From: a virus | Taxonomy: Duplodnaviria > Caudoviricetes | IMG/VR virus record: IMGVR_UViG_3300030376_004411 | Coordinates: 1 to 63,083 of that record | Length of the DNA: 63,083 bases | Reading direction: 5' to 3' (one strand) | Shown here: positions 1-63,083 of the stretch, piece by piece | Layout: each line of letters begins with the position of its first letter | Numbering within the stretch: the first letter of the stretch is position 1 | The notes under the pieces: model-generated | Databases searched by the model: none | What the model saw: the letters and a program-made list of their open reading frames with translations, nothing else | What the model was told of the DNA's origin: nothing | Program-made: the position numbers and the translations under genes

Positions 1-23
1 CCCACCCCGCCACAGCTAAACAA

Positions 24-134
24 TCTCATCGCAGCAAAATATTCTCATCGCAGCAAAGATAGCGGGGGGCCCGGCACAACGCTGTGCTGCGTCGCAAGGT
101 TTCTCACAGCAGAACACCTTTCTCACGGCAAAAC
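24..134. repeat. Paired TCTCA-core direct repeats
   Basis: TCTCATCGCAGCAAA at 24 and 43; TTTCTCACAGCAGAAC at 100 and TTTCTCACGGCAAAAC at 119; both pairs 19 nt apart. Confidence 0.75.
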
Positions 135-204
135 GTATTGCTCAGAGCAATTCTCATTTGCTGCAGCAAAGCCCATTCACCCCGCAAACCCCGCAAAATA
201 TTGC

Positions 205-232
205 GAGCAGTTTTTTAAGACTTGCTCAGGTC
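205..232 (-). other. Compact H-type pseudoknot motif, copy 1
   Basis: Minus strand GAC-CT-GAGCA-A-GTC-TTAAAAAAC-TGCTC; GAC/GTC and GAGCA/TGCTC pairings; related copy at 62331-62356. Confidence 0.5.
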
Positions 233-272
233 TCACGCAGTCAGCTCGGATATCCCCAACCGAGCGTTTAGC

Positions 273-557
273 TTACGGCAGGGATTTGTCGATTGCTGGT
301 TGTCTGTAGTCTTTCAGTTGTAAAGACATTACGGCGTTCATATGATTGAGCTGGGTTTCAAGGACTATAATATCCTCAACCTTTTGCTCTAATCTCTTGA
401 CAAGGTGACCCACCCCCAGAGCGTGGTCAGCAGTGTCAGCGATTGCCTCAGTTATACGGCGTGTTTCAGCTTTGAGTTTTCTCAGAGCCATAGTCACCTT
501 TAGCCATTGCCAAAGGTCGTAGCTTGCTTCGATTTTATCCATTTGTCTTTGTGGCAT
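273..557 (-). CDS. Hypothetical coiled-coil protein (early region)
   Basis: 94-aa ORF on the same strand as neighbours; GAGGAG upstream. Confidence 0.55.
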   Translation of the reverse strand: MPQRQMDKIEASYDLWQWLKVTMALRKLKAETRRITEAIADTADHALGVGHLVKRLEQKVEDIIVLETQLNHMNAVMSLQLKDYRQPAIDKSLP

Positions 558-691
558 AAATGTATACAGCAGGTCACTCCTCTGTGGGTCATTGTGATTT
601 ACTGCTGTGCCCCACTCCCGCTAAGTCTGTTTAACCCCCACTTAGCGGGCTAGGGTCTTCTGCGTATATTATCGGGGATACGTTCCTAAGT

Positions 692-1069
692 TTACTCTTG
701 TAACAGAGCGACTAAATCGGCCTTTTCTTCAGCAGTTAAACTTTTAGCATCGTTTTTCAACTTTGCCTTGAGCTTTTCTACTTGAGTCAAAGGACCCATA
801 GCTTTTGATAACCGGATTCTCCAGCAGCTAAAGAAGTCTCTAGCTATCTGTGCCTCGGCGCTTTTAGTCTTGGACTCGGCAAGGCGAGCTAACTCAAAGA
901 GAGTTTTGCCACCTTGGACTCGTAGACCACGCTTTGACGGGTTATCAACCCCTAGGGCTCGCATTACGGCGGGCCAATCGTCGTTCAGTATACGTAAGTA
1001 GGCATACTTAGGTCCGTCTTCTGTAGAAGACATATTTGCGTATGTTCTTAAGTTACTTGCGATGTTCAC
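692..1069 (-). CDS. Hypothetical protein
   Basis: 125-aa ORF with a TATA-like element near 1100-1110 on the minus strand. Confidence 0.65.
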   Translation of the reverse strand: MNIASNLRTYANMSSTEDGPKYAYLRILNDDWPAVMRALGVDNPSKRGLRVQGGKTLFELARLAESKTKSAEAQIARDFFSCWRIRLSKAMGPLTQVEKLKAKLKNDAKSLTAEEKADLVALLQE

Positions 1070-1234
1070 TTAAGAAGTAATAATTAGAAGGTTTGGTCAT
1101 ATATATAATTTATGCCGTAGCAATTCACTAATAAAATGGCGTTTTGTCGACGATAGAACATACAAAATCACTGTATACCCCCCGTGTAAAAAAATAGTGC
1201 CACTATGCACATATATTCATCCACCCCCTTAAAC

Positions 1235-1285
1235 AAATCGGGGTAAATTTTGAACCTAAAAAAAATCGGGGACATATTTTGAGCC
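1235..1285. repeat. Imperfect direct repeat in non-coding DNA
   Basis: AAATCGGGGTAAATTTTGAACC (1235-1256) and AAATCGGGGACATATTTTGAGCC (1263-1285). Confidence 0.6.
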
Positions 1286-1316
1286 CAGTCCCCTTGGGCT
1301 TAATGAAAGAAAGAAA

Positions 1317-1745
1317 CTATTTAGTTTCGTCTAGGGCAGATTTGATTTTGCCTTTGACTAAACCTTTTAGTTCATCGTCTTTTTCATCCCAAGCTGTTAG
1401 AACAACATTCCTTAGAAGGTCGTCTTTGACTTGAGTCTTGAGTGTTTCATCAAGTTTTTCGTAGGCCTTTTGTTGGGCCTTTGTTAGATTTTCTTCCAAC
1501 AGTGCTTCGATTTGAGCATCGTACTGTTTAAGGTACTTGTTCAAAACTGGCATTAGTGCGGCTTTTACAGCTGGGTTCGTATAACATACGAAAGCAACTA
1601 AAGCTGCGACTGCTGCCAATAGTGCGAGGACCATTGGTTCTTCTAACAAACCTGTTTCCTCAACGACACTAAGAATATCTGCGGTACTGTTACCGGCAGT
1701 TTCATTAGTTGCAGTTGAGTTATTGTCTGCTGTTGTATTATTCAT
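1317..1745 (-). CDS. Single-pass membrane protein with sequon-rich N-terminus
   Basis: Six N-x-S/T sequons in the first 21 aa, hydrophobic helix VLALLAAVAALVAFVCY, helical tail; GAGGT SD. Confidence 0.8.
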   Translation of the reverse strand: MNNTTADNNSTATNETAGNSTADILSVVEETGLLEEPMVLALLAAVAALVAFVCYTNPAVKAALMPVLNKYLKQYDAQIEALLEENLTKAQQKAYEKLDETLKTQVKDDLLRNVVLTAWDEKDDELKGLVKGKIKSALDETK

Positions 1746-1789
1746 TTTTCTACCTCGAGGTGGGTGCCATTGTGGTCACCCGTTAATAA

Positions 1790-2740
1790 TTACTTTTTCT
1801 TGCTATATATACCTTTTGGTTTACAGGGCTTTTTATAAAAGGCACACCATTTACAGAGGGTTTGTGGCACCATTTCATACTGCTCAACGTCGTCCCCCCT
1901 TTTTTTAATTTCGTTGTGTATGCCTTTGATAAGCTCCCGCGCTTCTCGAAGGTTTTCATCATTGATTGCTACGAACATTATGTCGTCATATCGTAACCAG
2001 TCGATACCTGCAAACTTTGGTACAACGCCGGTTTCTTCATAATACATCAGTGCGTATATGATAAGCTGGCGGTAATATTCTTCGGGGAGCCAATGTCCGT
2101 ACCTTTTACTAGTTTTGTAGTCTACAATCGAGATATTATCTTCGAAATCTTTTGCGACTACATCTACAATACCGCGAATAGACAATTCTTTGTTATGTAT
2201 ACGCATTTCAGCAAAGTGTGGACGGAGTTGTTTCAACGCCATATCCTTTGTCCTAGCGACTTTCCAGTCAACTAGTTCATACAGTTTCTTTTCGATACGG
2301 TGACAAAAGTTTACAAGTAAATCAATTGTTTCCCTTTCCATTACATCTGCGTCAATCTTTGGGTCTTGAAATAACCAAGGCATTTTTTCTTTACGTGCTT
2401 CCCATTGTTGGCGAAATTCTAGGATAGCCCATTCTTGGGGCTCCCCGTTTCTCCACTGACTTGGATATTTGTATTCTACATCGAATATTCGTTCAAGTAT
2501 ATCGTGTACAATGGTACCCCGAAAAAGGTGTAACGTTAACTTGTCAGGTAGTTTCTCGATATACCTATGGTAAAAATTTCGGGGGCACTGAAGGAAGGTG
2601 TTAATTTTCGAAGGCGATAACGGTAGGTTACTCGGACTCCAATCATCAACCTCAACTTCAGTATTTTGGTCACCGATATTTACGGTGAAAGATGCGCTAT
2701 TATGTGCGAATTCTTTTTCTGTCATATTTGTTTGAGGCAT
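1790..2740 (-). CDS. Cas4/RecB-like PD-(D/E)xK exonuclease
   Basis: LSPSKINTFLQCPR, RGIVDVV, IVDYKTSK, QLxxYA and C-terminal CKWC-x5-C Fe-S pattern. Confidence 0.9.
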   Translation of the reverse strand: MPQTNMTEKEFAHNSASFTVNIGDQNTEVEVDDWSPSNLPLSPSKINTFLQCPRNFYHRYIEKLPDKLTLHLFRGTIVHDILERIFDVEYKYPSQWRNGEPQEWAILEFRQQWEARKEKMPWLFQDPKIDADVMERETIDLLVNFCHRIEKKLYELVDWKVARTKDMALKQLRPHFAEMRIHNKELSIRGIVDVVAKDFEDNISIVDYKTSKRYGHWLPEEYYRQLIIYALMYYEETGVVPKFAGIDWLRYDDIMFVAINDENLREARELIKGIHNEIKKRGDDVEQYEMVPQTLCKWCAFYKKPCKPKGIYSKKK

Positions 2741-2840
2741 CAGAGCTATATAAAGTTATCTAAACATATGTATAGCCAGCAATTGTTTATAGCATCTATG
2801 CTATATAGTATATGTATAATAGAGCTATAGTTTATTATTG

Positions 2841-2856
2841 ACAAAGTCTTTATATA
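2841..2856 (+). promoter_or_regulatory. Archaeal BRE/TATA promoter, probably leaderless
   Basis: ACAAAG..TTTATATA ending 22 nt before ATG 2879. Confidence 0.65.
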
Positions 2857-2878
2857 TCTTCTTGAGCAAATAAATTGT

Positions 2879-3832
2879 ATGGGTCAAAATGATTATGGTG
2901 CAATTAATGTTATTTCCGACGAAGAAAGGGAGGCTTTAGGTTTGAGTGGCCCTTCTAGACCTGACGAAGAGGAAGGTGTATTCGAACAGATTGGTAAAAC
3001 AGCTGATAAAATCGGGGAGACAAAACTAGGCCAAAAGATAGGTTCAATACTTACTGTGTTTATACTCGCGATGTTTGGTAGTGGTAATGTTGACCTTGGT
3101 CAGTTTAGTGATATATGGGGTGACGAGGATGAACCGGCAATAAAGGGAGGATGCACAGACCCTACTGCAATAAATTACAAAGCTGATGCAGACTTTGACA
3201 ACGGCAGTTGTGTATTTCCCCCGCCAGTTATCTACGGATGTACTAATCCGGAAGCCGACAACTATAACTCGGCGGCTACCCACGACAATGGACGATGTCA
3301 GTTTTTAGGTGGACCAGTTGATAACGGAACCCACAATGAAACACAAACGAATGAGACTGTTTACGGATGTATGGATTTCGACGCATTGAACTATAATGAC
3401 CGTGCAGAAGAGGATGACGGGTCTTGTGAATACGAGGAGTACGATTGTACACCTAACTCAACTTATTTTTATGATGGATTAGAATACGGAAACTATTCTA
3501 GAGAATATAACACTTTGAATATTACTGTGGATATTGATACAGACTGTGACCAAGAGGCACTGCCCGTGATGGTAGGGTATGACGTAGGACATATCAAAGT
3601 GGTAGACAACGAAACCGTGTGGAACGGTTATATGTGGAACGATTACTTTTTCAATGTCACAGGTTGGGAAGGTAATGAGTACAATCTTACATCCGGCCCA
3701 GAATGGTTTACTGAACCATACACTGGGTGGTATATGATGTATGTCAATTTGTATGCAGACTGGGGAAGAAACGGTACTTACGAATATGTAGATTATTTCT
3801 TAATAAATAATATTGTATTGGAGGAGGAATGA
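2879..3832 (+). CDS. Membrane-anchored acidic protein with GCTD/GCMD-xxA-xNY repeats
   Basis: Hydrophobic segment IGSILTVFILAMFG; three repeats GCTDPTAINY..DNGSC, GCTNPEADNY..DNGRC, GCMDFDALNY..DDGSC; many sequons. Confidence 0.8.
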   Translation: MGQNDYGAINVISDEEREALGLSGPSRPDEEEGVFEQIGKTADKIGETKLGQKIGSILTVFILAMFGSGNVDLGQFSDIWGDEDEPAIKGGCTDPTAINYKADADFDNGSCVFPPPVIYGCTNPEADNYNSAATHDNGRCQFLGGPVDNGTHNETQTNETVYGCMDFDALNYNDRAEEDDGSCEYEEYDCTPNSTYFYDGLEYGNYSREYNTLNITVDIDTDCDQEALPVMVGYDVGHIKVVDNETVWNGYMWNDYFFNVTGWEGNEYNLTSGPEWFTEPYTGWYMMYVNLYADWGRNGTYEYVDYFLINNIVLEEE

Positions 3833-4368
3833 CGTGGTTAGTGATACTAGAGATGTTAGCTGTGATAATGGCTACAATATCTATTATATTTGCAGTAATG
3901 ATGCTTTTAACATTTTTACTAAAGTTGATACCAAGAAAATCACAACAAAAAGTAAAAGAAGTGAAGGAGATTAAAGAACAGCCAAAAAGGAGGACTAAAA
4001 AGATGAGTAAAGATACAGCAAGCGAGGGGATAACGTTTAACGACATATTTATGTTTATGATAGCAGTGCCTTTGGTTTTACTCTGGGTTGGTTTTGCAGG
4101 TTTCGTTATACACAGCGGTTTGCAAGACGATTCTGTTCTTGAGCAAATTGAAGGGTATACAACTTTGATAGCTATATTAGGTGGGCCAGCCCTTCTAATT
4201 ATCAAAGACGCCTTAGATGTTTGGAAACAAGAACAAGCAGAGAAAACCGCATTTTACAAAATGAAAGCACAGTCAGTTATAGATTATAATGCAAAAGCCC
4301 AAGAGCAAGCACAAATGATTGAAGCTAAAGACCAAGAGCAAGAACATAAAATGCAAATGAAGAAATGA
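3829..4368 (+). CDS. Multi-pass membrane protein
   Basis: Three hydrophobic segments; ATGA overlap with upstream gene; internal GGAGG-ATG start near 4003 also possible. Confidence 0.75.
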   Translation: MTWLVILEMLAVIMATISIIFAVMMLLTFLLKLIPRKSQQKVKEVKEIKEQPKRRTKKMSKDTASEGITFNDIFMFMIAVPLVLLWVGFAGFVIHSGLQDDSVLEQIEGYTTLIAILGGPALLIIKDALDVWKQEQAEKTAFYKMKAQSVIDYNAKAQEQAQMIEAKDQEQEHKMQMKK

Positions 4369-4404
4369 CCGAAACATTTATATGTTACAATCGCATAATT
4401 AAAA

Positions 4405-4647
4405 ATGGTGACTAATATGGTCAAATGTGAATATACTATGTGCGGAGTTGATACTCCGTTAGAAGACTTAAATCGCGTACATCACTGGCCTTGCTGCGCA
4501 AGAGAGATTACAGACCCAGTTTTACACAGTAAGATAGCTGCTAATCTAGAATCCAAAGCAAAACCAGTTGTAGAAGAAAAACCAAAGCCAAAAGCAAAAG
4601 CACCAGCTAAGAAAAAGGCTGCAAAAAAGGAGAAGAGTAAAAAATGA
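4405..4647 (+). CDS. Small protein with Cys/His N-terminus and Lys/Ala/Pro tail
   Basis: 80-aa ORF downstream of TATA box GAAACATTTATATG (4371-4384). Confidence 0.65.
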   Translation: MVTNMVKCEYTMCGVDTPLEDLNRVHHWPCCAREITDPVLHSKIAANLESKAKPVVEEKPKPKAKAPAKKKAAKKEKSKK

Positions 4648-4769
4648 ACGATTTCGAAATGGAAGAGTTAAGCAAGCAAGTCAAAGGACTTCACGAATTA
4701 TTAGAAGTCTTGATGGCTAACTGTTTAGAAGATGAAGTTGATTTAGATGGCGCCAAAGAAGAAGAGTAA
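4644..4769 (+). CDS. Small acidic protein (41 aa, not in ORF track)
   Basis: ATGA overlap; MNDFEMEELSKQVKGLHELLEVLMANCLEDEVDLDGAKEEE. Confidence 0.55.
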   Translation: MNDFEMEELSKQVKGLHELLEVLMANCLEDEVDLDGAKEEE

Positions 4770-4935
4770 ATCTAGAGTCAACGAGGCAGGTAACTATACT
4801 ATGCCTAGTATGAGAAGAAGATTATTCTTACGAATCAAAGCTGGTAGTAAAGGTGGAGCACCCGGGCAATGGTCTGCTCGAAAAGCTCAAATGTTAGCTA
4901 AACAATATAAATCAAAAGGTGGAGGATACAAATAA
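4747..4935 (+). CDS. Small basic protein, DUF5872-like N-terminal part
   Basis: Motif GSKGGAPGQWSARKAQMLAKQYKSKGGGY. Confidence 0.75.
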   Translation: MAPKKKSKSRVNEAGNYTMPSMRRRLFLRIKAGSKGGAPGQWSARKAQMLAKQYKSKGGGYK

Positions 4936-5102
4936 TGCCACACACACCAAACCACAGATATAAGATGTCAGGTAAAAAGGTTAAAGTTGATAAAAACGGT
5001 AAAGAGTTAACGCCTAGACAAAAGAAAATAGCAAGTCTAGCACCACCTCGCAATAAAATAACCGGGGCTGATTTTAGAGCTTTGAGAAAAAGGAGAAAGT
5101 GA
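4935..5102 (+). CDS. Small basic protein (55 aa, not in ORF track)
   Basis: TAATG and TGATG coupling; LTPRQKKIASLAPPRNKITGADFRALRKRRK. Confidence 0.7.
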   Translation: MPHTPNHRYKMSGKKVKVDKNGKELTPRQKKIASLAPPRNKITGADFRALRKRRK

Positions 5103-5353
5103 TGTCTTCTCGTATGAAAAAATCACAAAAGTCACTAAAAAAGTGGACAGACGAAGATTGGGGTTATGTTACTAAAGGTGACGGAAAGAAACCTAAATCT
5201 AAACGAGGTCGATATTTACCAAAAAGAGTTAGGTCAGGATTAACAAAAAGCCAGAAGGCAGCTACTAATCGTAAGAAACGTAAAGCTGGAGGAGTAGGTA
5301 GCCGGGCTAAATATTCTAAGAAAATTAGAAAAGCAGTAAGGGGGTCGAGATAA
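5102..5353 (+). CDS. Small basic protein, DUF5872-like C-terminal part
   Basis: SQKSLKKWTDEDW..RYLPK..LTKSQKAATNRKKR; TGATG-coupled start. Confidence 0.7.
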   Translation: MSSRMKKSQKSLKKWTDEDWGYVTKGDGKKPKSKRGRYLPKRVRSGLTKSQKAATNRKKRKAGGVGSRAKYSKKIRKAVRGSR

Positions 5354-5418
5354 TGGTATACAAAAAGAAACCGATGAAAAAGAAAATGCCTAGGAAGAAA
5401 TCCGCAAGGAGATATTAG
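5353..5418 (+). CDS. 21-aa Lys/Arg-rich micropeptide
   Basis: TAATG coupling; MVYKKKPMKKKMPRKKSARRY fills the gap to the next gene. Confidence 0.55.
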   Translation: MVYKKKPMKKKMPRKKSARRY

Positions 5419-5419
5419 T

Positions 5420-5602
5420 ATGGTAGCAAAGAAAGTCAAGGGTGTTGACGTTTCTAAATTAACAAAGAGACAACAAGACACACTAAAGAAACATTCAGTG
5501 CATCACACTAAGAAACATATGCAATTTATGGTAAACTCTATGAAAAGAGGTACTACGTTCACAAAGGCCCATAAAAACGCAATGAAAAAAGTAGGTAAAT
5601 AA
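5420..5602 (+). CDS. Small basic protein
   Basis: 60 aa, Lys/His rich; GGAG SD. Confidence 0.7.
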   Translation: MVAKKVKGVDVSKLTKRQQDTLKKHSVHHTKKHMQFMVNSMKRGTTFTKAHKNAMKKVGK

Positions 5603-5892
5603 TGCCAGCAAAAAAAGACCCTAAATTAACTAGAGCAGGAGTATCAGGTTACAATAAACCTAAAAGAACTCCTAATCATCCTAAAAAATCACACGTTGTG
5701 GTTGCTAAAGAAGGAACTAAAACTAAACTTATTAGATTTGGACAACAAGGAGTCCGAACAGCAGGCAAACCTAAGAAAGGTGAGTCTGCAAGACAAAAGG
5801 CAAGACGTAAATCATTCAAAGCACGTCACGCTAAAAATATAAAGAAAGGAAAAATGAGTGCAGCGTATTGGGCTAATAGAGTGAAATGGTAG
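5602..5892 (+). CDS. Small basic phage protein (DUF6321-like)
   Basis: NKPKRTPNHPKKSHVV..KLIRFGQQG..RRKSFKARH..SAAYWANRVKW. Confidence 0.75.
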   Translation: MPAKKDPKLTRAGVSGYNKPKRTPNHPKKSHVVVAKEGTKTKLIRFGQQGVRTAGKPKKGESARQKARRKSFKARHAKNIKKGKMSAAYWANRVKW

Positions 5893-6245
5893 AAGAATCA
5901 GTTCGAGAGTACGAAAGTAGACTCAGACAACGTGTTGGTGAAGGAGAATATGAACGTCATAAAGAACTTGTTATACTTCTGGCACGAAATCTTGCTATTG
6001 AAGACTTGCTTTGGCAAGAAATTCTTATATCTATTCGGGATGTTGACGCTCGAACAGAGTTATTGCGACAACGCAACACAATTGTTAAGGATATTCATAC
6101 TGAGTTCCGCGCTCTTAATATTGAAATACCTACATTGGTAGAACAAAAGACCGAAAATTTTATGAACTTCCTAGGAGATTTAGAAGAAGATGATACCAGT
6201 AAAGAACCAGAAAGAAATGAAAGCAGCTCTGACGGGTCAGAATAG
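5886..6245 (+). CDS. Putative terminase small subunit
   Basis: 119-aa helical protein overlapping the terminase large subunit; positional call. Confidence 0.5.
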   Translation: MVEESVREYESRLRQRVGEGEYERHKELVILLARNLAIEDLLWQEILISIRDVDARTELLRQRNTIVKDIHTEFRALNIEIPTLVEQKTENFMNFLGDLEEDDTSKEPERNESSSDGSE

Positions 6246-7869
6246 ATTTGACTCGCAAAATTTAGAGAAGTTTTTCGAAGAAATACGCAAACATCCTAAG
6301 AAAATGGAAAAGTTAGTGCGAACTTTCTGTGAAACGTACCTTTTAGATGCAAAACAACGTCCTTTACGTGTTAGACCACTACAAATGAAGATTATTGTAC
6401 AATCTTTGACATATCCTGATGGAAATTCTGAAAAACACCGTAAATTAGCTATATTAGCCCCAAGAGGTAGTGGTAAATCGTGGGCATTGTCAATTGCAGT
6501 CGTTATTTTTATGTTTTTTAAGAGATTCAGAGACCTTGTGTTCGTTTTAGCTCCCACAGAGGACCAAGCCGCCCTGATTTTCAATTATGTGTACAGACAT
6601 TTTAAAGATAATACATTTTTAGATTCCTTAGTAGATAATTATAAACTACATAACAAACCGCATATCAAAATGCGAGGCGGTACTATCTTGCGTCGGGCGC
6701 CGGTGGCGCCCTCCAATCAGGGACAATCTATTCGTGGGCAGCACCCAACACTTTTAATAGTTGACGAGTCACCTTTAATATCAGATGAGTTGTTCATCGA
6801 TAATGTAGAGCCAGCGATAGTCGCAAACAAAGCACCGTTTATCAATCTCGGTACTCCTAAAAGTAAGGAGAATCATATGTATCGATATTTATTTGATGAG
6901 GGGTATGCAGATACTTTCAGTCGTTTGCACTTTACTTGGAAAGATGCCATCATAAAAGGGGAAGCTTACAGTCCACCATATGATGAAGAAGATATGTTGA
7001 ATAAAATGTTAGAATGGGGAGAGGACTCCCTGCACTGGAAAACAGAATACGAATGTGAATTTGTGGAGAGTATATCTAATGTATTTACACCAACCGGACT
7101 ACGAGAGTGTTTTGATGACTACCAACTACTTACCCCCGAAAACGCTGACGAATCAGGAGAGACAGGTACAAATAATACTGTGGCTGTTGACATTGGGAAA
7201 TCTGTTAATTCTACTGTTATTAGTGTATGGAGGACTGAAAAAGGACCTGACAACAATATTGCACGATTATTATATTTGGAAGAAATCGGACCTAAGTCAG
7301 GGGGGCACGATATACCTTATCAAAGAAGTCGTATTATGGACGTCGCTGTTGATTTTAATGCGGCTCGCGTTATTATCGATGCTACAGGTATTGGAGGTGC
7401 TGTCGAACAAGAAATAAGAATGGCTTGTATACCATTGAGTATACATTTCATACCGTTCGTATTTACTGGAGGAGCTAAAGGCAGTAAAACATATGCTTAC
7501 AGGGATTTTGTATCTTTTGTTCAGCAGGGTCTTATCAAGGTACCTGACATCGAAAGACAAGAAGGAACCGCCAAAAAACTAATGTGGAAGTGGTATCGTG
7601 AACACGTAGACTTAGAATACGTTATGGATGCCTCTCAGAAAACAGAGAAAATATCTGCACCATCAAACAAACACGATGATTATTGTGATAGTAGTGTATT
7701 AGGTGTACACGCAGCTTTATCTATGTTACCAGCAGACAGTATGTTAGGTACAATCAATGTTAGAAAGCGTGGTACAAGAAAACCAGTAAGTAGATACGGC
7801 GGAGGCGGTATAACTACTAGCGGAAGACGTCGTTCAGCTCCAAAAAAGCGATTTATGCGTGGTATTTGA
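6190..7869 (+). CDS. terL: Terminase large subunit
   Basis: Walker A APRGSGKS, Walker B LLIVDES, LGTP motif, nuclease AVDIG..IDATGIG..HDDYCDS. Confidence 0.95.
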   Translation: MIPVKNQKEMKAALTGQNRFDSQNLEKFFEEIRKHPKKMEKLVRTFCETYLLDAKQRPLRVRPLQMKIIVQSLTYPDGNSEKHRKLAILAPRGSGKSWALSIAVVIFMFFKRFRDLVFVLAPTEDQAALIFNYVYRHFKDNTFLDSLVDNYKLHNKPHIKMRGGTILRRAPVAPSNQGQSIRGQHPTLLIVDESPLISDELFIDNVEPAIVANKAPFINLGTPKSKENHMYRYLFDEGYADTFSRLHFTWKDAIIKGEAYSPPYDEEDMLNKMLEWGEDSLHWKTEYECEFVESISNVFTPTGLRECFDDYQLLTPENADESGETGTNNTVAVDIGKSVNSTVISVWRTEKGPDNNIARLLYLEEIGPKSGGHDIPYQRSRIMDVAVDFNAARVIIDATGIGGAVEQEIRMACIPLSIHFIPFVFTGGAKGSKTYAYRDFVSFVQQGLIKVPDIERQEGTAKKLMWKWYREHVDLEYVMDASQKTEKISAPSNKHDDYCDSSVLGVHAALSMLPADSMLGTINVRKRGTRKPVSRYGGGGITTSGRRRSAPKKRFMRGI

Positions 7870-7870
7870 A

Positions 7871-7902
7871 CAAAATTTTATATACTAGCGAAACTTTATA
7901 TA
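7871..7902 (+). promoter_or_regulatory. Two tandem TATA boxes upstream of the portal gene
   Basis: TTTATATA at 7877 and 7895, each preceded by a purine-rich BRE-like run. Confidence 0.55.
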
Positions 7903-7914
7903 TTGTGATAGCAA

Positions 7915-9180
7915 ATGGGTCTAGCCGACAGGATACGCCGCGTTTTTGCTACGGTGGGTTCTAATCCTAACACTCCAAAGGATGAACCACGTGGTTTTGG
8001 CGCAGGTGTAATAAGAAGGTTGAAACTTACCAATAATTATGGTAACAGGAATTATGAGCAGCACATAGGTGACAATAGAACCTATATGAATGTTTATTTA
8101 TCAGACCCGATTGTACGTTCTTTGATTGACCTCCCTTGTTTATATGCAGTAAAGGATGGTTTTGATATTGTTACTGAAGACGAAAAACTAAGAGAAGAAG
8201 TAACAAAGATGTTTGTTGATATCAATATTGATATGACAATCTACGGTTGGCTACGCAACGCTCGAATCTTTGGTTCAGGTTATTTAGAATGGACTGGAGA
8301 CAACCTAGTTCTACGCTCTTCACAAAATATGTACGTGAAGAGAAACGAACACGGCCAATTAATGTATTATTATCAGAATATAGGAAACGACGCAGAAGAC
8401 GTTCGTTTTGACCCTGATGAAATTGTAGAACTACAAAACAATCCTTTTGATGATTACGCTTATGGTTTATCTGATATACATACTATTTTATACTTAGTAG
8501 ACCTAAAAGATTATGCAGAGCGAGACATTGGAGCAGCTCTGAATAAATATGCGGTATCACGTTTCGACATTTCCTGTGGGTTGCCTGATATGCCCTATGG
8601 CCCTGATAAGATTAACGAAATTGTTGATGCATTTAATTCTTTAGAACCCGGTGAAGATATAATTCACGGTAATGATATACAAATAAAAGAAATAGAAGGT
8701 ACAAATAGAGCCTTTGAATATGGTAAGTATACAGATGATATACTAGATAAAATACATATAGCTCTTAAAGTACCAAGAACTATGTTTACACAACCGGAGC
8801 AAGCTCGCCCGGTTTTTGAACCTTACGTTAAATATTTACAAAAAGCAGTAGAGTCTGCTATTAATTCACAACTAATGCCACAGTTTGGAGACGATGTTAA
8901 ATTTGCTTTCAGACACTTGAATGTAGATGATGCATTCACAAAGGCAAAAACCGATATGATATATCTATCAGAAGGTGTCTTGGCACCTAGTGAAGTTAGA
9001 AAGGAGAGAGGTTTAGATGCTGAAGGAGTAGTAGAAAAACAACCAACTGCCGCTGAAGTAAATATTTCTGGTGGAAAAGACCAAGACAAAATAGAAGAGT
9101 CTCAAAGAACAGAACAGAGATTATCTAAAAACCAGACAGGGAAACGCACTGAAGAAGAGGTTGTGGAGGTAGTAGCGTGA
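7915..9180 (+). CDS. Portal protein
   Basis: Follows terminase; 421 aa; YGLSDI, IHIALKVP and PSEVRKERGL portal-like motifs. Confidence 0.9.
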   Translation: MGLADRIRRVFATVGSNPNTPKDEPRGFGAGVIRRLKLTNNYGNRNYEQHIGDNRTYMNVYLSDPIVRSLIDLPCLYAVKDGFDIVTEDEKLREEVTKMFVDINIDMTIYGWLRNARIFGSGYLEWTGDNLVLRSSQNMYVKRNEHGQLMYYYQNIGNDAEDVRFDPDEIVELQNNPFDDYAYGLSDIHTILYLVDLKDYAERDIGAALNKYAVSRFDISCGLPDMPYGPDKINEIVDAFNSLEPGEDIIHGNDIQIKEIEGTNRAFEYGKYTDDILDKIHIALKVPRTMFTQPEQARPVFEPYVKYLQKAVESAINSQLMPQFGDDVKFAFRHLNVDDAFTKAKTDMIYLSEGVLAPSEVRKERGLDAEGVVEKQPTAAEVNISGGKDQDKIEESQRTEQRLSKNQTGKRTEEEVVEVVA

Positions 9181-10436
9181 ATGCTTACGAAAAATGTGTA
9201 ATAGGATTAAAACCACGCCTTAACAAAAAAGGTGTAGAGAATGCAGAGATTGTAGCTCAGAATATGTGCTCTATGTGGGCAGATAACAATGGCGAAGAAA
9301 AGGAATTCGGTGTTTCTAAATCAGATGAGACCCAAAAAACATTTGCTATGAATTTTGAATTTGATAAAGAAGCACTTAGTGTATCTAAAAAGGATACTGA
9401 AGATATGTGGGAATTCCCAGTTCGTGCTTTAACTTCTGGTCGTCACGATTATGAAGTTGAAGGAGAAGAACAAACTGTGTTTATAGAACCTAGTATACTT
9501 AAAGAAAGCTTGGAGAAGTTCAATGAACTACCAATATATTATACTCATCAAAGGACTCCTGAGGATTTACTTGGGAAGGCTATTAACCCTGAGATTGAAG
9601 AGATGGAAGACGGCAAGGTAGCAATATCTATGTTGGCTCAGATTTATGAACCAACAGCCAGAATGAAAGAAGTGATACAGAAAGTGGAAGACGGGGATAT
9701 TACTAACGTCAGTGTCGATTGGTTTTCAAAAGACGTTGATGTTATGGGCGATTCGTACGCGACAAATATCCGACCCGTAGAAGTCTCGTTTATAGACAAC
9801 GAGATAGCAACGCCCGTCTGTGGGGAATGTACGATTGACACGGAATGTGCAACACACGTATCAGAAAAAGAATTTGCAACCAAAGATGATTGTGGTTGTG
9901 GAGGGCACGACGAGAATTCGTGTGGTTGTGACCACGACGGTGAAGACAAAGAGGTCGATAATATGAGTGAGGAAGTTGTAAAAACAGAATCTGAAAAGAT
10001 AACAGAGAGAGAGTTTGCTTCAGTTAAGAAACAACTGGAAGATTTGACATCCAACCACTCCGAATTGGAGCAGAAGTACAATGATGCTTTGAATTCTATC
10101 GAAGAGTTTAAGACCGCAGAAGAAACCAGAAAGGCAGAGGAAGCTAAAAAGTTAAAAACAGCTTTAGTTAACAATGTCGTAAGTAAGGAAGTTCTTTTCG
10201 GAAAACTCAAAGAAGAATCCAAAGATGCCCGTACTGAAGAACTATTCGGTTGGGAAGACAACAAATTAACAGGTTTCTTTGAAGCATTAGAATCAATGCC
10301 TGAACCTGCCGAAACAGAAAAAACCTTCGGTAAGGGAATCGCAAAGGATTCAGAAGAAAAGGCTGTAGAAGCCGAACCTGAAGTAGAGAGAATGTTCTCT
10401 ATGATAGACGGAAAAATCCGTTTGAACAGGAAATAA
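9177..10436 (+). CDS. Prohead protease fused to scaffold-like coiled coil
   Basis: Between portal and capsid; PIYYTH, VSVDW, EVSFI protease-like motifs; acidic coiled-coil C-terminus. Confidence 0.8.
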   Translation: MNAYEKCVIGLKPRLNKKGVENAEIVAQNMCSMWADNNGEEKEFGVSKSDETQKTFAMNFEFDKEALSVSKKDTEDMWEFPVRALTSGRHDYEVEGEEQTVFIEPSILKESLEKFNELPIYYTHQRTPEDLLGKAINPEIEEMEDGKVAISMLAQIYEPTARMKEVIQKVEDGDITNVSVDWFSKDVDVMGDSYATNIRPVEVSFIDNEIATPVCGECTIDTECATHVSEKEFATKDDCGCGGHDENSCGCDHDGEDKEVDNMSEEVVKTESEKITEREFASVKKQLEDLTSNHSELEQKYNDALNSIEEFKTAEETRKAEEAKKLKTALVNNVVSKEVLFGKLKEESKDARTEELFGWEDNKLTGFFEALESMPEPAETEKTFGKGIAKDSEEKAVEAEPEVERMFSMIDGKIRLNRK

Positions 10437-10454
10437 ATATAGGAAGTAATAAAT

Positions 10455-10826
10455 ATGGCAACAGAAATATTAGTAAATGATGGTGGAGCACCAGCACGAA
10501 TATTACCATTTTTAATCCACGCTACTGTAGCAGCAGGAGACCCCCTACAGATACACTCTAACGGGAAAGTCAAACCAGCAGCAACCAGTGGAGCAGCCTG
10601 TGTTGGAGTAGCTTTAACAGCTGCATCAGGCTTGGATAATATGTGTAACGTGATAACTGGACACGGAGTCGTCGCTAACGTAAACGGACAAGGAAGCATT
10701 GTCGCAGGTTCTATCCTGTCAGCAGATGCAACTGGTAAGTTCGGTATTGCAGCAAGCGCCGACCAGAAAGAAGCTATTGCACTTGAGGCAATCAGCGGAG
10801 GAGTAGTGAAGGTCGTCCTTCTCTAA
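10455..10826 (+). CDS. Capsid decoration/cement protein
   Basis: Small Gly/Ala-rich beta protein (AGD..VGVA..G..GSIL..GK..AIALEA) directly before the capsid gene. Confidence 0.7.
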   Translation: MATEILVNDGGAPARILPFLIHATVAAGDPLQIHSNGKVKPAATSGAACVGVALTAASGLDNMCNVITGHGVVANVNGQGSIVAGSILSADATGKFGIAASADQKEAIALEAISGGVVKVVLL

Positions 10827-10840
10827 AGAGGTGAATAAAT

Positions 10841-11929
10841 ATGGTAACAACACAAGATGGAATACTAACATCCAATAACACTGGTTCATTCACTGCAACA
10901 ACTGGAGGAACCGGAGAGAGAGTTCTAGTAGATTACAAAGACGCTTTGCAAGACTACAAAGTAACTGACCTTCCAGCACTTCAGATGTTTACAGAAACAA
11001 TGACCACTGATACTGGTGGAGATATAGATTTAACATTCGCAATGCCTTCTATGAACTTAGAAAGAATTGATGAAGGAAGCACCCCTCAATACCAACACAC
11101 AAAGATGCGCTCCGAGAGAGTAGCAGTCAGAGAGTGGGGTATTGCAGTAGGTGTAACCCGCAGAATGATAGAAGATTCAAGATTCAACGAAGTTGAACTT
11201 GCACTAAACGAAGCACGAAGAGCAGTTGACAGACATATGTCTAAACACGTTATCTACGCATTGTTCGGTATTGGAGATGCAGACCTACAAACAGGTATCA
11301 GCAACGTAAGTATCGACAAACAAGATGCAGAAGTTGGCGCTAGTGGAATCAACGATTTCACAGTCAATCTCTACGGTGGTTTCATTGGTAGTGGTACAGC
11401 AGCTCAAGCAGCAGCTGGAGATGGACGCTACGTCGACTACGGTTTAACCGCAGCAGCAGACTTAGCCCGAACTCACTACAGAGAAGCAGCCACAAACGGA
11501 ACTGTTACACTAAGTGACTTGACCACAGCTATCGAGTTAATCGGACAACACGGTTACAACGCAGATACTGTAGTTATTTCACCAAAGCACTACAAAACTC
11601 TATTAGACTTAGCAGACTTTACTGCAGCAGTCGGAGCAGCTAACGCAGCTATCAGAGGAGGAACAGATGCTTTGGGTGGTATCAGAGACACCGCATCCAG
11701 TGGATTAGTTGGTTCATTGTTTGGATTGAACATTTATGTCAATGCATACATCCCACCAACAGCTTATGGTGTGTTTGATATGTCAGCAAAACCAATGGCT
11801 TACGTCGAAAGACGTCCAATGACTGTCGAGGAAGCAAACCCCGGTTTCGGAATCGTCGGTTCATATATGTCAATGAGATATGGATTGAAAGTTACAAAAC
11901 CAGAAACTGGTGTAATTTTCTACGATTAG
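10841..11929 (+). CDS. Major capsid protein (HK97 fold)
   Basis: 362 aa; IDEG..P, GIAVGVTRRMIEDS, GSLFGLNIYV, MRYGLKV; GAGGTGA SD. Confidence 0.9.
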   Translation: MVTTQDGILTSNNTGSFTATTGGTGERVLVDYKDALQDYKVTDLPALQMFTETMTTDTGGDIDLTFAMPSMNLERIDEGSTPQYQHTKMRSERVAVREWGIAVGVTRRMIEDSRFNEVELALNEARRAVDRHMSKHVIYALFGIGDADLQTGISNVSIDKQDAEVGASGINDFTVNLYGGFIGSGTAAQAAAGDGRYVDYGLTAAADLARTHYREAATNGTVTLSDLTTAIELIGQHGYNADTVVISPKHYKTLLDLADFTAAVGAANAAIRGGTDALGGIRDTASSGLVGSLFGLNIYVNAYIPPTAYGVFDMSAKPMAYVERRPMTVEEANPGFGIVGSYMSMRYGLKVTKPETGVIFYD

Positions 11930-11944
11930 ATATCTAGATAATCA

Positions 11945-12002
11945 ACTCTTCGGAGTAGGTTCACAGTTGGGGGTCTGTATAAAAACCCCCACAATCTTTT
12001 TT
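11945..12002 (+). terminator. Hairpins and T-run after the capsid gene
   Basis: ACTC-TTCG-GAGT, then TGGGGGT..ACCCCCA stem, then TTTTTT. Confidence 0.6.
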
Positions 12003-12028
12003 AACCTACTTAGCGTAGGTATATTATA

Positions 12029-15000
12029 ATGCCACTATCACGAAAAATACTACCACACGGTAAAGCAAAAATACAGTCAGGAGTCTCAGGAGGCTCTAAT
12101 GTAACTAGTTTAAATTTAGATGGCACAACTTTACAATTAAATCAATCTAACAGTCAACCACAAAGGACTGTAAATTTAAACAGTCTTTCTGGTACACCCG
12201 CAGGTAATGATACAGAACTGCAATTTAACAACAATGGTTCATTTGGCGGAACAGATGACTTAAAGTGGGATGGTAGTAAACTAAAACTTGGAGATTCTGC
12301 TGATACTGGTAATTATTTCGAAGTTCAAGGTAGTGATTCTGAAAATACCTATGATGTCTTGGTTGGAAGAAGAAGATTCCCTAGAATATCTTTAAACGAC
12401 AGAGGCTCCTACACTATGCAGATATGGGCACTTGGTAGCGAATTAAGGTTCGGTACGAGCGCAGGTAGTAACACTACAGCTGCTTTTGTAGTAAGGAGTG
12501 GTAGTGTTGGGTCCGTAGCGACAGCTGGTGCATATACATATGGTGTCTTCAACGTAGGTACGTCTGATAGTATCAACTCTAGTAAGGTAACAATAGTAGA
12601 TACTGCGAAACCACTAACGCTAGCTTATGATGGTAGTAATTATGCATCTTTAAAAGTAAGTAGTGGAGGTGTGTTAACAGTAGCTACTAATATGGCTAAT
12701 GCAGGGGTAGCAGATAGATTTTTGTTTGATGGTAATCATTTTAGAGGAACTGATACTAACGCTCCTTCGATGCGTAACGAAACGCCTTCAGATACTAACC
12801 CCGTTTTTACTTTTAATAATGACGTTGATACAGGGATGGGTAGAGCTGCAGCTGATACTTTATCTTTTATTGCAGCAGGAGCTGAACAATTACGTATAGC
12901 AGATAATGTAATTACACTTGGTGATGGTGTGGTTTTAGCACCCCACGCAAGTGACAACTTTACAATTGACTCTCCAAATGGTATAATATTAGATGGTACA
13001 TCAGCAGCTAATGGTGTACAGTATCACGACGGCGGCCTTGAGATAATGAGAATTTCTAACTCAAGTAGTAATCCAGTTATCAGAACTATGGTAGATGCTA
13101 AGGATATGATTTTCCAACAGTTCGATGGTACTGAAATTGTAAGATTCAAAGATAATTTAGACGTTGAAGTTGCTGGTAATTTAAAAATAACTCCAGATAA
13201 TAAACTATACTTAGGAGATGACGAGTTTATAGATGTTAACACTTCTTCTTCACCAAACAGGATGGATTTTCATATAGCAAATCTTCCTCGATTACACTTA
13301 GATTCGGGTACATTATTTTCGGGACAATCTGGAGGCCCTTCGATGGACTTGACTCCAAGTTCTGGTATTGCAAATTATGGGTTCGTGGGTGACACTGACA
13401 CCGGTATGTCTAGAACGGGTGCAGATACACTTGTATTGATGACAGGTGGTACAAACGCAATCACAATAGATAGTAGTCAGAATGTTGTAATACCAGCTAA
13501 TTTGACGGTACAAGGAACAACAACTACAATCGACAGTACAACCCTCAGTGTTAAAGACAAGAACATTGAGATGGGTGTAGTTAGTAGTCCTACAGATGTA
13601 ACGGCTGATGGTGGAGGTATCACATTAAAAGGAACTACCGATAAAACATTTAACTGGGTAGATTCTACAGACAGTTGGACTGCATCAGAACATATTGAAC
13701 TTGCATCTGGTAAATCATTTAGGATTAACGGTAACAACGTTTTGAATCAAACAACTTTAGGTTCTACAGTTGTAGGTTCTTCATTAACAAGTGTTGGAAC
13801 ATTAACCGCTTTGACGGGAGGCACAGGAGACTTAAACTGGGATAGTAATACTCTATTTGTAGACTCTTCTGAAAACAGAGTAGGTATAGGTACAAATTCA
13901 CCAGATGTATTATTTGATGTTAGTGGGTCAGCGGTCATACAGAGCCTTCGTATTAATGCTAATGACGGTGACAGGATGCGATTGTTTAGAAGAGCTGATA
14001 ATGAAATGGTGATTGCTTCTGAGTCAGCATCACTATATTTAAATTCTGCATTTAATGGTATTTATTTTGAAGGAGACTCAAGTGCCGTAAAAATGCGTTT
14101 GACTGGTGATGGTAACTTAGGTATAGGCACAACTGGACCTGATAAACGACTTCATATACACGGTGCAACAGACACAGCTTTCAAAATGAGCAATGCAGGT
14201 ACTGGAGAAGGTGGTTCTGATGGTTTTGAAATACTTCAATCAAATACTGGAGAAATAGTACTTAAAAATAGAGAAAGTGCTGCTTTAAAATTTGACACAG
14301 CCGGTACTAATGCAATGACGATAGATAGTAGTCAAGTTACTACTTTTATTAACACCCCAGTTGTTGGAACAATGACTTCAAGTGATAACAGCACTAAAGC
14401 AGCTTCTACAGCTTTTGTTAAAGCTCAATCATACGGAACAGGAACCATTGGTGGTACAGCTACCTCAGGTCGGATTCCTTTTGGTGATGGAAATAACTCA
14501 ATAACAAGTGATGCTAATCTAACTTATAATGGAAGTAGTTTTGAAGTGTTAGTCACATCATCTATAGGACACGGTGGTACTAAAAGAACTAAATTTCAAC
14601 ATAACAACGAAGTTAATTATTATAGTGATGGTTCAGAAACTTCTGGTACAGTTTACTATCAATATAGAGGTGGAGATTTTAATATAGCTCGAAATGCTAT
14701 ACACGTTAAAGCTTATAATGACGGCTCTCGTCCGAGATATGTAGGTATAGGCACAACTTCACCTGAAAGAAAATTACACATAATGACAGCTAGTGCCGGT
14801 AGTCCGGGTTACAGTACTTATGCTAATATGATATTAGAATCTGATGACCATAGTTATTTTCAATTTTCTTCTCCATCTAACAAAGTACAAGGTATAAACT
14901 TTGGAGATGGAAACGATAATGCAGGTGCTATTTATTATGACCACGCATCTGATTATATGAGATTTTTTGCAGGTGCTTCAGAAAGAATGCGTATAGATTC

Positions 15001-18000
15001 TGCTGGTAAAGTAGGTATAGGCACAACTTCACCAAACAGTAAAATGACAGTTCAAGGTGACCTTGACATTCCACGCGGTTCTAGATTTAGAGCAGGTTCT
15101 ACTGACAGTAATCAAGGTATAGATATTTATCACAACAACGATGGTAGTTCATCATTTAATGGTAATGTCGTATTCGAAGGTAGGTCTTCTGGTGGAGATG
15201 TCGTTTTCCGTAATTTAGACCACGGGCAAGATTATAAATTTTACGCAGAGAACGATTCTGGTACAGAACAGTTAATAATGAAGATTGACGGTACTGAAGC
15301 AGCTGTGGGTATAGGAGAAGGAAGTACTGGATTAACTACAGCTAATGGTGCGTATTTACACGTTACTGGTTCTTCAAACTTACTTGCTAATTTCTTATCA
15401 TCAGATGGTATAGGAGAAATACGAGTAGGAGATAGTTCAAAGTATACTAGATTATTAACAGCTGGTAATCAATTTAAGATAATGCCTTTTGATGGTGTTG
15501 AGTTGATGGTACTTGATGGTAGTACAGAAAAGGTTGGTATAGGTACAAATGCACCCGGTGAAAAGCTAGATGTGAGAGGTAAAATATTAGTAGACCAGTA
15601 TTTAAGATTACAAAGAAACACAAGCACCAACGGATTAAATTTAACTGATAGTGGAGGTAACGCAGTCCCTGTGCACACTAGAGCAGGATTCTTTGGTGAT
15701 AGTTATTCAATGACTCCAGATATTGGTGAGGTTATATTATATAGTTCAACCACTGGTTCTTCAACTGCTACAGCTGGTATGGTTACATTCGCAAGTAGAA
15801 ATGATGCTGGAACTCATATACCTTATGCTGAAATAGAAGGTATAGCATTCGATGATACTGCTAGTGGCGAAGATGGTCATATAGTATTTAGAGTAGAAAA
15901 AGCTAGCACTATGACTGAACAGATGAGGTTAACAGAAACTGGATTAGGTATAGGCACAACTTCACCTGCTTATGAATTAGATGTTAGCTCTGGACATATG
16001 AACGCTGCAAGACTCTATCTAAATGACGCTAACAATTACATAATGGGTGACTCTGAAACTATGTATCTTAGAGCTCACAATGATATGTATTTCAATATAG
16101 ATACACCAAATGATTCTACAACTAGACATTTCATATGGAGAGCCAATACTTCTTCTGAAAAAATGAGATTAGGAGAAGATGGTATACTTGAAGTAAAATC
16201 TGGAGGTAAAGTAGGTATAGGTACAGCTGCACCTAATGTTGAATTAGATGTAGCTGGTGATGCAAGAATAAGAGGTTCCAATAAACTATACTTTGGAGAT
16301 ACAGATACTACAGAATATATATCTACTAACGGAACTGACGATTTAAGAATACACGCTTCAGACACTGTTTTATTTGATGGTGATGGTAAGAGTATATTTA
16401 GAACTCCTTATTTAGCTTTAGAAACTAGTGCAGCATCTGAAAAGATGAGATTCGATATAGATAATGGAAGATTTGGTATAGGCACAAATTCACCTTCTAC
16501 TAAATTAGATATCATAAGCACAACGGAACAAGTAAGGTTTGGTTATGACAGTAGTAATTACTTATCGTTTAATGTAGACAGTACTGGTAATACTGTAATA
16601 CAAGCTAAAACAGGTAACTTAGAATTAAAAACTGATACATCATCTCACGACGTTAGAGTTGATTCAAAAGGTAAATTTAGAGTAGATTTGGGAGATTCTA
16701 ATGGTGGGCACTATGCACGTATAAGAGGTACTAGTAACACCCCAGTATTGATGGCTAAGTCTAATGGTTTAGTAGGTATAGCTACAGAGTCACCCAATGA
16801 AACATTAACAGTTGAAGGAGTGTTATCTTTAGATGAAACTTCTGCTCCATCAGCTACTTCTGGTTATGGTAAAATATACGTTAAGTCTTCAGACAGTAAA
16901 CTATACTTTATGAATGATTCTGGAACTGAGACAGATTTAACAGCAGGAGGAGGAAGCAGTGTCAGTTTTGGTAGTGACAATCAAATACCATTTACTAATT
17001 CAGGGGGCGATGACTTCGATTATTCTGCTAATTTAACATTTGATGGAAGTACTCTTATCACTGACGCTGATATTCGAATATTAGATGGTGAAAAATTATT
17101 ACTTGGTACTGACAGTAATTTTCAAATTTATGGTAGTGCCGGTTCTACAAAATACATAACTACACTTTCAGAACAATTATTAATATGGAATCAAGATTCT
17201 TCTAGTGCACCAATCAAATTACAAGCTACAGATACATCTAACGGTATTCAATTTAATATTGCAGGAACTGAAAAAGGTAGATTTACATCTACAGGTTTAG
17301 GTATAGGTACAACTGCACCTTCTTACAAATTAGATGTTAATGGGGACGCAAATGTTTCAAGTGTTCTATACTTAGGTGATTCCGATACTAAATTATATAG
17401 AAGTTCTAATGATTTATATATAAGAGCTACTTCTGATATACTTTTAAATGACACAGGTGGTAATGTAGGTGTAGGAATAGACCCTACTTCTAAATTACAC
17501 GTCAAAGGTGAATTAGATATTCAAAGTGGTAATCAAACTATTCTTATGGGAGCTGGTAATAGTTCAACATCTAGAAATGATAATGCTCTAAAACTAGCTA
17601 GAGTTGGATTAGCACATTATGAGAATGATGAAGCAGCAGCAGCTATGATATATGCATCTTCAGATGGAACTGATAATGCAGTAGCTATCGGTGGTGGAAC
17701 ATCTGGTATGAATGCAGCCACTAAATTACAATTTTTTACAGCTGCTAATGATACAACTACTGAAGGCACAGAAAGAATGCGTATAGATTCAGCTGGTAAA
17801 GTAGGTATAGGTACATCTGCACCTAACAATACTTTAGAAGTAGCTGGGGTTATTCGTGGTACCAATTATATATGGCAAAAACAAGATGGTTCACCCGGAA
17901 TATTGGTTGGGAATGGTGGTAATGCTGACATTTACTATGATGGTACTGATATGCATATTAATTCCCAAAGAGGCGGTTCTGGTGATTTATTAATTAATAC

Positions 18001-18628
18001 TGGTGGTGGTAATGTAGGTATAGGCACAAATTCACCTGCTGATAAATTAAATATAAACACCGGAGTAGGAACATTCGATTTTAGAGATTATAATATGACT
18101 TATAGTACCTCTTTAGGTATTAGAGCAGAAGCTGGATACTTAGGATTGGTTACAGAAGCAGCTGATGATGTATTTATTTCTACTAGCGGATTTGCTAATA
18201 AAAGATTAGTTGTAAAATCAGATGGTGATATAGGTATAGGCACAACTTCACCTTCTACTAAATTAAATATTGTTGGAACTGGATATGGAGGTAATACCAC
18301 TGGTTCTGCACTATTTCAACTATATGGTACAGATACTGTAGGACCCACTTTAACTTTTAGGAACAATCAATCAGAATATGGTTCTATATATTATGGAGAT
18401 ACTGGCGCTTGGATACCCCAAGGTACAATGGGATTTATTCAACACAGGGATGGTGCCTCTTCAGATGTAAAAATGGTTATAGCGTCTGGTGGTAAAGTAG
18501 GTATAGGTACAACTACACCAGCCCAATATTTACACGTAAAATCTGGTGATACTGACCAAGTATTATACGATTCGCTACTGATACATTTAAATTTTATACT
18601 GATTCAGGATATTCTAACAATCCTTTAA
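12029..18628 (+). CDS. Giant fibre/receptor-binding protein with GIGTxxP repeats; frameshifted near the 3' end
   Basis: About 16 (V/L)GIGTxxP..L modules, Gly/Ser/Thr rich; last ~19 aa look out of frame. Confidence 0.85.
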   Translation: MPLSRKILPHGKAKIQSGVSGGSNVTSLNLDGTTLQLNQSNSQPQRTVNLNSLSGTPAGNDTELQFNNNGSFGGTDDLKWDGSKLKLGDSADTGNYFEVQGSDSENTYDVLVGRRRFPRISLNDRGSYTMQIWALGSELRFGTSAGSNTTAAFVVRSGSVGSVATAGAYTYGVFNVGTSDSINSSKVTIVDTAKPLTLAYDGSNYASLKVSSGGVLTVATNMANAGVADRFLFDGNHFRGTDTNAPSMRNETPSDTNPVFTFNNDVDTGMGRAAADTLSFIAAGAEQLRIADNVITLGDGVVLAPHASDNFTIDSPNGIILDGTSAANGVQYHDGGLEIMRISNSSSNPVIRTMVDAKDMIFQQFDGTEIVRFKDNLDVEVAGNLKITPDNKLYLGDDEFIDVNTSSSPNRMDFHIANLPRLHLDSGTLFSGQSGGPSMDLTPSSGIANYGFVGDTDTGMSRTGADTLVLMTGGTNAITIDSSQNVVIPANLTVQGTTTTIDSTTLSVKDKNIEMGVVSSPTDVTADGGGITLKGTTDKTFNWVDSTDSWTASEHIELASGKSFRINGNNVLNQTTLGSTVVGSSLTSVGTLTALTGGTGDLNWDSNTLFVDSSENRVGIGTNSPDVLFDVSGSAVIQSLRINANDGDRMRLFRRADNEMVIASESASLYLNSAFNGIYFEGDSSAVKMRLTGDGNLGIGTTGPDKRLHIHGATDTAFKMSNAGTGEGGSDGFEILQSNTGEIVLKNRESAALKFDTAGTNAMTIDSSQVTTFINTPVVGTMTSSDNSTKAASTAFVKAQSYGTGTIGGTATSGRIPFGDGNNSITSDANLTYNGSSFEVLVTSSIGHGGTKRTKFQHNNEVNYYSDGSETSGTVYYQYRGGDFNIARNAIHVKAYNDGSRPRYVGIGTTSPERKLHIMTASAGSPGYSTYANMILESDDHSYFQFSSPSNKVQGINFGDGNDNAGAIYYDHASDYMRFFAGASERMRIDSAGKVGIGTTSPNSKMTVQGDLDIPRGSRFRAGSTDSNQGIDIYHNNDGSSSFNGNVVFEGRSSGGDVVFRNLDHGQDYKFYAENDSGTEQLIMKIDGTEAAVGIGEGSTGLTTANGAYLHVTGSSNLLANFLSSDGIGEIRVGDSSKYTRLLTAGNQFKIMPFDGVELMVLDGSTEKVGIGTNAPGEKLDVRGKILVDQYLRLQRNTSTNGLNLTDSGGNAVPVHTRAGFFGDSYSMTPDIGEVILYSSTTGSSTATAGMVTFASRNDAGTHIPYAEIEGIAFDDTASGEDGHIVFRVEKASTMTEQMRLTETGLGIGTTSPAYELDVSSGHMNAARLYLNDANNYIMGDSETMYLRAHNDMYFNIDTPNDSTTRHFIWRANTSSEKMRLGEDGILEVKSGGKVGIGTAAPNVELDVAGDARIRGSNKLYFGDTDTTEYISTNGTDDLRIHASDTVLFDGDGKSIFRTPYLALETSAASEKMRFDIDNGRFGIGTNSPSTKLDIISTTEQVRFGYDSSNYLSFNVDSTGNTVIQAKTGNLELKTDTSSHDVRVDSKGKFRVDLGDSNGGHYARIRGTSNTPVLMAKSNGLVGIATESPNETLTVEGVLSLDETSAPSATSGYGKIYVKSSDSKLYFMNDSGTETDLTAGGGSSVSFGSDNQIPFTNSGGDDFDYSANLTFDGSTLITDADIRILDGEKLLLGTDSNFQIYGSAGSTKYITTLSEQLLIWNQDSSSAPIKLQATDTSNGIQFNIAGTEKGRFTSTGLGIGTTAPSYKLDVNGDANVSSVLYLGDSDTKLYRSSNDLYIRATSDILLNDTGGNVGVGIDPTSKLHVKGELDIQSGNQTILMGAGNSSTSRNDNALKLARVGLAHYENDEAAAAMIYASSDGTDNAVAIGGGTSGMNAATKLQFFTAANDTTTEGTERMRIDSAGKVGIGTSAPNNTLEVAGVIRGTNYIWQKQDGSPGILVGNGGNADIYYDGTDMHINSQRGGSGDLLINTGGGNVGIGTNSPADKLNINTGVGTFDFRDYNMTYSTSLGIRAEAGYLGLVTEAADDVFISTSGFANKRLVVKSDGDIGIGTTSPSTKLNIVGTGYGGNTTGSALFQLYGTDTVGPTLTFRNNQSEYGSIYYGDTGAWIPQGTMGFIQHRDGASSDVKMVIASGGKVGIGTTTPAQYLHVKSGDTDQVLYDSLLIHLNFILIQDILTIL

Positions 18629-19086
18629 GTTTAAAAGGTGTTGATGTAGGTATAGGCACAAATTCACCTGCTGGTAAATTACACGTTGTAGGAACCACAA
18701 AAATAGAGGGTGGTATACTTAAAAATTACACAGAAGCTCTTTATATGTATGATGCAGCAGGAGGATTGTATGGTGCTGCGGCTCAAGTTTCAACAGATGG
18801 TAACTTTTGTCTAATTAAACCAGAAACAGGACCGGGTGTTGGAAGTATACCAGTTTATTTACCAGAAGGTACAGCAGCTAAGGTCGGGTTTGAGACAACA
18901 ATTGTTAACGATGTATCAAACAATCCAGCTAGTACCTTAACAGTTTCAGTAGCACAAGGTACTTCAAATGTAATTTATGAAGGTTCTAGTAACAGTGCAT
19001 CCTCTACAGTTACAATAGGTACCTATAAAGGAGCTAACAAAACGTTCCTTTTAGTGGATACTGGTATCTGGATAGTCAAGGCTTAG
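18556..19086 (+). CDS. Out-of-frame C-terminal continuation of the fibre
   Basis: Frame open from 18556, well before ATG 18745, reading IIRFATDTFKFY..VGIGTNSPAGKLHVVG. Confidence 0.7.
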   Translation, partial: PSIIRFATDTFKFYTDSGYSNNPLSLKGVDVGIGTNSPAGKLHVVGTTKIEGGILKNYTEALYMYDAAGGLYGAAAQVSTDGNFCLIKPETGPGVGSIPVYLPEGTAAKVGFETTIVNDVSNNPASTLTVSVAQGTSNVIYEGSSNSASSTVTIGTYKGANKTFLLVDTGIWIVKA

Positions 19087-19087
19087 A

Positions 19088-19101
19088 GAAACCTTTAAAT
19101 A
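19088..19101 (+). promoter_or_regulatory. BRE/TATA promoter
   Basis: GAAACCTTTAAATA ending 22 nt before ATG 19124. Confidence 0.65.
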
Positions 19102-19123
19102 TAACGGAGACTTATTCTTATTA

Positions 19124-19333
19124 ATGAAGCCTGAAGAGCGTGACGAGCTTCTTATTCGTATGGATGAAAGAGTTAAAACTATTTTTAACAGAATGGATAA
19201 GTTTGAGACTCTCTTCACAAATCATTTACACCACCATCAGATGTGGGAAGATGATATAAAAAGGCAAGTACGCTGGTTAGTTGGTGTAGCGCTCACAGCA
19301 GCTACTGGCGCAGGTGCATGGGGGATGATGTAA
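19124..19333 (+). CDS. Small coiled-coil protein with C-terminal TM segment (holin/XhlA-like candidate)
   Basis: LIRMDERVK coiled coil then WLVGVALTAATGAGAWG. Confidence 0.5.
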   Translation: MKPEERDELLIRMDERVKTIFNRMDKFETLFTNHLHHHQMWEDDIKRQVRWLVGVALTAATGAGAWGMM

Positions 19334-19334
19334 G

Positions 19335-19823
19335 ATGGCAGTAACAAGTATAACAACACTCGCTGGACTGAGAGACCGTATAAGACTCTTAGCAGGTATA
19401 GAACAAGAAGAACTAGACAACGAAACTCTAGACATTTTAATTAGTATGTCTACTGAGTGGTTTACTGAACAGACTAGTTTGACTTACGACGCTACTGACC
19501 CTATGGACAACGATGCTGCATATGATAATGCAGTAGCATATTATACTTGTTATTTAGCATCTATAGCACAGAATGGTATGGGTATAGAAAGAATACAAGT
19601 TGGTGACCTAGCAGTTTATTATGAAGATGATGCATATATACACTTCAAAGAACTAGCAGACCAACAGTTAGTCATGAAACAAAGCCTAAGTATAAAAACG
19701 ACAGGATATAATGCAGACCCATATCTTGGTAGAGTCAACTGGGATGAGAATGTCACTGGAGTCAATGCTACTAAGGATATGTATCCAGCACCACGTGGTA
19801 CTAGAGGCAGTGGAGGATATTAA
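19335..19823 (+). CDS. Putative head-tail adaptor
   Basis: LRDRIRLLAG..AVAYYTCYLA..IQVGDLAVYY; position after head genes. Confidence 0.6.
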   Translation: MAVTSITTLAGLRDRIRLLAGIEQEELDNETLDILISMSTEWFTEQTSLTYDATDPMDNDAAYDNAVAYYTCYLASIAQNGMGIERIQVGDLAVYYEDDAYIHFKELADQQLVMKQSLSIKTTGYNADPYLGRVNWDENVTGVNATKDMYPAPRGTRGSGGY

Positions 19824-20782
19824 TGCCGGGCCTGATTGGTTCACAAGGTGTCCGTCCGGGTGCCTTGAACATGAACAGGGTGTTTCGCGCACTGAGATAT
19901 CGAACTGAGCAAGCTCAGAAAGTAACTTATCACAGACCTGCTATTTATAAAACAGACAACTACGGAGTACCATCCGGAACTATAGGTTCTCAAGAGATTT
20001 TGGTACCTGATTTACCTGCAATTATTAGACCAACAGTAACCGCAGATTACCAACAAGAAAGGCAAGGTAATAACATTATTGGAGCTGCTAGAATATACAC
20101 TCCAAATATAACTACTATAAAAAACCTTCCCAACTTTGACCAAGATAACAATACTAACTTTAATGAAATAGAAGGATGGGACAGATTAATTACAAACTAT
20201 CGAACAATTTTTTATGTCCCTACCACAGGCACTACAGGTTGGTCTGGTACTGGCTCACTTGCTAGTGATGGAGAGAGTTTAACATTAACAGCTACTGGTG
20301 ATGGTAATTTATTATACGAAACTACTGCTAAAAATACCTTAGAAGCAGATAGATTAAGATTTAAGATAAGAGGTAGTGGTAGTGTAGAATTAAAAGCTAT
20401 TAGGTCTTATCATGGTGGCACTAATTCAGCATATAGAGTTAACTGGGACAATGACAATTTTGTGTTGCTAGATAACAATTGGCTTACAGTAGATGTACCA
20501 TTTGTAACAGGTACATCAGCAACAAGTATCTATCAAACTGGGACACGTTATAATGTACCAATTACTTCAGGGGCTTCGTTTGATTATGAAAACGACTTAA
20601 GAATTTTTAGGGTAGAATACAACGCAGACAACACAGACACATTACAAATAAAAGATATAGAGTATTACAAATCAGTATCATGGCACGTACATTCCTTGAA
20701 AGATATGACAGATGGATATATAATCTTCAACTGCGTTAGAACACGTGGTCGTGACGATGCTAGAAGGAGGGCATACGACTAA
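19823..20782 (+). CDS. Putative head-closure protein with inserted beta domain
   Basis: N-terminal VTYHR..TDNYG and C-terminal WHVHS..FNCVR flank a carbohydrate-binding-like segment; positional. Confidence 0.5.
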   Translation: MPGLIGSQGVRPGALNMNRVFRALRYRTEQAQKVTYHRPAIYKTDNYGVPSGTIGSQEILVPDLPAIIRPTVTADYQQERQGNNIIGAARIYTPNITTIKNLPNFDQDNNTNFNEIEGWDRLITNYRTIFYVPTTGTTGWSGTGSLASDGESLTLTATGDGNLLYETTAKNTLEADRLRFKIRGSGSVELKAIRSYHGGTNSAYRVNWDNDNFVLLDNNWLTVDVPFVTGTSATSIYQTGTRYNVPITSGASFDYENDLRIFRVEYNADNTDTLQIKDIEYYKSVSWHVHSLKDMTDGYIIFNCVRTRGRDDARRRAYD

Positions 20783-21306
20783 TGGCAGTAGACCACTTGA
20801 ATATAGTCGAACGTAAGTTAATCGACAACTTACGAGCCGGTACTTACAACACAGCCGCAGGCACCAGCACAGCATGGTCTGCTGACCCTCCAGACGTCAC
20901 AGTATTTGGGCAATTTCCAAGCACAGACCAAACAAAGTATCCAGCCATAATTACAGAAATGTCTGCGAACGGTATCGAAGAGCAATTCATGGGACAGAAG
21001 ATAACATTTGGAGCAAGCGATACTGCGGCAAAAGGGGAGCTCTATGGAGTAGGCTTTAAAATACACCTATTGGTAGATAGAGATAGCTCTATTATGATAG
21101 ATGGGGAGCCCTATAAAGAAAGAAGATTGCTTAATTATCTCATGCTTAATAGCGCTAATGTACTTATGGACGTGGATTATAACGCTACCACAACAGAGGT
21201 AGTAGAGCGTCATTTTACTGGTTTTACAGACATTGGATATAATCCTGAATTAGAGATATGGGCAGCTATGGCGACCATGGTGATTGTCTTTAAAAACAAT
21301 AGGTGA
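20782..21306 (+). CDS. Putative tail terminator/completion protein
   Basis: 174 aa; FP..YPAII motif; neck-region position. Confidence 0.55.
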   Translation: MAVDHLNIVERKLIDNLRAGTYNTAAGTSTAWSADPPDVTVFGQFPSTDQTKYPAIITEMSANGIEEQFMGQKITFGASDTAAKGELYGVGFKIHLLVDRDSSIMIDGEPYKERRLLNYLMLNSANVLMDVDYNATTTEVVERHFTGFTDIGYNPELEIWAAMATMVIVFKNNR

Positions 21307-21309
21307 TAG

Positions 21310-22989
21310 ATGGCCAACTTTAGTGTAGCTGGTAGGCAGTTCTTCCAACAGAATACATTTCGTTCAATAACAATTGGATTACAACCTTATCTACCGATTA
21401 CACAAAAATATAAGATGGGTTTATTACCTGCAACTGGGCCAGTTCCGGGCTTTGGTTATTTCAATATGGGACCTTCCCCTACACCAACTAGTACGCCTCC
21501 TAAAGCGTGGTCAGAAAGAATTAATGAAGGTAATACAGGTGCCTATCAAAGAACACCAAAAACAGGCAACCCGAATAATTTTAATGATGCACTCACGCAG
21601 GCTGATAGTTTGTCGGGAGCACCTGCTGCTGCACAAAACTTAGGTTTCTTGTTTTCTAGAATATTAGATGGTAAGATGGCAGGTGGGTTTGGTCGTAGGG
21701 CTGCAGGTTTTCGTCAGACAGATGTTAACGAAATAGAAGCTATGATGTTAGGAGAAGAGTTAGAAAAGTTAGACCCCAAGACATTCAAAGGTAAGAACAG
21801 TGAATTAAATAATGACATATTGTTTGAAAAAAACACCAAAGGTATGAGTAGCGAGACTTTTGATATTATGTTTAGTGAACGTGGTGGCTCGGGTATCCAA
21901 CAATCTATTAGTGGTATTTTTGGTAAAGAGATGACTAAGGGTAGTGTTGGTGTCGAAGTGTCTGTTGCTAAAGCAGGAACTCAAGGTGTTAAATTATTCA
22001 GTAGATTTGGTAAGAATGATATGAAGAAAGCAGGTGGTATAGATAAAGCCTTTGAAACCAATGTTAGAAAAATTGTTAAAGATATTAACGCAGATATTTT
22101 AAAAGCTGGAAAAAGATTTGATAAACAAGCTAAGTACGGGGATAGTATCAAGCCAGTATTAGCTAGGGAAAGTTTTGGTACAAGTACACTTCATGATAAA
22201 TTTACACGTGAGTTAATTGACCGTGTTTCTAGATTAGCTAAGGCAGGTAGTGGACAAGCAGCTAATGAATTAGCTTATAATTATCAAGTACCTTTAGGTT
22301 CTTTAGCCGAAGGTATGATGGGAATGGTGCGACTAGCAGGTACTACAGAGAATGGTTGGCCACAAATACTAGCAACTAATATAAAAGTCAAACAAGTAGG
22401 GGGTGGTGGTAATATGGCAGATATGATGAAAACTAATGCACAAGAAAACGAATTAGCAATGGGTGCTGATTTTATGATTAAAGCAGATTTAATTCATCAA
22501 GCTTCTGCTAACTTAGCTATCGCTACTGATAGTAGGATAGACTCTGTTGGTACTATGATGACTTCCGATTTGACACAGAATGCTATAGGTGGTCTAGATA
22601 TTGCTGTTGGTGAAAGGTCAACTCGTGGAGATGGTGTGACTGGATTACTTCCTGCAGATATAGCAGCAGACTTGTTAAGACAAATCAAAGAATTTTATTC
22701 TAATCCGGGTTTTACAACTGACTTTGCTCTTTTTTATAAAAAACTACTACATGATAGTGGAGATTTATCTACAAAGTGGAGAGAATCTGCACAAGGAAAA
22801 GGTAGAGGTATGTCTGAGAAATTTATTTATGGTGACAATGACCCTCAGTTTAAAGGTTATGGTGTTTGGAGTGGTGGTCAGTATTCTTGGCAGGATGGCT
22901 TAATAGGTCAGAATTTATCTATTTCTCCATTCTTAACGTCTAGACGTGCAGGTGTTTATGCTTTTGATGGTAAGCAAGCTACTATATAG
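21310..22989 (+). CDS. Hypothetical virion-associated protein (559 aa)
   Basis: Long Gly-rich ORF in the neck region; GGTGA SD. Confidence 0.7.
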   Translation: MANFSVAGRQFFQQNTFRSITIGLQPYLPITQKYKMGLLPATGPVPGFGYFNMGPSPTPTSTPPKAWSERINEGNTGAYQRTPKTGNPNNFNDALTQADSLSGAPAAAQNLGFLFSRILDGKMAGGFGRRAAGFRQTDVNEIEAMMLGEELEKLDPKTFKGKNSELNNDILFEKNTKGMSSETFDIMFSERGGSGIQQSISGIFGKEMTKGSVGVEVSVAKAGTQGVKLFSRFGKNDMKKAGGIDKAFETNVRKIVKDINADILKAGKRFDKQAKYGDSIKPVLARESFGTSTLHDKFTRELIDRVSRLAKAGSGQAANELAYNYQVPLGSLAEGMMGMVRLAGTTENGWPQILATNIKVKQVGGGGNMADMMKTNAQENELAMGADFMIKADLIHQASANLAIATDSRIDSVGTMMTSDLTQNAIGGLDIAVGERSTRGDGVTGLLPADIAADLLRQIKEFYSNPGFTTDFALFYKKLLHDSGDLSTKWRESAQGKGRGMSEKFIYGDNDPQFKGYGVWSGGQYSWQDGLIGQNLSISPFLTSRRAGVYAFDGKQATI

Positions 22990-22990
22990 A

Positions 22991-23004
22991 GAAAGCTTTA
23001 AATA
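22991..23004 (+). promoter_or_regulatory. BRE/TATA promoter for tail genes
   Basis: GAAAGCTTTAAATA, near-identical to the 19088 element. Confidence 0.6.
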
Positions 23005-23080
23005 CTATGTAATGTTAAAATTTATGTACGAGTGTAATGTCTGTATTGAAGGTCTAGACAAAAAATAAGGAGAAAATAAA

Positions 23081-23854
23081 ATGACATATTTCCTAGGAAG
23101 AGATGTAGAAGTATATCTAACTACAGAATCCGCAACTGCACCATCAGGTGGTAACGCATGTTCTATTGTTGTTGACACAGTCAGCGGAGCAAAATTATTG
23201 CGTTCAGATGATGGAGGTTCAGAAGACCCAGTAAGTGGTTCGATGATTCCACAGATGGAGTTCGCAGCAGCAGTAAGTGGTTCAGTATTAGATTTGACAG
23301 GAATTGACCTGTCTATAGGAGTTTCTGATGAAGATGTCGGTCCTTTCTTAGGAGCACCACAAATTATGCAAAAGGTGGAACTAAGAAAAGAAACAGTAGT
23401 TACCTTAACACGAAAGAAATCTGATAATTTTTTCGATATCGTGTTTAACGGTCCTGTTGAAACCGGTAGCTTTATTCAAGGCAACAGCGCAGATGCTAAA
23501 AGAATGGGTGCACGTTATGGATTACAATTCAGTGACGCAACCACAGCAAAAATTAGTGATGGACAATATTACATGAAAGATGTATCAGACATCGCAGCCA
23601 ATCCCGCAACAAACTGTTGCTACGGTTACAGAATACACATGGTATTAAAACCAAGTGGAGCAGCTTCAGAAGAAGTTTTTGTAGTTAAAAATGCAGTAAT
23701 GACTGGACACACTGTGTCCCTTAACGCAGATGGAGTAACAGAAGAAAGTGTTGAGTTTACTTCTTCAGTCGCACCAGCACCTTTCGTACCTACCGCAGCA
23801 GTCGGTAGCGATGGATGGTCTGATTTTGCACCAACAACAATGGCGGAGCTCTGA
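23081..23854 (+). CDS. Putative tail tube protein, paralog 1
   Basis: FLGRDVE, KETVVTLTRKKSD, HTVSLNADGVTEESVEF; AGGAG SD. Confidence 0.65.
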   Translation: MTYFLGRDVEVYLTTESATAPSGGNACSIVVDTVSGAKLLRSDDGGSEDPVSGSMIPQMEFAAAVSGSVLDLTGIDLSIGVSDEDVGPFLGAPQIMQKVELRKETVVTLTRKKSDNFFDIVFNGPVETGSFIQGNSADAKRMGARYGLQFSDATTAKISDGQYYMKDVSDIAANPATNCCYGYRIHMVLKPSGAASEEVFVVKNAVMTGHTVSLNADGVTEESVEFTSSVAPAPFVPTAAVGSDGWSDFAPTTMAEL

Positions 23855-23859
23855 TATTT

Positions 23860-24456
23860 ATGGTATTTTTCTTAGGTAAAGACGTAGAAATTAAAATAAG
23901 TACAGAATCTAATAGAGGTGTTGCAATTACACCAGCCGGTGGAGCATCAAGTCAAATAGCAGCAATCACTGCTAGTCCAGCAGGTACTTTCAATGTTAAA
24001 GCAGTAGGTAATGAAGATGCAGCTTTTAATCAATTGACAGCAGCTGAAGTAAGTATTGGTGCTATGGATGAAGACATATCATATTTCGGTATGAGGTCTC
24101 AAACCAAAGCTGAAATCAAAAAAGAAACTACACTAACATTAACACGTAAAAAGACAGATGAATTCATGGATGTATTATTTAACGAAGTACGATATGGTGC
24201 TTTAAGTGGAAGTAGTGCAGCTGATGATGGTTTAGCACAACCAACCACAGACCGTGGTTACAGACTATTTATAGTAAACAATGTAAACAGTGGAACAGCA
24301 GAAGTAATAACATTAAAAGGTTGCTGCATACAAAGTCACACTGTTACAATGAATACAGATGGAACTCAAGAAGAAACAATAGAGTTTATGACGTACGTAC
24401 TTCCTTCATTCGGAACGAACGGAGATGACGGAGCCATAGACCCAACGGAGTTGTAG
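23860..24456 (+). CDS. Putative tail tube protein, paralog 2
   Basis: FLGKDVE, KETTLTLTRKKTD, HTVTMNTDGTQEETIEF align with paralog 1. Confidence 0.65.
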   Translation: MVFFLGKDVEIKISTESNRGVAITPAGGASSQIAAITASPAGTFNVKAVGNEDAAFNQLTAAEVSIGAMDEDISYFGMRSQTKAEIKKETTLTLTRKKTDEFMDVLFNEVRYGALSGSSAADDGLAQPTTDRGYRLFIVNNVNSGTAEVITLKGCCIQSHTVTMNTDGTQEETIEFMTYVLPSFGTNGDDGAIDPTEL

Positions 24457-24460
24457 ATAT

Positions 24461-25522
24461 ATGAGCGGATATAAATTCGGCGGACACGTCAACATAGGAT
24501 ATAATCCTAACTTCGACCCAGCCGTGACTGACCAGTATGCATCAACAGGTGCTAATGCTACGATAGTCGCAGGTGAAGGAAATACCCTAAAGGGACTTTA
24601 CAACTATGCATTTGGAAGAGATAATCAAATACTTGGTGAAACAGCACACTCTAACTTTGTGGCAGGAACTGGTAACATTGTTTCTGGTAATAGTGACAGT
24701 CACGTTGCGATAGGAAAAGCAAACACAATACAAGCTTCTGCAGCTTATTCCACTGCATTTGGATATTTAAATACAATCAAAGATGGCTCTGTAGCAGCTA
24801 TTATTGGAGGTATAGGTTCTAATGCTGCAGGTTTAGGAGCTATAAGTATAGGATATCTATCAAATGCTACTGGTAGTTACACTTTAGCACTTGGGAAAAA
24901 TGCAAAATCTTCAGCACAAGATGCAATGGGTCTCGGAACTGGTGGAACTGGTTCAGCAACTTTTGCTACAGGTATTTGTGGAAAAGCCACAGCAACAAAA
25001 GCTATTTCTATCGGAAGTGGCTCACAAGCAGCAACAAGTGGTTCGATAGCTATTGGTAGAGGTACTATGGGTGCAGGACGATTAGGTGGTATTAGGTTCA
25101 ATGCTAACGGTGCAAAAAGTATTAGTGACAGTTATCAAATTTGTCAGTCACTAGGTGCAACAACTGACGCAACCCCAACTAAAATATTTTTAGCAAGCGG
25201 TGGTTCAACAGATGGTAATTTTGTGATAGATACTTCAACATGTGTACACTTTGATGTGATTGTTCAAGGTACAGATGATACTAGTAGTACAGTCGGTTGT
25301 ATTTATAGAATAGAGGGTGTAGTTAACAGAGATAACAATGGAAGTAACAACCCAGCCTTTTTAGGTTCAGTTACTACAACAGTTATTCACGAAGAAGATG
25401 CTGGTATGAATGCCGCTATAACTATAGACAATACTAACAAATGTTTAGATTTGACTGTCACTGGTAAAGCAGCAACCAACTTAAACTGGTTAGCAACTTG
25501 GCACGCACACCAAAATCAATAA
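24461..25522 (+). CDS. Fibre/spike protein with YadA-head-like repeats
   Basis: ~14-aa repeats with AISIG/ALG/SIAIG. Confidence 0.7.
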   Translation: MSGYKFGGHVNIGYNPNFDPAVTDQYASTGANATIVAGEGNTLKGLYNYAFGRDNQILGETAHSNFVAGTGNIVSGNSDSHVAIGKANTIQASAAYSTAFGYLNTIKDGSVAAIIGGIGSNAAGLGAISIGYLSNATGSYTLALGKNAKSSAQDAMGLGTGGTGSATFATGICGKATATKAISIGSGSQAATSGSIAIGRGTMGAGRLGGIRFNANGAKSISDSYQICQSLGATTDATPTKIFLASGGSTDGNFVIDTSTCVHFDVIVQGTDDTSSTVGCIYRIEGVVNRDNNGSNNPAFLGSVTTTVIHEEDAGMNAAITIDNTNKCLDLTVTGKAATNLNWLATWHAHQNQ

Positions 25523-25531
25523 GGAGATAAT

Positions 25532-25804
25532 ATGAGTATAGAATTACCAACACCAGTAAAACCAGCTAAAAGCTGGTCCTATGTAGGAGTAAGCAAGTAC
25601 ACAGTTGTATTAAATTACAACCATCCAGACTATGATGAAGATAATATGTCATTACACTATGAGATGTTATCTGATGATGTCAAAACAGCTTTTGATGATT
25701 TAAAAGTTGTAGATGATTCTGAAGTTGATTTATTCTTTGATGAAATCGATGAATATGAACATAAGACAGAAATGCTAGCTCTTATAGCAGCTTTAGAAGC
25801 TTAA
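25532..25804 (+). CDS. Hypothetical acidic protein
   Basis: 90 aa; AGGAG SD. Confidence 0.7.
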   Translation: MSIELPTPVKPAKSWSYVGVSKYTVVLNYNHPDYDEDNMSLHYEMLSDDVKTAFDDLKVVDDSEVDLFFDEIDEYEHKTEMLALIAALEA

Positions 25805-25867
25805 ATCTAAAACTAATTGATGGTGGGGTTGTGCTCCGCCATCTAACAATGTAAGGAGAGAAAAAAA

Positions 25868-26698
25868 ATGTTTATAATAAATGCAAGCTTACCCCGTGCG
25901 GGGTCAACTTTATTTTCGAATATTATGGGTAACCACCCAGATATTTATGCAAGCCCTACCAGCTCACTAGTTGAACTAGTGTATGGAGGACATTATGCTT
26001 GGTCAGAATCTTTGGACACTGCAACCGAAGGTATTGACCCAGATAATAAGTATTATACTGATAAAAGAGCCGAATCTGTGAAAAGTTTTCTAAACAAAGG
26101 TATTGAAGTATACTATGATGAAGTAACAGATAAAAAACATGTTTTAGATAAAGGGCGTAAGTGGATATATTCGCCTAGTTTTGTGAAAGAAATATTACCA
26201 GACACAACTATTTTTTGTATGATTAGACATCCCTTTGATATATTTGCTAGTTTCGAAAAGATATACAGAACAACACCTATGATTAGTAAAAATGATGAAG
26301 GAAATACAGTTTTAGAAAGGGTAAATCATTGGTGGTTAACCGTACCGTCATTTAGAGTTTTTGATAAAATTGCAGCGTCAATTGAAATGAGAGACAATAA
26401 TGTGTATTTCATACCTTATGAGCTATTAACAGAAGAACCAGATAAGACGATGACCGAAATCTATAAATACTTAGGTATCGTAGATTATAAACACGATTTT
26501 AGTAACATTAAACAAGTTACGCATGAGACTGATGTACAAAGTATATATGGTACTCATAAAATCAGACCCGAAGTAAAACCTATAAAACAAAACCCTGTAG
26601 AAATACTAGGGGTAGAAGCATGCCTAGCTATACAACAAAAGCTAGGTTGGTTTATGGATTATTTTGGATACGAAAAATTAGAACAGGAGAAAGAATAA
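25868..26698 (+). CDS. PAPS-dependent sulfotransferase
   Basis: 5'-PSB SLPRAGSTL, LDK, 3'-PB IRHPFDIFASF, YELLTEEP..IYKYLG. Confidence 0.85.
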   Translation: MFIINASLPRAGSTLFSNIMGNHPDIYASPTSSLVELVYGGHYAWSESLDTATEGIDPDNKYYTDKRAESVKSFLNKGIEVYYDEVTDKKHVLDKGRKWIYSPSFVKEILPDTTIFCMIRHPFDIFASFEKIYRTTPMISKNDEGNTVLERVNHWWLTVPSFRVFDKIAASIEMRDNNVYFIPYELLTEEPDKTMTEIYKYLGIVDYKHDFSNIKQVTHETDVQSIYGTHKIRPEVKPIKQNPVEILGVEACLAIQQKLGWFMDYFGYEKLEQEKE

Positions 26699-27060
26699 TG
26701 GAAGAAAAGAAAATTTGGTCTATGGATGACCTAGTCGCACTAACTGATGAAGTGCAAATAGATGAAGTAGTTTTCCGAGGTGGAGTAGTAGAGTTCCAAT
26801 ACTGTGAATTAACAGAGAAAGAAGAACCAAAACTACCTGCAGTAAACGATAGTTTACCAGAAGATGAAAAGATGGGAATGTATCAGGAACTTGGTTCAAA
26901 AAGAGTCATGAAAATGATATCAAAAGCAAATGAAAAAAACCCAGACGGACCTATAATTTCAGAAGAACAATGGGCACATATCCCTACAACCTTGAGATAC
27001 AATATATCTAACAAGATTCTAGGAGCTGAGGAGTTAGCACAAGCAAATTTTCAGAACTGA
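26698..27060 (+). CDS. Tail assembly chaperone (gpG-like)
   Basis: Likely start ATG 26698 (TAATG, AGGAG SD); acidic; lies before the tape measure gene; ends in a slippery heptamer. Confidence 0.7.
   Translation: MEEKKIWSMDDLVALTDEVQIDEVVFRGGVVEFQYCELTEKEEPKLPAVNDSLPEDEKMGMYQELGSKRVMKMISKANEKNPDGPIISEEQWAHIPTTLRYNISNKILGAEELAQANFQN
27045..27051 (+). other. Predicted -1 ribosomal frameshift site A-AAT-TTT
   Basis: X-XXY-YYZ in codon register; -1 frame AAA TTT TCA GAA CTG ATG runs into the next ORF. Confidence 0.75.
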
Positions 27061-27356
27061 TGCTGGAATCGCCTGATGCGGTACTTCTATACGTCCCACT
27101 GATGAAAGATTTAGGGATGAGATGGGCAGATATAAAGGAAACGCCACGTCATGAACTGATAGGTTTACTCAGTGCACACGCAGAGTATGAGACCTTTCAT
27201 TCAATGGACGGGTATAGTGAAAAAGATATAAGTGAAATGGCTAAAGATAAGCCAGAAATACGTTCACAGTATATAAAATATATGCAGTGTCGTAGGAAAT
27301 ATGAGGAAATGCTCGGAGGGAAACGACAACAACCAACATTCAAAGGAATAATATAG
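27060..27356 (+). CDS. Tail assembly chaperone, gpT-like segment
   Basis: In the -1 frame of the upstream ORF; directly precedes the tape measure gene. Confidence 0.7.
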   Translation: MLESPDAVLLYVPLMKDLGMRWADIKETPRHELIGLLSAHAEYETFHSMDGYSEKDISEMAKDKPEIRSQYIKYMQCRRKYEEMLGGKRQQPTFKGII

Positions 27357-29813
27357 ATGGGTTTCGCAGGACAAGTATTTGCAGCAAGAGTCGCAATCGG
27401 TTTAGCCGTTCCCAGCCCACAGGCTATGCAACAAGCTGGTGGTTTATTATCTACTGGCGCTTCTAGTATATTTGAGAAGATAGCTCTAATGAGACAACAA
27501 GCCTCAGCTAAGAATAGAGGTATTGCTTTATCAGAACAACAAAAATCTGCAGGACTTTTTCAATCTAATTTAAAACGGACTAACGCTTTGATGCAAGGAG
27601 AGGTAGCACGAGGTCTAAAAAACCTTCAAGACTCCGGTCGAGCTGTAGCAGGTTCATTTGCTGACAGCGAAGGAAAAGTAAAAGAAGGGTTTTCTGGTCT
27701 TAAAAAGGCTACTGCAGACACACAACTTGGTAAAGACCTATTTAAGGGTGTTAATCAAGGTGTAAAACCACTAGAGCGCATGACTCGTTTAGTATCTAAT
27801 CTAGCAAAGATGGATGCAAGGGGTCGTCGTGAAGTATTACAATTACAAAAAGAACAACAACAAGCCGCTAAAGATGAGTTTATTGTTAATGCAAAGAGAT
27901 TAAAACAAATAGATGAAATGATTTCTGCAGAACTCAATAATAAAAGAAAAGGTGGTAAAGCACAAGAGAAAAGATTAAACGCCTTAAAGAAAGAAAGAGA
28001 CGAGCTAGAAAAACTTACTAAAAAAAGTGAAAAAAGATTAAGAGTAGAAGAGAAAAATACACGTAATCTAAAAACTGGTATGAAAACGGCTGAACAAGCC
28101 CGCGGTAAGTTTGACCAATTGGCTACATCTGCGGCCAAATTCGGTTCCAAAGTCGCTTCAGCAGCAAATCACGTCAGACAAGGATTTAATACCGCTTTAC
28201 GTAACTCTGTGGCTATCGCAACAGCCTTCTACTACAAGATTAATCAGAACACACAAGCTCTCATAGAGTTTGAGCGTGAATTATTAAACGCAAACTCTGT
28301 TTTCAACTTAACAAATTCAGAACTTTTTAACGTCGGTGACACCATAATGCAATTTGGACAGAAATTTGGTATCGAAATCCAAAACGGTGCTACTGGATTG
28401 TACCAACTTGCATCGGCTGGTGTAAGCGCCAACGAAGCATTATCAATATTACCAGAGACATTAAAGTTATCTATGGCTGTACAGGGTGACCACAATACTA
28501 TCTCTAAGCTAACAGCTCAGACATTGTTTGGTTTTGAGATGCAAATGGACCAAGCAGCCGAAGTTACAGACAAATTCGCATTTGCTATTCAGAAGTCTTT
28601 GATTGAGTATCAAGATTTATCAAGCGCTGTTAAGTTCGCTTTACCTTTCTTTACCTCTACAGGGCAAAGCTTAGACCAGCTGTTGGGGGCACTAGCTGTG
28701 CTGACTAATAGAGCTTTAGAGGCTGGTATTGCAGGTCGTGGTTTAAGACAAGCTGTGGCTGAATTCGCTGAAAGTGCTATGGATGCTGAAGTAGGGTTCC
28801 GTAAGATGGGTGTTGAGATTCTAAACGCAGAAGGTGAGATGAAACAACTAACTGAGATAGCAGCTAACTTTGCTGAGGTAGTAGGTCCTGAGACAGCATC
28901 TAATACAGAACTATTAACTACTTTAATACAAGATTTGAACGTTCGTGGTGCTACTGCATTTATTCACTTAGTTCAGGCTTCTGATGAATTTACTGAAGCT
29001 GTGGAAGGAAGTGTAAACGCAGGCGGTCAACTAGATGATATGGTTCGTATACAGAACGCATCTATATCAGCACAAATACAAATACTTAAAAACAATGTAG
29101 ATGCTATATTTTTGTTTAGAGATGCGGCTTTTGAAGGAACAGAGTTTATGAATGGGTTTCACAAAGCAGTAGTTGAATTCGTCGAGAATTTTAGTGGTTT
29201 ATTTGTTACAACCATGGAAGATGGTACATATCAGTTAACTGAGTTTGGTATGGAACTACACAATGTAGCTATTGACGCTGTTAAAGAATTAGGTAAAGTT
29301 ATGGAAATGTTAGTTGAAATTATAGTTGAGTTCTCAAAAGAAGGTTTAATTAGTGCTGATATGATTAAACTGATGGTTATGCCAATGAAAATCTTTTTAG
29401 AAGTTATAAACGCAATAGGTCCTGATATGCTTAAATTTATTATTTATTTCAAGATGTTAAATAGTGTTCTTCCAATAACACAATTGATGATGATGGGGGC
29501 AGCTAGAAGTGCAATGGCTTTTAAATTCGCAATGGCTGGTACTGGTTTAGGTGCACTACTAATGGGAGGAGTAATGCTCAAAAGATTCTTAGATAGTAGG
29601 CAGTCTGGTGGTTATGTATCACCAATGGCTGGTGGAGGTATGCCTATGGGTGGTCGGCCATATTTAGTGGGTGAACAAGGGCCAGAGCTATTTATACCAG
29701 ACAGTTCAGGCAAAATCTTAAATACTATGCAAACCCAAGAATCTATAGGAAGTGGAAAGACTGTGATGAAAAACGTTTCTATAGGTATTGATTCATTCGG
29801 AGGATTAGTATGA
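27357..29813 (+). CDS. Tail tape measure protein (TP901-like core)
   Basis: Helical; GLYQLASAG, LAVLTNRALEAGIAGRGLR; C-terminal GRPYLVGEQGPELFIP. Confidence 0.9.
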   Translation: MGFAGQVFAARVAIGLAVPSPQAMQQAGGLLSTGASSIFEKIALMRQQASAKNRGIALSEQQKSAGLFQSNLKRTNALMQGEVARGLKNLQDSGRAVAGSFADSEGKVKEGFSGLKKATADTQLGKDLFKGVNQGVKPLERMTRLVSNLAKMDARGRREVLQLQKEQQQAAKDEFIVNAKRLKQIDEMISAELNNKRKGGKAQEKRLNALKKERDELEKLTKKSEKRLRVEEKNTRNLKTGMKTAEQARGKFDQLATSAAKFGSKVASAANHVRQGFNTALRNSVAIATAFYYKINQNTQALIEFERELLNANSVFNLTNSELFNVGDTIMQFGQKFGIEIQNGATGLYQLASAGVSANEALSILPETLKLSMAVQGDHNTISKLTAQTLFGFEMQMDQAAEVTDKFAFAIQKSLIEYQDLSSAVKFALPFFTSTGQSLDQLLGALAVLTNRALEAGIAGRGLRQAVAEFAESAMDAEVGFRKMGVEILNAEGEMKQLTEIAANFAEVVGPETASNTELLTTLIQDLNVRGATAFIHLVQASDEFTEAVEGSVNAGGQLDDMVRIQNASISAQIQILKNNVDAIFLFRDAAFEGTEFMNGFHKAVVEFVENFSGLFVTTMEDGTYQLTEFGMELHNVAIDAVKELGKVMEMLVEIIVEFSKEGLISADMIKLMVMPMKIFLEVINAIGPDMLKFIIYFKMLNSVLPITQLMMMGAARSAMAFKFAMAGTGLGALLMGGVMLKRFLDSRQSGGYVSPMAGGGMPMGGRPYLVGEQGPELFIPDSSGKILNTMQTQESIGSGKTVMKNVSIGIDSFGGLV

Positions 29814-32800
29814 CATTAATAAGAGGACCAGTAGTTCCAAGAAATCATTTTTACAAGAAAACAGATTTTAGTGATATGACTAAATTACCGTGGGGTTTTA
29901 ATGATTTACCACAAAGTGTGGGTAATGAATTATTATTTTCAGCATCAGATACTGCACAATCTGCAATACTTACAGGTAATATAGCAAGTTTACCTCCATA
30001 TGGTGATGCTGCAGTTGATGGTGGATATATAAAGATATTTCAATCATCTATATCAGGTAATACACATCGTCAATCTACTAATGTTAAATTATACGCTATG
30101 ACTCCAGATTTACCAATTACTGAGGGTGGTTTTAGTTTTGCACATCGTAGTGGTTCTACAAGTAATGATGAAGTAGGGCAAAAGGTAGCCTTGTACAATT
30201 CTAATCCTGTAGGGTCTATATATCTATCAGAGACATTTGAGGGTATAACATTTGACCAAGACAGTGTAACCAAAAGTGCCGGCAGTAGTACAGTTAAAAT
30301 GTCAGAACCATATTTTAGAAATGATGAACTTACAGAATATGTTAACTCTAATTTAGGACAAACAGTCGATTTATTACACGAACCAAAAGCTGGTCGTAGT
30401 TTGATGATTATAGAAAATAAGAGGGCTGTAGGAGGAGGTGCATATGAAAGTGAGTACCCAAATTCTGGACCTGATGTACGTATAAGATGTTATACTAATA
30501 GCACTAATAATACTGCAAAGGTAGTGTGGGATTCTCTTGGTCCTAATTACATAACAAGAAATAGAGTAAGATATGGTGTTGGTGGTAGTCACAGATTTGA
30601 TTTAGATGAGATAAGACATTTAATACACTTTGATAATTTTGAGATGACTACATCTGATTTAGAGGCAACACCAGCTGCAACCACTGGTAACACAATATTT
30701 AGTGATATAGCAACTTCAATGAATGCAGCAAATCCGTATGATTCTAGTGACGCAAATCCCCTTATACTAAGTCAAATAGACTTATCAACTGAGAACAGTT
30801 TAGATGGAGGTCAGGCTTTGCGTCTTTATCACAATTGGGGATATTCACCACATAATGAAACATTACAAAATCAACTAGGAGTTTCTGGTAATTTAAACCC
30901 TCAATCAATGAGAGCTTCGATGTATAATATACCTATGCCTCCACCTCCTGTGGACATAGGACGTAGCACCGTTTCTGCTACAGATAGTACGGCTGTTTTT
31001 GGTAATCATAGAGCTGTAGTGCCTGAGATAGATATGGCTTTAAATTTTTCTAAGATGATGCCTAATGTACAGGTTAATATATCAGGTTGTGCAAAATTAG
31101 CTGACCCTACAGGGTATTATAATCAAGCAACTTTAACACAAGAACACTGTGGAGAGACCGCAGGTACTTTTTTAAGAAGTGTTGTTGTTACCTTTTCAAA
31201 TTATAAACCTAAACAAGACCATACAACTGTGGATAAATTTATAAATTATGGATTAAATAGGTTTTATTCTGGTGAAGAAACTGAAAATGTTGTTGGGGGA
31301 GTAGTGTTCACAAGTTATGGTATTGGTGGTAATCCACCAATTTTAAGCGGAGAATTTGCAGATTTATATGCTATGCCTATACCAGTTACTGCTGTAGGAC
31401 AGTGTACCTCTGGTACTAGTGCGGCAGATACAACAGTTATGAAAGAAGCTGGTTTAGTTAAGTTAGTAGGAACTACAGCTACAACTCCAGATGACCCGTT
31501 AGAAAACATAGATATCTTATCATGGGGAAATTTACCTTTCTTCGTAAATAACACTCCACAATATTGTACATTACCGATGAATTCTTGGATAAATATGAGA
31601 ACTTTTATGAATTCTGAATTTTTTAATAATACTGGTAGTGCAAGTTTAAATCCATATAGAACTACTCCAGCATATAGTAATGCTGCAGAAAGAGGAAGCT
31701 GTATGAGAGTATACTTTGATATAGAAGGAGTTGAGGGTACTAATGATAATGCTAATGAAAATATACCTTGTTTGGATATTCCTTTCCCAGCACATGCCAC
31801 TAACAAACCTGCTGATGTAGGTGCCAGTTATAGATGGATGGACAGTCCTAACTATTTCCCAAAACACATGACTATTTGGGTACAAAACTACTGTTGGAAT
31901 AATAAAACCGATTCCATAGCTACTGATTTATTTACAGTATCTGATAGTGAAGTACTAGTGTCTGGTGCATCTAGAGAGATGGAATTATTTGTTGATAATG
32001 TAATTTTAAGAAACTTTACACCACATGTAACAAATGTGTCAGAAGGTGGCGCATCAGGTAGATTAACCTTAGCTCCTAAAGACATAAAATCACCAATTGG
32101 AACTAGAATTGATGGTACGACCTACGACAGTGGATGGGTTACTGATAAAGCTTCTTTAGCACCACTTACAGGAAGTAATAACGCAGGAGGAAGTGTAGCT
32201 ACCCGTGGTGGTTACTATTATACTTATAATGTAGGACAAAATGTTTGTTTTGGTTTTGATGATAAGGGAGATTTACCTACTTCTACAGACGCACACGCAA
32301 CTGATGCTTCAGGATATATTCTAATGAATGATTTTAGAACTACTGATTGGGCTACTGTGGTTGGTTCACCAGCTGTATCTGGTTATTCAACTAACTCTTA
32401 TTTCAAAAATAGATTCCTCAAAGACCCTACGGACGCAGTTAAGTCTGGTGGTATCTTAGGAATAGATGCAGCTCTTAACAACGCTGGAGTCGCATATAAC
32501 ATACCATTAGGACAACAAATGTTCTCAACTATATCATATATAAGTGGTAGTGCTGCTGCTACGTACTTCGATACTGTATCAGGTACTATGTTTAAGATAG
32601 ACCCTACTGGTACTTCTATAGCATCTAATGCATTCTCTTTAGGAAGTCAAGAAAATGACTTTTTATCCACTAATGCTCTAAGAGAAAAGGGTTTTGTAGG
32701 ATTGAGTGTTGCTGGTACCGGTACAAATGGTATAGATTTTGGTGGTTGGACTAAACGTGAAAGTATTTTAACTAGTACAAAGATTATGAAAATTCCTGAA

Positions 32801-34639
32801 CAAACAAGTTCTACAGAAGAAACTAGTGAAACTGCAGCCACATTACTAAACAACCAAATCAAAGTACATAATCCTTCTGTATTCAATCAATTAAACGATG
32901 AAGAGACATACGCTATATATCTTATTAACGAATCACCCAGTACTTCAGTAAGAAGAACAGGTTTAAAATTAGATGGCGCTAGTGAAATAACATCTGGTAT
33001 AATTAGTTTTACTGAGGATTTAACTAACGCAGACGATGGTAGTACTGCATTATTAACTGAGAATAATTTATCTAGGTTATGGGTTGGCCCTGAAAAATTC
33101 TGGGTAACTATGACTTTAGATACCCCACCAGATATTACACCAAGAAGTTATCAATCAGCATGTACAGTCATGGAAACTCCTGACACAGGTTCGACTACAC
33201 AAACAGGCAGTACTGTCAATGAATTTACTTATTTTTATTCCACAGCATCTTCTAGACAATCTCAAGTTAAATCTGCATTGTATAATAATATATGGAATGT
33301 AGAGTTTGATGTAGACTCGGACACCATTATATTAGATAAAGACTTTGGTTATGGTGTTTACGCAGAGGGGGCTGGTGGAGAAGCATGTAAAGGAAGTTTA
33401 ATTTATAATAAATTTAATTTTTTAGATATCGATAAATATGTTCAAAGTGAAGTTAAAGATGTACATACACCAGTTAGTGCTCCATTTATGTTAATGTTAG
33501 ATGGTATTTCTACGGTGTCGAGTATGGGTATTTATACTGATAATTATACTGAAGGAGGTGGCGTAGATACTACAAGATATAGACCGTCTGTTTATATAAG
33601 ATATAAAGATTTACCTCCTATAATTTCTGATTTGAAAGTGGCTCCGGTGCAAAATACATTGGACGATAATATTAATTTATATAGCTTAACTACTAAAAAT
33701 TTAAACGCAGTTAAATTCAATTGGAACGAAAGTAATGGTGATGATATATGGTATAGATATTTAATGGTAGATACTAAACCTATCTTAGATAAATATCATA
33801 ATGCTACTATGTGGGTACCACTCAACGACCAATCAACTTCATTAGATACTGCACCAACATATACAGTTCATAACCCTTCCGCACAAAGTAGTGGTTCTGT
33901 TACAGTGGGTGCCAACATTAGAGCTGTAATTGAGGGACAAGGTGGATATGCACCACAAATGAATATTACTGACAGTACTGACAGTAAAATAACGATACCA
34001 TCTGGTACAAATACTGCTTTAGATGGTAGAGATGAATTTACATTAGTATTACATTGGACACCTGCTGCAGATGACCAAGGAAATAGAAGATTTGTAGTTT
34101 CTCAAAGTGATGATTTAACTACTTTAACTAATAATTTTTATATAGACAAACAAGCAGATGATACTCTAAGAGTTAGGATGGGTAACGATGTAGATATTAC
34201 TTCATTAGGTACTGTTATATGTGATGGTAGTACACCTACTAGTATAATAGTAACGTATCATTCTGGTAGTTTAGATAGTGAAAAGGTTAAATTATATATA
34301 AATGGTTCATTAGCAGGTAGTAGTGCAGGTACAACAAAGGTAAACAATTCTGCAGATTTTGTAATTGGTGGACGTCACGAAGTTGGTTTGACAGGTTCAA
34401 GGGGATTGATGGAAGAAGTTATCATTTATAGTAAAGCTTTGACCATTATAGATAAAAGTAATGAATATATTTTTAATACAGAAGATATTTTAGATGGTGA
34501 TTATAGTGGTGGAGCATTAGGTCAAATATATACACACAACGCTCGTTTGATAGCTGCAGATTACCACAATTTTAGAGGTAGTACTCACGCAGAAATAGGT
34601 ATGAGTAACACCACATCATGGAGGACTACACCAATATGA
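29810..34639 (+). CDS. Large tail-tip protein with C-terminal LamG/ConA-like domain
   Basis: 1609 aa; KVKLYINGSL..FVIGG..GLMEEVIIYSKAL. Confidence 0.75.
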   Translation: MTLIRGPVVPRNHFYKKTDFSDMTKLPWGFNDLPQSVGNELLFSASDTAQSAILTGNIASLPPYGDAAVDGGYIKIFQSSISGNTHRQSTNVKLYAMTPDLPITEGGFSFAHRSGSTSNDEVGQKVALYNSNPVGSIYLSETFEGITFDQDSVTKSAGSSTVKMSEPYFRNDELTEYVNSNLGQTVDLLHEPKAGRSLMIIENKRAVGGGAYESEYPNSGPDVRIRCYTNSTNNTAKVVWDSLGPNYITRNRVRYGVGGSHRFDLDEIRHLIHFDNFEMTTSDLEATPAATTGNTIFSDIATSMNAANPYDSSDANPLILSQIDLSTENSLDGGQALRLYHNWGYSPHNETLQNQLGVSGNLNPQSMRASMYNIPMPPPPVDIGRSTVSATDSTAVFGNHRAVVPEIDMALNFSKMMPNVQVNISGCAKLADPTGYYNQATLTQEHCGETAGTFLRSVVVTFSNYKPKQDHTTVDKFINYGLNRFYSGEETENVVGGVVFTSYGIGGNPPILSGEFADLYAMPIPVTAVGQCTSGTSAADTTVMKEAGLVKLVGTTATTPDDPLENIDILSWGNLPFFVNNTPQYCTLPMNSWINMRTFMNSEFFNNTGSASLNPYRTTPAYSNAAERGSCMRVYFDIEGVEGTNDNANENIPCLDIPFPAHATNKPADVGASYRWMDSPNYFPKHMTIWVQNYCWNNKTDSIATDLFTVSDSEVLVSGASREMELFVDNVILRNFTPHVTNVSEGGASGRLTLAPKDIKSPIGTRIDGTTYDSGWVTDKASLAPLTGSNNAGGSVATRGGYYYTYNVGQNVCFGFDDKGDLPTSTDAHATDASGYILMNDFRTTDWATVVGSPAVSGYSTNSYFKNRFLKDPTDAVKSGGILGIDAALNNAGVAYNIPLGQQMFSTISYISGSAAATYFDTVSGTMFKIDPTGTSIASNAFSLGSQENDFLSTNALREKGFVGLSVAGTGTNGIDFGGWTKRESILTSTKIMKIPEQTSSTEETSETAATLLNNQIKVHNPSVFNQLNDEETYAIYLINESPSTSVRRTGLKLDGASEITSGIISFTEDLTNADDGSTALLTENNLSRLWVGPEKFWVTMTLDTPPDITPRSYQSACTVMETPDTGSTTQTGSTVNEFTYFYSTASSRQSQVKSALYNNIWNVEFDVDSDTIILDKDFGYGVYAEGAGGEACKGSLIYNKFNFLDIDKYVQSEVKDVHTPVSAPFMLMLDGISTVSSMGIYTDNYTEGGGVDTTRYRPSVYIRYKDLPPIISDLKVAPVQNTLDDNINLYSLTTKNLNAVKFNWNESNGDDIWYRYLMVDTKPILDKYHNATMWVPLNDQSTSLDTAPTYTVHNPSAQSSGSVTVGANIRAVIEGQGGYAPQMNITDSTDSKITIPSGTNTALDGRDEFTLVLHWTPAADDQGNRRFVVSQSDDLTTLTNNFYIDKQADDTLRVRMGNDVDITSLGTVICDGSTPTSIIVTYHSGSLDSEKVKLYINGSLAGSSAGTTKVNNSADFVIGGRHEVGLTGSRGLMEEVIIYSKALTIIDKSNEYIFNTEDILDGDYSGGALGQIYTHNARLIAADYHNFRGSTHAEIGMSNTTSWRTTPI

Positions 34640-37626
34640 CGTTAGCATGGGATGAAGCTAGTACAGGTAAAGTAAATGAAGAACGCACAGCTACTTTGAC
34701 ATTCAAAGAAAACAACATAAGGGCTATTTATATAGACTGGGATGATGGAGAGAGTAATAAAGTAGAAGAATCAAATTATCAATGGGTTGAAACAACAGAA
34801 CCAAAAGGTTCATTTGTAGTTAAACATACCTATAATAAATCCGGTACTTTTAAACCAGTCATTCAAACAATAAATTCTTATGGATTCGTTTCTAGATTCA
34901 ATGCTAATGAATCTTCCAACTCTAATATTAGTCCTTTCACGAACAATAGTGGTATACAAAACATTGTAGTTAATGATAATTCTGCAACTGCTATATCTAG
35001 ATTAGATAACGTAGTTATAAATAGTGGTATTGATAACTCTATAATGGATGTAGAAGGACCAAAGGAATTATTTATAGCTATAGCTCCAACTATAACAAGA
35101 ACAGAATTGACCGGAACTATACAAGAGATACAGGTTTCGGTTGAAGGAATTATACAAAGAAATAAACTTAATGCTGCAACCGGTGCAGACCAAGCTGGTC
35201 TTGCAGTAGGTACAGATGTTTCACAAGAAACAATAACATCTACAATAGATTTTACCACTGGCACTAATCAGTATGGAGTTTATAATATATTTGGTAGTGC
35301 TTTTGTGAGTGAAGAAGGTGCATTTAGTAAAGTAATAAAGGTTAAATATGATAGTTGTAAAGCAACTGGTACCACTGCAGCTAATGCAGGTACTGATTAC
35401 ACTACAAATGAAGTATTTAATAGGTTAAAAATATTCGTAGTAACAAAGGCAAATGATGGAAATTATTATCCAATAACATATGTGACCGCAGGTAGCCCTA
35501 TAAAACAAGTGGAAGATTACTTAAGGTATACTTCACTAGATATGTCTCAGAGTAGAGCAGCAGCATCCAATGTAACTATAAGCAATTACAGGTATGATAA
35601 TGGTAAATGGTGGTTTAACCCTGTTAATCAATGGTCATTAAGTACAAATATATTAGGTACTGGGACTAAAGTACCAGACAGTGTTGTACCTTTACAGTAT
35701 ACATATCTTACACGACCTGATGGTTTAAACGGAGTTAGTAACCAAAAGGTTTTTGGTTCAGGCGCTACATATAAATGGTACAATGATAGTAATGCTATTC
35801 GTGAAGATTCGATAGCATTAAATGACTATGGTAATATTCCTGACCAATATCATATGATAAGAAATTCAGTAATGCCTTCATCTAATTCAGGAAGTATAGT
35901 TACTACAAATCAACCAGAAGTATTTTTATGTCATCCGTGTCCAAACTGGACTACACCAGAAGTAATTACACAAACAAGTGTGGTTGATTACACGAGCAAA
36001 ATGAAAAACAATACATCAAGTGATAGTTTACCTTTAGCATCATTAAATCAAACTGCAATAAAATCAGTGACAGATGAATTCGTAACACAAAAAGAAAAAG
36101 AATATTTGTTGATGACTTTTGACAGTAAGACCAATAAGGTATTTATTAACGCTACAAGTTACGCTAATACACTAATGTCTGACACTTCTGGTTTTGACGC
36201 CGATAGTGGACTAAAAATAGCTGGTGTTGAGTATTTACACATAAATGAAAGTGGTACTAAAAAACAAAACGCATATTGGAAACCTCTTAAATTTAAAGAT
36301 ACTACTCGATATTCACGAGAATTCAGAGACACTTCAGCAGACGATTATGATTATAAACATACATCATTAGCAAAAAGTGGTTATATATCATTTGATATGC
36401 CATCAGATTGGACAGCTACTACATTACCTAATTTATGTGGTGGTATATATAATACTGCAAGTGGTAGCTTCGCAGCTTGTGTGGCAGCTGGTAATGATGA
36501 CGTGCCTTTTACAGCTACTGCTGTAACTAATAATGCAGCTTCTAGCAATGGATATGGAGACTCTGTAACATTAACTTTAGGTGGTGCAGCGCAGACTGCT
36601 GTTGGTACTATAGGTAGTGCAGATGATGTAGGTAGATTTAAATATATTTGTATTGTTTCTGGAAACGCTCAGGCATCTGGTAGTTCGTTTTGGGTTGCTA
36701 GTGGTGCAAGTAATGGTTGGAATGGTACAGATAAACTTACACTTATGGTTGGAACAACTGGTACTGCAGCAAGTAATGGTAACTATAAAATACCTATAAA
36801 TGGTGATGTAGCAGATTTAAGATTTAGTTTGAGAAGAATTAATATTTATGATGTAGTAAATGGTGCATCTAAATCATACAATGATGATAATGTTATAGGT
36901 GATTACCGAGTAGCAGAGTTGATTGCTGCTGGTGGTCAACATTATAATGCTGGTACTTCATTCTTTAAAAATTTATATAATTGCACTGACGCTATATTCA
37001 CTGGTTCATCTTGGGCAACAAACCCTAAGTTTTTATTAAAAGTAACACTTAGTGGTGCTACTGGTGATGGTACAGCTGGTACGCCTTGTCCTACATTATG
37101 GAATGTATTTGACGCAAACCAAGGTCACGGTGTTATATTAAAAGAAGTCGATGATTCTGCTTATAATTTAAACTCATTACAAATAACTAGTGATTTAAGC
37201 ATCGGAAGACAAGGACAATACTTCAAAGCAATTAGTAGAAAAGGTCAGACTTTTGTTATTAAAACAGGAGTAGGAATGACTGAGATAGGATTCACTAGTG
37301 TAGCTCTTGGTGATGAGAACTCCAGTAGCGCATTTGATGACCACGGCCCTTCAACACTTTACGGACATTTACATAAACTGAGAAACATACAAGCTGATGG
37401 TGTAGATGTTTATTGGGATGAACCACAAAAAGATGGTACCTTTGTAAGATTATGGGGTAAGGTTACTAATGTAAATGAGACTAGAGCTGTTGGTGGACCT
37501 CGCGCAGTTAAGAGTTATACGTTTACTTTAGTAGTACAAAAAATAGCTCTGATAAAAAACACGGGTATATTAATGACAGATATATATCCTCTAGGAGGAA
37601 TCCAGAATGAAAGAGATTACTCCTGA
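34618..37626 (+). CDS. Tail/baseplate structural protein with PKD-like N-terminus
   Basis: IYIDWDDGE..VKHTYNKSGTF; start may be ATG 34636. Confidence 0.7.
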   Translation: MEDYTNMTLAWDEASTGKVNEERTATLTFKENNIRAIYIDWDDGESNKVEESNYQWVETTEPKGSFVVKHTYNKSGTFKPVIQTINSYGFVSRFNANESSNSNISPFTNNSGIQNIVVNDNSATAISRLDNVVINSGIDNSIMDVEGPKELFIAIAPTITRTELTGTIQEIQVSVEGIIQRNKLNAATGADQAGLAVGTDVSQETITSTIDFTTGTNQYGVYNIFGSAFVSEEGAFSKVIKVKYDSCKATGTTAANAGTDYTTNEVFNRLKIFVVTKANDGNYYPITYVTAGSPIKQVEDYLRYTSLDMSQSRAAASNVTISNYRYDNGKWWFNPVNQWSLSTNILGTGTKVPDSVVPLQYTYLTRPDGLNGVSNQKVFGSGATYKWYNDSNAIREDSIALNDYGNIPDQYHMIRNSVMPSSNSGSIVTTNQPEVFLCHPCPNWTTPEVITQTSVVDYTSKMKNNTSSDSLPLASLNQTAIKSVTDEFVTQKEKEYLLMTFDSKTNKVFINATSYANTLMSDTSGFDADSGLKIAGVEYLHINESGTKKQNAYWKPLKFKDTTRYSREFRDTSADDYDYKHTSLAKSGYISFDMPSDWTATTLPNLCGGIYNTASGSFAACVAAGNDDVPFTATAVTNNAASSNGYGDSVTLTLGGAAQTAVGTIGSADDVGRFKYICIVSGNAQASGSSFWVASGASNGWNGTDKLTLMVGTTGTAASNGNYKIPINGDVADLRFSLRRINIYDVVNGASKSYNDDNVIGDYRVAELIAAGGQHYNAGTSFFKNLYNCTDAIFTGSSWATNPKFLLKVTLSGATGDGTAGTPCPTLWNVFDANQGHGVILKEVDDSAYNLNSLQITSDLSIGRQGQYFKAISRKGQTFVIKTGVGMTEIGFTSVALGDENSSSAFDDHGPSTLYGHLHKLRNIQADGVDVYWDEPQKDGTFVRLWGKVTNVNETRAVGGPRAVKSYTFTLVVQKIALIKNTGILMTDIYPLGGIQNERDYS

Positions 37627-38656
37627 AATTAGAATTGAAGGAAGAGTTGTAGAGTATTTAGAGGGTAATTACCAAAATACAGGTGGATTAACTGCAGCTA
37701 CTTTACAATTTAAATTACCTAGACAGTATGATGGCTTTAGAAAATTATGGAATAAAGAGGTAACTTTCTTTCTTAATGAAGCTGATAAACCCCTATTTAG
37801 AGGTTATATAAAGAGAGTAAAAGAGAACTTTGATAGTATAGAAGTCTTTGCTCAAGATATCATAGGGTATATGGTCAAAGGTGGTAATCCTGAAAAGGCA
37901 AAGATAGTACTAACTGATAAAGATAATATAGATGGATTAAGCGCAGCTAACGCAATCCGCAATGCAATCTCTAGAGCTCTACTAAACACTAAAGTTGGAA
38001 CAGACATCATAGGCGATACTACCCCTATTGTTAGCTCTTCTAGGCCCCCCTTGAGAGGTACGTTGAGCATATTAGATATAATAAAGCAAATGGTTAGTAG
38101 AGCAGTGGATGATAGTGGTACAATACCTAGGCCTAATATTGTTAAGGTAGTTGATGATGGTAGTACTTCTCAGTTGGTAATAGAATTAGAGAGTGATTTG
38201 GATTCAACTGAGATAAAACATGTGTTTAGTGAGTATGATAATATCACTGATTTAAAAATTATAAATAGGAAAGTTCCTACTATTGTTATTGTTAACGGAG
38301 CAGACGGAGTAAAAGGAACATTCTCGCATGATACTGCCGTTGAAGCTTTTGACAGGAATTATTTAGAAGTAACCAATACAGCATTACGCTCCCCCGCCGA
38401 GTGTAAAGATTTTGCTCAGAAACTTTTTAGAGCTAATCTGACTACACAGTATGAGTATGGGATTGCAACGTTTGAGGGTGCTTATCTGTCTGAAAATGAT
38501 GTTATACGTGTAGAAACAGAGGACCAAAAGTTTAGTGGGAACTATAGAGTAAGGGGTAAAAAGATTACTTTTAGTCCTAGTAGTTTCTCGGTCGGATTGA
38601 ATATAAATAGAAAACCACCAACATTAGCTGAATATATAAGTCAACAAGATAATTAG
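37607..38656 (+). CDS. Putative baseplate hub/tail protein
   Basis: PLFRGYIKRV..IEVFAQD and DVIRV..GNYRV hub-like motifs; last + strand gene. Confidence 0.6.
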   Translation: MKEITPEIRIEGRVVEYLEGNYQNTGGLTAATLQFKLPRQYDGFRKLWNKEVTFFLNEADKPLFRGYIKRVKENFDSIEVFAQDIIGYMVKGGNPEKAKIVLTDKDNIDGLSAANAIRNAISRALLNTKVGTDIIGDTTPIVSSSRPPLRGTLSILDIIKQMVSRAVDDSGTIPRPNIVKVVDDGSTSQLVIELESDLDSTEIKHVFSEYDNITDLKIINRKVPTIVIVNGADGVKGTFSHDTAVEAFDRNYLEVTNTALRSPAECKDFAQKLFRANLTTQYEYGIATFEGAYLSENDVIRVETEDQKFSGNYRVRGKKITFSPSSFSVGLNINRKPPTLAEYISQQDN

Positions 38657-38914
38657 TTAATTTCCTCTTGGGTTTCCAATTACACCGTCATCTCTAGCAT
38701 GAGTTGGTGCATAATCTCCAGAGTTACCTGCTCCACCAGAAGATTCTGTGTGGCCCGGATTGATAGTTCTCATAGATATTGTACCTGCTGGTTGCATACC
38801 GTTATATTCGCCATCCCCGAGTTTAACAACGTTGTCAATTTTCCCACTTGATGTCATGCCGGCAGTCATACCCATTTTCCTACCATATCCGGTTATATCT
38901 TTTTCAAATTCCAT
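38657..38914 (-). CDS. Hypothetical Gly-rich protein
   Basis: 85-aa ORF downstream of RNR. Confidence 0.6.
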   Translation of the reverse strand: MEFEKDITGYGRKMGMTAGMTSSGKIDNVVKLGDGEYNGMQPAGTISMRTINPGHTESSGGAGNSGDYAPTHARDDGVIGNPRGN

Positions 38915-38920
38915 ATTAAT

Positions 38921-39328
38921 CTATTTTAATAAATACTCGCCGTGTGATGTTATTGTCCAGTTTCTTGATGTAGTATCAGTTACATTTTGTAACGTAACTC
39001 TAAAAGCTGAATCTTTAGGTACAATAATTTCTAGTGGTGGGGTTGGTCCATGTCTACCCACATCCATCGTCTCAGTCATATCTGATGTATATAATTCTAC
39101 ATCTGCTGCTGAACCATCTGCTGGTCCAGTGTATACTGTTAATCTATAATTATTAGATGTGTCTACTTCAACTGCTACTTGCATTTTAATTAGGAAGTCT
39201 CTACTTCCTACATCTGTAGATACTAGTATGTCGGTTTCTGAATTAGTTACAGCTTTTATACCGCTGTACCAATAGAATTTATCACCTGCACCTACATCGG
39301 TTTTACTTCCTACTGTTGCTGCTGCCAT
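38921..39328 (-). CDS. Hypothetical beta-rich protein
   Basis: 135 aa; AGGAG SD. Confidence 0.7.
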   Translation of the reverse strand: MAAATVGSKTDVGAGDKFYWYSGIKAVTNSETDILVSTDVGSRDFLIKMQVAVEVDTSNNYRLTVYTGPADGSAADVELYTSDMTETMDVGRHGPTPPLEIIVPKDSAFRVTLQNVTDTTSRNWTITSHGEYLLK

Positions 39329-39340
39329 TGTTTATTCTCC

Positions 39341-41230
39341 TTATATTTCACACTTGTCACCGACACAAGCAAACTCAGATTTACCCTGAGTATTGTCTTC
39401 TAGTTCGTAATGAGACAACTGTGTATAGTCAATTAGGGGGTGTTCCTTTATAAGCCTTTCGTAGGTATGGACGTCTATTTCTTCATATGGAGCTAATTTA
39501 TACTTACCACCGTCGTATGGTAAGAATGACACTCCGTTAATAATATCCCAGTTTTGATACACCCAATTACCTACCTCGAACCATTCATCATCTCTAACAT
39601 ATACAGTCATACTAGCATTGTGTTCACACCAGTTGTGTTGTAAATTTTTGTAATGTTTGAGTTGGTCTAACGCAGTAACATCTTTACGTGTAACGCAATC
39701 TTCTGGTGATTTTACTGGAAACTCTAACACCCACGTCGTAGCTGTCTCAGCATCTTGACCATTTTCTGGATTACACGGTACACCTGCTTCTTTCATCAGT
39801 TTGAAAAGAGGGTCACGAGCTGCTATCCTATAACGACGTATATAGTATTGAGAATATCGGGGATGTACACCGGATGCAGAGTCTACAAGTTGTGATACGG
39901 TCCCTGATGGCTTTACACAAGTAGTAGCTGCTGGCATTTTAGTACCTAATATACCTGATGCTTTACGTGCAATACGTAATACACGACTTTTAAGAGCCGC
40001 TAATGCCTCCGAAGTTAATATATGGTGGTTATCCATTTGACCAGTCAAACTAACTCCTAGCAGCGCTTCTACGTCACAGTTCTTTTTCCACTCTTTTCTA
40101 AGATATGGAAAGTCTGTGAACGAACTTTGTATAACACCAAGCCATGTTGCCGTTTCGACTTTGTCTAACAAAGAGTCTAAGTCATCACCATCTCTTACGA
40201 CTACTTCCGAAAGGTTACAGAATTGCATATCTCGCAACATAATTTCTCCACAAGGATTAGTTCCTTGTATTTTAGGAGCGTAACGTCTGGCGGGTGCTTT
40301 GTTTTGAGCAGCTTGTAAATTAAATATACCTCTCTCTCCAGTTCCTGACTTAGCTAATGCACCCCACTCAACTAAGAAATCTGCAGCTGAGGGCTTTTCT
40401 CTAAATACTGCACTGTTATTTGCCATAGCTCGTTTGATAGGGAAAGGCCACTCTTTTGCATGACGCAAGTCTTGGTCATCAAGGTCACTCAAAGATATTT
40501 GTGAGCTGCGTCTAACTCCACCTACAACCACAATTTCTGCAATTTGATTACATATATCATGAGCTTCGATTGTTGTAAGCTGTCGACCTTGGGCATTATG
40601 CATAGTTTCACGTATAAAATCATGTAACTTTACTAGTGGTTGTGGACCTGATGCTCGACCTCCCATTGTAAGTAAACGAGCACCCTCCAGTCTTATAGCA
40701 CTATAATCAAAATAAATATTCTGACCTTCATATAAACTTCCCATTAAAGTTTTTACAGAATCAGCCCAACCAGCTTTTGAATCATCAATCAAAACTTTAG
40801 CTAGTCCCTGTCCTGACTTGATTTCTGGGACGCTAGGTAATTTCTTAACCTCTTCAGCTTCAACTGAGAAACCAAAACCAGTACCACACATTAGGACATA
40901 CAGACACTCAGCAAAAGCTTCTACAGAATTTATCTTAGCAAAGGAGCAATTATAAATGCAAGTGTTATCTGCTTTAGCTGCAGGACCTGCTGCCCAGAGG
41001 AATCGCATAGAAGGCATGACACCAAACTCTGTCATATACTTTCTAATCTTACTAATAGTTTTGTCTGGTATTTCTGGTCTTTCTGAAATTATAAAACCAA
41101 TAAATCTTTCAATTGTCTCAGGCCAATTTTCTCTTCTGGCCTCTTCTTCTAGCCAACGTGAATACGTTCTTTTATATATAAATTCTGCTACTTCGTTTTT
41201 AAACATCTTACCACTCCTTTGCGGTTTCAT
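39341..41230 (-). CDS. nrdJ: Class II (B12-dependent) ribonucleotide reductase
   Basis: YNCSF, VVVGGVRRS, TNPCGEI, CNLSEV, CVKPSGTVS, C-terminal CVGDKCEI. Confidence 0.95.
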   Translation of the reverse strand: MKPQRSGKMFKNEVAEFIYKRTYSRWLEEEARRENWPETIERFIGFIISERPEIPDKTISKIRKYMTEFGVMPSMRFLWAAGPAAKADNTCIYNCSFAKINSVEAFAECLYVLMCGTGFGFSVEAEEVKKLPSVPEIKSGQGLAKVLIDDSKAGWADSVKTLMGSLYEGQNIYFDYSAIRLEGARLLTMGGRASGPQPLVKLHDFIRETMHNAQGRQLTTIEAHDICNQIAEIVVVGGVRRSSQISLSDLDDQDLRHAKEWPFPIKRAMANNSAVFREKPSAADFLVEWGALAKSGTGERGIFNLQAAQNKAPARRYAPKIQGTNPCGEIMLRDMQFCNLSEVVVRDGDDLDSLLDKVETATWLGVIQSSFTDFPYLRKEWKKNCDVEALLGVSLTGQMDNHHILTSEALAALKSRVLRIARKASGILGTKMPAATTCVKPSGTVSQLVDSASGVHPRYSQYYIRRYRIAARDPLFKLMKEAGVPCNPENGQDAETATTWVLEFPVKSPEDCVTRKDVTALDQLKHYKNLQHNWCEHNASMTVYVRDDEWFEVGNWVYQNWDIINGVSFLPYDGGKYKLAPYEEIDVHTYERLIKEHPLIDYTQLSHYELEDNTQGKSEFACVGDKCEI

Positions 41231-41278
41231 TTTATAGTTTAAGCTACTATAAAAAGCTTTTTCTAAAATTAAAAAAGA

Positions 41279-41368
41279 CTATTTAAAGTCTGTCAAGACT
41301 CGCCTACCACAAGTGCAAACTTTATCTGGATTACACTTGCAGCGGCTTGAGGAAGTCAATAGACCCAT
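41279..41368 (-). CDS. 29-aa CxC..CxC micro-protein
   Basis: TAG-ATG adjacency; MGLLTSSSRCKCNPDKVCTCGRRVLTDFK. Confidence 0.55.
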   Translation of the reverse strand: MGLLTSSSRCKCNPDKVCTCGRRVLTDFK

Positions 41369-41773
41369 CTAGTTTTTAGGTTCTAATTTGTTTCCTTCAC
41401 CATCATAGTGGTCACCAGTGTACATGTGTACATAACCACCATTAGGTTTTTTACCATAGACTTCTTTTACCCATCGGGTAGAAGGTGTGTCTGGTCTTTT
41501 TTCAACAGTATATGCACCATTAACAAGGGATACTCCCTTACCTAGGTTCACTACTTCATCTTCTTCTTCAGCTATTTCTTCCATAAGTTCTTCTTCAACA
41601 ACTTCTTCGACTACTTCTTCTTCGATAAGTTCTTCTTCAACAACTTCTTCAATAACTTCTTCATCTTCCTCTGGTAATGTAGCTTCAGCTAATCTTACTT
41701 CTAGCTCTTCTTTCTTACCTTTGGTAGATAGTCCTAAATCTTTTAGGGCTGCTTTAAGTTCTTTAACTTTCAT
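41369..41773 (-). CDS. SAP-domain protein with Glu-rich linker
   Basis: MKVKELKAALKDLGLSTKGKKEELEVRL matches the SAP consensus; 26-nt duplication at 41583 and 41625. Confidence 0.8.
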   Translation of the reverse strand: MKVKELKAALKDLGLSTKGKKEELEVRLAEATLPEEDEEVIEEVVEEELIEEEVVEEVVEEELMEEIAEEEDEVVNLGKGVSLVNGAYTVEKRPDTPSTRWVKEVYGKKPNGGYVHMYTGDHYDGEGNKLEPKN

Positions 41774-41827
41774 CTACTCCTCCTTGCTACATTCGCATGA
41801 GCATGAGCAGTCGTCACAACAACACAT
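41774..41827 (-). CDS. 17-aa Cys-rich micropeptide (metallothionein-like)
   Basis: MCCCDDCSCSCECSKEE; GGAGG SD, TAATG coupling upstream, TAG-ATG adjacency downstream. Confidence 0.6.
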   Translation of the reverse strand: MCCCDDCSCSCECSKEE

Positions 41828-41985
41828 TATTTAACCCTCCCTATTCTATTACCATCTTTGTCAAGTTTCCAAGTTCGACCATGCTGGTCTCTGAAAGTCT
41901 TGACTGATTCTTCTTTAGGAGTTTCAACAACAGGTTCTTCTGTGATTGCTTCTTCTATTATTTCTTTCTTTGCTTTCTTAGCCAT
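41827..41985 (-). CDS. 52-aa hypothetical protein (not in ORF track)
   Basis: TAATG coupled on both sides; MAKKAKKEIIEE..WKLDKDGNRIGRVK. Confidence 0.65.
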   Translation of the reverse strand: MAKKAKKEIIEEAITEEPVVETPKEESVKTFRDQHGRTWKLDKDGNRIGRVK

Positions 41986-42335
41986 TATTCTGAACTCCCT
42001 GATTCTACAATCTGTGCGAACTCTTCACCAATGATTGTTGATTTATGCATCTCAGTCTCAGCCCATGGGACTATAGTTCCTGAGAGTCCTGTGATGGAAT
42101 CGGTAACTCCGTTCCATGCATAGCCTGCGATATCATTAGGTGTGTCACCTGATTTGATATCTGCGTTTGGGACAACAGTGTCCCAGTATCCGGAAAGACC
42201 GTTTGGACTGCATACAGCTCTAAATCCTACACAAACCCCAGTAGGGTCTACGTTAGGATATACTTCGTAGCGTGCTACATATACATCTGCTTTGCATCCA
42301 TCGTCTCCGGCACATTCAATTGTTATTACTGCCAT
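41985..42335 (-). CDS. Hypothetical protein
   Basis: 116 aa; AGGTGA SD. Confidence 0.75.
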   Translation of the reverse strand: MAVITIECAGDDGCKADVYVARYEVYPNVDPTGVCVGFRAVCSPNGLSGYWDTVVPNADIKSGDTPNDIAGYAWNGVTDSITGLSGTIVPWAETEMHKSTIIGEEFAQIVESGSSE

Positions 42336-42366
42336 AATATTTCACCTTTTTTTATCTTCGCCAATA

Positions 42367-42528
42367 CTACTTACGTTTATATTTGCGTTTCGTTGCTTTC
42401 TTTTTACCTTTAGATTTTACTTTAGTGGGTAGTTTAGCACCTTTCGGTGTTTCACTCTCCCACTTCTTCGCCATCTTTGGTTTGTTCTTGTACATCCAAG
42501 CTCTCTGTTTCTGACTCTTGAACGGCAT
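42367..42528 (-). CDS. Small basic phage protein (MPFKSxKQRxW type, 53 aa, not in ORF track)
   Basis: AGGAG SD; MPFKSQKQRAWMYKNKPKMAKKWE..KRKYKRK. Confidence 0.7.
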   Translation of the reverse strand: MPFKSQKQRAWMYKNKPKMAKKWESETPKGAKLPTKVKSKGKKKATKRKYKRK

Positions 42529-42811
42529 TTTCTTGCTCCTTTTGTAGTTCTGCTAAGTAGGATTGCCAATCAACAACCAAATCTTGTTGTTCAACAAATT
42601 GTTCAACAATTTTTGCGTTCTGCTCTAAAGCATTCTGCATTTGAAGTGCTTGTTGTTCTGTCATAGATAATCTTTCACCAAGTTGTTTGGTTTGTCCAAC
42701 CAACCAGTTTAGATTGTCCATAGTTTGTGCAGGTCCTGACCCTTTGTTGAAGTCTTTTACCCAGCTTTCTACGTCGTTCATACGTTTCTCTAGTCTTTTC
42801 AATGTTACCAT
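42452..42811 (-). CDS. Coiled-coil hypothetical protein
   Basis: 119 aa, Gln/Glu rich; AGGAG SD. Confidence 0.7.
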   Translation of the reverse strand: MVTLKRLEKRMNDVESWVKDFNKGSGPAQTMDNLNWLVGQTKQLGERLSMTEQQALQMQNALEQNAKIVEQFVEQQDLVVDWQSYLAELQKEQENAVQESETESLDVQEQTKDGEEVGE

Positions 42812-42821
42812 TTTTTCTCTC

Positions 42822-43925
42822 CTAGCAAGGACAATTGTCCCTGCAGATTTTCATTTGTAATAACTTATCCTTTGAATATCTATTTAAAGCTTTCTCTCTC
42901 ATATTGTGTATGATGTGTCCAGCTCGGCCGGGGTCATCAGTATACCAACCCCAGTCTCGGCCGGGCTCGTTATAGATACTCTCGAATATAAAATGAATGT
43001 CACGGTTGGAATAACCAGCGTTGATTAACTCCATACCTATCACCTTGTTTTCTTCGTGGCTGCTATGTCCACGCTCTATATTATGCTCTATAAGCTCTAT
43101 TACGCATTTTCTAGGGGGCATAATATAATCATGCTGTATAGAGGTATGCATAGTAGAGCTTACAACTTTATCATTGTTAATTTTCTCTAAGAGATATGCT
43201 ACACTTAGAGATACTGTGTGTGGTATTTCTAATTCATCACACATAAACTCAACAAAGTTTCGTAAAGCTTTCTTGCTTCTGTTACTTTCTATTTCCTTAG
43301 TACGGGGTCCCATAGCCATACCATATATTTCCTCAACTGACATCTTCATAACTTCCTCTACAGTAAGTTGTATACTCCATACCCCTGTAGGCTCTCCAGT
43401 TATTTTAGATATGTATTGTGTATTAGGTATACGCCTAAGACACGCTACACTATTGTTTATACATGCTTGGTCTAATGTCTTAAGTTTATACTCTGTCTTT
43501 AAGTATGTTAAGTAGTTTCTTAACATGTCTCTTTTGATAGTATCCGACAAGTCCAAGTGGGAGTAAAGGTCTATATTCATTTGAAAGCCCTTGCCCCCTG
43601 TAAGATATATCCTTGGGATAATCTCTCGTGGTTTGCAGTATTGCCTTATAAATTTTCTTACATCTTTTAGACATTTGTTTATATCCTTTGTGTCATCAAA
43701 ATCGAACCATAATGTATTGACAACTGCTGAATCATAGTTGGTTTTACCCTCACTTCTATCAACAGTATCATCAAAAACATATACACTAGTATAACAACTC
43801 TTCCTACCATTGTATTCAGCTATGTGCTTTTCTAGCTGTTCGACGTTATAACATCGGGCTATTCTTTGGGGGATTCCAAATTCTCTGAAGTACATTCTCT
43901 TAATATTTCTATGTCTTGTGCCCAA
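42822..43925 (-). CDS. Archaeo-eukaryotic primase, PriS fused to a PriL-C-terminal-like domain
   Basis: FREFG, YTSVY, LWFDFD, TGGKGFQ, LRRIPNT; C-terminal PPRKC..H..ICRDNCPC; start probably at MYFREFG. Confidence 0.85.
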   Translation of the reverse strand: MGTRHRNIKRMYFREFGIPQRIARCYNVEQLEKHIAEYNGRKSCYTSVYVFDDTVDRSEGKTNYDSAVVNTLWFDFDDTKDINKCLKDVRKFIRQYCKPREIIPRIYLTGGKGFQMNIDLYSHLDLSDTIKRDMLRNYLTYLKTEYKLKTLDQACINNSVACLRRIPNTQYISKITGEPTGVWSIQLTVEEVMKMSVEEIYGMAMGPRTKEIESNRSKKALRNFVEFMCDELEIPHTVSLSVAYLLEKINNDKVVSSTMHTSIQHDYIMPPRKCVIELIEHNIERGHSSHEENKVIGMELINAGYSNRDIHFIFESIYNEPGRDWGWYTDDPGRAGHIIHNMREKALNRYSKDKLLQMKICRDNCPC

Positions 43926-44191
43926 TCTGTTGGTATAGCCATTATATCACACCCGTCACTTTGTGACCCGTGCATTACTAAAACTATTGCCTTTTCATCT
44001 TTGGCTACCATTTCTCCAACTGTCTCACAAACTGTAAGATGTTCAGATGGGTTTGCTGCGTTTATTCTATACTCTTTAAAAGTACTGGCTGCATCATTCC
44101 ATGTGACCTTTACAATAGGCCCTACGCTACCGAGAAACTCGGCTTCTCTATTTCTGTTGTCTATTAATTTCGGCATTTTTCCATTCCTCAA
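43859..44191 (-). CDS. Hypothetical phage protein
   Basis: VKVTWNDA..CETVG..IP pattern. Confidence 0.7.
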   Translation of the reverse strand: MRNGKMPKLIDNRNREAEFLGSVGPIVKVTWNDAASTFKEYRINAANPSEHLTVCETVGEMVAKDEKAIVLVMHGSQSDGCDIMAIPTDWAQDIEILRECTSENLESPKE

Positions 44192-44513
44192 ACATATCTG
44201 CTATGATATTTAAATCATTATCGTGTTTATAGTATTTAGCATTTGGTGGTGTTTCACTTACCATAACTGGATTGTAAGGTCTTTCGAATAACAATCTGCT
44301 ATATGGTATACCTTCATCTGCTAACCATTCTTTAGTTGCCATAACCCAATCTAATGAGTTAGGTCTTTTACACCATATCGTTATATGATGTTCGTTCTTC
44401 ATCAACCATGTCATAAATTCTTTGACATTAGCTAATGGCTTTGCGCGGTCTACCTCATGGTAGTCTTTACATGGAGTACATATGACCCCATCCATTCCAA
44501 ATACTAAATTCAT
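44148..44513 (-). CDS. HAD-like protein with degenerate catalytic motif
   Basis: LVFGMDGVIC, HHITIW, TKEWL..IPYSRL. Confidence 0.65.
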   Translation of the reverse strand: MNLVFGMDGVICTPCKDYHEVDRAKPLANVKEFMTWLMKNEHHITIWCKRPNSLDWVMATKEWLADEGIPYSRLLFERPYNPVMVSETPPNAKYYKHDNDLNIIADMFEEWKNAEINRQQK

Positions 44514-45997
44514 TTCTTTATCTCTGGTGTTATTTTATTTATCCAGTCTTTCCACCTTTGTCCTATAACTTCCCAGCTATAGTGTTTGACTGCGTGTTTT
44601 CTAGCTGCTTTTGATGCAGCTATCCTTTTATCAGAATTCTTATAATAATAATCTAAAGATTGTGCTATTGCATTCTCTGAAGCTATTGCTCTCTGAGGTG
44701 CTGCACGAGCAGGGGTATCCCACCACATATCTTTATATGGTATTAATATACCTCTGTCACAAATATCTTCATCCTCTAAATGGTCTCGACCGTTTGGTGT
44801 TGGGTCATTGTGGTGACCACCCAATGGATACATAGGTATGTCTTCATTCTCAGGGTCATCAGACTTTACTAACTCATAACCTGTAGTATAATTAGTTACA
44901 CATATTGGTACACCTGAACACATAGCTTCTAAGGTTGGAATACCAAACCCCTCACCAGCGGTAGGTAAGACAAATACATCCATACAACTATACATCTGAG
45001 CCATTTCTTCCTCTGTAGCTGCTTCACCATGGTCTAGTACGCCCATTAGTGGTGGCATCAAATACTCTGCAACACCATAATAATCTGCAAAGTCAGGGAA
45101 CTTCCAACCCATAGAGTCGTTCCAATCCATATGTAATATAAGTTTAGTATCATCTGGTGTAAGATTATTTTCTTTTACAAACTGAGCATATCCTTTTATC
45201 AAACGAGGAATATTTTTTCTATGTTGGTTTCGTGCTACGCAACCTACCATAAATACGTCTGGTTTATCCATGTTACCATACTTCGGATGTACTCGGGGTT
45301 TAAAAAGGTTTGTATCAACACCATGTGGTATGTATGTTGTATCAAAGTCAAAATCTTTCTTCAAACCTATCTGACCATAACGAGACATGGCTACACCATA
45401 ATCTACATTATCTAACTGCTGAGCCCATGATGGGATAGATGGTTCACCGTCGTATGGTACTATGACACCTAGTTTCCAAGGCGTACCACTTGATACTTGT
45501 TTGAAAGCTTCGTTCATCATATCCATTCTTTGTTTACGATTCAACAGTTTACCATCCTGTCCATAGAATGGTAGGTTAACACTTGTAGGTTTTTTCATAT
45601 CGGTCATGTGTTTAAACATCTGAAAATCCAAATGTGCTAACACTAAATCTGGTTTAAAGGTTTGGGTCCATTGTGGGAAAGACCTTTCACCGAAACGTTC
45701 TTGACCCGGATATAGTATTGGTAAATTTTCAAATACAGCACGTGTCTCAGTTTGACCTAGGGGCCACGGTGTACTCCATTTAGCGTGTTGACCGTTCTGA
45801 CAACCACCATAACCTATGTGATGTCCTTCACCATTTAAAATGGCTGCTATATTTTTTGTGTTCGTTCCAAAACCTGTAGGTGCCCATGCACTATCTGATA
45901 CAGGCATTATTTTTAGTTTACCTTTTTTAGGTGTATCAAATTTCATTCCTTCTTCATACTGACCTACAGTAGTTGCGTCATTTCTGCTTATGTTCAT
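44510..45997 (-). CDS. Glycosyltransferase (GT-B, family 4-like)
   Basis: PTGFG, IPHGVD..F, ARNQHRKNIPRL, DVFVLPTAGEGFGIPTLEAMCSG. Confidence 0.92.
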   Translation of the reverse strand: MNISRNDATTVGQYEEGMKFDTPKKGKLKIMPVSDSAWAPTGFGTNTKNIAAILNGEGHHIGYGGCQNGQHAKWSTPWPLGQTETRAVFENLPILYPGQERFGERSFPQWTQTFKPDLVLAHLDFQMFKHMTDMKKPTSVNLPFYGQDGKLLNRKQRMDMMNEAFKQVSSGTPWKLGVIVPYDGEPSIPSWAQQLDNVDYGVAMSRYGQIGLKKDFDFDTTYIPHGVDTNLFKPRVHPKYGNMDKPDVFMVGCVARNQHRKNIPRLIKGYAQFVKENNLTPDDTKLILHMDWNDSMGWKFPDFADYYGVAEYLMPPLMGVLDHGEAATEEEMAQMYSCMDVFVLPTAGEGFGIPTLEAMCSGVPICVTNYTTGYELVKSDDPENEDIPMYPLGGHHNDPTPNGRDHLEDEDICDRGILIPYKDMWWDTPARAAPQRAIASENAIAQSLDYYYKNSDKRIAASKAARKHAVKHYSWEVIGQRWKDWINKITPEIKK

Positions 45998-46004
45998 ATT
46001 TTCC

Positions 46005-46199
46005 TTATTGTTTTATAGCTATAATATCTCTTTTGTTAACAATAACGGTTCCCTTATCTCCAGTAAGGTATACAAAATTCTCATCATCATTCGTTATCAT
46101 TCCTCTTCCTACTTTTGTTCTTTCTTCTTCACGCCAAACCACCTTGACTTCTGCGTCTGACAAAAATGCAGACAACGGTTTACTTTCTTTTTCATCCAT
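46005..46199 (-). CDS. Small Sm-like/SH3-like beta-barrel protein
   Basis: VKVVW..GRGMITNDDENFVYL..VIVNKRDIIAI; TATA box at 46247-46254. Confidence 0.55.
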   Translation of the reverse strand: MDEKESKPLSAFLSDAEVKVVWREEERTKVGRGMITNDDENFVYLTGDKGTVIVNKRDIIAIKQ

Positions 46200-46264
46200 T
46201 TAATCACTTCTCCCCGAAGGGTATATATAATTATACCTTAACTTAGTATATAAAGTTTGCGGCA

Positions 46265-46633
46265 TTAAAAGTCCTCTAATGTGGTCCTACGTGGGATATT
46301 TATAGAATTTAATTTATCTAATATTTCAGCTTCAGTATATTTAGGGTCTATTATTTCCCCTCTTCCCATAAAGTTTTTAGGGACACCCATCTGGCTGGCT
46401 TTTTTTGTTCCTATCTGCATATCTTTAAACTGCATCTCTATACCTTTAACATCTTCTTTATTAACGTCAAAGGTCTTTATAATTTTTAAACCATCTCCAT
46501 AATTTCTTGTGTCCTTAAATCTTTCTCTTACAGTATTACCAGTATAACCTATTTTTAGATGCCACACGTCTAAAGTATCTTGTACATTTACAAAGTAAAG
46601 TGTTGTTCTTTCTTCTTGACTCATCATAACCAA
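46265..46633 (-). CDS. GIY-YIG/T5orf172-like protein
   Basis: LYFV..LKIGYTG..VRERF..IE. Confidence 0.7.
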   Translation of the reverse strand: MVMMSQEERTTLYFVNVQDTLDVWHLKIGYTGNTVRERFKDTRNYGDGLKIIKTFDVNKEDVKGIEMQFKDMQIGTKKASQMGVPKNFMGRGEIIDPKYTEAEILDKLNSINIPRRTTLEDF

Positions 46634-48858
46634 TCCGCCAACACTTGTTGTTTCTTATCTAACATCGTTATAGGTGGTTTCTTTTTAACATACTCTTTTA
46701 AACCGAATTTTATAAGTAGGTTGGATATAGTGTCCCAATAATATGTGATATCTATTTCATCTATAGATTTAATTTGTTCTTTGAGACGATAACCTTCCTT
46801 TGTTTTAGCATAGAAGTATGTTGTACCCTCTGCAGGTTCCATTCCTATTTGTTTACCTAGATTCATCAACTGTACAGTTAGGTCAGTTTCTGATTTATAG
46901 TCATCGTATCCTCGGTTTGTCGACCTACGCATGATAAAATCTTCTAGCACATACTCATCTAATTCATATAGTTTACTTATAAAAGACGAGTTAACGGTAT
47001 TATTCAACCGTGCGTCTGATAACCTATCTAATACCTTATTATAGAATATAGAACGGCTCTTTGATTTAAAAGTACTTCCATGCTTTGTAACACTACCATC
47101 CAAGTTACGCAGTATATAATTACCAACTTGAATCCATACACCTTCCTTGAATACATCTTTATCCATTGTGATGTTCTCTGATTCAGCAAAAGGTATGTGA
47201 TGTTTCATCAAGACTTGTAGTCTTTTAGTTAGCCAATCGACGTCCACATCAACATTAGTATTAATCCCATCTGTATGTACATATACCACAGAATCTGACC
47301 CATGTCTAGCACGGATGATGTCGACAGCCGATAATAAGAGCCAACGGGCAATTGCAGTAATAGCAATACCGACGCCCATATCGCCGTAAGAAACATAAGG
47401 ATTAGCATTTGCACCATAGAAAGTGTTCACCATTATTTTAAGAGCATCGGACCTGCTCTTATCTTCTTTAGATGTACCAAGCTTATAAGGTTTTCGCATT
47501 TCTTTGAACGTTTTACACATAGTATATAAACAACTTCTTTTGTCTGTGTCTATTTGTAACATCAAACGTTTACCAACTTTGTTGTCAGGAACATAGAGGA
47601 TTCCATCCTTAAACTCTATGTTTGGGGTATACTCATCATAGCCTACAATTCTTGTCGTATCAGGCCCTAAGTTGAGGGCCATAGCTATCGATGGATAGTA
47701 AGAACTAAAGTCTACTTTTATATTCTTAGACTCATAGCCTTGTCTATACAATTCGATATGTGCAGCCTGATAGTTACCCTTCTCGAATCTAAAGATATCT
47801 GGATGACGCTCTTTGTTTCTATCAAGCGCTACTATGCCCTGCTCGAATAAGCTCCTCCCCTGCAATATTTTCGTAATATAGCTACTGGGGGCGTTTACAT
47901 AGGTTGCTAAGGGTACACATAGGACCTCAGCTACGTATTGTATTTGTGGAAAGTAGTGGTTATACATAAACATTGTACAGTCTACATCAGACAAAACATA
48001 GTCGTGAATTTCCTCAAGAGAGTAGTCCATTAGTGTCTTTGTGCTAAAGTCGAGCTCAATGGGGTCTAATCCAAAGGCTTGAGATACTTGTTTAAGACCA
48101 CGTGGTAGTCCTGATAGCGAATAGTCTAGTCGGGCCCAACGCAATAAATCTAGTATGACTCGACCACCTGAGCTCATCTTCAGGTCTCTGTTGTCTTTAG
48201 GAGGTTCATACCCCCAGTTCGAACCGTCTCGGTTCAGGTGTTTTTTATATTGGGTTTCGTTTATATGATTATACCGAACTCTGTGTAGTATTTGCGGAAT
48301 ATCATATCCCACCAAATTCCACCCCGTAATAATATCAGGGTCATAGTCCTGTACAAAATTAGCGAAGTCCCATAATAGTTGTTTATCATCTTCTGTCTCA
48401 TTATCCCATAGGAATACTTTGCGCTCTCCGGTAGAAGTTACAATGCCGATGGCAACGATAGGGTACTTCTCTCCAAAAGGAAAGGTCCCATCGGGGGAGT
48501 GTGTCTCAATATCAAACACAAGGCATTTTACATCTTGGTCGTTAGGGTGGTCTGCAAAGAACGTTGGATGTTCTATACAGAGTCTTTCGAGTAATGCTTC
48601 CCTTCCACCATCAAAGAGTGCGTGGTTCGGAACGTGGTCCTTACCGGGTGTGTAGTTGTATTTCTTCAACTGTGCTGTCTTATCTGAGGCTATCAGTTTC
48701 TTTGTCTCCCCATGAATTTTGTCTTCCATGTAGTAGTATGGAACAAATGGCGACTTTACAGCCGTAGCTTGTCCATTCCTGTACATTTTGACCATAAGTT
48801 CTTTAGTCTCTAAATTGATTGTGCGTTTGTTAATACTAGCAATTAGTGGTACTTTCAT
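46624..48858 (-). CDS. polB: Family B DNA polymerase
   Basis: ExoI FDIET, ExoII GWNLVGYD, ExoIII YVLSD; motif A DFSSYYPS, B K..VNTFYG, C YVHTDG; C-terminal QQVLADWL. Confidence 0.95.
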   Translation of the reverse strand: MKVPLIASINKRTINLETKELMVKMYRNGQATAVKSPFVPYYYMEDKIHGETKKLIASDKTAQLKKYNYTPGKDHVPNHALFDGGREALLERLCIEHPTFFADHPNDQDVKCLVFDIETHSPDGTFPFGEKYPIVAIGIVTSTGERKVFLWDNETEDDKQLLWDFANFVQDYDPDIITGWNLVGYDIPQILHRVRYNHINETQYKKHLNRDGSNWGYEPPKDNRDLKMSSGGRVILDLLRWARLDYSLSGLPRGLKQVSQAFGLDPIELDFSTKTLMDYSLEEIHDYVLSDVDCTMFMYNHYFPQIQYVAEVLCVPLATYVNAPSSYITKILQGRSLFEQGIVALDRNKERHPDIFRFEKGNYQAAHIELYRQGYESKNIKVDFSSYYPSIAMALNLGPDTTRIVGYDEYTPNIEFKDGILYVPDNKVGKRLMLQIDTDKRSCLYTMCKTFKEMRKPYKLGTSKEDKSRSDALKIMVNTFYGANANPYVSYGDMGVGIAITAIARWLLLSAVDIIRARHGSDSVVYVHTDGINTNVDVDVDWLTKRLQVLMKHHIPFAESENITMDKDVFKEGVWIQVGNYILRNLDGSVTKHGSTFKSKSRSIFYNKVLDRLSDARLNNTVNSSFISKLYELDEYVLEDFIMRRSTNRGYDDYKSETDLTVQLMNLGKQIGMEPAEGTTYFYAKTKEGYRLKEQIKSIDEIDITYYWDTISNLLIKFGLKEYVKKKPPITMLDKKQQVLADWL

Positions 48859-49136
48859 TTTTTCTCTGGTGTTACGTTTACTGCGTTGTCGGGTGTTAGT
48901 ATTTCATCTGATGATTCTACTTCCCACATATTTATTAGTGTCACTGCATCTTGTATGGCTTTACCCCATGCTCTGTGTATGTCAGCGACCTCTTCCATTT
49001 CTGTGTTACCTAATATCTCTGGTCTGAATTGACCTGACATATCGTAGTGGAAATGACTTGCTTTAGTTAACAATTCCATCCACTGTTTGCGTTCATCATC
49101 AGTAGATACTGTTAGTTGTTTAATATCAACGCCCAT
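48855..49136 (-). CDS. Hypothetical protein
   Basis: Overlaps neighbours in the replication operon. Confidence 0.65.
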   Translation of the reverse strand: MGVDIKQLTVSTDDERKQWMELLTKASHFHYDMSGQFRPEILGNTEMEEVADIHRAWGKAIQDAVTLINMWEVESSDEILTPDNAVNVTPEKK

Positions 49137-49446
49137 CTCTGAATTCTTCCATTTGTTCTTTACTCATGCGATTAAATAATTTATCCATGTTATTGACCAT
49201 CAGTTCTGATATCTTGACGTCGTATACATCACACAATCTTTGTAGATACCATAGTACATCACCCATCTCATCTATAATGAGGTCTGTGTTGTCTACTCTA
49301 TCTCTTATTTCTTTTTTGAATGCTCCGCCTACTTCACCTGCTTCATTCATTAATCCTATCATTAGGTATTCTTTCTCCCTTCTCTTAGGGTACTTAGCTG
49401 TCTTTCTTGTGAAGTCTAAGTATGTTGCTTCTATTCCTTTTACCAT
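49126..49446 (-). CDS. mazG: MazG-like nucleotide pyrophosphohydrolase
   Basis: GLMNEAGEV..KKEIRD..DEMGDVLWYL..NMDKL. Confidence 0.88.
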   Translation of the reverse strand: MVKGIEATYLDFTRKTAKYPKRREKEYLMIGLMNEAGEVGGAFKKEIRDRVDNTDLIIDEMGDVLWYLQRLCDVYDVKISELMVNNMDKLFNRMSKEQMEEFRDGR

Positions 49447-49757
49447 ATGTTTAACTCCTCTGGTACTTTTTTAATTATATTTTTCCTCTCTGTTGGGAGG
49501 TATCTGTATACTAAGTCAGCCTTCTGGTCACTCTGTATAATCCAAGGCTTGACTATGATGAGGTCATTCTCTCTACACCACATTCTTCTCTTTAGTTTAC
49601 CACCAATGCGTATCATGCGTATCTTACCATCGCCACACAGTGCTCTCATTCTAGAGCCCCCTGTCATCTCAGTAACGACAGCAAACATCTCATCACGCTT
49701 TGGTAATCTACTTCTCTTGAAAGTATTGTTTGATGGTTTCGTATTCTTCTTCTTCAT
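49440..49757 (-). CDS. eif1a: Archaeal-type translation initiation factor 1A
   Basis: RLPKRDEMFAVV..GGSRMRALCGDGKIR..GKLKRRMW..DLIIVKPW..KADLVYRY. Confidence 0.92.
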   Translation of the reverse strand: MKKKNTKPSNNTFKRSRLPKRDEMFAVVTEMTGGSRMRALCGDGKIRMIRIGGKLKRRMWCRENDLIIVKPWIIQSDQKADLVYRYLPTERKNIIKKVPEELNIW

Positions 49758-51228
49758 AGTCTCCTTCTGCTTTTGTTAGAAATTCTGCAAAGTCTTTACA
49801 GTCTGCATCCTTAGCTGATTTAAAAAGCTTTGGGTAGTCTGCGCTTACAACGTCTAACGGCGTCTCTGCTCTCTCACCCAACTCAACGTTGTTCCCGCTA
49901 AACGGGTCAGTAATCTTGACACTGCTACAACAGCGCCCAATGTATTCATCAGCCACTTCAGGCCACTCTTTTCGTACAAATTCTTTTGTTTCATTTATTA
50001 GTTCACTCCAATCTATTTTAGATGCAGGTTCTGTGAGTAGGGGGCTCTTGTAGTAAAGCTTGTGTTTACCATCGTCTTCTATTTCTAAGAAGCCTGTCAT
50101 AAGTAATCCACTTAATACAGGTCTCAACTTAGTAAAAGGTAGACCGGCAGCCTTAGCTGCTTTCTTGAGTTCACCCTCTGACATTTTTACTGTCTCGCTG
50201 TCTGCGAAACCAAACTTATCTAGTCTAGTTTCTGGAAACAACTTCAGTATGTCAGTCCCGTGACTAGGCATATGTAGACATTCCTCTACAAATGAATTAA
50301 GGTATATTCTCAAAGCTAACCAATTGTGTTTTGGTGTAACTAATCCATATATCTTACCACCACGTTCAACTCTTACGATTTCATCTGGATAGAATCTAGC
50401 AATAGCATTTATTAGTCTCAGTACATATTGTACTTTCGAACGAGACACAGGAAATGCTGAAGGTATAGCGTTGAATAAGAAAGGTGCACAAGGATTTTTT
50501 ATTATCGTTGCGTCATCCTCATCTCTTGCTGTGATAGAATCTACTATGTGTTTTTTCAGTCCATCCATTTCTTCATCTGACATTGTTGATATAGATGCAG
50601 TCTCTACTGCTGAATGCATCAACTTGTGTTTAATGACTCTTTCTGTTTGTTCTACTGTTGGGTTAGTGTGCATAATCATACACCTTCTTTCTAACTCAGT
50701 GTCAAACATAGCACTGCCCTTTTCATTTTCTACTGCTACACACATAAAGACATCTTTAGAAAAGAGGTATTGTTCTCTTGTCGATTTTGTTGTGACGTCA
50801 GTTACTTTGCGTGTTGCCATTCTATCATCAGCCCATGTCTTGATGATTTCCATAACACCTTCAGGTATCTTCTGTGCCTCTGGCACTGCTATGAAACGTG
50901 CTCTGTTGATACTATCAGCTTCATACCATACTGCTGTCTCAGACAAATGTTCAATAGTGTGAACATAGTCTTCAGGCAGTAGGTTGAATATAGCTTCCAT
51001 TAGTACACTCTTACCTGTCCCACTGTATGCCTTTACACAGAAGTTAGTATCTTCTAAAAGGTATGACAGGGATGCAGTAAGTGCTAAAGCATCTTCACCT
51101 AGTATAGGGAATAATGTACCATCTCTTTTTTTAGCGTTGTGAAAGTATCTCAACAGGTCATATATTTCGTATTTTTTCATATCCATCGTTCTCTTGCATT
51201 CATTATATTTAAAACGTTGTGTTCGCAT
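49708..51228 (-). CDS. AAA+ ATPase, putative replicative helicase
   Basis: Walker A AYSGTGKS, arginine-finger-like ELERR, winged-helix-like tail; start probably near 51186. Confidence 0.65.
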   Translation of the reverse strand: MRTQRFKYNECKRTMDMKKYEIYDLLRYFHNAKKRDGTLFPILGEDALALTASLSYLLEDTNFCVKAYSGTGKSVLMEAIFNLLPEDYVHTIEHLSETAVWYEADSINRARFIAVPEAQKIPEGVMEIIKTWADDRMATRKVTDVTTKSTREQYLFSKDVFMCVAVENEKGSAMFDTELERRCMIMHTNPTVEQTERVIKHKLMHSAVETASISTMSDEEMDGLKKHIVDSITARDEDDATIIKNPCAPFLFNAIPSAFPVSRSKVQYVLRLINAIARFYPDEIVRVERGGKIYGLVTPKHNWLALRIYLNSFVEECLHMPSHGTDILKLFPETRLDKFGFADSETVKMSEGELKKAAKAAGLPFTKLRPVLSGLLMTGFLEIEDDGKHKLYYKSPLLTEPASKIDWSELINETKEFVRKEWPEVADEYIGRCCSSVKITDPFSGNNVELGERAETPLDVVSADYPKLFKSAKDADCKDFAEFLTKAEGDYEEEEYETIKQYFQEK

Positions 51229-51848
51229 AAACGAACAGCATATTTCTTAAGTTCTTTATCCTCAAAGGCAGGGAACTCATTCTTTAATAGTAGGTATAAG
51301 TCTATCATTGTCATTGGGTCTCCATTCTTATCCTTTAGAAACTCTACTATTTCTTCTGGCACAACCCATACTAGGGATTGTTCCTCACTATTATTTAAAC
51401 TAGGTCTAAACTTCTCAGCGACAAAAACCTCTGTCTCAGTTGATTCTAGTAAATATCCATTGGCTTTTCTACCACCTGTGGTTGATACCATACCTTTCTT
51501 AAATTCAAAAACTAAATCTGTAGGGTTTGTACCATTCTCTATTATATTACTAAATAACCGTTGTGCTTGTGTATGAGATGCTACGGTAAAAGAAATGTAT
51601 TTAACTTCCTTTGAACCATCTATGTATATACCATATGTGAATTCATTAATCTTAGGTGTATTGTTTTTACAAAACACACATTCACCTTCTTTTGCCCAAC
51701 ATTTATTACGTTGTCTAGTTGTAGGATTCCAATGTTTCACTCTATGTATCGGTGCTATAAAGGCGAATTGCCCCAATGCTGTCATTGAGTTTTCTAACCA
51801 AACTCTCGAACTTCGGGGCGATTGAATCCAATCGTCGTATTTACTCAT
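51177..51848 (-). CDS. Putative Zn-binding ssDNA-binding protein
   Basis: H-W..C-x6-CxxC pattern like gp32-type SSBs; next to the helicase candidate. Confidence 0.45.
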   Translation of the reverse strand: MSKYDDWIQSPRSSRVWLENSMTALGQFAFIAPIHRVKHWNPTTRQRNKCWAKEGECVFCKNNTPKINEFTYGIYIDGSKEVKYISFTVASHTQAQRLFSNIIENGTNPTDLVFEFKKGMVSTTGGRKANGYLLESTETEVFVAEKFRPSLNNSEEQSLVWVVPEEIVEFLKDKNGDPMTMIDLYLLLKNEFPAFEDKELKKYAVRLCEHNVLNIMNARERWI

Positions 51849-52216
51849 TCTATTTCTATTTTCTTTGCTGATGTTTTTTCTTTCTTTTCGATAGATAGGT
51901 CTAGTATACCATTCACCATAGTGGCTTTGGTTGACTCTGGGTCTAACTCATACTTGAAGGTCTCTTCCCATTTGAAGTTCTTTCTATCTGAGTTTGCTAC
52001 TATAGTAACGGCTCTGTTACTTACCTCTACATCTACTTGTTCTTTGTCCAACCCAGCTAACTCTGCTGTGATTGTAACTGTTCCATTCTCTGTATTGACT
52101 GAGACGTCGTTGCGGTGTCTGAGAGGATTCATGTTAGGTTTGGATGGTAGTTCCTCAATTTGATTGAGTAAGTCTACCCACATGTCTAACATATCTTTAT
52201 CTCTTCTACCCCACAT
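51845..52216 (-). CDS. Small heat-shock protein (Hsp20)
   Basis: ITAELAGLDKEQVDVEV..ATMVNGILDLSIEK..KKIEIE. Confidence 0.9.
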   Translation of the reverse strand: MWGRRDKDMLDMWVDLLNQIEELPSKPNMNPLRHRNDVSVNTENGTVTITAELAGLDKEQVDVEVSNRAVTIVANSDRKNFKWEETFKYELDPESTKATMVNGILDLSIEKKEKTSAKKIEIE

Positions 52217-52218
52217 AC

Positions 52219-52428
52219 TCAGTCCTCCACAGTGGAAGATGATGGTCCATCAGACACACGCTTCATTAATCTGAAGTATGGTTTGTTGGAACCTTCTTTC
52301 CAGTAGGTGTTTCTGAACATTACAAATTCGTCTCCACCCTCAGACTTACCTGAGTAATAGACGTTGTTGTTCTTATCTGTGTTCCGGAACAATCCGGCTC
52401 TTAGTTCTAAACTACTTTTTTCTGCCAT
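52219..52428 (-). CDS. Small hypothetical protein
   Basis: GLFRN..YYSGK..FRN..KPYFRL; AGGAG SD. Confidence 0.7.
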   Translation of the reverse strand: MAEKSSLELRAGLFRNTDKNNNVYYSGKSEGGDEFVMFRNTYWKEGSNKPYFRLMKRVSDGPSSSTVED

Positions 52429-52445
52429 TTTTATTTCTCCTTTAT

Positions 52446-52718
52446 TTATCCGTGCATATTTGTTGGGGTTTGCACAGGTAACCCTTTGACATCTATTTCT
52501 AGTAACCTATCTCCATAGGCTTCTATCAATTTGTCTAATGTTTCATTAAAGAAAGCCCTAACATCAACATTTTCGTTAGGTGCTACCTCTAATTGAAATG
52601 TACCAATGCGTAGTAAATGAGTCATAACCCCATTCTTACCAGCATCTCCACCAGCCATCATACTCTTTATGGCCTTCTCTGATAAAACCATATCTACTTC
52701 AGAAGATGAATCGGTCAT
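52446..52718 (-). CDS. Hypothetical protein
   Basis: GGAGGT SD; operon context. Confidence 0.65.
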   Translation of the reverse strand: MTDSSSEVDMVLSEKAIKSMMAGGDAGKNGVMTHLLRIGTFQLEVAPNENVDVRAFFNETLDKLIEAYGDRLLEIDVKGLPVQTPTNMHG

Positions 52719-52965
52719 CGATTACCTCCAGCTTGATTAATATCTTTCTTAGGTTCTTTACCATTCCTTGTGTCTCTCCAATTTTATTTTCCAAATCATC
52801 AAAGCGTTGTGACATCTTATCTATACGTGCCAAGATATCCTCCACGTTCTGAACAAAGGGAAACCAATTGGTATCATTTTGATACGTTTCGTTTCTTATG
52901 CGGATTTCTTCTGCCCATCTTGTGTGATGGTTTACTTCCGCCTTTCTGTCTTCTTCTATTGTCAT
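52699..52965 (-). CDS. Hypothetical coiled-coil protein
   Basis: Operon context. Confidence 0.6.
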   Translation of the reverse strand: MTIEEDRKAEVNHHTRWAEEIRIRNETYQNDTNWFPFVQNVEDILARIDKMSQRFDDLENKIGETQGMVKNLRKILIKLEVIDDRFIF

Positions 52966-53203
52966 TCTTTTGATTCCTTTTTAGTTGTTTCATGAGTATT
53001 TTGTTCTTACGTGGGTTCACATGATAACCCTGTCCTGTCCATCCGTCGGTGTAAAATCGAATGTATCCCATCCAATAATCACGACAGTTTTCCTCAGTTG
53101 GCTCTAATCCTCTCATCATACATTTTGATTTGAGACGTTGAACCATCTTGTTGGTTTTACCTTTAGCCCATATACGGTTAAAGGCTTCCCAGCGTTCATT
53201 CAT
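52874..53203 (-). CDS. Hypothetical basic protein
   Basis: Likely start MNERWEAF at 53203 (ATGA overlap, GGAGG SD). Confidence 0.55.
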   Translation of the reverse strand: MNERWEAFNRIWAKGKTNKMVQRLKSKCMMRGLEPTEENCRDYWMGYIRFYTDGWTGQGYHVNPRKNKILMKQLKRNQKNDNRRRQKGGSKPSHKMGRRNPHKKRNVSK

Positions 53204-53313
53204 ATCTGACCTCCAATTACTTGATAACATTGTTGACAGTATGGGTTACCTGCACTGTCTTTGTATCTAACATATCTAGCGTCGAGTTGACACTTACATA
53301 GACCACAGTTCAT
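53200..53313 (-). CDS. 37-aa Zn-finger micro-protein
   Basis: MNCGLCKCQL..YCQQCYQVIGGQI; ATGA overlaps at both ends. Confidence 0.65.
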   Translation of the reverse strand: MNCGLCKCQLDARYVRYKDSAGNPYCQQCYQVIGGQI

Positions 53314-53648
53314 CCGAACATGCTCCCGTCATACTCTGTTTTACTTGTCTTAGTAGATGGTTTTACATTATCCATCATATCCATAGCACCTGATTCTTTT
53401 GCTCTGCGAATCATCATCTCTAATATCTTAACATAAGCTAAGATAGACATCTCTTGCCATCTTTCTAATTGAAAAGTTTTATGAATTTTCTTTAAGTCTC
53501 TACCCACGTTCATTACGTCGATAGAGTCAAATGCTTTTACTAAAGTCTCCCACTCAAATCTTTCATCCTCTGACATCAAAGATTTAATAGAGAGGGCGTC
53601 ACTTTTATCTTCTGCCATCTTTAGAAAGCTTTCTATTAGTTCGTTCAT
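53310..53648 (-). CDS. Hypothetical protein
   Basis: 112 aa; GGAG SD. Confidence 0.7.
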   Translation of the reverse strand: MNELIESFLKMAEDKSDALSIKSLMSEDERFEWETLVKAFDSIDVMNVGRDLKKIHKTFQLERWQEMSILAYVKILEMMIRRAKESGAMDMMDNVKPSTKTSKTEYDGSMFG

Positions 53649-53650
53649 AC

Positions 53651-53965
53651 TTACTCCACTACTAATCTATCTAATCTATAAGCTCTAGTGTGTTGCTTAA
53701 ACTGAGAAGTATATTGTTTTAGATTGTATCTATTATCTTTACCTACTACATAGAAGTTGCCTTCTGAGGATATTCTAATGTCCTCGGGTAGGATTTTCCT
53801 TACAGACTCAGAATCTTTATCATGTTTCCATGAATCAAAATTAAATTGAGTTCTGTTTGCAGGGTTGTATTGAATACTTACCTGCTTGTGCTTTCCTGTC
53901 TTTTGGTAATGCTTAATTGCATCCATCAGACAATTGATTTGTTGATTTCTATTCATTTTAATCAC
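53651..53965 (-). CDS. Stand-alone WYL-like domain protein
   Basis: VSIQY..RKILPEDI..GNFYVVGKD..RAYRLDRL. Confidence 0.65.
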   Translation of the reverse strand: MIKMNRNQQINCLMDAIKHYQKTGKHKQVSIQYNPANRTQFNFDSWKHDKDSESVRKILPEDIRISSEGNFYVVGKDNRYNLKQYTSQFKQHTRAYRLDRLVVE

Positions 53966-53990
53966 TGTTATATCTCCAAAACCACCTAAC

Positions 53991-54020
53991 TATATAAAGG
54001 TTTTGGTCTATGAACTGAGA
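53991..54020 (-). promoter_or_regulatory. TATA promoter with upstream TCTCAGTTCA box
   Basis: TCTCAGTTCA-N10-CCTTTATATA; same layout at 56991-57020. Confidence 0.7.
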
Positions 54021-54023
54021 CGT

Positions 54024-54119
54024 TCATTTCTTACACTTTACGCAATATGATTTACCATCGTATGTAGTAAGTATGGACCTACTAAAACACGCTGGACATT
54101 CTGTAAACCTTGTACTCAT
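54024..54119 (-). CDS. 31-aa Zn-finger micro-protein
   Basis: MSTRFTECPACFSRSILTTYDGKSYCVKCKK; ATGA overlap. Confidence 0.6.
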   Translation of the reverse strand: MSTRFTECPACFSRSILTTYDGKSYCVKCKK

Positions 54120-54391
54120 AACTCATTCACCATTATGTTATATACTGACCATCCTAATAAGAGTATGCCTACAATAAAGTAGAACAATACCCATGCTTCT
54201 GCTGGTATTATGTTTTTCTGTTTCATTTTGCTTTCCTTTTTTGGTTGTTGTGCCCTAAAGTGAGGTAGTGTTTTCCAACACTCATCACACAGGTAAGCTC
54301 TCAAATGAGGTGCTTCGCTGGTGTAGTGAGTATAACATCTATTACACTTATGCCATAATACTTTGTAGTATGAGGGTTTAACTGTGTTCAT
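54116..54391 (-). CDS. Zn-finger protein with C-terminal TM helix
   Basis: CNRC..CDEC, then WVLFYFIVGILLLGW. Confidence 0.6.
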   Translation of the reverse strand: MNTVKPSYYKVLWHKCNRCYTHYTSEAPHLRAYLCDECWKTLPHFRAQQPKKESKMKQKNIIPAEAWVLFYFIVGILLLGWSVYNIMVNEL

Positions 54392-54977
54392 TTGCTACTT
54401 CCATATATTTTTTAGTAGCCATTATGATTGGCTCTTGTAACTCTTTTGGTATGTAATCCAATCCATCCATACCATTCTCTATGTCTTGATAGAATATTTC
54501 GAGGTAAGCACTAAAGTTATCGGTAATATAATGATAACCATTAGCTACATCCTCGTCATAATCTCTTATAAAATTAATAATCTGATATGCTCTACCTAAC
54601 GACCTAGCATGTATCTCGCAGCGTGGATGACATCCTAATATCTTTGACATCATCATACCAACTGATTCAGCTGAACCTTTACAGTATTCTAACATAGAGG
54701 CAACTGAGTGTTCTTTCTTTATCATATCTTGATACATACTGAGGTGAAAGTCTGCTAACCATTGACCATCGAACTGATACTTATCACTTACTTTGTAAAA
54801 CTCTTCTATTACTTCTCTCCATTCTTTGAAATCATGTAGTGTCTTTTCACCCTCAACCATTTCATCGCATACCCTGAGGTAAGCATATAGTTTGTATATA
54901 TCTTGTTTAATATCTTCTGGCCACGCATCCAAACATTCATAGAATGTGGTGCTGTATTCTTTCATTATCTCTTTCAT
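54378..54977 (-). CDS. Phytoene/squalene synthase family protein (short)
   Basis: STTFY, LYAYLRVCDEMVE, YCKGSAESVG, LGRAYQIINFIRDYDED..G. Confidence 0.85.
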   Translation of the reverse strand: MKEIMKEYSTTFYECLDAWPEDIKQDIYKLYAYLRVCDEMVEGEKTLHDFKEWREVIEEFYKVSDKYQFDGQWLADFHLSMYQDMIKKEHSVASMLEYCKGSAESVGMMMSKILGCHPRCEIHARSLGRAYQIINFIRDYDEDVANGYHYITDNFSAYLEIFYQDIENGMDGLDYIPKELQEPIIMATKKYMEVANEHS

Positions 54978-55107
54978 TTCTTTTTTATCCTTACTTTCTT
55001 AATAGGTTTTCTTTGTATTACTTTATTGAAGTCTACAAACATACCACCTTTCTCTGATGAGGGTGGTAGGGTATATCCTTCGTACGGTATCTTAGTTGCT
55101 CTTTTCT

Positions 55108-55629
55108 TCATATTGCTTCTTCGTATAGTTTGTGTATGTTCCATCTTAGAGGTGCTTTGAGTCGCTCCACAATGTAAGCGTGTTCATCGAACCAAGACCA
55201 CTTCACTGATTTCTTATTGTATGCCTTACTATATAAGTATTTCGCTTGACTAGGTGTGATAGCATAAGTTTTCTTATTACGGAATTCCTCTCTTCGTATT
55301 AATATAAAACTCAGTCCACCAGCTCTTTCCAACTTAGCACCTTCGTTTATTTGATGCTTTGCGATAGCAGGATTGTTACCATAATGTAAAGGAAAGCTAG
55401 TAAGATTCCTACTAGTCTTAGCCTCGAGCATAATTGGGGTTCCTCTGTAGACTGTGAAGAAATCAGCAGGTTGCTTCTCTGCAACAGCAATCTTAACAAA
55501 CCTATTAATATCATTTGTATCTTGTATCCTGAACCACCATATGTGTCTACTTCCCTTAAGGCTTCTACGTATTTCATTTTCGAAATTCTTTCCTGTATCT
55601 TTTCTTCCCATTGTATCCTCACTAAGCAA
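55108..55629 (-). CDS. Holliday junction resolvase (RecU/Hjc-like)
   Basis: GKNFENEI..PADF..MLEAKTS..HQI..GGLSFILI. Confidence 0.85.
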   Translation of the reverse strand: MLSEDTMGRKDTGKNFENEIRRSLKGSRHIWWFRIQDTNDINRFVKIAVAEKQPADFFTVYRGTPIMLEAKTSRNLTSFPLHYGNNPAIAKHQINEGAKLERAGGLSFILIRREEFRNKKTYAITPSQAKYLYSKAYNKKSVKWSWFDEHAYIVERLKAPLRWNIHKLYEEAI

Positions 55630-55725
55630 ATATAGAGTAAGTATAGACTCTATGTATCAAGCTCTATATAGATTGCTCTATTATATCTCCCCTTAAGAGA
55701 TATATAAAGCTTTGCTAAGTAGAGC

Positions 55726-55833
55726 TTATAATGTCTTAACAGAGCATAAGATACATCTGCCTTGCATCAGTCCATCTTCTGCTATTGAAATGCGTTTACC
55801 ACATTTACTACACTCAGTCCAAGCTAAACTCAT
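55726..55833 (-). CDS. 35-aa Zn-finger micro-protein
   Basis: MSLAWTECSKCGKR..GRCILCSVKTL; ATGA overlap. Confidence 0.55.
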   Translation of the reverse strand: MSLAWTECSKCGKRISIAEDGLMQGRCILCSVKTL

Positions 55834-55919
55834 AAGTTCCTAAATGTCCACCATAACATGATTGACCAAAAGGCCATACCAGCCATGAGTAGTGTTGCTA
55901 CCTGCGCTTGATGGTCCAT
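55830..55919 (-). CDS. 29-aa membrane micro-protein
   Basis: MDHQAQVATLLMAGMAFWSIMLWWTFRNL; coupled on both sides. Confidence 0.5.
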   Translation of the reverse strand: MDHQAQVATLLMAGMAFWSIMLWWTFRNL

Positions 55920-55999
55920 CATTCACCACAGTGTGGGCAGTTAAACTTATTTACTTTCTTCATACCAACGTATTGTTGTCCACATCTCACACATATCAT
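55919..55999 (-). CDS. 26-aa Zn-ribbon micro-protein
   Basis: MICVRCGQQYVGMKKVNKFNCPHCGE; ATGA and TGATG overlaps. Confidence 0.6.
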   Translation of the reverse strand: MICVRCGQQYVGMKKVNKFNCPHCGE

Positions 56000-56283
56000 T
56001 CTTTGGTCATGCCCCGTTGCCTGTTCATTGAATCAACTAGAACACCTTTGGCATGTTCTTCTTCCTCAGCTGCTATCTCTAAGTTTTCTTCAGCTCGTGC
56101 ATAAACCATCTCTCGGACCATCTTGATTGATTCCTTGATTGACTCATTGTCTGTTGTCTCAGCGATGTAGAAGTCTAAGTCATCCATCATCATACGTGCT
56201 ACTTTTGGTGAACACCAATCTAACACAATCTTCATGAAATGAATTGCTTCAGCTTTATTGGTAGCCATGCATACCTCCTTCAT
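55996..56283 (-). CDS. Hypothetical protein
   Basis: Start probably at MATNK, which follows a GGAGGT SD. Confidence 0.65.
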   Translation of the reverse strand: MKEVCMATNKAEAIHFMKIVLDWCSPKVARMMMDDLDFYIAETTDNESIKESIKMVREMVYARAEENLEIAAEEEEHAKGVLVDSMNRQRGMTKE

Positions 56284-56505
56284 CTTCGGGGACTTCCCAT
56301 AGTCCCTGTTCTATAATCTTTGCCAACCACCCATCATAAGCTTCGATAGGTGCTTGATAATAGACTATGTCTGCTATCTCTTGTACTGCTATTAGCAGTT
56401 TATCTGTGTAATTACTCATTTTTTTTATTTCCGTATTTTCTTGGTCGAAGTGTTAACTTCTTTTTGCTAAATCCAAATATAGCATCTAGTTTAACTATTA
56501 ATTCT

Positions 56506-56946
56506 CTAATCATTGTTCTTTTCCTTTGGCCAATAGTAAGGATACTCGTCTATGACTGCGAGGTCCGTCTGTGCATCTGGCCCGAAATGTTCAGCATAGT
56601 ATTCGTAATCCTTACGTAAAAGGTTCATTCGGTGCGACTTGTGCAACTCGGGATAGCCTAGCCATTGAGGATATACTATTGGCCCTTGTATGTCGTATAG
56701 TTGCATCGTGTTGTTGTATCCACGTGCAACCCATTCTTCTATCATTATGTTAGTATAATGTTTTAGTGCGTTCTCGTAACCAACCCACATTAAACGTGCA
56801 GGGTGGTTAAGCCAACCTTTCTTATCATAGTCTGGACTGAGTGAGTTGATGAGCTGAAGGCCCTCGACTCTCTGCTTACCTAGACGACGATAGTCTAGTA
56901 GTTTGGCTGATGTTCTAAAGTTTCTTGTTGGTAGAAATGTTTGCAT
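56506..56946 (-). CDS. Pyrimidine-dimer DNA glycosylase (DenV-like)
   Basis: MQTFLP..LDYRRLGKQRVE..HPARLMWVGYE..PQWLG..HKSHRMNLLRKD. Confidence 0.88.
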   Translation of the reverse strand: MQTFLPTRNFRTSAKLLDYRRLGKQRVEGLQLINSLSPDYDKKGWLNHPARLMWVGYENALKHYTNIMIEEWVARGYNNTMQLYDIQGPIVYPQWLGYPELHKSHRMNLLRKDYEYYAEHFGPDAQTDLAVIDEYPYYWPKEKNND

Positions 56947-56990
56947 AATATCAATTCCTTTTGATTATATTTCAATATAATTCAAATATC

Positions 56991-57020
56991 TATTTAAAGG
57001 TTGTGGTGTGTGAACTGAGA
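56991..57020 (-). promoter_or_regulatory. TATA promoter with upstream TCTCAGTTCA box
   Basis: TCTCAGTTCA-N10-CCTTTAAATA. Confidence 0.7.
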
Positions 57021-57114
57021 GCGGCTTCTCATATTACGAGCTTCAAAACTCAAGAGTCCACACGTAGTGGGCTACTAGCTAATGACCGACTATCAACTAA
57101 TAGCCTGTCACTAC

Positions 57115-59208
57115 CTAGACCTTTATTACCCTCCTGATGATTTTACTTATCTTAGTTGGTAACTCATTGATGTCGTTAACTAGTAGGTAGTTAGAAAACA
57201 TCTCAGCCATACTACGTTCACGTGCACCACTGATACCAACCTGTATGATACTCCAACCTTGTCCCTCTAAGTGTTTTACACACTTCTTAGTATGAGGAAC
57301 ACCGACTGACCATCTATACTTGTCTGCTGATGGTTCACCATCTGAGATAACAATCATTAGTTTGTTGCTACCCATTGATGGTGACTCAGCTTTGACTCTC
57401 TCGGCTGATGCTAAGAGAGCCATACCGTCTCTGTTCTCTGCTCTAGCTTCCATTGAACCAATGGCTTTCGTATCTGACTGATAAGATGGTGACCAATATA
57501 CTGACATATTGGTTTCACCTTCCTTACCCCATGTGTAGCCATCAGCTGTGTGGCCAAAGACCCACAGGTTGAGAGCCTGATTGTCTTTAAGTGCCTCACG
57601 CAAAGCTATTGCAGTTTGTCTGGCTTTGTCCATCTTCCATGAACCCATACTGCCTGACTCGTCAACTAAGAGACACACATCCAATGGTTTGTCTTCATCA
57701 ACGATGACATTTTTAAATAGGTCGGGTCGACCGAGAGGTATTTTATGTAACATCTTTTTGTCTAGTTTGCCTCTTCGTTGATTGCGAATGGTGTGTATCT
57801 TAGTATCACCATAAAGTTGTATTCTACGTTTGAGTTGACCGATAGCTGATTTCATTTTTGTAACGGTCTCATCATATTTTTGTGAGTGGTGGTCGGAAGC
57901 GTGTTGGTTACGCCATGTAACCTTAGTACCTTGTCTCAGACCGAGAGCGCGACTACTGTCCCACTCATCCTCAGAGTATTCACTGTCAGCTAAGTCTCGG
58001 ATAGCCTTGTCTAGTCTGTCACTGATACTCTCGGAGTCAGCTGAATAGTCAGCTAGTTTGGCTCCGGACTTATCGATAGCATCTCGGAGTGCTGTCTCAC
58101 CACTGTATCTGTCAGTGGTCTCAGCTTCTTTACGTTCTTGTTCTATCAGTCTGTCTCTAATATTCTTTAAGTGTTCGTCGTTCATCTCGATGTCATCCTT
58201 AGACCAGCCTTCCATTAACTCATCCATACGAGCCTCAGCACGTTCAATGATTTCTTCTTCGCTTACATCCTTTCTCTTCGATGCTTCTTCCTTAGCTAAC
58301 TGATATATGTATTCGTATATAGACTGAACTGCAACTAGTGTTGACTCTCTGTCTACCAAAGCATCCTTCAAAGCACGAGCAAAGAACTGAATGTGTCTAG
58401 CGTGTCTCTTCTTACGTTCATCTGAGATAGTAGAGGGAAACCTCACCATAGCTAACAATGTATTCAGTACATCAGCTATGACATTACCTTTGATGGTTCC
58501 TATGTCATGCTTAGCAAAGAAGTGTTCTTTTACTTTGTCGATGTATGTGACGTAACCAGCATGAGTCTTAGCTAACTGAGATTCGATGTACTCATCTTCG
58601 ATAATGTTACCGATACTATGTAGTAAATCAGTCTGTGCGTTGCTGAGACGTTTGTCATAAGAATATTTCTTTTGCCATTTGACTAATGGTTGAGTATGAA
58701 CTAAGTGTAACTTCTCATGTATAGAGAGACCAGCTACAATATCTAAGTTGGTGTCACTAGTCTTGATGAGAGTACCGTCAACATACAGTGCACCGGTTCT
58801 CATATTAGAATAGTTTCTACCCTCAGTTGCGAAGTTAAGTGTATGTTTCACAGTTGGGTCGACTACTTTACACAGAGAATCTAAATGTCTTTTGTGTTTG
58901 AGCATACGAGCTGATGATGAACTCTCATTGGAAGACCAACCACCCCATGCTGAGGCTGTTGCACTACCAACACTACCCCATGTGTACGAACCACCTCTAC
59001 CCCACACATCACCGTGTGCTGAGATAGATGGTGCGGGTGAACTGTATACTTTAGCTACTGATGGAGTGAGGAAAGGGTCAATAGTATTGTATTTGACACC
59101 ACACTCTGTACAACATCCGTGGTCATCAGCATCAGTCCAATCATCACAGGCCTGACAGAAGTCATCTGTGTCCTCAGCCCAATCGTCTACTGAAGTTTTG
59201 TAATCCAT
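57115..59208 (-). CDS. vWA-domain protein with HExxH motif (CobT-like MoxR partner)
   Basis: IHEKLH, NIIEDEYIE, RRGKLD, MIDAS LLVDESGSM, VISDGEP. Confidence 0.88.
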   Translation of the reverse strand: MDYKTSVDDWAEDTDDFCQACDDWTDADDHGCCTECGVKYNTIDPFLTPSVAKVYSSPAPSISAHGDVWGRGGSYTWGSVGSATASAWGGWSSNESSSSARMLKHKRHLDSLCKVVDPTVKHTLNFATEGRNYSNMRTGALYVDGTLIKTSDTNLDIVAGLSIHEKLHLVHTQPLVKWQKKYSYDKRLSNAQTDLLHSIGNIIEDEYIESQLAKTHAGYVTYIDKVKEHFFAKHDIGTIKGNVIADVLNTLLAMVRFPSTISDERKKRHARHIQFFARALKDALVDRESTLVAVQSIYEYIYQLAKEEASKRKDVSEEEIIERAEARMDELMEGWSKDDIEMNDEHLKNIRDRLIEQERKEAETTDRYSGETALRDAIDKSGAKLADYSADSESISDRLDKAIRDLADSEYSEDEWDSSRALGLRQGTKVTWRNQHASDHHSQKYDETVTKMKSAIGQLKRRIQLYGDTKIHTIRNQRRGKLDKKMLHKIPLGRPDLFKNVIVDEDKPLDVCLLVDESGSMGSWKMDKARQTAIALREALKDNQALNLWVFGHTADGYTWGKEGETNMSVYWSPSYQSDTKAIGSMEARAENRDGMALLASAERVKAESPSMGSNKLMIVISDGEPSADKYRWSVGVPHTKKCVKHLEGQGWSIIQVGISGARERSMAEMFSNYLLVNDINELPTKISKIIRRVIKV

Positions 59209-59567
59209 GTGTCCACCTCACTTAATAAATCTTTATCCTCAGCTCTGAACTTAAACTCAAAGCACTTAAGGCTTCTCTTAGCTGAACCTACTACACACTT
59301 GTATATGAATAAGTCCTCAGTCGATACTATACCATGAGCCATCTCTGTCATCTGATTGATAGGCATAGTTGGTCTCTCGGGTATGATTAGGTCCTCATCT
59401 TGTAGTAATCTACGTTTGTATGCACCGATGTGTCTACCATTGACCTCAGTGTCGGGGAATACCGACTTGAGAATCTTAGCACACTGAGCTGGTTTGTATC
59501 CGTTAAGGATTAACAACTTAGTCAACTGATGCCAATAGGTATGCTTTCTCTTTTTAACTCTAACCAT
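59187..59567 (-). CDS. Hypothetical basic protein
   Basis: Between the AAA and vWA genes; TAG-ATG adjacency. Confidence 0.65.
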   Translation of the reverse strand: MVRVKKRKHTYWHQLTKLLILNGYKPAQCAKILKSVFPDTEVNGRHIGAYKRRLLQDEDLIIPERPTMPINQMTEMAHGIVSTEDLFIYKCVVGSAKRSLKCFEFKFRAEDKDLLSEVDTWITKLQ

Positions 59568-60749
59568 CTACTCACCCATTGATTGAATAACTTGTATTAT
59601 ACGAACTCTCTCAGTATCGTCACCACCCTGAATAGGGTAGAAAGGTAAACAGGTATGCTTCAATGCATCCTCTAAACTCATTCCATCGACAACTAACTCA
59701 GCTGATGCTAAACACATACGTGTTGATACTGCTGTAGCTAGTTCATCTGATTTGTGTAAGTCACGTACTCTCTTAGCAAAGTCTACAATCTTATCAGCAT
59801 TGTAGTCACTGAGCTGAGGATTACGATTCTGTAATAGTTCCTTTTCTTTCTGTGGAGGGAGATACTCTAGTTCGTATATACCTCCGGTAAATCTATCTTT
59901 CCATGCACGGTCTAAGTCATGAGACGCACCGAGATACTCTCGGCCGATGTTAGCTGTAGCATAAAAGAAGGCACCTTTATGGACTGAAACACTGTCAGCA
60001 TCCTCAGACTCATCAAGAGCCAAATACTTCTGACCATCCAATACCGGCATGAGAATGTTAGCTAAGTCACCTGTTCGGTCACGTGTAACCTCATCCAGCA
60101 TAATAAATGAATCAGCTTGTATTGCATTAACAAACCGAGAAGGTTTGAACCATGTACCTGATTCTTTGTCGTACTTAGTATCACCCAGCAACTTAGCTGA
60201 GGGATTCATAGTATCACCAAAGTTGAAAGAGTAGAACTCTTTTGCTGTAATCTCGGCTAGTATCTTACCGAGACTAGACTTACCACACCCTGATGGTCCT
60301 GTGATAAGAATGTTCTTACCACGGAATATGTTTCTCAACATAGTATAGAATGTGCTATCATCAGCAAACTTAAACTCTTCGGGTACATTTACTGAACCTC
60401 TTAGTTTGGACATAACTGTCTCTTTTTCCACTTCAACGGGTGGAGCCTCTTCTGGCGTGGGACTGTCTCGGTCGAATAGACTGTCGAGTCCTCCATGTGT
60501 GTCGGTCTTTTCCATTATTTCCTCATGTTCGGAAGCCTTTATAAGCTTGCCGGTTGCATCCTCAGTGTAGCCTGTTAGCCACTCAGTTGGGGTTTCTATT
60601 CCAGCTGTGGCTTTGGCTTCTTCAACTATCTCTGTCATCTCTTCCTCAGTATATTTCTTTAACATCTTAGTTGGCTCTCCTGCGCCTGATGAGAGTGCGG
60701 TCGACCCTACTTCGGTCGTAACCATATCTTCTCTCACCTGAGACACCAC
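59568..60749 (-). CDS. MoxR/CbbQ/CobS-like AAA+ ATPase
   Basis: GPSGCGKS, IMLDEVTR, ATANIG..Y, LDRAWKDRF, STR. Confidence 0.9.
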   Translation of the reverse strand: MVSQVREDMVTTEVGSTALSSGAGEPTKMLKKYTEEEMTEIVEEAKATAGIETPTEWLTGYTEDATGKLIKASEHEEIMEKTDTHGGLDSLFDRDSPTPEEAPPVEVEKETVMSKLRGSVNVPEEFKFADDSTFYTMLRNIFRGKNILITGPSGCGKSSLGKILAEITAKEFYSFNFGDTMNPSAKLLGDTKYDKESGTWFKPSRFVNAIQADSFIMLDEVTRDRTGDLANILMPVLDGQKYLALDESEDADSVSVHKGAFFYATANIGREYLGASHDLDRAWKDRFTGGIYELEYLPPQKEKELLQNRNPQLSDYNADKIVDFAKRVRDLHKSDELATAVSTRMCLASAELVVDGMSLEDALKHTCLPFYPIQGGDDTERVRIIQVIQSMGE

Positions 60750-61017
60750 TACTAGTTCCTTTCACCTCATACTTTGAGATGAGACGAGTCATAGCGTCTT
60801 TGTCTGCTGGTTCCATTGTGCTGAGAGCGTCTACGAACTTACCTAAGTTCATACTGACTGACCAAGCATTGTCTTCTACATCGTCGAAGCAAGATTTTAA
60901 AAAATCTCTCAGCACGTTGAAACGGTTATCCTCAACTGACTGCACACTTAACAAAGGAATCTTGTCAGTATGCTGAGTCATGTAATTGTTAAACTTATTA
61001 AATGTTTCTTTATTCAT
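60667..61017 (-). CDS. Hypothetical protein
   Basis: GGAG SD; ATGA overlap. Confidence 0.6.
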   Translation of the reverse strand: MNKETFNKFNNYMTQHTDKIPLLSVQSVEDNRFNVLRDFLKSCFDDVEDNAWSVSMNLGKFVDALSTMEPADKDAMTRLISKYEVKGTSSGVSGERRYGYDRSRVDRTLIRRRRAN

Positions 61018-61118
61018 AGTAAATAGTCTCCAACTAAACAGTGTTCACAGCAGGATGAGTTTATCTCATGTCCACCGTTATCAGCCCAGCTTATCTGTCC
61101 ACAGTCTACGCAGTTCAT
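61014..61118 (-). CDS. 34-aa Zn-finger micro-protein
   Basis: MNCVDCGQ..SSCCEHCLVGDYLL; ATGA overlaps at both ends; GAGGT SD. Confidence 0.6.
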   Translation of the reverse strand: MNCVDCGQISWADNGGHEINSSCCEHCLVGDYLL

Positions 61119-61435
61119 AGTGAACCTCTCTTAGTTAACCATTGGTCAACACCTACTTCATGTATATATGAAACGGTGTCACTGTAGTTCCCGAAGGTGA
61201 GACATTGGTGTGGCTTCGGAGCGTGTTCGAAATACTTTTGAGTCCTAGCATTTCTCTTAGCTCGTAGTTGTGAGCCATCTCTGTTCGGGGTAGCACTTAA
61301 CAACTGAGATAGTTGTTTGGCTGTCAAGCTTTTTAATTGATTAGCGATTGCGTCGATGTCGGTCATAGTCATCAAATCTACATCGTATACGCCCTTTATA
61401 AAGGTTTCGGCTCTTGAACTAAGAGCCCCGCACAA
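61115..61435 (-). CDS. Hypothetical protein
   Basis: Start probably at an internal Met near 61366-61372, downstream of TTTATAAA at ~61395. Confidence 0.6.
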   Translation of the reverse strand: MCGALSSRAETFIKGVYDVDLMTMTDIDAIANQLKSLTAKQLSQLLSATPNRDGSQLRAKRNARTQKYFEHAPKPHQCLTFGNYSDTVSYIHEVGVDQWLTKRGSL

Positions 61436-61742
61436 AATACAGGCTGAGACAAAAAACGGGGGGCTTTTTCAAGCAAAACCTTATATAGTTCGTACTCCCT
61501 ATATTAACTATATTAAGAATATAGCTTAGTTATGCTATACTAAGACCTTTACTTATATCTTAGTAGAGCATGCTTTATAGAGAATGGTTAGTAAGGCTTA
61601 GCTTAATTGTCTTAGTAGAGCATTCTTAGTAGAGCATAATATAGGCTAAAGATACTATCCCTATACTTTCTTCGAACGAACACAACTGAACCTAAACTGG
61701 TTCTAGTTTGGGATGAGCTTTAAAGCTTTCGAACCAACCTCT

Positions 61743-62001
61743 ACTAAGCATTTTCTCATTCTGGCCTACCGTAAGTGCTCAATTGAGCTCAGCTCTACTG
61801 AGAACAAGTTTCTCACCTCGCCCTACCGTGCTTTGGTTCTGGTTTGAACCTGAACTGAGACTGGGCTGTTAATTTCTCATCTGCGCTGTCCGTTAGGTTT
61901 TGGTTTGTAGAGCATGAACTGAGAAGTTGTTTTCTCACGGAGCCTTACGGCTCTATTGAGCAAAAAGAAATGGGGGCTGAGTTGAGCTAAGCTGAGAAGT
62001 T
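61743..62001. repeat. Degenerate ~60-bp tandem repeats with CTGAGA..TTTCTCA cores
   Basis: TTCTCA ends at 61758, 61815, 61879 and 61937; the last three are preceded by ACTGAGA. Confidence 0.65.
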
Positions 62002-62032
62002 GCGAAGCGGTTTCCGCACGTGTGGAAAAATT

Positions 62033-62360
62033 AAAAAAAATTATTAAAGGTGTTAGCCCCCCGACTTAAATAACTGCGCAGTCATGGCGTTTCCTATCTC
62101 GTTATTTCGAATATACGTTAACGATAGGTCAAGGGGGCGTAACTATAAGGTTGGGTAGGAGGATTTATGTATACCTCCAAAGGGTTTATGCCACTACAGT
62201 GTAGAACCCTTACCAGTTTTGCATTCCTCCAGCAGTCGCTTCTTGGTTTGCGCAGTCCTGTGCCTTAGTCCGTGGCGGACTTGTTCGGCCATACCCGATT
62301 ACGGAAGAGCTACTTCCATAAATATAAGGTGGGCAGTTTTCTGAGATGCCCAGCTGCTCG
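62033..62360 (-). ncRNA. Candidate structured non-coding RNA (unidentified)
   Basis: Nested helices in a GC-richer gap with no long ORF on the transcribed strand; ends in a T8 run. Confidence 0.45.
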
Positions 62361-62366
62361 TTTTAC

Positions 62367-62693
62367 TTACTTAAGAAGTCCTGCTTTTTTCATAGCAGTC
62401 TTCAAATCAGCCTCACTCATTCTACCCATAGCGGATACAAGAGAGTCAACTGTTGGTGCTCGTCCTTCAACTTTTCGTTTGCTTTGATAACTGTGAGTTG
62501 CCGAGGCAACCATAGATGCAAACTTATCATTGTTGTGTAACACATCTGAGATGGCTACAAGAGTGTCATACTTTACACCGGTAGGGTATCGGTCGGATTT
62601 GCCGACCTTAGTGATACCAATGTGGTCTAGTATGTCGCTAACTACACCTTCAGACTTTGGTGCCCAAAGGTAATCCATTTTTGCTTTAGTCAT
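62367..62693 (-). CDS. Hypothetical early protein
   Basis: 108 aa; TTAAATA box ~22 nt upstream. Confidence 0.7.
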   Translation of the reverse strand: MTKAKMDYLWAPKSEGVVSDILDHIGITKVGKSDRYPTGVKYDTLVAISDVLHNNDKFASMVASATHSYQSKRKVEGRAPTVDSLVSAMGRMSEADLKTAMKKAGLLK

Positions 62694-62723
62694 ACAATAC
62701 CAATAGAGTTACTCTATTTAAGC

Positions 62724-62960
62724 TTAACCCCTGCTTATTACTTGTCTTAGTTGTAAGTCCTTGAACAGGTCAGGATTAGACATTCTAATCTCAGCAGCGA
62801 TAGCTTTATGTGCACCTCTGCCTCTGACTCCTACAGGAATAACCTCCTTGTATAATCCATACTTACCGTACGGAGTCGTGCCGATTTCTACAAAGTAGTC
62901 GACAGTCTGGCGGCCGTTCTTCCACGGAAGAGCGGTTTTAGTTTGAACTGCTTGGCTCAT
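62724..62960 (-). CDS. Hypothetical early protein
   Basis: 78 aa; leaderless-type promoter upstream. Confidence 0.7.
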   Translation of the reverse strand: MSQAVQTKTALPWKNGRQTVDYFVEIGTTPYGKYGLYKEVIPVGVRGRGAHKAIAAEIRMSNPDLFKDLQLRQVISRG

Positions 62961-62981
62961 GTATTACCAAAGACACCACCC

Positions 62982-62998
62982 TATATAAAGCTTTTTTC
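62982..62998 (-). promoter_or_regulatory. BRE/TATA promoter
   Basis: GAAAAAAGCTTTATATA ending 21 nt before the ATG at 62960. Confidence 0.7.
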
Positions 62999-63083
62999 AC
63001 ACGAGTGGAAAATTAGATTGGCAACTTCACCCAAGGCTCTAATTAGAATTTAAAGCCTACCTTGAGGAGCGGTTGCCACAAGG

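Follow-up and report, generated by a model that had tools for sequence, protein, structure and literature searches.

Probable linker-guided exchange of segments in a giant fibre gene from an uncultured phage

How can a fibre gene be rebuilt from interchangeable parts and still remain in frame? The question is raised by a 63,083-nucleotide window (the whole stretch of DNA that was analysed), in which near-identical DNA linkers recur along one gene. A sequence-only reading of this DNA had proposed that the linkers are recombination points that shuffle, add or delete modules. Our analysis supports that proposal, and we consider exchange of fibre segments by homology-guided recombination at the linkers to be the probable explanation, at roughly three chances in four.

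The whole fibre gene occupies 12029..19086 on the plus strand and consists of an open reading frame at 12029..18628 (2199 aa as assembled) and a continuation in the -1 frame, with the stop at 19084-19086. Its product is best explained as a giant fibre of ~2350 residues from an uncultured marine phage, and because this gene is flanked by those for the capsid and the head-tail connector, we do not narrow the product to a tail fibre. Outside the linkers, the following features were identified:

12029..12190, plus strand: conserved N-terminal ~54 codons, which stay with the upstream capsid gene in relatives
13475..13849, plus strand: widely conserved block, residues 483-607 (phrog_30158, E 1e-34)
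14360..14509, plus strand: second conserved motif (...GTIGGTATSGRIPFG...), with a partner copy at about 16880-17029
18554..18574, plus strand: zone of the -1 frame shift, placed by the stop pattern; an apparent indel in the last short module
18709..19086, plus strand: C-terminal tip domain of ~125 aa, 88% (DNA) and 85% (protein) identical to the C-terminus of L083

The N-terminal codons are probably the attachment end. In five relatives (L041, L043, L044, L045 and L075), matching DNA extends from the capsid gene as far as about 12180, and protein identity is 89% over residues 1-54 in L041, 71% over 1-59 in L075 and 65% over 1-89 in L043. The block at 13475..13849 was matched in most of the loci L048-L082 and also in cyanophage structural proteins, and the translated GTIGGTATSGRIPFG motif resembles the gene's own N-terminal region.

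At the 3' end, stops interrupt the -1 frame at 18547 and 18553, after which it is open from 18556 onward; frame 0 ends with a stop at 18626, and the -1-frame peptide from 18574 onward aligns with the ends of other modules. The -1 frame downstream of the open reading frame is real coding sequence, because it contains the fifteenth linker, because its tip is 85% identical to the L083 C-terminus, and because a contig from run X6 links 17780 to 18644 in frame. Of the 14 linkers listed in the sequence-only reading, 13 are in the frame of the open reading frame 12029..18628; the last, at 18649, lies past its stop, in the -1 frame. The tip domain is itself a swappable unit: its match in L083 belongs to a 1128-codon open frame whose shaft is of a different repeat type. 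Searches of the tip against Pfam and NCBIfam matched no family. Since the window copy is frameshifted, it may represent a defective allele or a misassembly.

A search for GGTATAGGYACAAMTKCACC with at most three mismatches returned 15 matches, all on the plus strand and none inverted, against an expectation of 0.05 (sd 0.22, largest 1; none of 100 dinucleotide shuffles reached 15). All 14 positions named in the sequence-only reading were recovered (ten with no mismatch, four with one), each with the codons GGT-ATA-GGY-ACA, and the exact copies it had counted were also found, four of GGTATAGGCACAACTTCACC (14744, 15014, 15947 and 18233) and three of GGTATAGGCACAAATTCACC (16475, 18017 and 18649). 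That reading had overlooked two further copies, one of them a variant (16775) and the other degenerate (17468). The encoded peptide is (K/N)-V-G-I-G-T-x-x-P, followed by ..K-L-x-V. The copies, all on the plus strand, are:

13883..13902, +: linker 1, VGIGTNSP; L045 identity stops within it
14120..14139, +: linker 2, LGIGTTGP; L040 identity (94%) begins 9 nt upstream
14744..14763, +: linker 3, VGIGTTSP; L046 identity (90%) stops 15 nt downstream
15014..15033, +: linker 4, VGIGTTSP; 3' end of the 63-nt near-duplicate 14979-15041
15536..15555, +: linker 5, VGIGTNAP; GGTATAGGYACAAMTKCACC match
15947..15966, +: linker 6, LGIGTTSP; L050 identity (88%) begins within it
16214..16233, +: linker 7, VGIGTAAP; L050 and L042 identity stops within it, L047 identity begins 13 nt upstream
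16475..16494, +: linker 8, FGIGTNSP; L047 identity (89%) stops 1 nt downstream
16775..16794, +: linker 9, variant VGIATESP (GGT ATA GCT ACA, GIAT), three mismatches
17300..17319, +: linker 10, LGIGTTAP; GGTATAGGYACAAMTKCACC match
17468..17487, +: degenerate copy VGVGIDPT (GGT GTA GGA ATA, GVGI); row 17450-17492 of family D1
17804..17823, +: linker 11, VGIGTSAP; 3' end of the near-duplicate 17769-17831, L077 identity (91%) begins 4 nt upstream
18017..18036, +: linker 12, VGIGTNSP; L042 (86%) and L050 (77%) identity begins 10-13 nt upstream
18233..18252, +: linker 13, IGIGTTSP; L050 identity stops 1 nt and L042 identity 25 nt downstream
18500..18519, +: linker 14, VGIGTTTP; GGTATAGGYACAAMTKCACC match
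18649..18668, +: linker 15, VGIGTNSP, -1 frame; its 30-nt exact repeat with the 18017 copy is the gene's longest

The sequence between linkers is divergent, as had been claimed (mean column identity 33% in junction alignment A1). A near-duplicate reported near 14980 and 17769 is real, but the ~43 nt given for it was too short: 14979-15041 and 17769-17831 (family D3) span 63 nt each with 90% identity, and the duplicate ends within a linker, as a conversion tract would. Read depth in run X2 spikes in the bin 14752-15055 (172 versus about 30).

A profile built from the 15 junctions matched five Bdellovibrio MAT structures, 8OND (E 3e-22), 8OML (3e-14), 8OJN (1e-11), 8OL4 and 8ON4, the weakest at 7.5e-5. 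These belong to the MAT/S74-type fibres Bd2133, Bd1334, Bd3182 and Bd2439, in which the consensus V-G-G/N-pi-x-x-P-x-x-x-L forms capping loops edging intertwined trimeric beta-helix segments, and whose tips are exchanged between paralogues (Caulton et al. 2024, PMC10769870). The stretches of 8OJN matched by our profile cover both capping loops named in the available text of that paper. The same motif recurs in the phage gene, and it is best explained, from sequence likeness, as corresponding to the capping loop of these solved fibres; the phage fibre would then be trimeric too. Unlike the phage fibre, the MAT proteins are fibres of bacterial surfaces that carry a signal peptide and have a conserved beta-rich domain at the N-terminus. 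An S74 chaperone-protease forms the C-terminal end of 13 of the 21; Pfam found no S74 domain in the phage protein. The available part of the MAT description is silent on DNA-level conservation of the motif and on recombination at it.

Could the peptide alone account for the uniform DNA? Over V-G-I-G-T-x-x-P, same-codon identity reaches 0.821, whereas simulation gives 0.415±0.037 (z 10.9; none of 3000 simulations reached it), so the explanation by codon bias alone, which the sequence-only reading had held out as a refutation, fails. The excess synonymous identity falls to z 2.7 over the seven codons upstream and z 2.4 over the six downstream. At the second Gly, 8 of 15 copies use GGC, although it makes up 6% of Gly codons in the gene and 6-7% in the genome; ATA, ACA and TCA are also fixed, though synonymous codons are equally common or commoner. 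Relatives found through peptides outside the linkers (8 loci, 42 distinct GIGT copies) have ATA in 39, ACA in 39 and second-Gly GGC in 28, against backgrounds of 49%, 41% and 8%. Nor does the peptide dictate this spelling, because a codon-blind scan of IMG/VR found 172 distinct copies of VGIGTxxPxxKLxV with ordinary codons; among the 82 with GC below 40%, ATA (35%), ACA (39%) and second-Gly GGC (6%) are near their backgrounds. A point against the proposal is that such uniformity was found elsewhere only in some genes (z 6.0, 3.2, 2.3, 2.2, 0.7, 0.2 and -0.6 at seven loci with at least three copies).

The fixed codons might instead serve translation or RNA structure, for example through a pause at the rare GGC that aids segment folding or trimer register, with exchange incidental. 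The enrichment of a rare codon at one position, in the window and in relatives, is what such a pause would need. However, ATA, ACA and TCA are fixed as well, a pause predicts no single exact spelling, and the low-GC copies in other viral contigs lack the preference. Moreover, four linker regions that were folded gave differing structures (z -0.1 to -2.7), and an Rfam search of the gene found no match. We therefore regard this explanation as improbable.

Comparison with relatives revealed a mosaic. Single modules are 86-94% identical in DNA to modules of other loci (M02 with L040 and L046, M06 with L050, M07 with L047, M11 with L077, M12 with L042), while capsid-gene identity to the window is only 75-81% for L042, L046, L047, L050 and L077. 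Module order is not constant, contrary to the second refutation that had been envisaged: in L040 the N-terminal part is followed by an M12-like module and then M02, in L050 M06 adjoins an M12-like module, in L042 M12 precedes M05, and L047 has 17 linkers and only M07 in common with the window. The breakpoints cluster at linkers, with 14 of 24 HSP ends within 15 nt of one (15.5% expected, P 1.9e-6), 19 of 24 within 30 nt and five farther away, although this closeness is inflated by HSPs running into the conserved linker unaided. In 13 junction alignments with identity profiles, the switch lies within or adjoining the linker, in register and without indels, and crossovers map to within about 20-30 nt. 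Not all breakpoints are at linkers. One at 13806, 77 nt upstream of linker 1, is common to the two closest relatives (L040 and L041) and one metagenome contig; L040 is 100% identical to the window up to 13805 and then drops sharply, and the L041 match stops there too.

Natural variants in metagenome contigs extend this picture. Our survey covers the 15 joints listed out of 31 and the 24 loose ends listed out of 250, from contigs aligned at 88% likeness; the shorter side is below 30 nt in many joints, and joints of this kind frequently derive from repeats or from foreign organisms. The reading frame is preserved in all ten distinct joints whose inserted letters are known, and in seven the net length equals the exact distance between two linker starts, for example 213 nt (M11), 429 nt (M11+M12) and 845 nt (M11-M14). 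Four joins that go back in the gene imply other module orders. Two joints involve the other sites. Run X6 has 13806>15389, and both X5 and X6 have 14420>16941, which lies at the GTIGGTATSGRIPFG-type motif, contains 12 inserted letters and stays in frame with a net length of 2508 nt.

Assemblers might have produced both the mosaics and the joints as chimeric contigs at repeated linkers. Many relatives' contigs do end inside the fibre gene, contigs from runs X5 and X7 break off at 18552, at the window's frame break, and the short sides of many joints point the same way. Yet the longest exact repeat, at 30 nt, is shorter than the 31-letter words of Logan's contigs, and other assemblers generally use longer words. 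Across independent IMG/VR contigs, taken from different samples, the same module adjacencies also show consistent differences, and all ten joints with known inserts are in frame. We consider such an artefact very unlikely.

A selection filter would require illegitimate recombination anywhere in the gene, with only domain-boundary chimeras folding, so that linker identity becomes a by-product of protein constraint and codon bias. The linker is a structurally important peptide, the probable capping loop, so junctions elsewhere may be lethal, and some breakpoints do fall at other conserved peptide motifs (13806 and 14420/16941). Against this stand the codon identity (0.82 versus 0.415) with its rare GGC, the ordinary codons given to the same peptide elsewhere, and the precision of the junctions, 13 of 13 in register without indels and seven of ten contig joints at exact linker-to-linker distances. 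It is an unlikely explanation.

A dedicated site-specific system, for example a recombinase of the shufflon type or a nuclease specific for the linker word, would cut and rejoin the DNA at linkers. It would fit the core GGTATAGGYACA, unchanged in 14 of 15 strong copies, and the narrow crossovers; the window also encodes a PD-(D/E)XK nuclease and a RecU-type resolvase. But every copy is direct, neither the structural ORFs nor 39 further ORFs yielded a tyrosine or serine recombinase, and breakpoints at other conserved motifs are what general homology-guided exchange predicts. Such a system thus seems highly improbable. The same ORFs contained no reverse transcriptase, invertase or integrase, in agreement with the proposed diversification without a DGR or invertase; the nuclease and the resolvase also count in favour of linker-guided exchange, but no single-strand annealing protein was identified among the ORFs scanned.

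Linker-guided exchange would proceed as follows. The shaft would be made up of about 15 successive beta-helix segments, each opening with V-G-I-G-T-x-x-P-x-x-K-L-x-V, and the roughly 20-26 nt encoding this motif are almost letter-identical in the phage and its relatives. Any linker could therefore be aligned with any other in the same frame by homology-guided recombination, whether between co-infecting relatives or through replication slippage or unequal crossing-over inside one genome. The resulting chimeras would be in frame and would arise by replacement, loss, duplication or reordering of entire segments and of the tip domain. Recurrent crossovers, together with conversion tracts ending in linkers, may in turn keep the spelling uniform by concerted evolution, so that uniformity could be a consequence of recombination as well as its cause. 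A point against such a pathway is that exact identity through linkers is short (median 11 nt; at least 20 nt in 13 of 105 pairs), at or below the homology length for efficient RecA-type exchange. The exchanges might alter adsorption or host range.

The mechanism is known in principle from T-even phages, and the segments exchanged, lost or reordered at linkers among these related phages make a clear new example of a known route of fibre rebuilding. In T-even distal tail-fibre and adhesin genes, recombination occurs between conserved motifs (gp37, and gp38 with GRM1-5 between hypervariable segments; Trojet et al. 2011, PMC3157838, citing Tetart et al. 1996 and 1998). Short, highly conserved motifs between variable segments are common to both, with breakpoints clustering at linkers in the window. 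Compared with the available T-even description, the window motif is the VGIGTxxPxxKL capping loop of a beta-helix shaft in another protein family, a single gene has 15-16 copies, the units that move are entire shaft segments and not loops of one domain, and the excess synonymous identity is quantified; exchange here is read from sequence.

In E. coli phage tailspikes, DNA motifs (20, 44 and 95 bp) more conserved than their surroundings flank receptor-binding domains and are proposed as recombination hotspots that would guide the swapping of binding modules across phage genera (Pas et al. 2023, PMC10408124). As described in the available text, those motifs flank one exchangeable domain, are partly intergenic, and their presence is uncorrelated with the number of exchange events, whereas the window motif is iterated inside one ORF and breakpoints map to it. 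Finally, the gene resembles metaviromic islands, the under-recruiting regions of marine phage genomes (PMC3909814), in varying among otherwise identical populations: contigs from run X2 are identical to the window over 10800-17557 and differ in their module joins downstream. The islands, in the available account, are a recruitment pattern that carries no mechanism, whereas in the window both the junctions and the DNA connector are identified.

The sequence-only reading had proposed that near-identical 20-nt linkers join the variable modules of the fibre gene and act as recombination points. By scanning the window for the linker pattern with at most three mismatches, we obtained 15 matches, all on the plus strand, against 0.05 expected. 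All 14 of the positions proposed earlier were recovered, and the two exact words counted four and three times had been counted correctly; extra copies are a variant at 16775 (GIAT) and a degenerate one at 17468 (GVGI). Of these 14 copies, 13 lie in frame in the ORF 12029..18628 (2199 aa), as does the copy at 16775; the copy at 18649 falls beyond the ORF stop, in the -1 frame. The near-duplicate noted between two parts of the gene is real and measures 63 nt at 90% identity (14979-15041 versus 17769-17831). The linker peptide reads G-I-G-T-x-x-P within a wider motif, (K/N)-V-G-I-G-T-(T/N)-(S/A)-P-x-x-K-L-x-V, and short conserved motifs alternate with variable segments along the gene in the linker scan, the repeat families and the alignment of 15 linker junctions (A1). 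In prokaryote genomes, the exact linker 20-mer was found in only four stretches, estimated to be little above chance for the size of the collection.

The window is a complete IMG/VR record of 63,083 bases, with an estimated completeness of 90% and a G+C content of 38%. The fibre gene has the following neighbours:

6190-7869, plus strand: terminase
7915-9180, plus strand: portal
10455-10826, plus strand: scaffold-like protein
10841-11929, plus strand: major capsid protein
from 12029, plus strand: fibre gene
19335-19823, plus strand: gp6-like head-tail connector
27357-29813, plus strand: tape-measure protein
3' of the tape-measure gene, plus strand: two very large ORFs

With the capsid gene on its 5' side and the connector gene on its 3' side, the fibre gene thus sits between the capsid and connector genes. 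PHROGs families annotated 'tail fiber protein' match stretches of the gene (phrog_9942, 1.5e-53; phrog_18345, 3.3e-52), its position in the virion being putative, and neither the fibre nor the tip had a family in Pfam or NCBIfam. The fibre gene had no megablast match in cultured phages, and the cultured-phage matches of the large terminase were all below 25% identity; the window phage has no close cultured relative.

Codon bias had been named as a possible source of the linker identity, and the fibre gene outside the linkers does favour some of the same codons (GGT 60% of Gly, ATA 59% of Ile, ACA 40% of Thr), with GGC at only 6% of Gly. All 15 linkers have GGT for the first Gly, ATA for Ile and ACA for Thr; the second Gly is GGC in eight and GGT in six (one copy has GCT, Ala), and the Ser of the seventh codon is TCA in 9/9, versus 22% of Ser codons. 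For same-residue pairs of linker copies, the codon was identical in 0.821 of 632 comparisons, versus 0.415±0.037 (maximum 0.554; z 10.9) in 3000 draws of codons from the gene's own usage, so codon bias fails as an explanation. The same test gave z 2.7 for the seven codons upstream of the linker and z 2.4 for the six downstream. The DNA identity of the linker exceeds the needs of the protein. An explanation at the RNA level was rejected, as the predicted folds of four linker regions differ from one another (z from -0.1 to -2.7), and no Rfam family was found within the fibre gene.

The same spelling extends to relatives. In eight loci retrieved with peptides from outside the linkers, ATA is the Ile codon of 39 out of 42 distinct GIGT copies, ACA the Thr codon of 39, and GGC the codon of the second Gly of 28; the corresponding backgrounds in those loci are 49%, 41% and 8%. 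As the decisive control, we performed a codon-blind scan of IMG/VR for VGIGTxxPxxKLxV, which yielded at least 139 stretches and at least 172 distinct copies. Among the matches listed, the 82 copies with a G+C content below 40% use ATA in 35%, ACA in 39% and GGC for the second Gly in 6%, near their backgrounds, and therefore the peptide itself does not require this spelling, which is a property of this gene pool. Seven loci with at least three motif copies gave spelling-uniformity z values of 6.0, 3.2, 2.3, 2.2, 0.7, 0.2 and -0.6. One IMG/VR contig with four motif copies, L114, has its own uniform spelling, GTC GGG ATT GGT ACG AGT TCG (z 6.0 versus its codon usage), which suggests that separate gene pools may keep separate linker 'dialects'.

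To place the linker in a protein context, we compared the ORF with PDB sequences. In a phmmer search only Bdellovibrio fibre proteins matched (8OND, 7e-7), and the A1 junction profile matched 8OND at 3e-22 (three stretches), 8OML at 3e-14, 8OJN at 1e-11 (two stretches), 8OL4 and 8ON4. According to the available text of Caulton et al. 2024 (PMC10769870), these 'mosaic adhesive trimer' (MAT) fibres consist of intertwined trimeric beta-helix segments bounded at their edges by 'capping loops' (consensus V-G-G/N-pi-x-x-P-x-x-x-L). The 15 copies of VGIGTxxPxxKL in the phage gene fit this capping-loop motif, and residues 11-47 and 121-142 of the 8OJN chain cover the loops R656-H669 and F752-H765 described in that text, assuming that the chain starts at construct residue 632. 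We therefore read each module as a putative beta-helix segment, of which the linker would form the capping loop. Such a role explains the amino-acid conservation of the linker, not its synonymous conservation, and the portions of PMC10769870 consulted hold no discussion of conservation at the DNA level. Single-sequence AlphaFold2 of residues 1295-1500 gave an all-beta but unusable model with a mean pLDDT of 35.1, and the model of the tip, at 35.7, was likewise too poor for use. Unlike the S74 subgroup of MAT fibres, which ends in a C-terminal S74 chaperone-protease domain, the phage fibre had no Pfam match to this domain in the 2199-aa ORF or the 176-aa -1-frame tail at E values up to 10, and therefore would be an 'NS74'-like form with another tip. 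Bacterial MATs, as described in the same text, begin with a signal peptide and a conserved beta-rich N-terminal domain of ~130 aa; the N-terminus of the phage fibre is conserved with capsid-adjacent genes of related phages.

For the study of exchange, we retrieved 43 related loci from IMG/VR contigs. Many of them have both the capsid gene and the ~50 initial fibre codons in common with the window and therefore represent the same locus in related phages, and their module content is almost wholly different from that of the window. One of the two closest, L040, shares 96% DNA identity over the capsid gene and the N-terminal 1.8 kb, and then continues with a module like M12 (59%) followed by M02 (92%). 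Module M06 (81% aa) adjoins an M12-like module in L050, M12 (82%) stands upstream of M05 (82%) in L042, opposite to the window order, and M07 (91% aa) is the sole module that L047, with its 17 linkers, has in common with the window. Module order, whose constancy among relatives the sequence-only reading had set against its own proposal, is thus variable, as all four of these loci differ. Common modules are 86-94% identical in DNA, versus 75-81% for the capsid genes of L042, L046, L047, L050 and L077; the modules of these five loci being closer than their capsid genes, the exchange postdates the divergence of the backbone.

The boundaries of the common modules fall mainly at the linkers. Identity profiles drop from ~90% to ~50% at the flanking linkers, and in 13 junction alignments the switch occurs inside the linker or within ~10 nt of it, with no indels. 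Among the 24 HSP ends in the module region, contig ends left out, 14 lie at most 15 nt from a linker (15.5% expected, P 1.9e-6) and 19 at most 30 nt (24.7% expected, P 3e-8). HSPs extend into the conserved linker unaided, which sharpens this closeness somewhat; that the neighbouring modules lack homology does not depend on this effect. The clustering answers the question of whether breakpoints coincide with linkers, with exceptions at 13806 and at 14420/16941.

Both exceptions lie at other conserved motifs. L040, L041 and a contig from the metagenome run X6 all break at 13806, 77 nt upstream of the first linker and at the end of a widely conserved block ('...SSLTSVGTLT'). The motif ...LGSTVVGSSLTSVGTLT (13745-13806) closes this block, whose conservation extends to dozens of viral contigs and to structural proteins of cyanophages. 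A 'Head decoration protein' label, taken from a Synechococcus phage S-CBS2 gene with the block, was set aside, as the neighbours of that gene are collagen-like and lysozyme genes that do not distinguish head from tail. The second exception is an in-frame join, 14420>16941, in runs X5 and X6, between two copies of a second motif (G..IPF...L.YD) with the intervening part lost. Copies of this motif at 14360-14509 and 16880-17029 resemble the gene's own N-terminal region (12098-12247), and the giant gene may consist of three fibre units joined head to tail. Conserved motifs of several kinds therefore serve as sites of exchange, the GIGT linker being by far the commonest.

We then turned to populations in sequenced metagenomes. 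Part of the fibre gene was found in 20 of the 24 runs listed, from 13 studies, nearly all labelled marine metagenomes. The Logan contigs of four runs (X2, X5, X6 and X7) were compared at 88% likeness; stretches that contigs of X5-X7 cover thinly or not at all were not counted as evidence. In X2, seven contig pieces are identical to the window from 10800 to 17557, and downstream joins run 17785>18224 (9 letters between, depth 43) and 17780>18007 (13 letters between). The bins of X2 with the 63-nt element reach depths of 172 and 79 versus ~30 elsewhere, and the element is therefore common to many other sequences of the sample.

Among 12 of the 13 rows of joints with known inserted letters, there are 10 distinct joints, and all 10 are in frame. 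In seven, the net length equals the exact distance between two linker starts: three remove 213 nt (M11), 429 nt (M11+M12) and 845 nt (M11 to M14), and four go back along the gene, placing M06 after M10, M10 after M13, M03 after M05 and M06 after M09. Of the other three, one is off by one codon, ending at the degenerate linker, and two lie elsewhere. The joints covered number 15 out of 31, and the loose ends 24 out of 250. Many joint sides are shorter than 30 nt, and such joints often derive from other organisms, which here means other fibre genes with modules at least 88% like those of the window; such genes are the very matter in question, yet they do not prove variants of one and the same phage. 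Assemblers are unlikely to have made chimeras at the linkers, because the longest exact repeat within the fibre gene is 30 nt, below the 31-letter words of the Logan contigs. Mosaics among relatives, breakpoints and in-frame joins support the core proposal that linkers are recombination points for modules.

The absence of a dedicated diversifying system, which had also been proposed, was borne out: 71 ORF translations (8 + 24 + 39) yielded no reverse transcriptase, invertase or integrase, and Pfam and PHROGs no tyrosine or serine recombinase. Unlike a diversity-generating retroelement, which pairs a reverse transcriptase with template and variable repeats, the locus gave no reverse transcriptase family among these ORFs and varies by whole modules, not by adenine-specific substitutions; unlike a shufflon or invertase switch, all 15 linker copies are direct, on one strand, with no inverted sites. 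No annealing protein was recognised among the window ORFs scanned, and two recombination-related genes were found:

1790-2740, window: PD-(D/E)XK (Cas4/RecB-like) nuclease
55108-55629, window: RecU-type resolvase

Homology-guided exchange at the linkers is the simplest reading. It could proceed between co-infecting relatives, or by unequal crossing-over or slippage between direct copies. Exact runs through the linkers have a median of 11 nt, reach at least 20 nt in 13 of 105 pairs and 30 nt at most. Runs of this length approach the minimum for RecA-type exchange and would be long enough for phage annealing recombinases. Conversion tracts ending in the linker, as the 63-nt near-duplicate suggests, would homogenise the spelling, and uniform spelling may be either a selected cause of exchange or its consequence.

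Exchange within or near conserved motifs is established for T-even fibre and adhesin genes (PMC3157838, citing Tetart et al. 1996, 1998). Like the T-even gp37/gp38 type, as far as that source describes it, the fibre gene has variable segments between short conserved motifs, with breakpoints in or beside the motifs; chimeras with changed receptor or host specificity would be a further mark of this type, and for the window phage such a change is a putative consequence. For tailspike binding domains, the accessible part of PMC10408124 proposes surrounding conserved DNA motifs as hotspots. Among the papers listed by literature searches, judged by titles and the starts of abstracts, none treats the GIGT or capping-loop motif as a recombination site. 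The fibre gene is a new, unusually clear, many-copy case of a known kind of system.

Its value lies in being a clean, quantifiable case of a very long fibre rebuilt from a common parts library without dedicated diversity machinery. A connector of 20-26 nt is letter-identical beyond protein need, crossovers map there, and ocean metagenomes directly show in-frame variants with modules gained, lost or reordered, which ties a structurally defined peptide, the MAT/S74-type capping loop, to a role at the DNA level. It is suggested that the same linker spelling may predict which uncultured phages can trade fibre parts. A bolder proposal, which we consider unlikely (roughly one chance in four), is that the linker, beyond passively offering homology, serves as a DNA 'connector standard' of one marine-phage exchange community: each gene pool would have its own spelling (here GGT ATA GGC ACA ACT TCA CC, with L114 using its own), only modules with the local spelling would spread, and selection on exchangeability would keep the spelling and set the trade partners. 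In this proposal, if each inter-loop segment forms a glycan-binding cleft, as described for Bd3182, T5 LTF and K1F in the available text of PMC10769870, the fibre would amount to lectin-like cassettes strung together in a changeable order. As a practical warning, short-read assemblies break at such genes, which may come out misassembled or appear frameshifted.

At the 3' end of the gene, the last short module of the assembled ORF is broken by a -1 frame change (18554-18628), and the -1 frame, open from 18556 to 19086, holds the 15th linker and a domain of ~125 residues. In L083, another locus, a 1128-codon open frame ends in the same tip (85% protein and 88% DNA identity, 18709-19101), and in an X6 contig 17780 is followed, after 18 other letters, by 18644, so that frame 0 reads straight on into the -1 frame. 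The end of the real gene is therefore at 19086, and the assembled copy is frame-broken. Stops occur in the -1 frame up to 18555, and from 18574 onward its peptide can be aligned with the final parts of other modules, which places the break within 18554-18574. No slippery heptamer lies in that zone. A programmed -1 frameshift at T_TTA_AAT (18586-18592), in the right frame, was rejected, as it lies downstream of the zone and the -1 peptide is module-like from 18574; the chance of such a heptamer in this AT-rich overlap is estimated at roughly 1 in 8. Contigs of X5 and X7 end at 18552, and the spot is therefore also a point of population variation; from contigs alone, the break may be an indel, may mark a defective allele or may stem from a join made in assembly. 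In L083 (positions 1-3384) the same tip domain stands on a shaft of a different repeat, of the N-V-A-I-G-x-x-A-L type, and therefore the tip moves between unrelated shaft types. In the ESM Atlas the tip matched only unnamed viral clusters.

Elsewhere in the genome, a 1609-aa ORF adjoining the tape-measure gene (29810-34639, plus strand) ends in a concanavalin-A-like lectin domain (Laminin_G_3, 7.5e-13); for the role of receptor-binding protein at the tail tip it is a more conventional candidate than the fibre encoded beside the capsid gene. In addition, a full-length manA RNA motif (Rfam RF01745) lies at 62148-62321 on the minus strand, with 67.8 bits versus a gathering score of 55.2. Cargo unusual for a phage comprises:

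25868-26698, plus strand: sulfotransferase within the structural module
49440-49757, minus strand: eIF-1A/IF-1 domain protein
54378-54977, minus strand: squalene/phytoene synthase domain protein
57115-60749, minus strand: CobT-like VWA protein adjoining a CobS-like AAA+ protein

Follow-up and report, generated by a model that had tools for sequence, protein, structure and literature searches.

The locus considered here raises the question of whether a reading frame of only 17 codons, seven of which specify cysteine, is a gene and, if so, what its product might do for the virus that carries it. The window, that is, the whole stretch of DNA that was analysed, is an entire viral record of 63,083 bases with an estimated completeness of about 90%, in which the structural genes occupy the plus strand and the replication genes the minus strand. 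An earlier note on this DNA had described a 17-residue, seven-cysteine ORF preceded by a GGAGG Shine–Dalgarno (SD) sequence, coupled through TAATG to the gene before it and ended by a stop codon abutting the next ATG, together with a second CxC..CxC peptide encoded just upstream of the ribonucleotide reductase gene. All of these elements were present in the sequence, on the minus strand (the note had named no strand), arranged as follows:

39341..41230, minus strand: nrdJ, B12-dependent (class II) ribonucleotide reductase (Pfam PF02867, PF17975, and PF21995; PHROG 367, E 7.7e-155)
41279..41368, minus strand: gene of the second peptide, 29 aa with CKC..CTC, a separate conserved family with the ending ..RVL.D[FY]K
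41369..41773, minus strand: downstream gene, 134 aa, N-terminal SAP domain (Pfam PF02037, E 2.8e-9)
41774..41827, minus strand: micro-gene MCCCDDCSCSCECSKEE, 17 codons plus TAG, seven Cys
41777..41785, minus strand: AAGGAGGAG, ribosome site of the SAP gene, doubling as micro-gene codons 15–17 (KEE)
41827..41985, minus strand: upstream gene, 52 aa, Lys/Glu-rich, with homologues in relatives
41836..41840, minus strand: GGAGG, SD-like, 8 nt 5' of the micro-gene ATG and within the last codons of the upstream gene

The micro-gene runs from its ATG (41827–41825) to its TAG (41776–41774), and Cys accounts for 41% of its product (7/17); in the long ORFs of the window, the Cys share is 0.8%. The TAA of the 52-aa gene has one base in common with the micro-gene ATG, and the ATG of the SAP gene directly follows the micro-gene TAG. 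The SD-like motif is a regular feature, found 5–12 nt before the start in all 18 family members examined, and when the window was searched with a profile of the family (A1), the micro-gene was the sole match (E 2.3e-5). Because the 13-aa members of the family lack the KEE tail, the conserved core can be written as MCC...C.C..CC[DE]. Two other interpretations of the site were rejected. The 115-aa plus-strand ORF that overlaps it (41487..41834) is a Ser/Thr-rich frame lying opposite the acidic repeat of the SAP gene and is probably not a gene. Read-through joining the micropeptide to the SAP protein would require the two genes to share a frame, as they do in the window and three relatives, but most members have a spacer of 2 nt that puts the genes out of frame, and both TAG and TAA are used as the stop codon across the family.

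Frames as rich in Cys as this one are rare. When all start-to-stop frames of 8–45 codons were counted on both strands of the window, only 1 of 2,951 had at least five Cys residues and at least 30% Cys. Across the loci L001–L093 (566,554 bases), 31 of 24,194 frames qualified, and every one of the 31 was the micro-ORF at the syntenic place. The pattern of substitution is that of a coding sequence. The peptides of the window and of one relative (L060) are identical, and their genes differ by five synonymous and no nonsynonymous changes (S = 6.7 and N = 41.3 sites); by arithmetic from these site numbers, the probability that all five would be synonymous by chance is approximately 5e-5. Another relative (L039) also retains the peptide of the window but has TCC in place of AGC as a Ser codon. 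Among the 16 distinct DNA sequences of the 13-aa class, 5, 4, and 12 sites varied at codon positions 1, 2, and 3, respectively. Synonymous changes were also observed in non-Cys codons (Asp, Ser, and Glu), and the 16 distinct peptides compared contain 135 non-Cys residues, of which only three were hydrophobic, compared with 42% of the residues in the long ORFs of the window. These observations indicate that the peptide itself is constrained, and not merely the number of its Cys codons. A chance ORF or a hitch-hiking spacer was excluded by the frame counts together with the substitution pattern, and an RNA element was rejected from the fold of the region (z = -0.64) and the consensus fold of eight relatives (-3.3 kcal/mol, with a positive covariation term of +0.12). 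The micro-gene is thus a real gene, under purifying selection at both Cys and non-Cys codons, and functional where it is present.

The gene is not present everywhere. Among the 51 related viral contigs that extend at least 600 nt upstream of nrdJ, 18 carried a hydrophilic, Cys-rich ORF of 13–23 aa on the coding strand of the same module, and the micro-ORF was missing from 31. A profile search of five relatives without a syntenic ORF found no match anywhere in them, including a complete genome of 67,299 bases with terminal repeats. The distribution among the relatives was clustered on a quick, solely midpoint-rooted NrdJ tree of 48 rows (constructed without L038, L040, L053, and the partial L081), requiring 6 changes compared with 15.3 in shuffles, and none of 500 shuffles gave a number as low. 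Most occurrences fell within one sub-clade (18 of 22 rows), and the deeper branches lacked the gene. The micro-gene is therefore accessory rather than core, and with so patchy an occurrence any benefit that it brings must be conditional. According to the earlier note, absence of the ORF from relatives that retain the flanking genes would count against it. This objection applies in part: the ORF is lacking in 31 of 51 relatives, one of which is 100% complete, but the retention of the gene within a sub-clade and the coding-type substitutions still show that it has a function where it occurs.

The family was extended by a scan of metagenome contigs with a degenerate pattern, which yielded 87 stretches, of which 80 were fetched. 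A hydrophilic ORF of no more than 20 aa was found in 41 of these 80 loci, and after one bare poly-Cys run had been set aside, 40 members remained: 27 in the primase-to-nrdJ module and 13 elsewhere, without any of the genes that neighbour the micro-gene in the window. After filtering, the family comprised 36 distinct peptides, encoded by 48 distinct DNA sequences; three of the peptides contain Ile and are doubtful. The peptides open with MCC in 34 of 36 cases, and their common core is M-C-C-[CK]-x-x-C-x-C-x(1-3)-C-C or C-x-C, with Asp or Glu as the last residue. In an alignment of 14 peptides, the initiator Met and C2, C7, C9, and C13 (window numbering) were invariant. A broader pattern scan of viral contigs returned mostly noise (hydrophobic frames, repeats, and antisense matches).

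Relatives of the window are numerous among uncultured viruses. Cultured relatives were sought with blastn of the region and tblastn of the primase-like protein, and 50,697 phage records yielded none. A blastn search with the second micro-ORF family was likewise without a match, and the identity of the window's PolB to those of cultured phages was no higher than approximately 25% among the 12 records listed. The window-type DNA pattern had no match in the genomes of 185,579 species, and its four matches among viral contigs were all to already-known contigs, so it provides no clue to the host. Neither a 23-aa relative of the micropeptide nor the 29-aa peptide of the window was present in a collection of 15 billion proteins.

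The surroundings of the micro-gene vary considerably between relatives. The gene before it may encode a 50-aa MAKK protein, a 113-aa protein, or an HNH-like basic protein, and the gene after it either the SAP protein or an acidic, Lys/Glu-rich protein of 47–61 aa; in four loci (L222, L272, L227, and L278), the micro-gene precedes the 52-aa gene instead of trailing it. The micro-gene is a self-contained cassette that moves independently. In L046 and L072, its slot is filled by a protein of 45–48 aa with nine Cys and the opening C.C..C.C..C. Homology between the micropeptides and these occupants was not demonstrable, with an hhalign probability of 24.6% and no BLASTP match. In the ESM Atlas, the occupants fell into unnamed clusters only (best score, 0.85); a word-indexed search gave two unnamed matches, a profile search of 1.84 billion representatives gave four, and the sole name in the exact-match cluster was "hypothetical protein". 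The AlphaFold2 model of the 45-aa occupant had a pLDDT of 49.4.

In two other virus contexts, the gene on the 3' side of the micro-gene belongs to a single family of 140–160 aa with a hydrophobic segment. Such a recurrent neighbour speaks for a zinc-knuckle-type adaptor, a peptide that would fold on one or two structural Zn ions and bind a partner, such as the product of the next gene or a host protein, instead of handling metal itself. The invariant Met and four Cys of the alignment would fit a fixed set of ligands, and in L245 the upstream 86-aa protein continues in frame into the same Cys-rich piece, which forms its C-terminus and brings it to 101 aa, whereas the piece is separate in L108. 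Other small proteins of these viruses with Cys-rich acidic tails were observed (L266), and these also are compatible with an adaptor. On the other hand, the partner would have to differ between contexts, and the fusion in L245 occurs in one contig, through a frame change in a Lys-Pro-Ala repeat, and may be an assembly error. We regard an adaptor as improbable, and a stand-alone thiolate peptide as the better account of the family.

Putative transcription signals would place the micro-gene within a larger unit. The motif AAAGCTTTWTATA is enriched in the window, with 37 matches at up to two mismatches compared with 10.1 ± 3.4 expected, a number that none of 100 shuffles reached. Of the eight best matches, seven are on the strand that is coding in their part of the genome, and the eighth is the palindromic shadow of the copy at nrdJ. 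Those copies that were placed against ORF starts stood shortly upstream of one, suggesting that the motif is a promoter element. Two copies frame the region:

41248..41260, minus strand: AAAGCTTTTTATA, a promoter-like motif in the gap separating the 29-aa gene from nrdJ
42881..42893, minus strand: promoter-like motif with one mismatch, 70 nt before a 119-aa gene

The latter copy is probably the start of a seven-cistron unit containing the micro-gene. If the motif is a promoter, the micro-gene would be the fifth of these seven cistrons, and nrdJ would be transcribed as a separate unit. All 11 loci of a different virus group have the same motif upstream of the micro-ORF, at a distance of approximately 104 nt (7 nt in a single locus), and again 3 nt past its stop codon, and there the micro-gene looks like its own transcription unit. 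A scan for sigma-70 promoters and terminators showed no enrichment near the micro-gene, a scan for tRNA genes found none, and the leaders in the other virus group matched no Rfam family.

This arrangement bears on the possibility that the micro-ORF acts as a Cys-sensing upstream ORF, in which ribosomes pausing at Cys codons during a shortage of charged tRNA-Cys would alter the translation of the coupled downstream gene. Codons 2–4 are consecutive Cys codons and 7 of the 17 codons encode Cys, a density resembling that of leader peptides, of which those of the his and phe operons are the classical cases. In the family of the window, moreover, the stop abuts the next start or lies within 2 nt of it, so that stalling would affect coupling, and polycysteine short ORFs of mycobacteria provide a precedent (Canestrari et al., bioRxiv 10.1101/834739). 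The micro-ORF is, however, an internal, SD-led cistron rather than the first ORF of a transcript, and four genes lie between it and the nearest promoter-like motif upstream. The next ribosome site is not masked by an RNA duplex (z and consensus energy as above); the identity of the downstream gene changes from relative to relative, without ever being a gene of sulfur or cysteine metabolism, and in all 11 loci of the other virus group the motif 3 nt past the stop would give the next gene its own start. Furthermore, the non-Cys residues are retained through synonymous changes and are almost never hydrophobic, and a pure codon sensor would have no such need. Among the features of an attenuator, therefore, the micro-ORF has the consecutive Cys codons but not the position of a leaderless first ORF, the duplex over the ribosome-binding site, or the downstream sulfur genes.

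The composition of the peptide could also suggest the precursor of a ribosomally synthesised and modified peptide of the thiazole or thioether type, because thiopeptide cores are similar in composition to these Cys/Ser/Thr-rich peptides of 13–17 residues. The micropeptides have neither a leader nor a follower, their Cys run beginning at residue 2; a PHROG scan that covered 44 of the window's 83 ORFs of 90 aa or more detected no cyclodehydratase, radical-SAM, or lanthipeptide enzyme; and the neighbours of the micro-gene are small Lys/Glu-rich proteins. Both the Cys-sensing leader and the modified-peptide precursor are disfavoured by the lack of conserved RNA structure, of sulfur genes, and, among the 44 ORFs scanned, of maturation enzymes alongside the micro-gene, and we consider the former decidedly unlikely and the latter very improbable indeed.

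The proximity of nrdJ suggests a further role, in which the Cys array, supplied in trans, would carry electrons as a dithiol to the viral B12-dependent NrdJ or reduce it. In the family of the window, the small-gene module that immediately precedes nrdJ is invariably where the micro-gene is found, at a distance of 166–566 nt from nrdJ in 17 of 18 contigs, and nrdJ follows within the locus in 19 of the 27 metagenome members of the module, the other eight loci ending too early. The nrdJ frame begins at 41230, and its true start is probably the second ATG, at 41206, because the proteins of relatives begin with MFKNEV. The NrdJ proteins of these viruses end in ..AC.GDKC[ED]I (..ACVGDKCEI in the window), with a single C-terminal Cys pair and no Cys-rich domain. 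According to Loderer et al. (2017, PMC5704485), most non-monomeric class II reductases carry in cis a C-terminal array of six Cys with zinc that delivers electrons, and the micropeptide would be an analogue of this array. The virus also carries CobT-like and CobS/MoxR-like genes. Several observations argue against such a helper. The micro-gene is missing in the 31 of 51 relatives despite near-identical NrdJ proteins; in L050 it lies 2,030 nt from nrdJ, and in the contig behind L108 it lies approximately 25 kb from an nrdJ with 68% identity; and in 13 of the 40 metagenome members nrdJ does not occur within 1.5 kb of the micro-gene. In the window, a promoter-like motif separates the operon from nrdJ. 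Loderer et al. (2017, PMC5704485) also report that the Cys-rich domain of a class II enzyme, when expressed separately, did not restore activity in trans. Finally, synteny within one family amounts to one event, not many. A role tied to the nearby nrdJ is thus possible but weakened, and the specific proposal of an electron shuttle for NrdJ seems to us unlikely.

The earlier note had also pointed to the second peptide. Although it is present at 41279–41368, it is the product of a distinct and far more conserved gene, whose family was found in approximately 32 of the 51 related loci. A CPxCG..CxxC peptide of 28–29 aa takes its place in four loci, and its homologues in L037, L044, and L046, of 24–25 aa, are free of Cys. 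Because its Cys residues are not essential, being dispensable in some relatives, this peptide gives no backing to a common metal theme.

We consider the most plausible account to be that the micro-gene is translated as a stand-alone gene whose product is a miniature metallothionein- or phytochelatin-like thiolate peptide, metal-binding or redox-buffering, a reading that we hold tentatively and a little short of an even chance. It is drawn from the composition of the peptide and its evolutionary pattern, and it is from these that we infer translation in vivo, metal binding, the identity of the metal, and a benefit to the virus. In this account, the micro-gene of this uncultured marine tailed virus would hold the fifth place in an operon of tightly coupled small genes, which belongs to the replication and nucleotide-metabolism arm of the genome, and would be translated from there. 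The product would be an acidic peptide of 17 residues, or 16 without the first Met, the removal of which is usual before Cys. Its six or seven thiolates would be arranged as CC and CxC, with no residues between them other than Asp, Glu, Lys, Asn, Ser, Thr, and Gly, and the chain would probably be disordered, folding only around soft metal ions. The thiolate cluster could bind or buffer Zn, Cu(I), Cd, or Co, and could also take up oxidants.

The earlier note had proposed a possible minimal viral metallothionein. The part of this proposal that stands is a real, translatable, selected gene with every feature of such a molecule that a sequence can display; the binding, storage, or delivery of metal would be putative functions. 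The 18 members have 13–23 aa and 6–9 Cys (35–47%), CC and CxC occur in the alignment, and aromatic residues and His are lacking among the 135 non-Cys residues. A search for similarity to metallothionein families or solved structures found none: profile A1 gave no match at E up to 10 against 177,635 PDB sequences, and at the same threshold neither the 23-aa member nor the 45-aa slot occupant had a Pfam match. The window offered no metal-responsive regulator, transporter, or known riboswitch that could be linked to the micro-gene. That very short free peptides are often unstable in cells also counts against a thiolate peptide. As to the metal, cobalt is an attractive guess, and nothing more than a guess, because the virus encodes the CobT-like and CobS/MoxR-like proteins as well as a B12 enzyme.

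A literature search, restricted to papers not behind paywalls, retrieved no publication on virus- or phage-encoded metallothionein-like peptides, and genes so short are likely to be skipped by gene finders. It is conceivable, although unlikely, that ribosomally made poly-Cys peptides of 13–17 residues constitute a widespread, never-annotated class in uncultured marine viruses, which would re-route scarce or toxic host metals (Co, Zn, and Cu) or thiol redox power; the re-routed metal or redox power might possibly support the viral B12-dependent reductase and the cobalt-chelatase-like genes. If the peptide does bind metal, the lower size limit of gene-encoded metallothionein-like molecules would have to be moved down, and marine viruses would have trace-metal or thiol buffers of their own, which bears on how infection reshapes the use of metals by ocean microbes. 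Synthesis of a peptide of 13–17 residues is feasible, which opens the proposal to bench tests although the virus itself has not been cultured. Independently of its function, the micro-gene is a clean case of a gene of fewer than 20 codons that is backed by comparative evidence alone.

Comparison with known systems sets these readings in context. The Cys-rich domain of class II ribonucleotide reductases, as described by Loderer et al., resembles the micropeptide in having an array of approximately six Cys associated with a B12-dependent reductase in a short segment, no longer than about 30 residues. The reductase domain forms part of NrdJ itself, at its C-terminus, and uses CxxC pairs as zinc ligands together with a redox pair, whereas the micropeptide is neither fused nor of this type, being encoded by a separate gene with CC and CxC spacing that is absent from most relatives. 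The mycobacterial short ORFs of the "Cys ribulon" (Canestrari et al., bioRxiv 10.1101/834739) are likewise tiny, unannotated ORFs with consecutive Cys codons upstream of other genes. They are leaderless, in contrast to the viral ORF, which is SD-led and internal to an operon, is followed by variable genes, and is constrained at its non-Cys residues.

Small thiolate peptides also resemble the micropeptide. The metallothionein of Neurospora crassa, a short fungal Cu-thionein, has seven Cys and binds Cu(I). Such short fungal proteins share with the micropeptide a very small size, a Cys content of at least one third, CC and CxC motifs, the lack of aromatic residues and His, and six or seven thiolates. 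The N. crassa protein has 26 residues (PMC4755600). It was once considered the shortest metallothionein, and a metal-binding micropeptide would fall far below it. At 13–17 aa, the micropeptide is half as long as the fungal proteins, and it is strongly acidic and virus-encoded, its sequence showing no detectable relation to any metallothionein family or solved structure. A second likeness is to the phytochelatins and to synthetic, gene-encoded (Glu-Cys)n peptides, which are also short and acidic with Cys alternating with Glu or Asp, and family members such as MCCKENCECECCE come near to the (EC)n pattern. Synthetic (Glu-Cys)n analogues of phytochelatins have been used in bioremediation, and natural phytochelatins are made by an enzyme and contain gamma-glutamyl links, whereas the viral micropeptides would be made on the ribosome to a fixed design of 13–17 residues.

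Two further genes with CxC-type motifs lie in the module of the micro-gene in the window:

41279-41368, minus strand, gene for a 29-amino-acid peptide before nrdJ, member of a conserved small-gene family
42822-43925, minus strand, 367-amino-acid primase-like protein with the C-terminal end CRDNCPC

The 29-amino-acid family, found in the window and at loci from related contigs that include L037, L044, L046, L052, and L066, is recognizable by its ends, with MGLLT.. at the N-terminus and ..RVL.D[FY]K at the C-terminus. Three variants share one position upstream of nrdJ: one with CxC..CxC, a zinc-ribbon-like 28–29-mer with CPxCG..CxxC, and a cysteine-free 24–25-mer in which KKRKKKG replaces the cysteine loop. 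The exact sequence of the window's peptide was absent from a collection of 15 billion proteins. The cysteine tail of the primase-like protein, which reads CKDNCSC in its relatives, constitutes a further CxC-type motif within the module.

At two loci, the slot of the micro-gene is filled by a longer protein of 45–48 amino acids with nine cysteines:

L046, 2183-2326, slot protein
L072, 2134-2268, slot protein

These proteins follow the pattern C.C..C.C..C ... PW...W.CD..CN ... CC; the 45-amino-acid one had no match in Pfam, and its structure was modeled with a pLDDT of 49. The L046 form belongs to a cluster of 14 near-identical proteins from many marine contigs, in which the sole name is "hypothetical protein". 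At L245 (332-637), the upstream 86-amino-acid Lys-Pro-Ala-repeat protein continues in frame into the micro-ORF, which thereby forms its C-terminal end and brings it to 101 amino acids, and at L108 (1738-2048) the two are separate genes; the L245 reading is either a natural fusion or the result of an indel error within the repeat. The pattern scan also recovered, as by-catch, large proteins on two viral contigs (L096 and L139), with frames open for several hundred codons, in which long poly-cysteine repeats of the CCCD/CCCE type precede a Lys-Pro-rich stretch.

A second family of micro-ORFs, 18 amino acids long (MCCC[VL][DE]CKCSCC..HI..), occurs on four viral contigs (L106, L127, L128, and L173), immediately after an Hsp20-like gene in each and with AGGAGG 4 nt upstream. 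HNH- and HD-domain-like genes are also present on these contigs, and no match to the family was found in cultured-phage DNA.

In another virus group that carries the micro-gene, a leader of ~100 nt precedes it (L233:1385-1503, L281:1384-1503, L251, L226, and L146). The leader contains a conserved long stem, GTGGCTCC...GGGGCCAC, with a consensus fold of -21.2 kcal/mol from sequences too similar for covariation to appear. It matched no Rfam family and may be a regulatory RNA ahead of the cysteine micro-gene.

Two cobalt-chelatase-like genes co-occur with the B12-dependent reductase in the window virus, which also encodes MazG, Hsp20, glycosyltransferase, and phosphoheptose-isomerase-like genes:

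57115-59208, minus strand, CobT-like gene (PHROG 17276, E 4.5e-7)
59568-60749, minus strand, CobS/MoxR-like AAA gene (PHROG 249 "porphyrin biosynthesis", E 3.3e-25)

The motif AAAGCTTTWTATA recurs in the window, with 37 matches versus about 10 expected, the best of which are found a short distance upstream of genes, on their coding strand:

41248-41260, minus strand, motif copy
42881-42893, minus strand, motif copy
49819-49831, minus strand, motif copy
53991-54003, minus strand, motif copy
55701-55713, minus strand, motif copy
62982-62994, minus strand, motif copy
22992-23004, plus strand, motif copy

Among the proteins of the virus are one that is weakly primase-like and a family-B polymerase with halovirus records among its matches. 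Together with these two proteins, the motif, which resembles an archaeal BRE plus TATA box, suggests that the virus may infect a marine archaeon instead of a bacterium.

Follow-up and report, generated by a model that had tools for sequence, protein, structure and literature searches.

The minus strand of an uncultivated tailed virus carries, about 1 kb from the right end of its genome record and behind two small genes (encoding 78 and 108 aa), a structured stretch that was originally predicted to specify one novel non-coding RNA of about 320 nt, and the locus raises the question of whether this RNA is indeed new and indeed a single unit. The window, by which we mean the whole stretch of DNA that was analysed, comprises the entire IMG/VR virus record of 63,083 bp, which is classed as linear and about 90% complete. 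In the annotation of the window, the virus encodes a large terminase subunit (with TerL domains), a portal, a capsid and a tape-measure-type tail protein, and the same genome specifies a family-B DNA polymerase, a B12-dependent ribonucleotide reductase and a CobS/CobT-like pair. Its terminase and polymerase share at most 25% identity with those of cultured phages, and the 1.7-kb region, used as a DNA query, gave no match to cultured phage records. Beyond about 39 kb, all the way to the right end of the window, the genes are on the minus strand. Past the T8 run that closes the structured stretch, the next minus-strand ORF of at least 60 aa starts at 61435, and the ~600 nt in between are filled by repeats (with a unit of about 60 nt) and hold no gene start.

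All of the minus-strand helices listed in the original prediction were present where it had drawn them, and related viruses keep them via compensating changes. Comparison with covariance models revealed, moreover, that positions 62148..62321 (minus strand) match the manA RNA family (Rfam RF01745) over the full length of the model (positions 1–192 of 192), with 67.8 bits versus a gathering score of 55.2 and an E-value of 3.9e-15. This was the sole match above the Rfam curated cut-off in the whole window, and a search of the record itself agreed. The 174-nt core, hence the main part of what had been put forward as a novel 320-nt RNA, is the manA RNA described in 2010, which consists of a P1 hairpin and a multi-helix junction closed by GGGUA/UACCC. 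Specifically, the GGAAG/CTTCC hairpin, the GGGTA/TACCC helix closing the multibranch domain, and the AGTCCG/CGGACT, AAGGGTT/AACCCTT and GGAGG/CCTCC helices are those of the RF01745 model. Free-energy folding of 62148-62321 reproduced the manA architecture at -55 kcal/mol (z -2.70, with 0 of 200 shuffles as good), and the whole 334 nt folded only modestly better than shuffles (z -1.97, with 3 of 100 as good). The claim of novelty accordingly falls for the core. The second domain (referred to as dom2) is apparently uncatalogued: the four Rfam matches obtained at E ≤ 10 over 61400-63083 did not include any overlapping dom2. The original prediction was also right to set aside a tRNA, SRP RNA, RNase P RNA or intron: a tRNA/tmRNA scan of the region found none, and the corresponding Rfam families gave no match.

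Related loci were collected with the 108-aa gene (62367..62693, minus strand) as a handle. Its protein product yielded no PHROG or NCBIfam match, and no relatives of it were found among 185,579 species genomes, which left no clue to the host. Used as a query, this protein retrieved 13 related loci in viral contigs, and an alignment of these 13 (A2; mean column identity 81%) was then searched against metagenome contigs, the best 80 of 170 relatives being kept. Downstream stretches numbered 93, of which 78 reached 500 nt or more; the 62 distinct ones among the latter formed the locus set for counts, in which modules were assigned by nhmmer with family profiles. A manA RNA above the cut-off lay directly behind the 108-aa gene in 11 of the 13 viral-contig loci; the remaining two were a locus that is cut off (L013) and one with a divergent manA copy (L006). 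Among the 62 loci, some divergent manA copies scored 41–61 bits against the Rfam model.

Directly after the stop of the 108-aa gene lies a hairpin with an 11-nt loop (CUGGGCA/UGCCCA; 62330..62353, minus strand), which had been read as a small pseudoknot. The plain hairpin was borne out by three compensating versions of its stem (UGGGCA/UGCCCA, UGAGCA/UGCUCA and UGGGUA/UACCCA, together making up class 1), whereas the pseudoknot found no support; the z-score of the hairpin's own fold was -1.40. A hairpin stood right behind this stop codon in all 62 distinct loci, including those devoid of manA, and fell into two non-homologous classes (40 and 19 loci) plus three variants. The hairpin at 62330-62353 was kept even in loci where another element (element X, see below) takes the place of manA. 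This persistence in loci without manA indicates that it is part of the 3′ end of the 108-aa gene and not of manA.

For manA itself, we examined a family alignment of 31 distinct close homologues (A4), in which 97.9% of 1602 pair cells were standard pairs and 24 of 52 pairs displayed changes on both sides. Sliding the partners by 1–3 columns lowered pairing to 36–43%, and none of 500 shuffles reached the observed pairing or covariation score. All 11 manA helices, with four inner hairpin arms among the fold's features, were 89–100% paired over the 31 homologues. The window copy contains both the conserved manA loop GGUAUACAnnAAUCC and the CUGUAG hairpin, and many unpaired bases of manA are invariant across the virus family with the 108-aa gene as well as in distant phages. 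The prediction of a structured, non-coding minus-strand RNA element was thereby upheld, and the 32-codon ORF that overlaps it, although it exists (62194-62292), turned out to lack conservation: an intact frame is found in no more than 8 of the 31 distinct homologues, whereas it meets a stop at codon 4 in 17 and runs to 24, 49 or 50 codons in the other 6. In the variable arm of manA, the pairs 81-118, 83-117 and 84-116 are formed with compensating changes in 21 of 31 sequences and unformed in the 10 that make up the window's subtype; in the window, the unpaired middle of this variable arm holds GACUGCGCA (62249..62257, minus strand).

The same alignment provided clean covariation for a loop-loop contact in manA. 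The last two hairpins of manA have complementary loops (NUGUA with UACAN), in which the UGUA/UACA core is invariant and the fifth pair covaries, being A-U in 18 sequences, C-G in 6 and U-A in 5, with a gap in 2. Four of the five pairs are present in the window copy, which together with one other sequence lacks the base for the fifth. An independent set of 41 distinct copies, drawn from other viral contigs, had A-U as the fifth pair in 23 cases and C-G in 16, while the 2 copies that the pattern did not parse both had C with G when inspected by eye. This pairing of 4–5 bp is conserved, and as judged from sequence it would suit an intramolecular or an intermolecular contact alike.

The second domain, drawn as GTTA-GCCCCC-GAC/GTC-GGGGGC-TAAC with an inner CCTATC/GATAGG, folds as originally described, at -28.6 kcal/mol (z -2.73, with 2 of 200 shuffles as good). 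This dom2 is an optional 92-nt three-way junction (62052..62143, minus strand), in which a long, GC-rich stem closes the structure, one arm (CCUAUC/GAUAGG) contains the conserved internal loop GUUANCG..CGA, and the third arm is a palindromic hairpin. With R1, a covariance model derived from 23 sequences, one copy was detected in the window (62040-62152, 121.8 bits) and 42 copies in 96 sources. MAFFT combined with RNAalifold recovered only 14 pairs because a G-run was misaligned, and the covariance-model alignment was used in its place. In this alignment (A5; 32 distinct rows), which is fitted to R1 and hence favours the model's own pairs, 94.3% of cells were paired versus 33–43% in slid controls, and 15 of 31 pairs showed changes on both sides. 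The unpaired junction bases GUUA.CG, CGA and UAA are invariant. Moreover, G-U pairs occur on the minus strand only (in 16 rows at 70-81, 11 at 21-91, 4 at 69-82 and 4 at 15-97), pointing to a minus-strand RNA and away from a DNA-level palindrome. Two patterns applied to viral contigs and screened with R1 returned members of the window's virus family only, and nhmmer detected no dom2 in the 74 manA loci of other viral contigs described below. Taken as it stands, dom2 is a compact and apparently uncatalogued fold.

Comparison among kin drew attention to the hairpin G-ACUGCGCAGU-U of dom2 (62072..62083, minus strand), which is self-complementary through its centre. Kin carry eight palindromic forms of this hairpin, belonging to seven sequence types (ACTGCGCAGT, its extension GACTGCGCAGTC, CTGGCGCCAG, TACCGGCGCCGGTA, TACTAGCGCTAGTA, TACCACCGGTGGTA, GCGGGCCCGC and CCGGGCCCGG), and every version is a perfect palindrome with GCGC, CCGG or GGCC at its centre. 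The two centre pairs, which lie outside the R1 model, are complementary in all 31 rows with letters at these positions (GC in 27 and CG in 4 for one pair; CG in 28 and GC in 3 for the other). Throughout the kin, the hairpin is held self-complementary to its centre despite its changing sequence. Since a 4-nt hairpin loop has no need of self-complementarity, the palindrome would fit a pairing of two dom2 copies; alternatively, it could stem from a mutational process in which one arm is copied onto the other. Dimer energies computed for dom2 with RNAcofold, in a calculation that had no control, were near-constant at -19.9 kcal/mol for all 31 sequences.

The distribution of these modules spoke against the single ~320-nt unit that had been proposed. 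While the hairpin of the 108-aa gene stays behind when manA is missing, the 62 distinct loci comprised 29 with manA and dom2, 20 with manA only, 2 with dom2 only, 6 with neither and 5 with a divergent manA copy, dom2 being present in 2 of the latter and absent in 3. Even between the near-identical loci L008 and L009, L008 is devoid of dom2. manA and dom2 are independent of each other. Furthermore, an unrelated element of about 92 nt (element X) replaces manA and dom2 in six distinct loci, and in three of these (L112, L113 and L170) the 300 nt past a conserved palindrome (see below) are identical to the window at 297 of 300 positions. Between genomes whose adjoining DNA is 99% identical, manA thus gives way to unrelated RNA modules. 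Further modules were a module Y between manA and dom2 in four loci and, in L097, an element of about 250 nt followed by dom2; no Rfam match was obtained for the L097 element, element X or the L157 locus.

The modules are followed by a U-tract. In the window this is the T8 run, present as originally predicted (62033..62040, minus strand), and a run of at least 5 T lay within 25 nt of the last module in 57 of the 62 distinct loci, irrespective of whether that module was dom2 (32 of 33), manA (19 of 23) or element X (6 of 6). The gap between the dom2 stem and the U-tract measures 11 nt in the window and 2–4 nt in most kin. The sequence makes this tract the probable 3′ end of the transcript. Beyond it lies the conserved palindrome TTCCACACGTGCGGAA (62012..62027, minus strand), of which a second copy at 62995-63010 precedes the 78-aa gene; none of 100 shuffles reached this count of two sites in the window. 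The palindrome is conserved behind the T-run in kin and weak as an RNA hairpin, and it is probably a DNA-level site.

The manA RNA is flanked on both sides by a linker box, of which CCUUAUAUUUA (62319..62329, minus strand) at the manA 5′ flank is an exact match to CCTTAYANTTA and CCUUAUAGUUA (62140..62150, minus strand; repeat family D20) forms both the manA 3′ flank and the dom2 5′ flank. Exact CCTTAYANTTA (CCUUAYANUUA in RNA) occurs in the window only at these two manA flanks, and the box is absent from element-X loci. The linker boxes may be processing sites or cassette junctions. A sigma-70 promoter was considered for the box and rejected, as it lacks a -35 element and a start ~7 nt past its TATATT-like box would cut P1.

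How manA is embedded elsewhere was derived from a comparison set of 74 manA loci in other viral contigs, collected by the manA loop pattern. Downstream of manA these contigs have a gene start 25–45 nt on, a tRNA gene or a classic terminator, and in some loci (e.g. L026 and L050) the terminator is followed by a promoter of the TTGACA-N17-TATACT type. Outside the window's family, manA is thus often a stand-alone element. Upstream, a TTGACA-N15-19-TAnnnT promoter ending just before P1 was matched by regular expression in 38 of 49 distinct copies, and by eye the remaining 11 had TTGACA with TATAAATA or CATAAT. In contrast, none of the 31 sequences of the window's virus family carries a TTGACA-N15-19-TAnnnT promoter ahead of manA, and a promoter and terminator consensus scan yielded no minus-strand promoter near manA and did not call dom2 with its T8 run. 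The window copy does not occupy a 5′ UTR position either, since it lies 3′ of the 108-aa gene and before the T8 run. Because other phage copies stand before tRNAs or terminators, the 5′-UTR rule is broken there too.

The explanation towards which we lean, and which we regard as somewhat probable, is that the locus consists of separable modules tailing a small early-side operon of this uncultivated 63-kb tailed marine virus, with manA as a structural RNA that is co-transcribed and acts freely. The modules are, in this order, the hairpin at the 3′ end of the 108-aa gene, the manA RNA, the optional dom2 and the U-tract, and they would be co-transcribed with the two upstream genes (78 aa and 108 aa) on a putative early-side transcript, as manA lacks here the promoter type seen ahead of it in other phages. 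This transcript would end at the U-tract. Copies of manA might assemble with each other via loop-loop contacts, by analogy with other manA RNAs in vitro, and manA would not be a riboswitch for a downstream gene. As an accessory module, dom2 may end and stabilise the transcript by offering a stable 3′ end (a terminator-proximal stem), and it may pair with a second copy of itself through its palindromic loop. The position of manA, its optional neighbours and the cassette-like exchange of modules in the slot speak against a riboswitch tied to one gene and favour a free-acting structural RNA. A known family is seen here in a new carrier and in a new position, behind a gene and at a U-tract. The 'scaffold' and 'kissing' ideas voiced in the original prediction fit the kissing-loop assembly of manA RNAs described in a 2026 preprint (10.64898/2026.07.01.735769), and they are indirectly echoed by the TGCGCA-centred hairpin of dom2 with its retained self-complementarity.

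A further-reaching version, possible but offered only tentatively, is that dom2 represents an undescribed class of viral RNA modules that self-pairs via its G/C-palindrome loop and links manA bodies, the slot behind the 108-aa gene being an RNA cassette site. Fused dom2 would then join manA assemblies or transcripts into larger bodies, and the virus family would swap manA subtypes, dom2, X and Y within a slot bounded by the CCUUAYA linkers. If true, the slot would be the RNA counterpart of a gene-cassette hotspot, and the self-complementary hairpin of dom2 may matter for the organisation of manA bodies.

We consider it unlikely that manA acts here as a riboswitch with a terminator, in which it would sense a metabolite while dom2 (or, in loci lacking it, the manA closing helix) and the U-tract form an expression platform gating read-through into the downstream repeats and genes (the CobS/CobT-like pair and others). 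In the 2010 report, manA owes its status as a candidate to a complex conserved junction and a frequent 5′-UTR position (PMC2864571), and both the U-tract behind the element in most loci and the hairpin and T-run often found behind other phage manA copies would suit such a platform; ligand binding, moreover, is compatible with all present results. However, no competing fold is evident, given that the dom2 stem shares no nucleotides with the 3′ strand of manA, and dom2 is optional in any case. The near-identical genomes with an unrelated element in the same slot, ahead of the same downstream DNA, equally speak against gating, as do the ~600 nt of repeats that follow in place of a gene start. In the manA literature (cyanophage, riboswitch and orphan riboswitch) we found no report of a ligand, and the accessible part of the preprint presents assemblies made of RNA only (10.64898/2026.07.01.735769).

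The freedom with which unrelated modules replace one another in a slot behind genes and before a U-tract would also follow from generic 3′-end protection, in which any stable structure shields the 78-aa/108-aa early mRNA from 3′ exonucleases and ends transcription, this being the sole reason why manA, dom2 and element X can replace one another. The separate hairpin already present behind the gene in all loci points the same way. We nevertheless hold this account to be improbable, since the invariant unpaired bases and loop-loop pairing of manA, found also in distant phages where manA has its own promoter, exceed the needs of a stabiliser, and dom2 likewise retains invariant bases at its junction (GUUA.CG, CGA and UAA).

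We regard as very unlikely a DNA-level element, in which palindromes and repeats would serve replication, packaging or protein binding on double- or single-stranded DNA and the RNA folds would be by-products. In its favour, the linear record ends ~1 kb away, a conserved DNA palindrome and then ~60-nt repeats border the stretch, and the dom2 hairpin is a perfect DNA palindrome with GCGC, CCGG or GGCC at its centre. Against it, the helices accept G-U pairs on the minus strand alone, and these pairs would turn into A-C mismatches on the opposite strand. The same strand logic holds for manA, a curated RNA family. The dom2 palindrome, moreover, varies freely in sequence but retains its pairing, in contrast to what is seen in protein recognition sites. 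Scarcely credible, finally, is a single new RNA of ~320 nt with contact between its two domains via the 9-mer GACUGCGCA that they share: GACTGCGCA does occur once in each domain, at 62249-62257 and at 62075-62083, with no further copy in the window, a count of two reached in 1 of 100 shuffles, and the manA copy falls in a stretch left unpaired in the window's subtype, but both modules carry it in just 1 of the 28 distinct loci that have both, namely the window itself, the modules occur separately, and the core is a known family.

The structural RNA that we favour can be set beside the manA motif as it was first defined, i.e. as a riboswitch candidate from marine metagenomes, T4-like cyanophages and two gamma-proteobacteria, with a loop-loop complementarity marked 'pseudoknot?' in the figure legend (Weinberg et al. 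2010; PMC2864571). With that motif the window copy shares the P1 hairpin, the junction closed by GGGnG/CnCCC, the GGUAUACAnnAAUCC loop, the CUGUAG hairpin, the loop-loop complementarity and a marine viral setting. It differs in its carrier, an uncultivated virus of 63 kb that has a tape-measure gene and is no T4-like cyanophage, in the missing sigma-70-type promoter in front of it throughout the window's family, in its place behind a gene and before a U-tract instead of before a gene start or tRNA, and in the middle of its variable arm, which is unpaired in the window's subtype. The cyanophage S-CREM1 has a wcaG-manA-abiF cluster of non-coding RNAs, with manA at 10215-10429 and abiF at 10531-10567 (PMC9964418). 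There, as here, further small structured RNAs lie no more than a few hundred bases from manA, but the neighbours in S-CREM1 (wcaG and abiF) belong to Rfam families, whereas the neighbour dom2 and the alternatives X and Y in the window's family match none.

Cryo-EM has shown manA RNAs to form closed 8-, 10- and 60-mers through kissing loops and a GNRA-receptor contact (10.64898/2026.07.01.735769). These cages were obtained in vitro and with other manA sequences, and the accessible part of the preprint reports no in vivo role for them (10.64898/2026.07.01.735769). The window copy, a candidate for such assembly, belongs to the same family and has a covarying loop-loop pairing; the contacts L5-L7′, L8-L9′ and L3-L8′ named in the preprint are those of the cage-forming RNAs. 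For dom2 the comparison has to be sought among other RNAs.

The retroviral dimerisation initiation site is a hairpin that dimerises through a palindromic loop, and the phi29 packaging RNA is a three-way junction with intermolecular loop pairing. Reminiscent of these two RNAs, dom2 has a 4-nt G/C palindromic loop that has stayed self-complementary through two independent double changes, yet it bears no sequence or family relation to either, and its dimerisation is that of a candidate only. Its likeness to the phi29 packaging RNA would extend to the three-way junction and to an encoding site near the genome end; unlike that RNA, dom2 is optional within its own virus family, and the virus has a large terminase subunit. 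Finally, dom2 resembles intrinsic terminators in that a U-rich tract comes after its GC-rich closing stem. It departs from them in that its U-run lies 2–4 nt (kin) or 11 nt (window) off the stem, in that the T-run also occurs in loci without dom2, and in that its stem encloses a conserved 70-nt junction with invariant unpaired bases.

In the other viral contigs that carry the manA RNA (Rfam RF01745; L015-L088), nearly all manA copies had a TTGACA/TATAAT-type promoter that ended just 5′ of P1, the first manA hairpin, and several of these promoters contained TATAAATA. Many copies were directly adjoined by a tRNA gene; in others, the downstream flank held a terminator with a consensus promoter beyond it. 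Because of its own promoter and this tRNA/terminator context, manA looks, from the sequence, like a separate transcription unit in these phages.

Further modules were found near dom2, the optional 92-nt three-way junction that follows manA in the window. Between manA and dom2, loci L149, L171, L172 and L180 had an insertion, element Y (L149:966-1040). This small three-way junction (GGGGUGAGA...UCUCACCCC) had a fold z of –3.05, and an Rfam search with it gave no match. In L097, the expected place of manA was occupied by a hairpin-rich sequence of about 250 nt with no assigned family (L097:300-590; no Rfam match at E ≤ 1), and a dom2 copy lay immediately 3′ of it. A small hairpin module (GCCCUGU-GAUGA-ACAGGGC, then CCUUACA) recurred in L157, L172, L180 and L097, positioned just 5′ of dom2 or element Y, and the CCUUAYA linker, which flanks manA in the window, tended to close each module in the arrays of these four loci.

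Seven loci (L112, L113, L114, L117, L147, L153 and L170) carried in the manA-dom2 position an element of about 92 nt (element X; L112:2361-2452), and in L112, L113 and L170 the 300 nt after this slot were 99% identical to the window. An Rfam search with element X gave no match. Since its nested fold was no better than that of shuffled sequences (z +0.59), element X may be pseudoknotted or not structured.

A conserved palindrome with a T-run ahead of it, TTCCAC-N4-GYGGAA/GTGAAA, occurred at two minus-strand sites of the window (62012-62027 and 62995-63010), and the unit of the 78-aa gene, the 108-aa gene and the RNA lay between them. Most kin likewise had the palindrome 3′ of the T-run, some as a tandem pair. 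The palindrome makes a weak RNA hairpin (fold z about –1) and so may be an operator or other DNA site. The ORF-poor 600 nt 3′ of the RNA were filled by about five minus-strand repeat units of ~60 nt (61750-61990), in each of which a spacer of variable sequence separated [AG]TGAGAAA from CTCAG; two exact GTGAGAAA copies were also present at the opposite end of the record (100-126, minus strand). These units, conserved among kin, could be iterons or a small-hairpin array. Repeats of the TCTTAGTAGAGCAT type (families D1 and D2) occurred in 3-4 copies at 61557-61651 (plus coordinates), spaced 52 and 14 nt apart.

Elsewhere, a 2199-aa ORF immediately 3′ of the capsid gene (12029-18628, plus strand) had no Pfam match. 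The minus-strand regions 39341-41230 and 57115-60749 together encoded an adenosylcobalamin-dependent ribonucleotide reductase, a CobS-like AAA ATPase and a CobT-like vWA protein, a cobalamin-linked set of which cyanophages are the better-known carriers.
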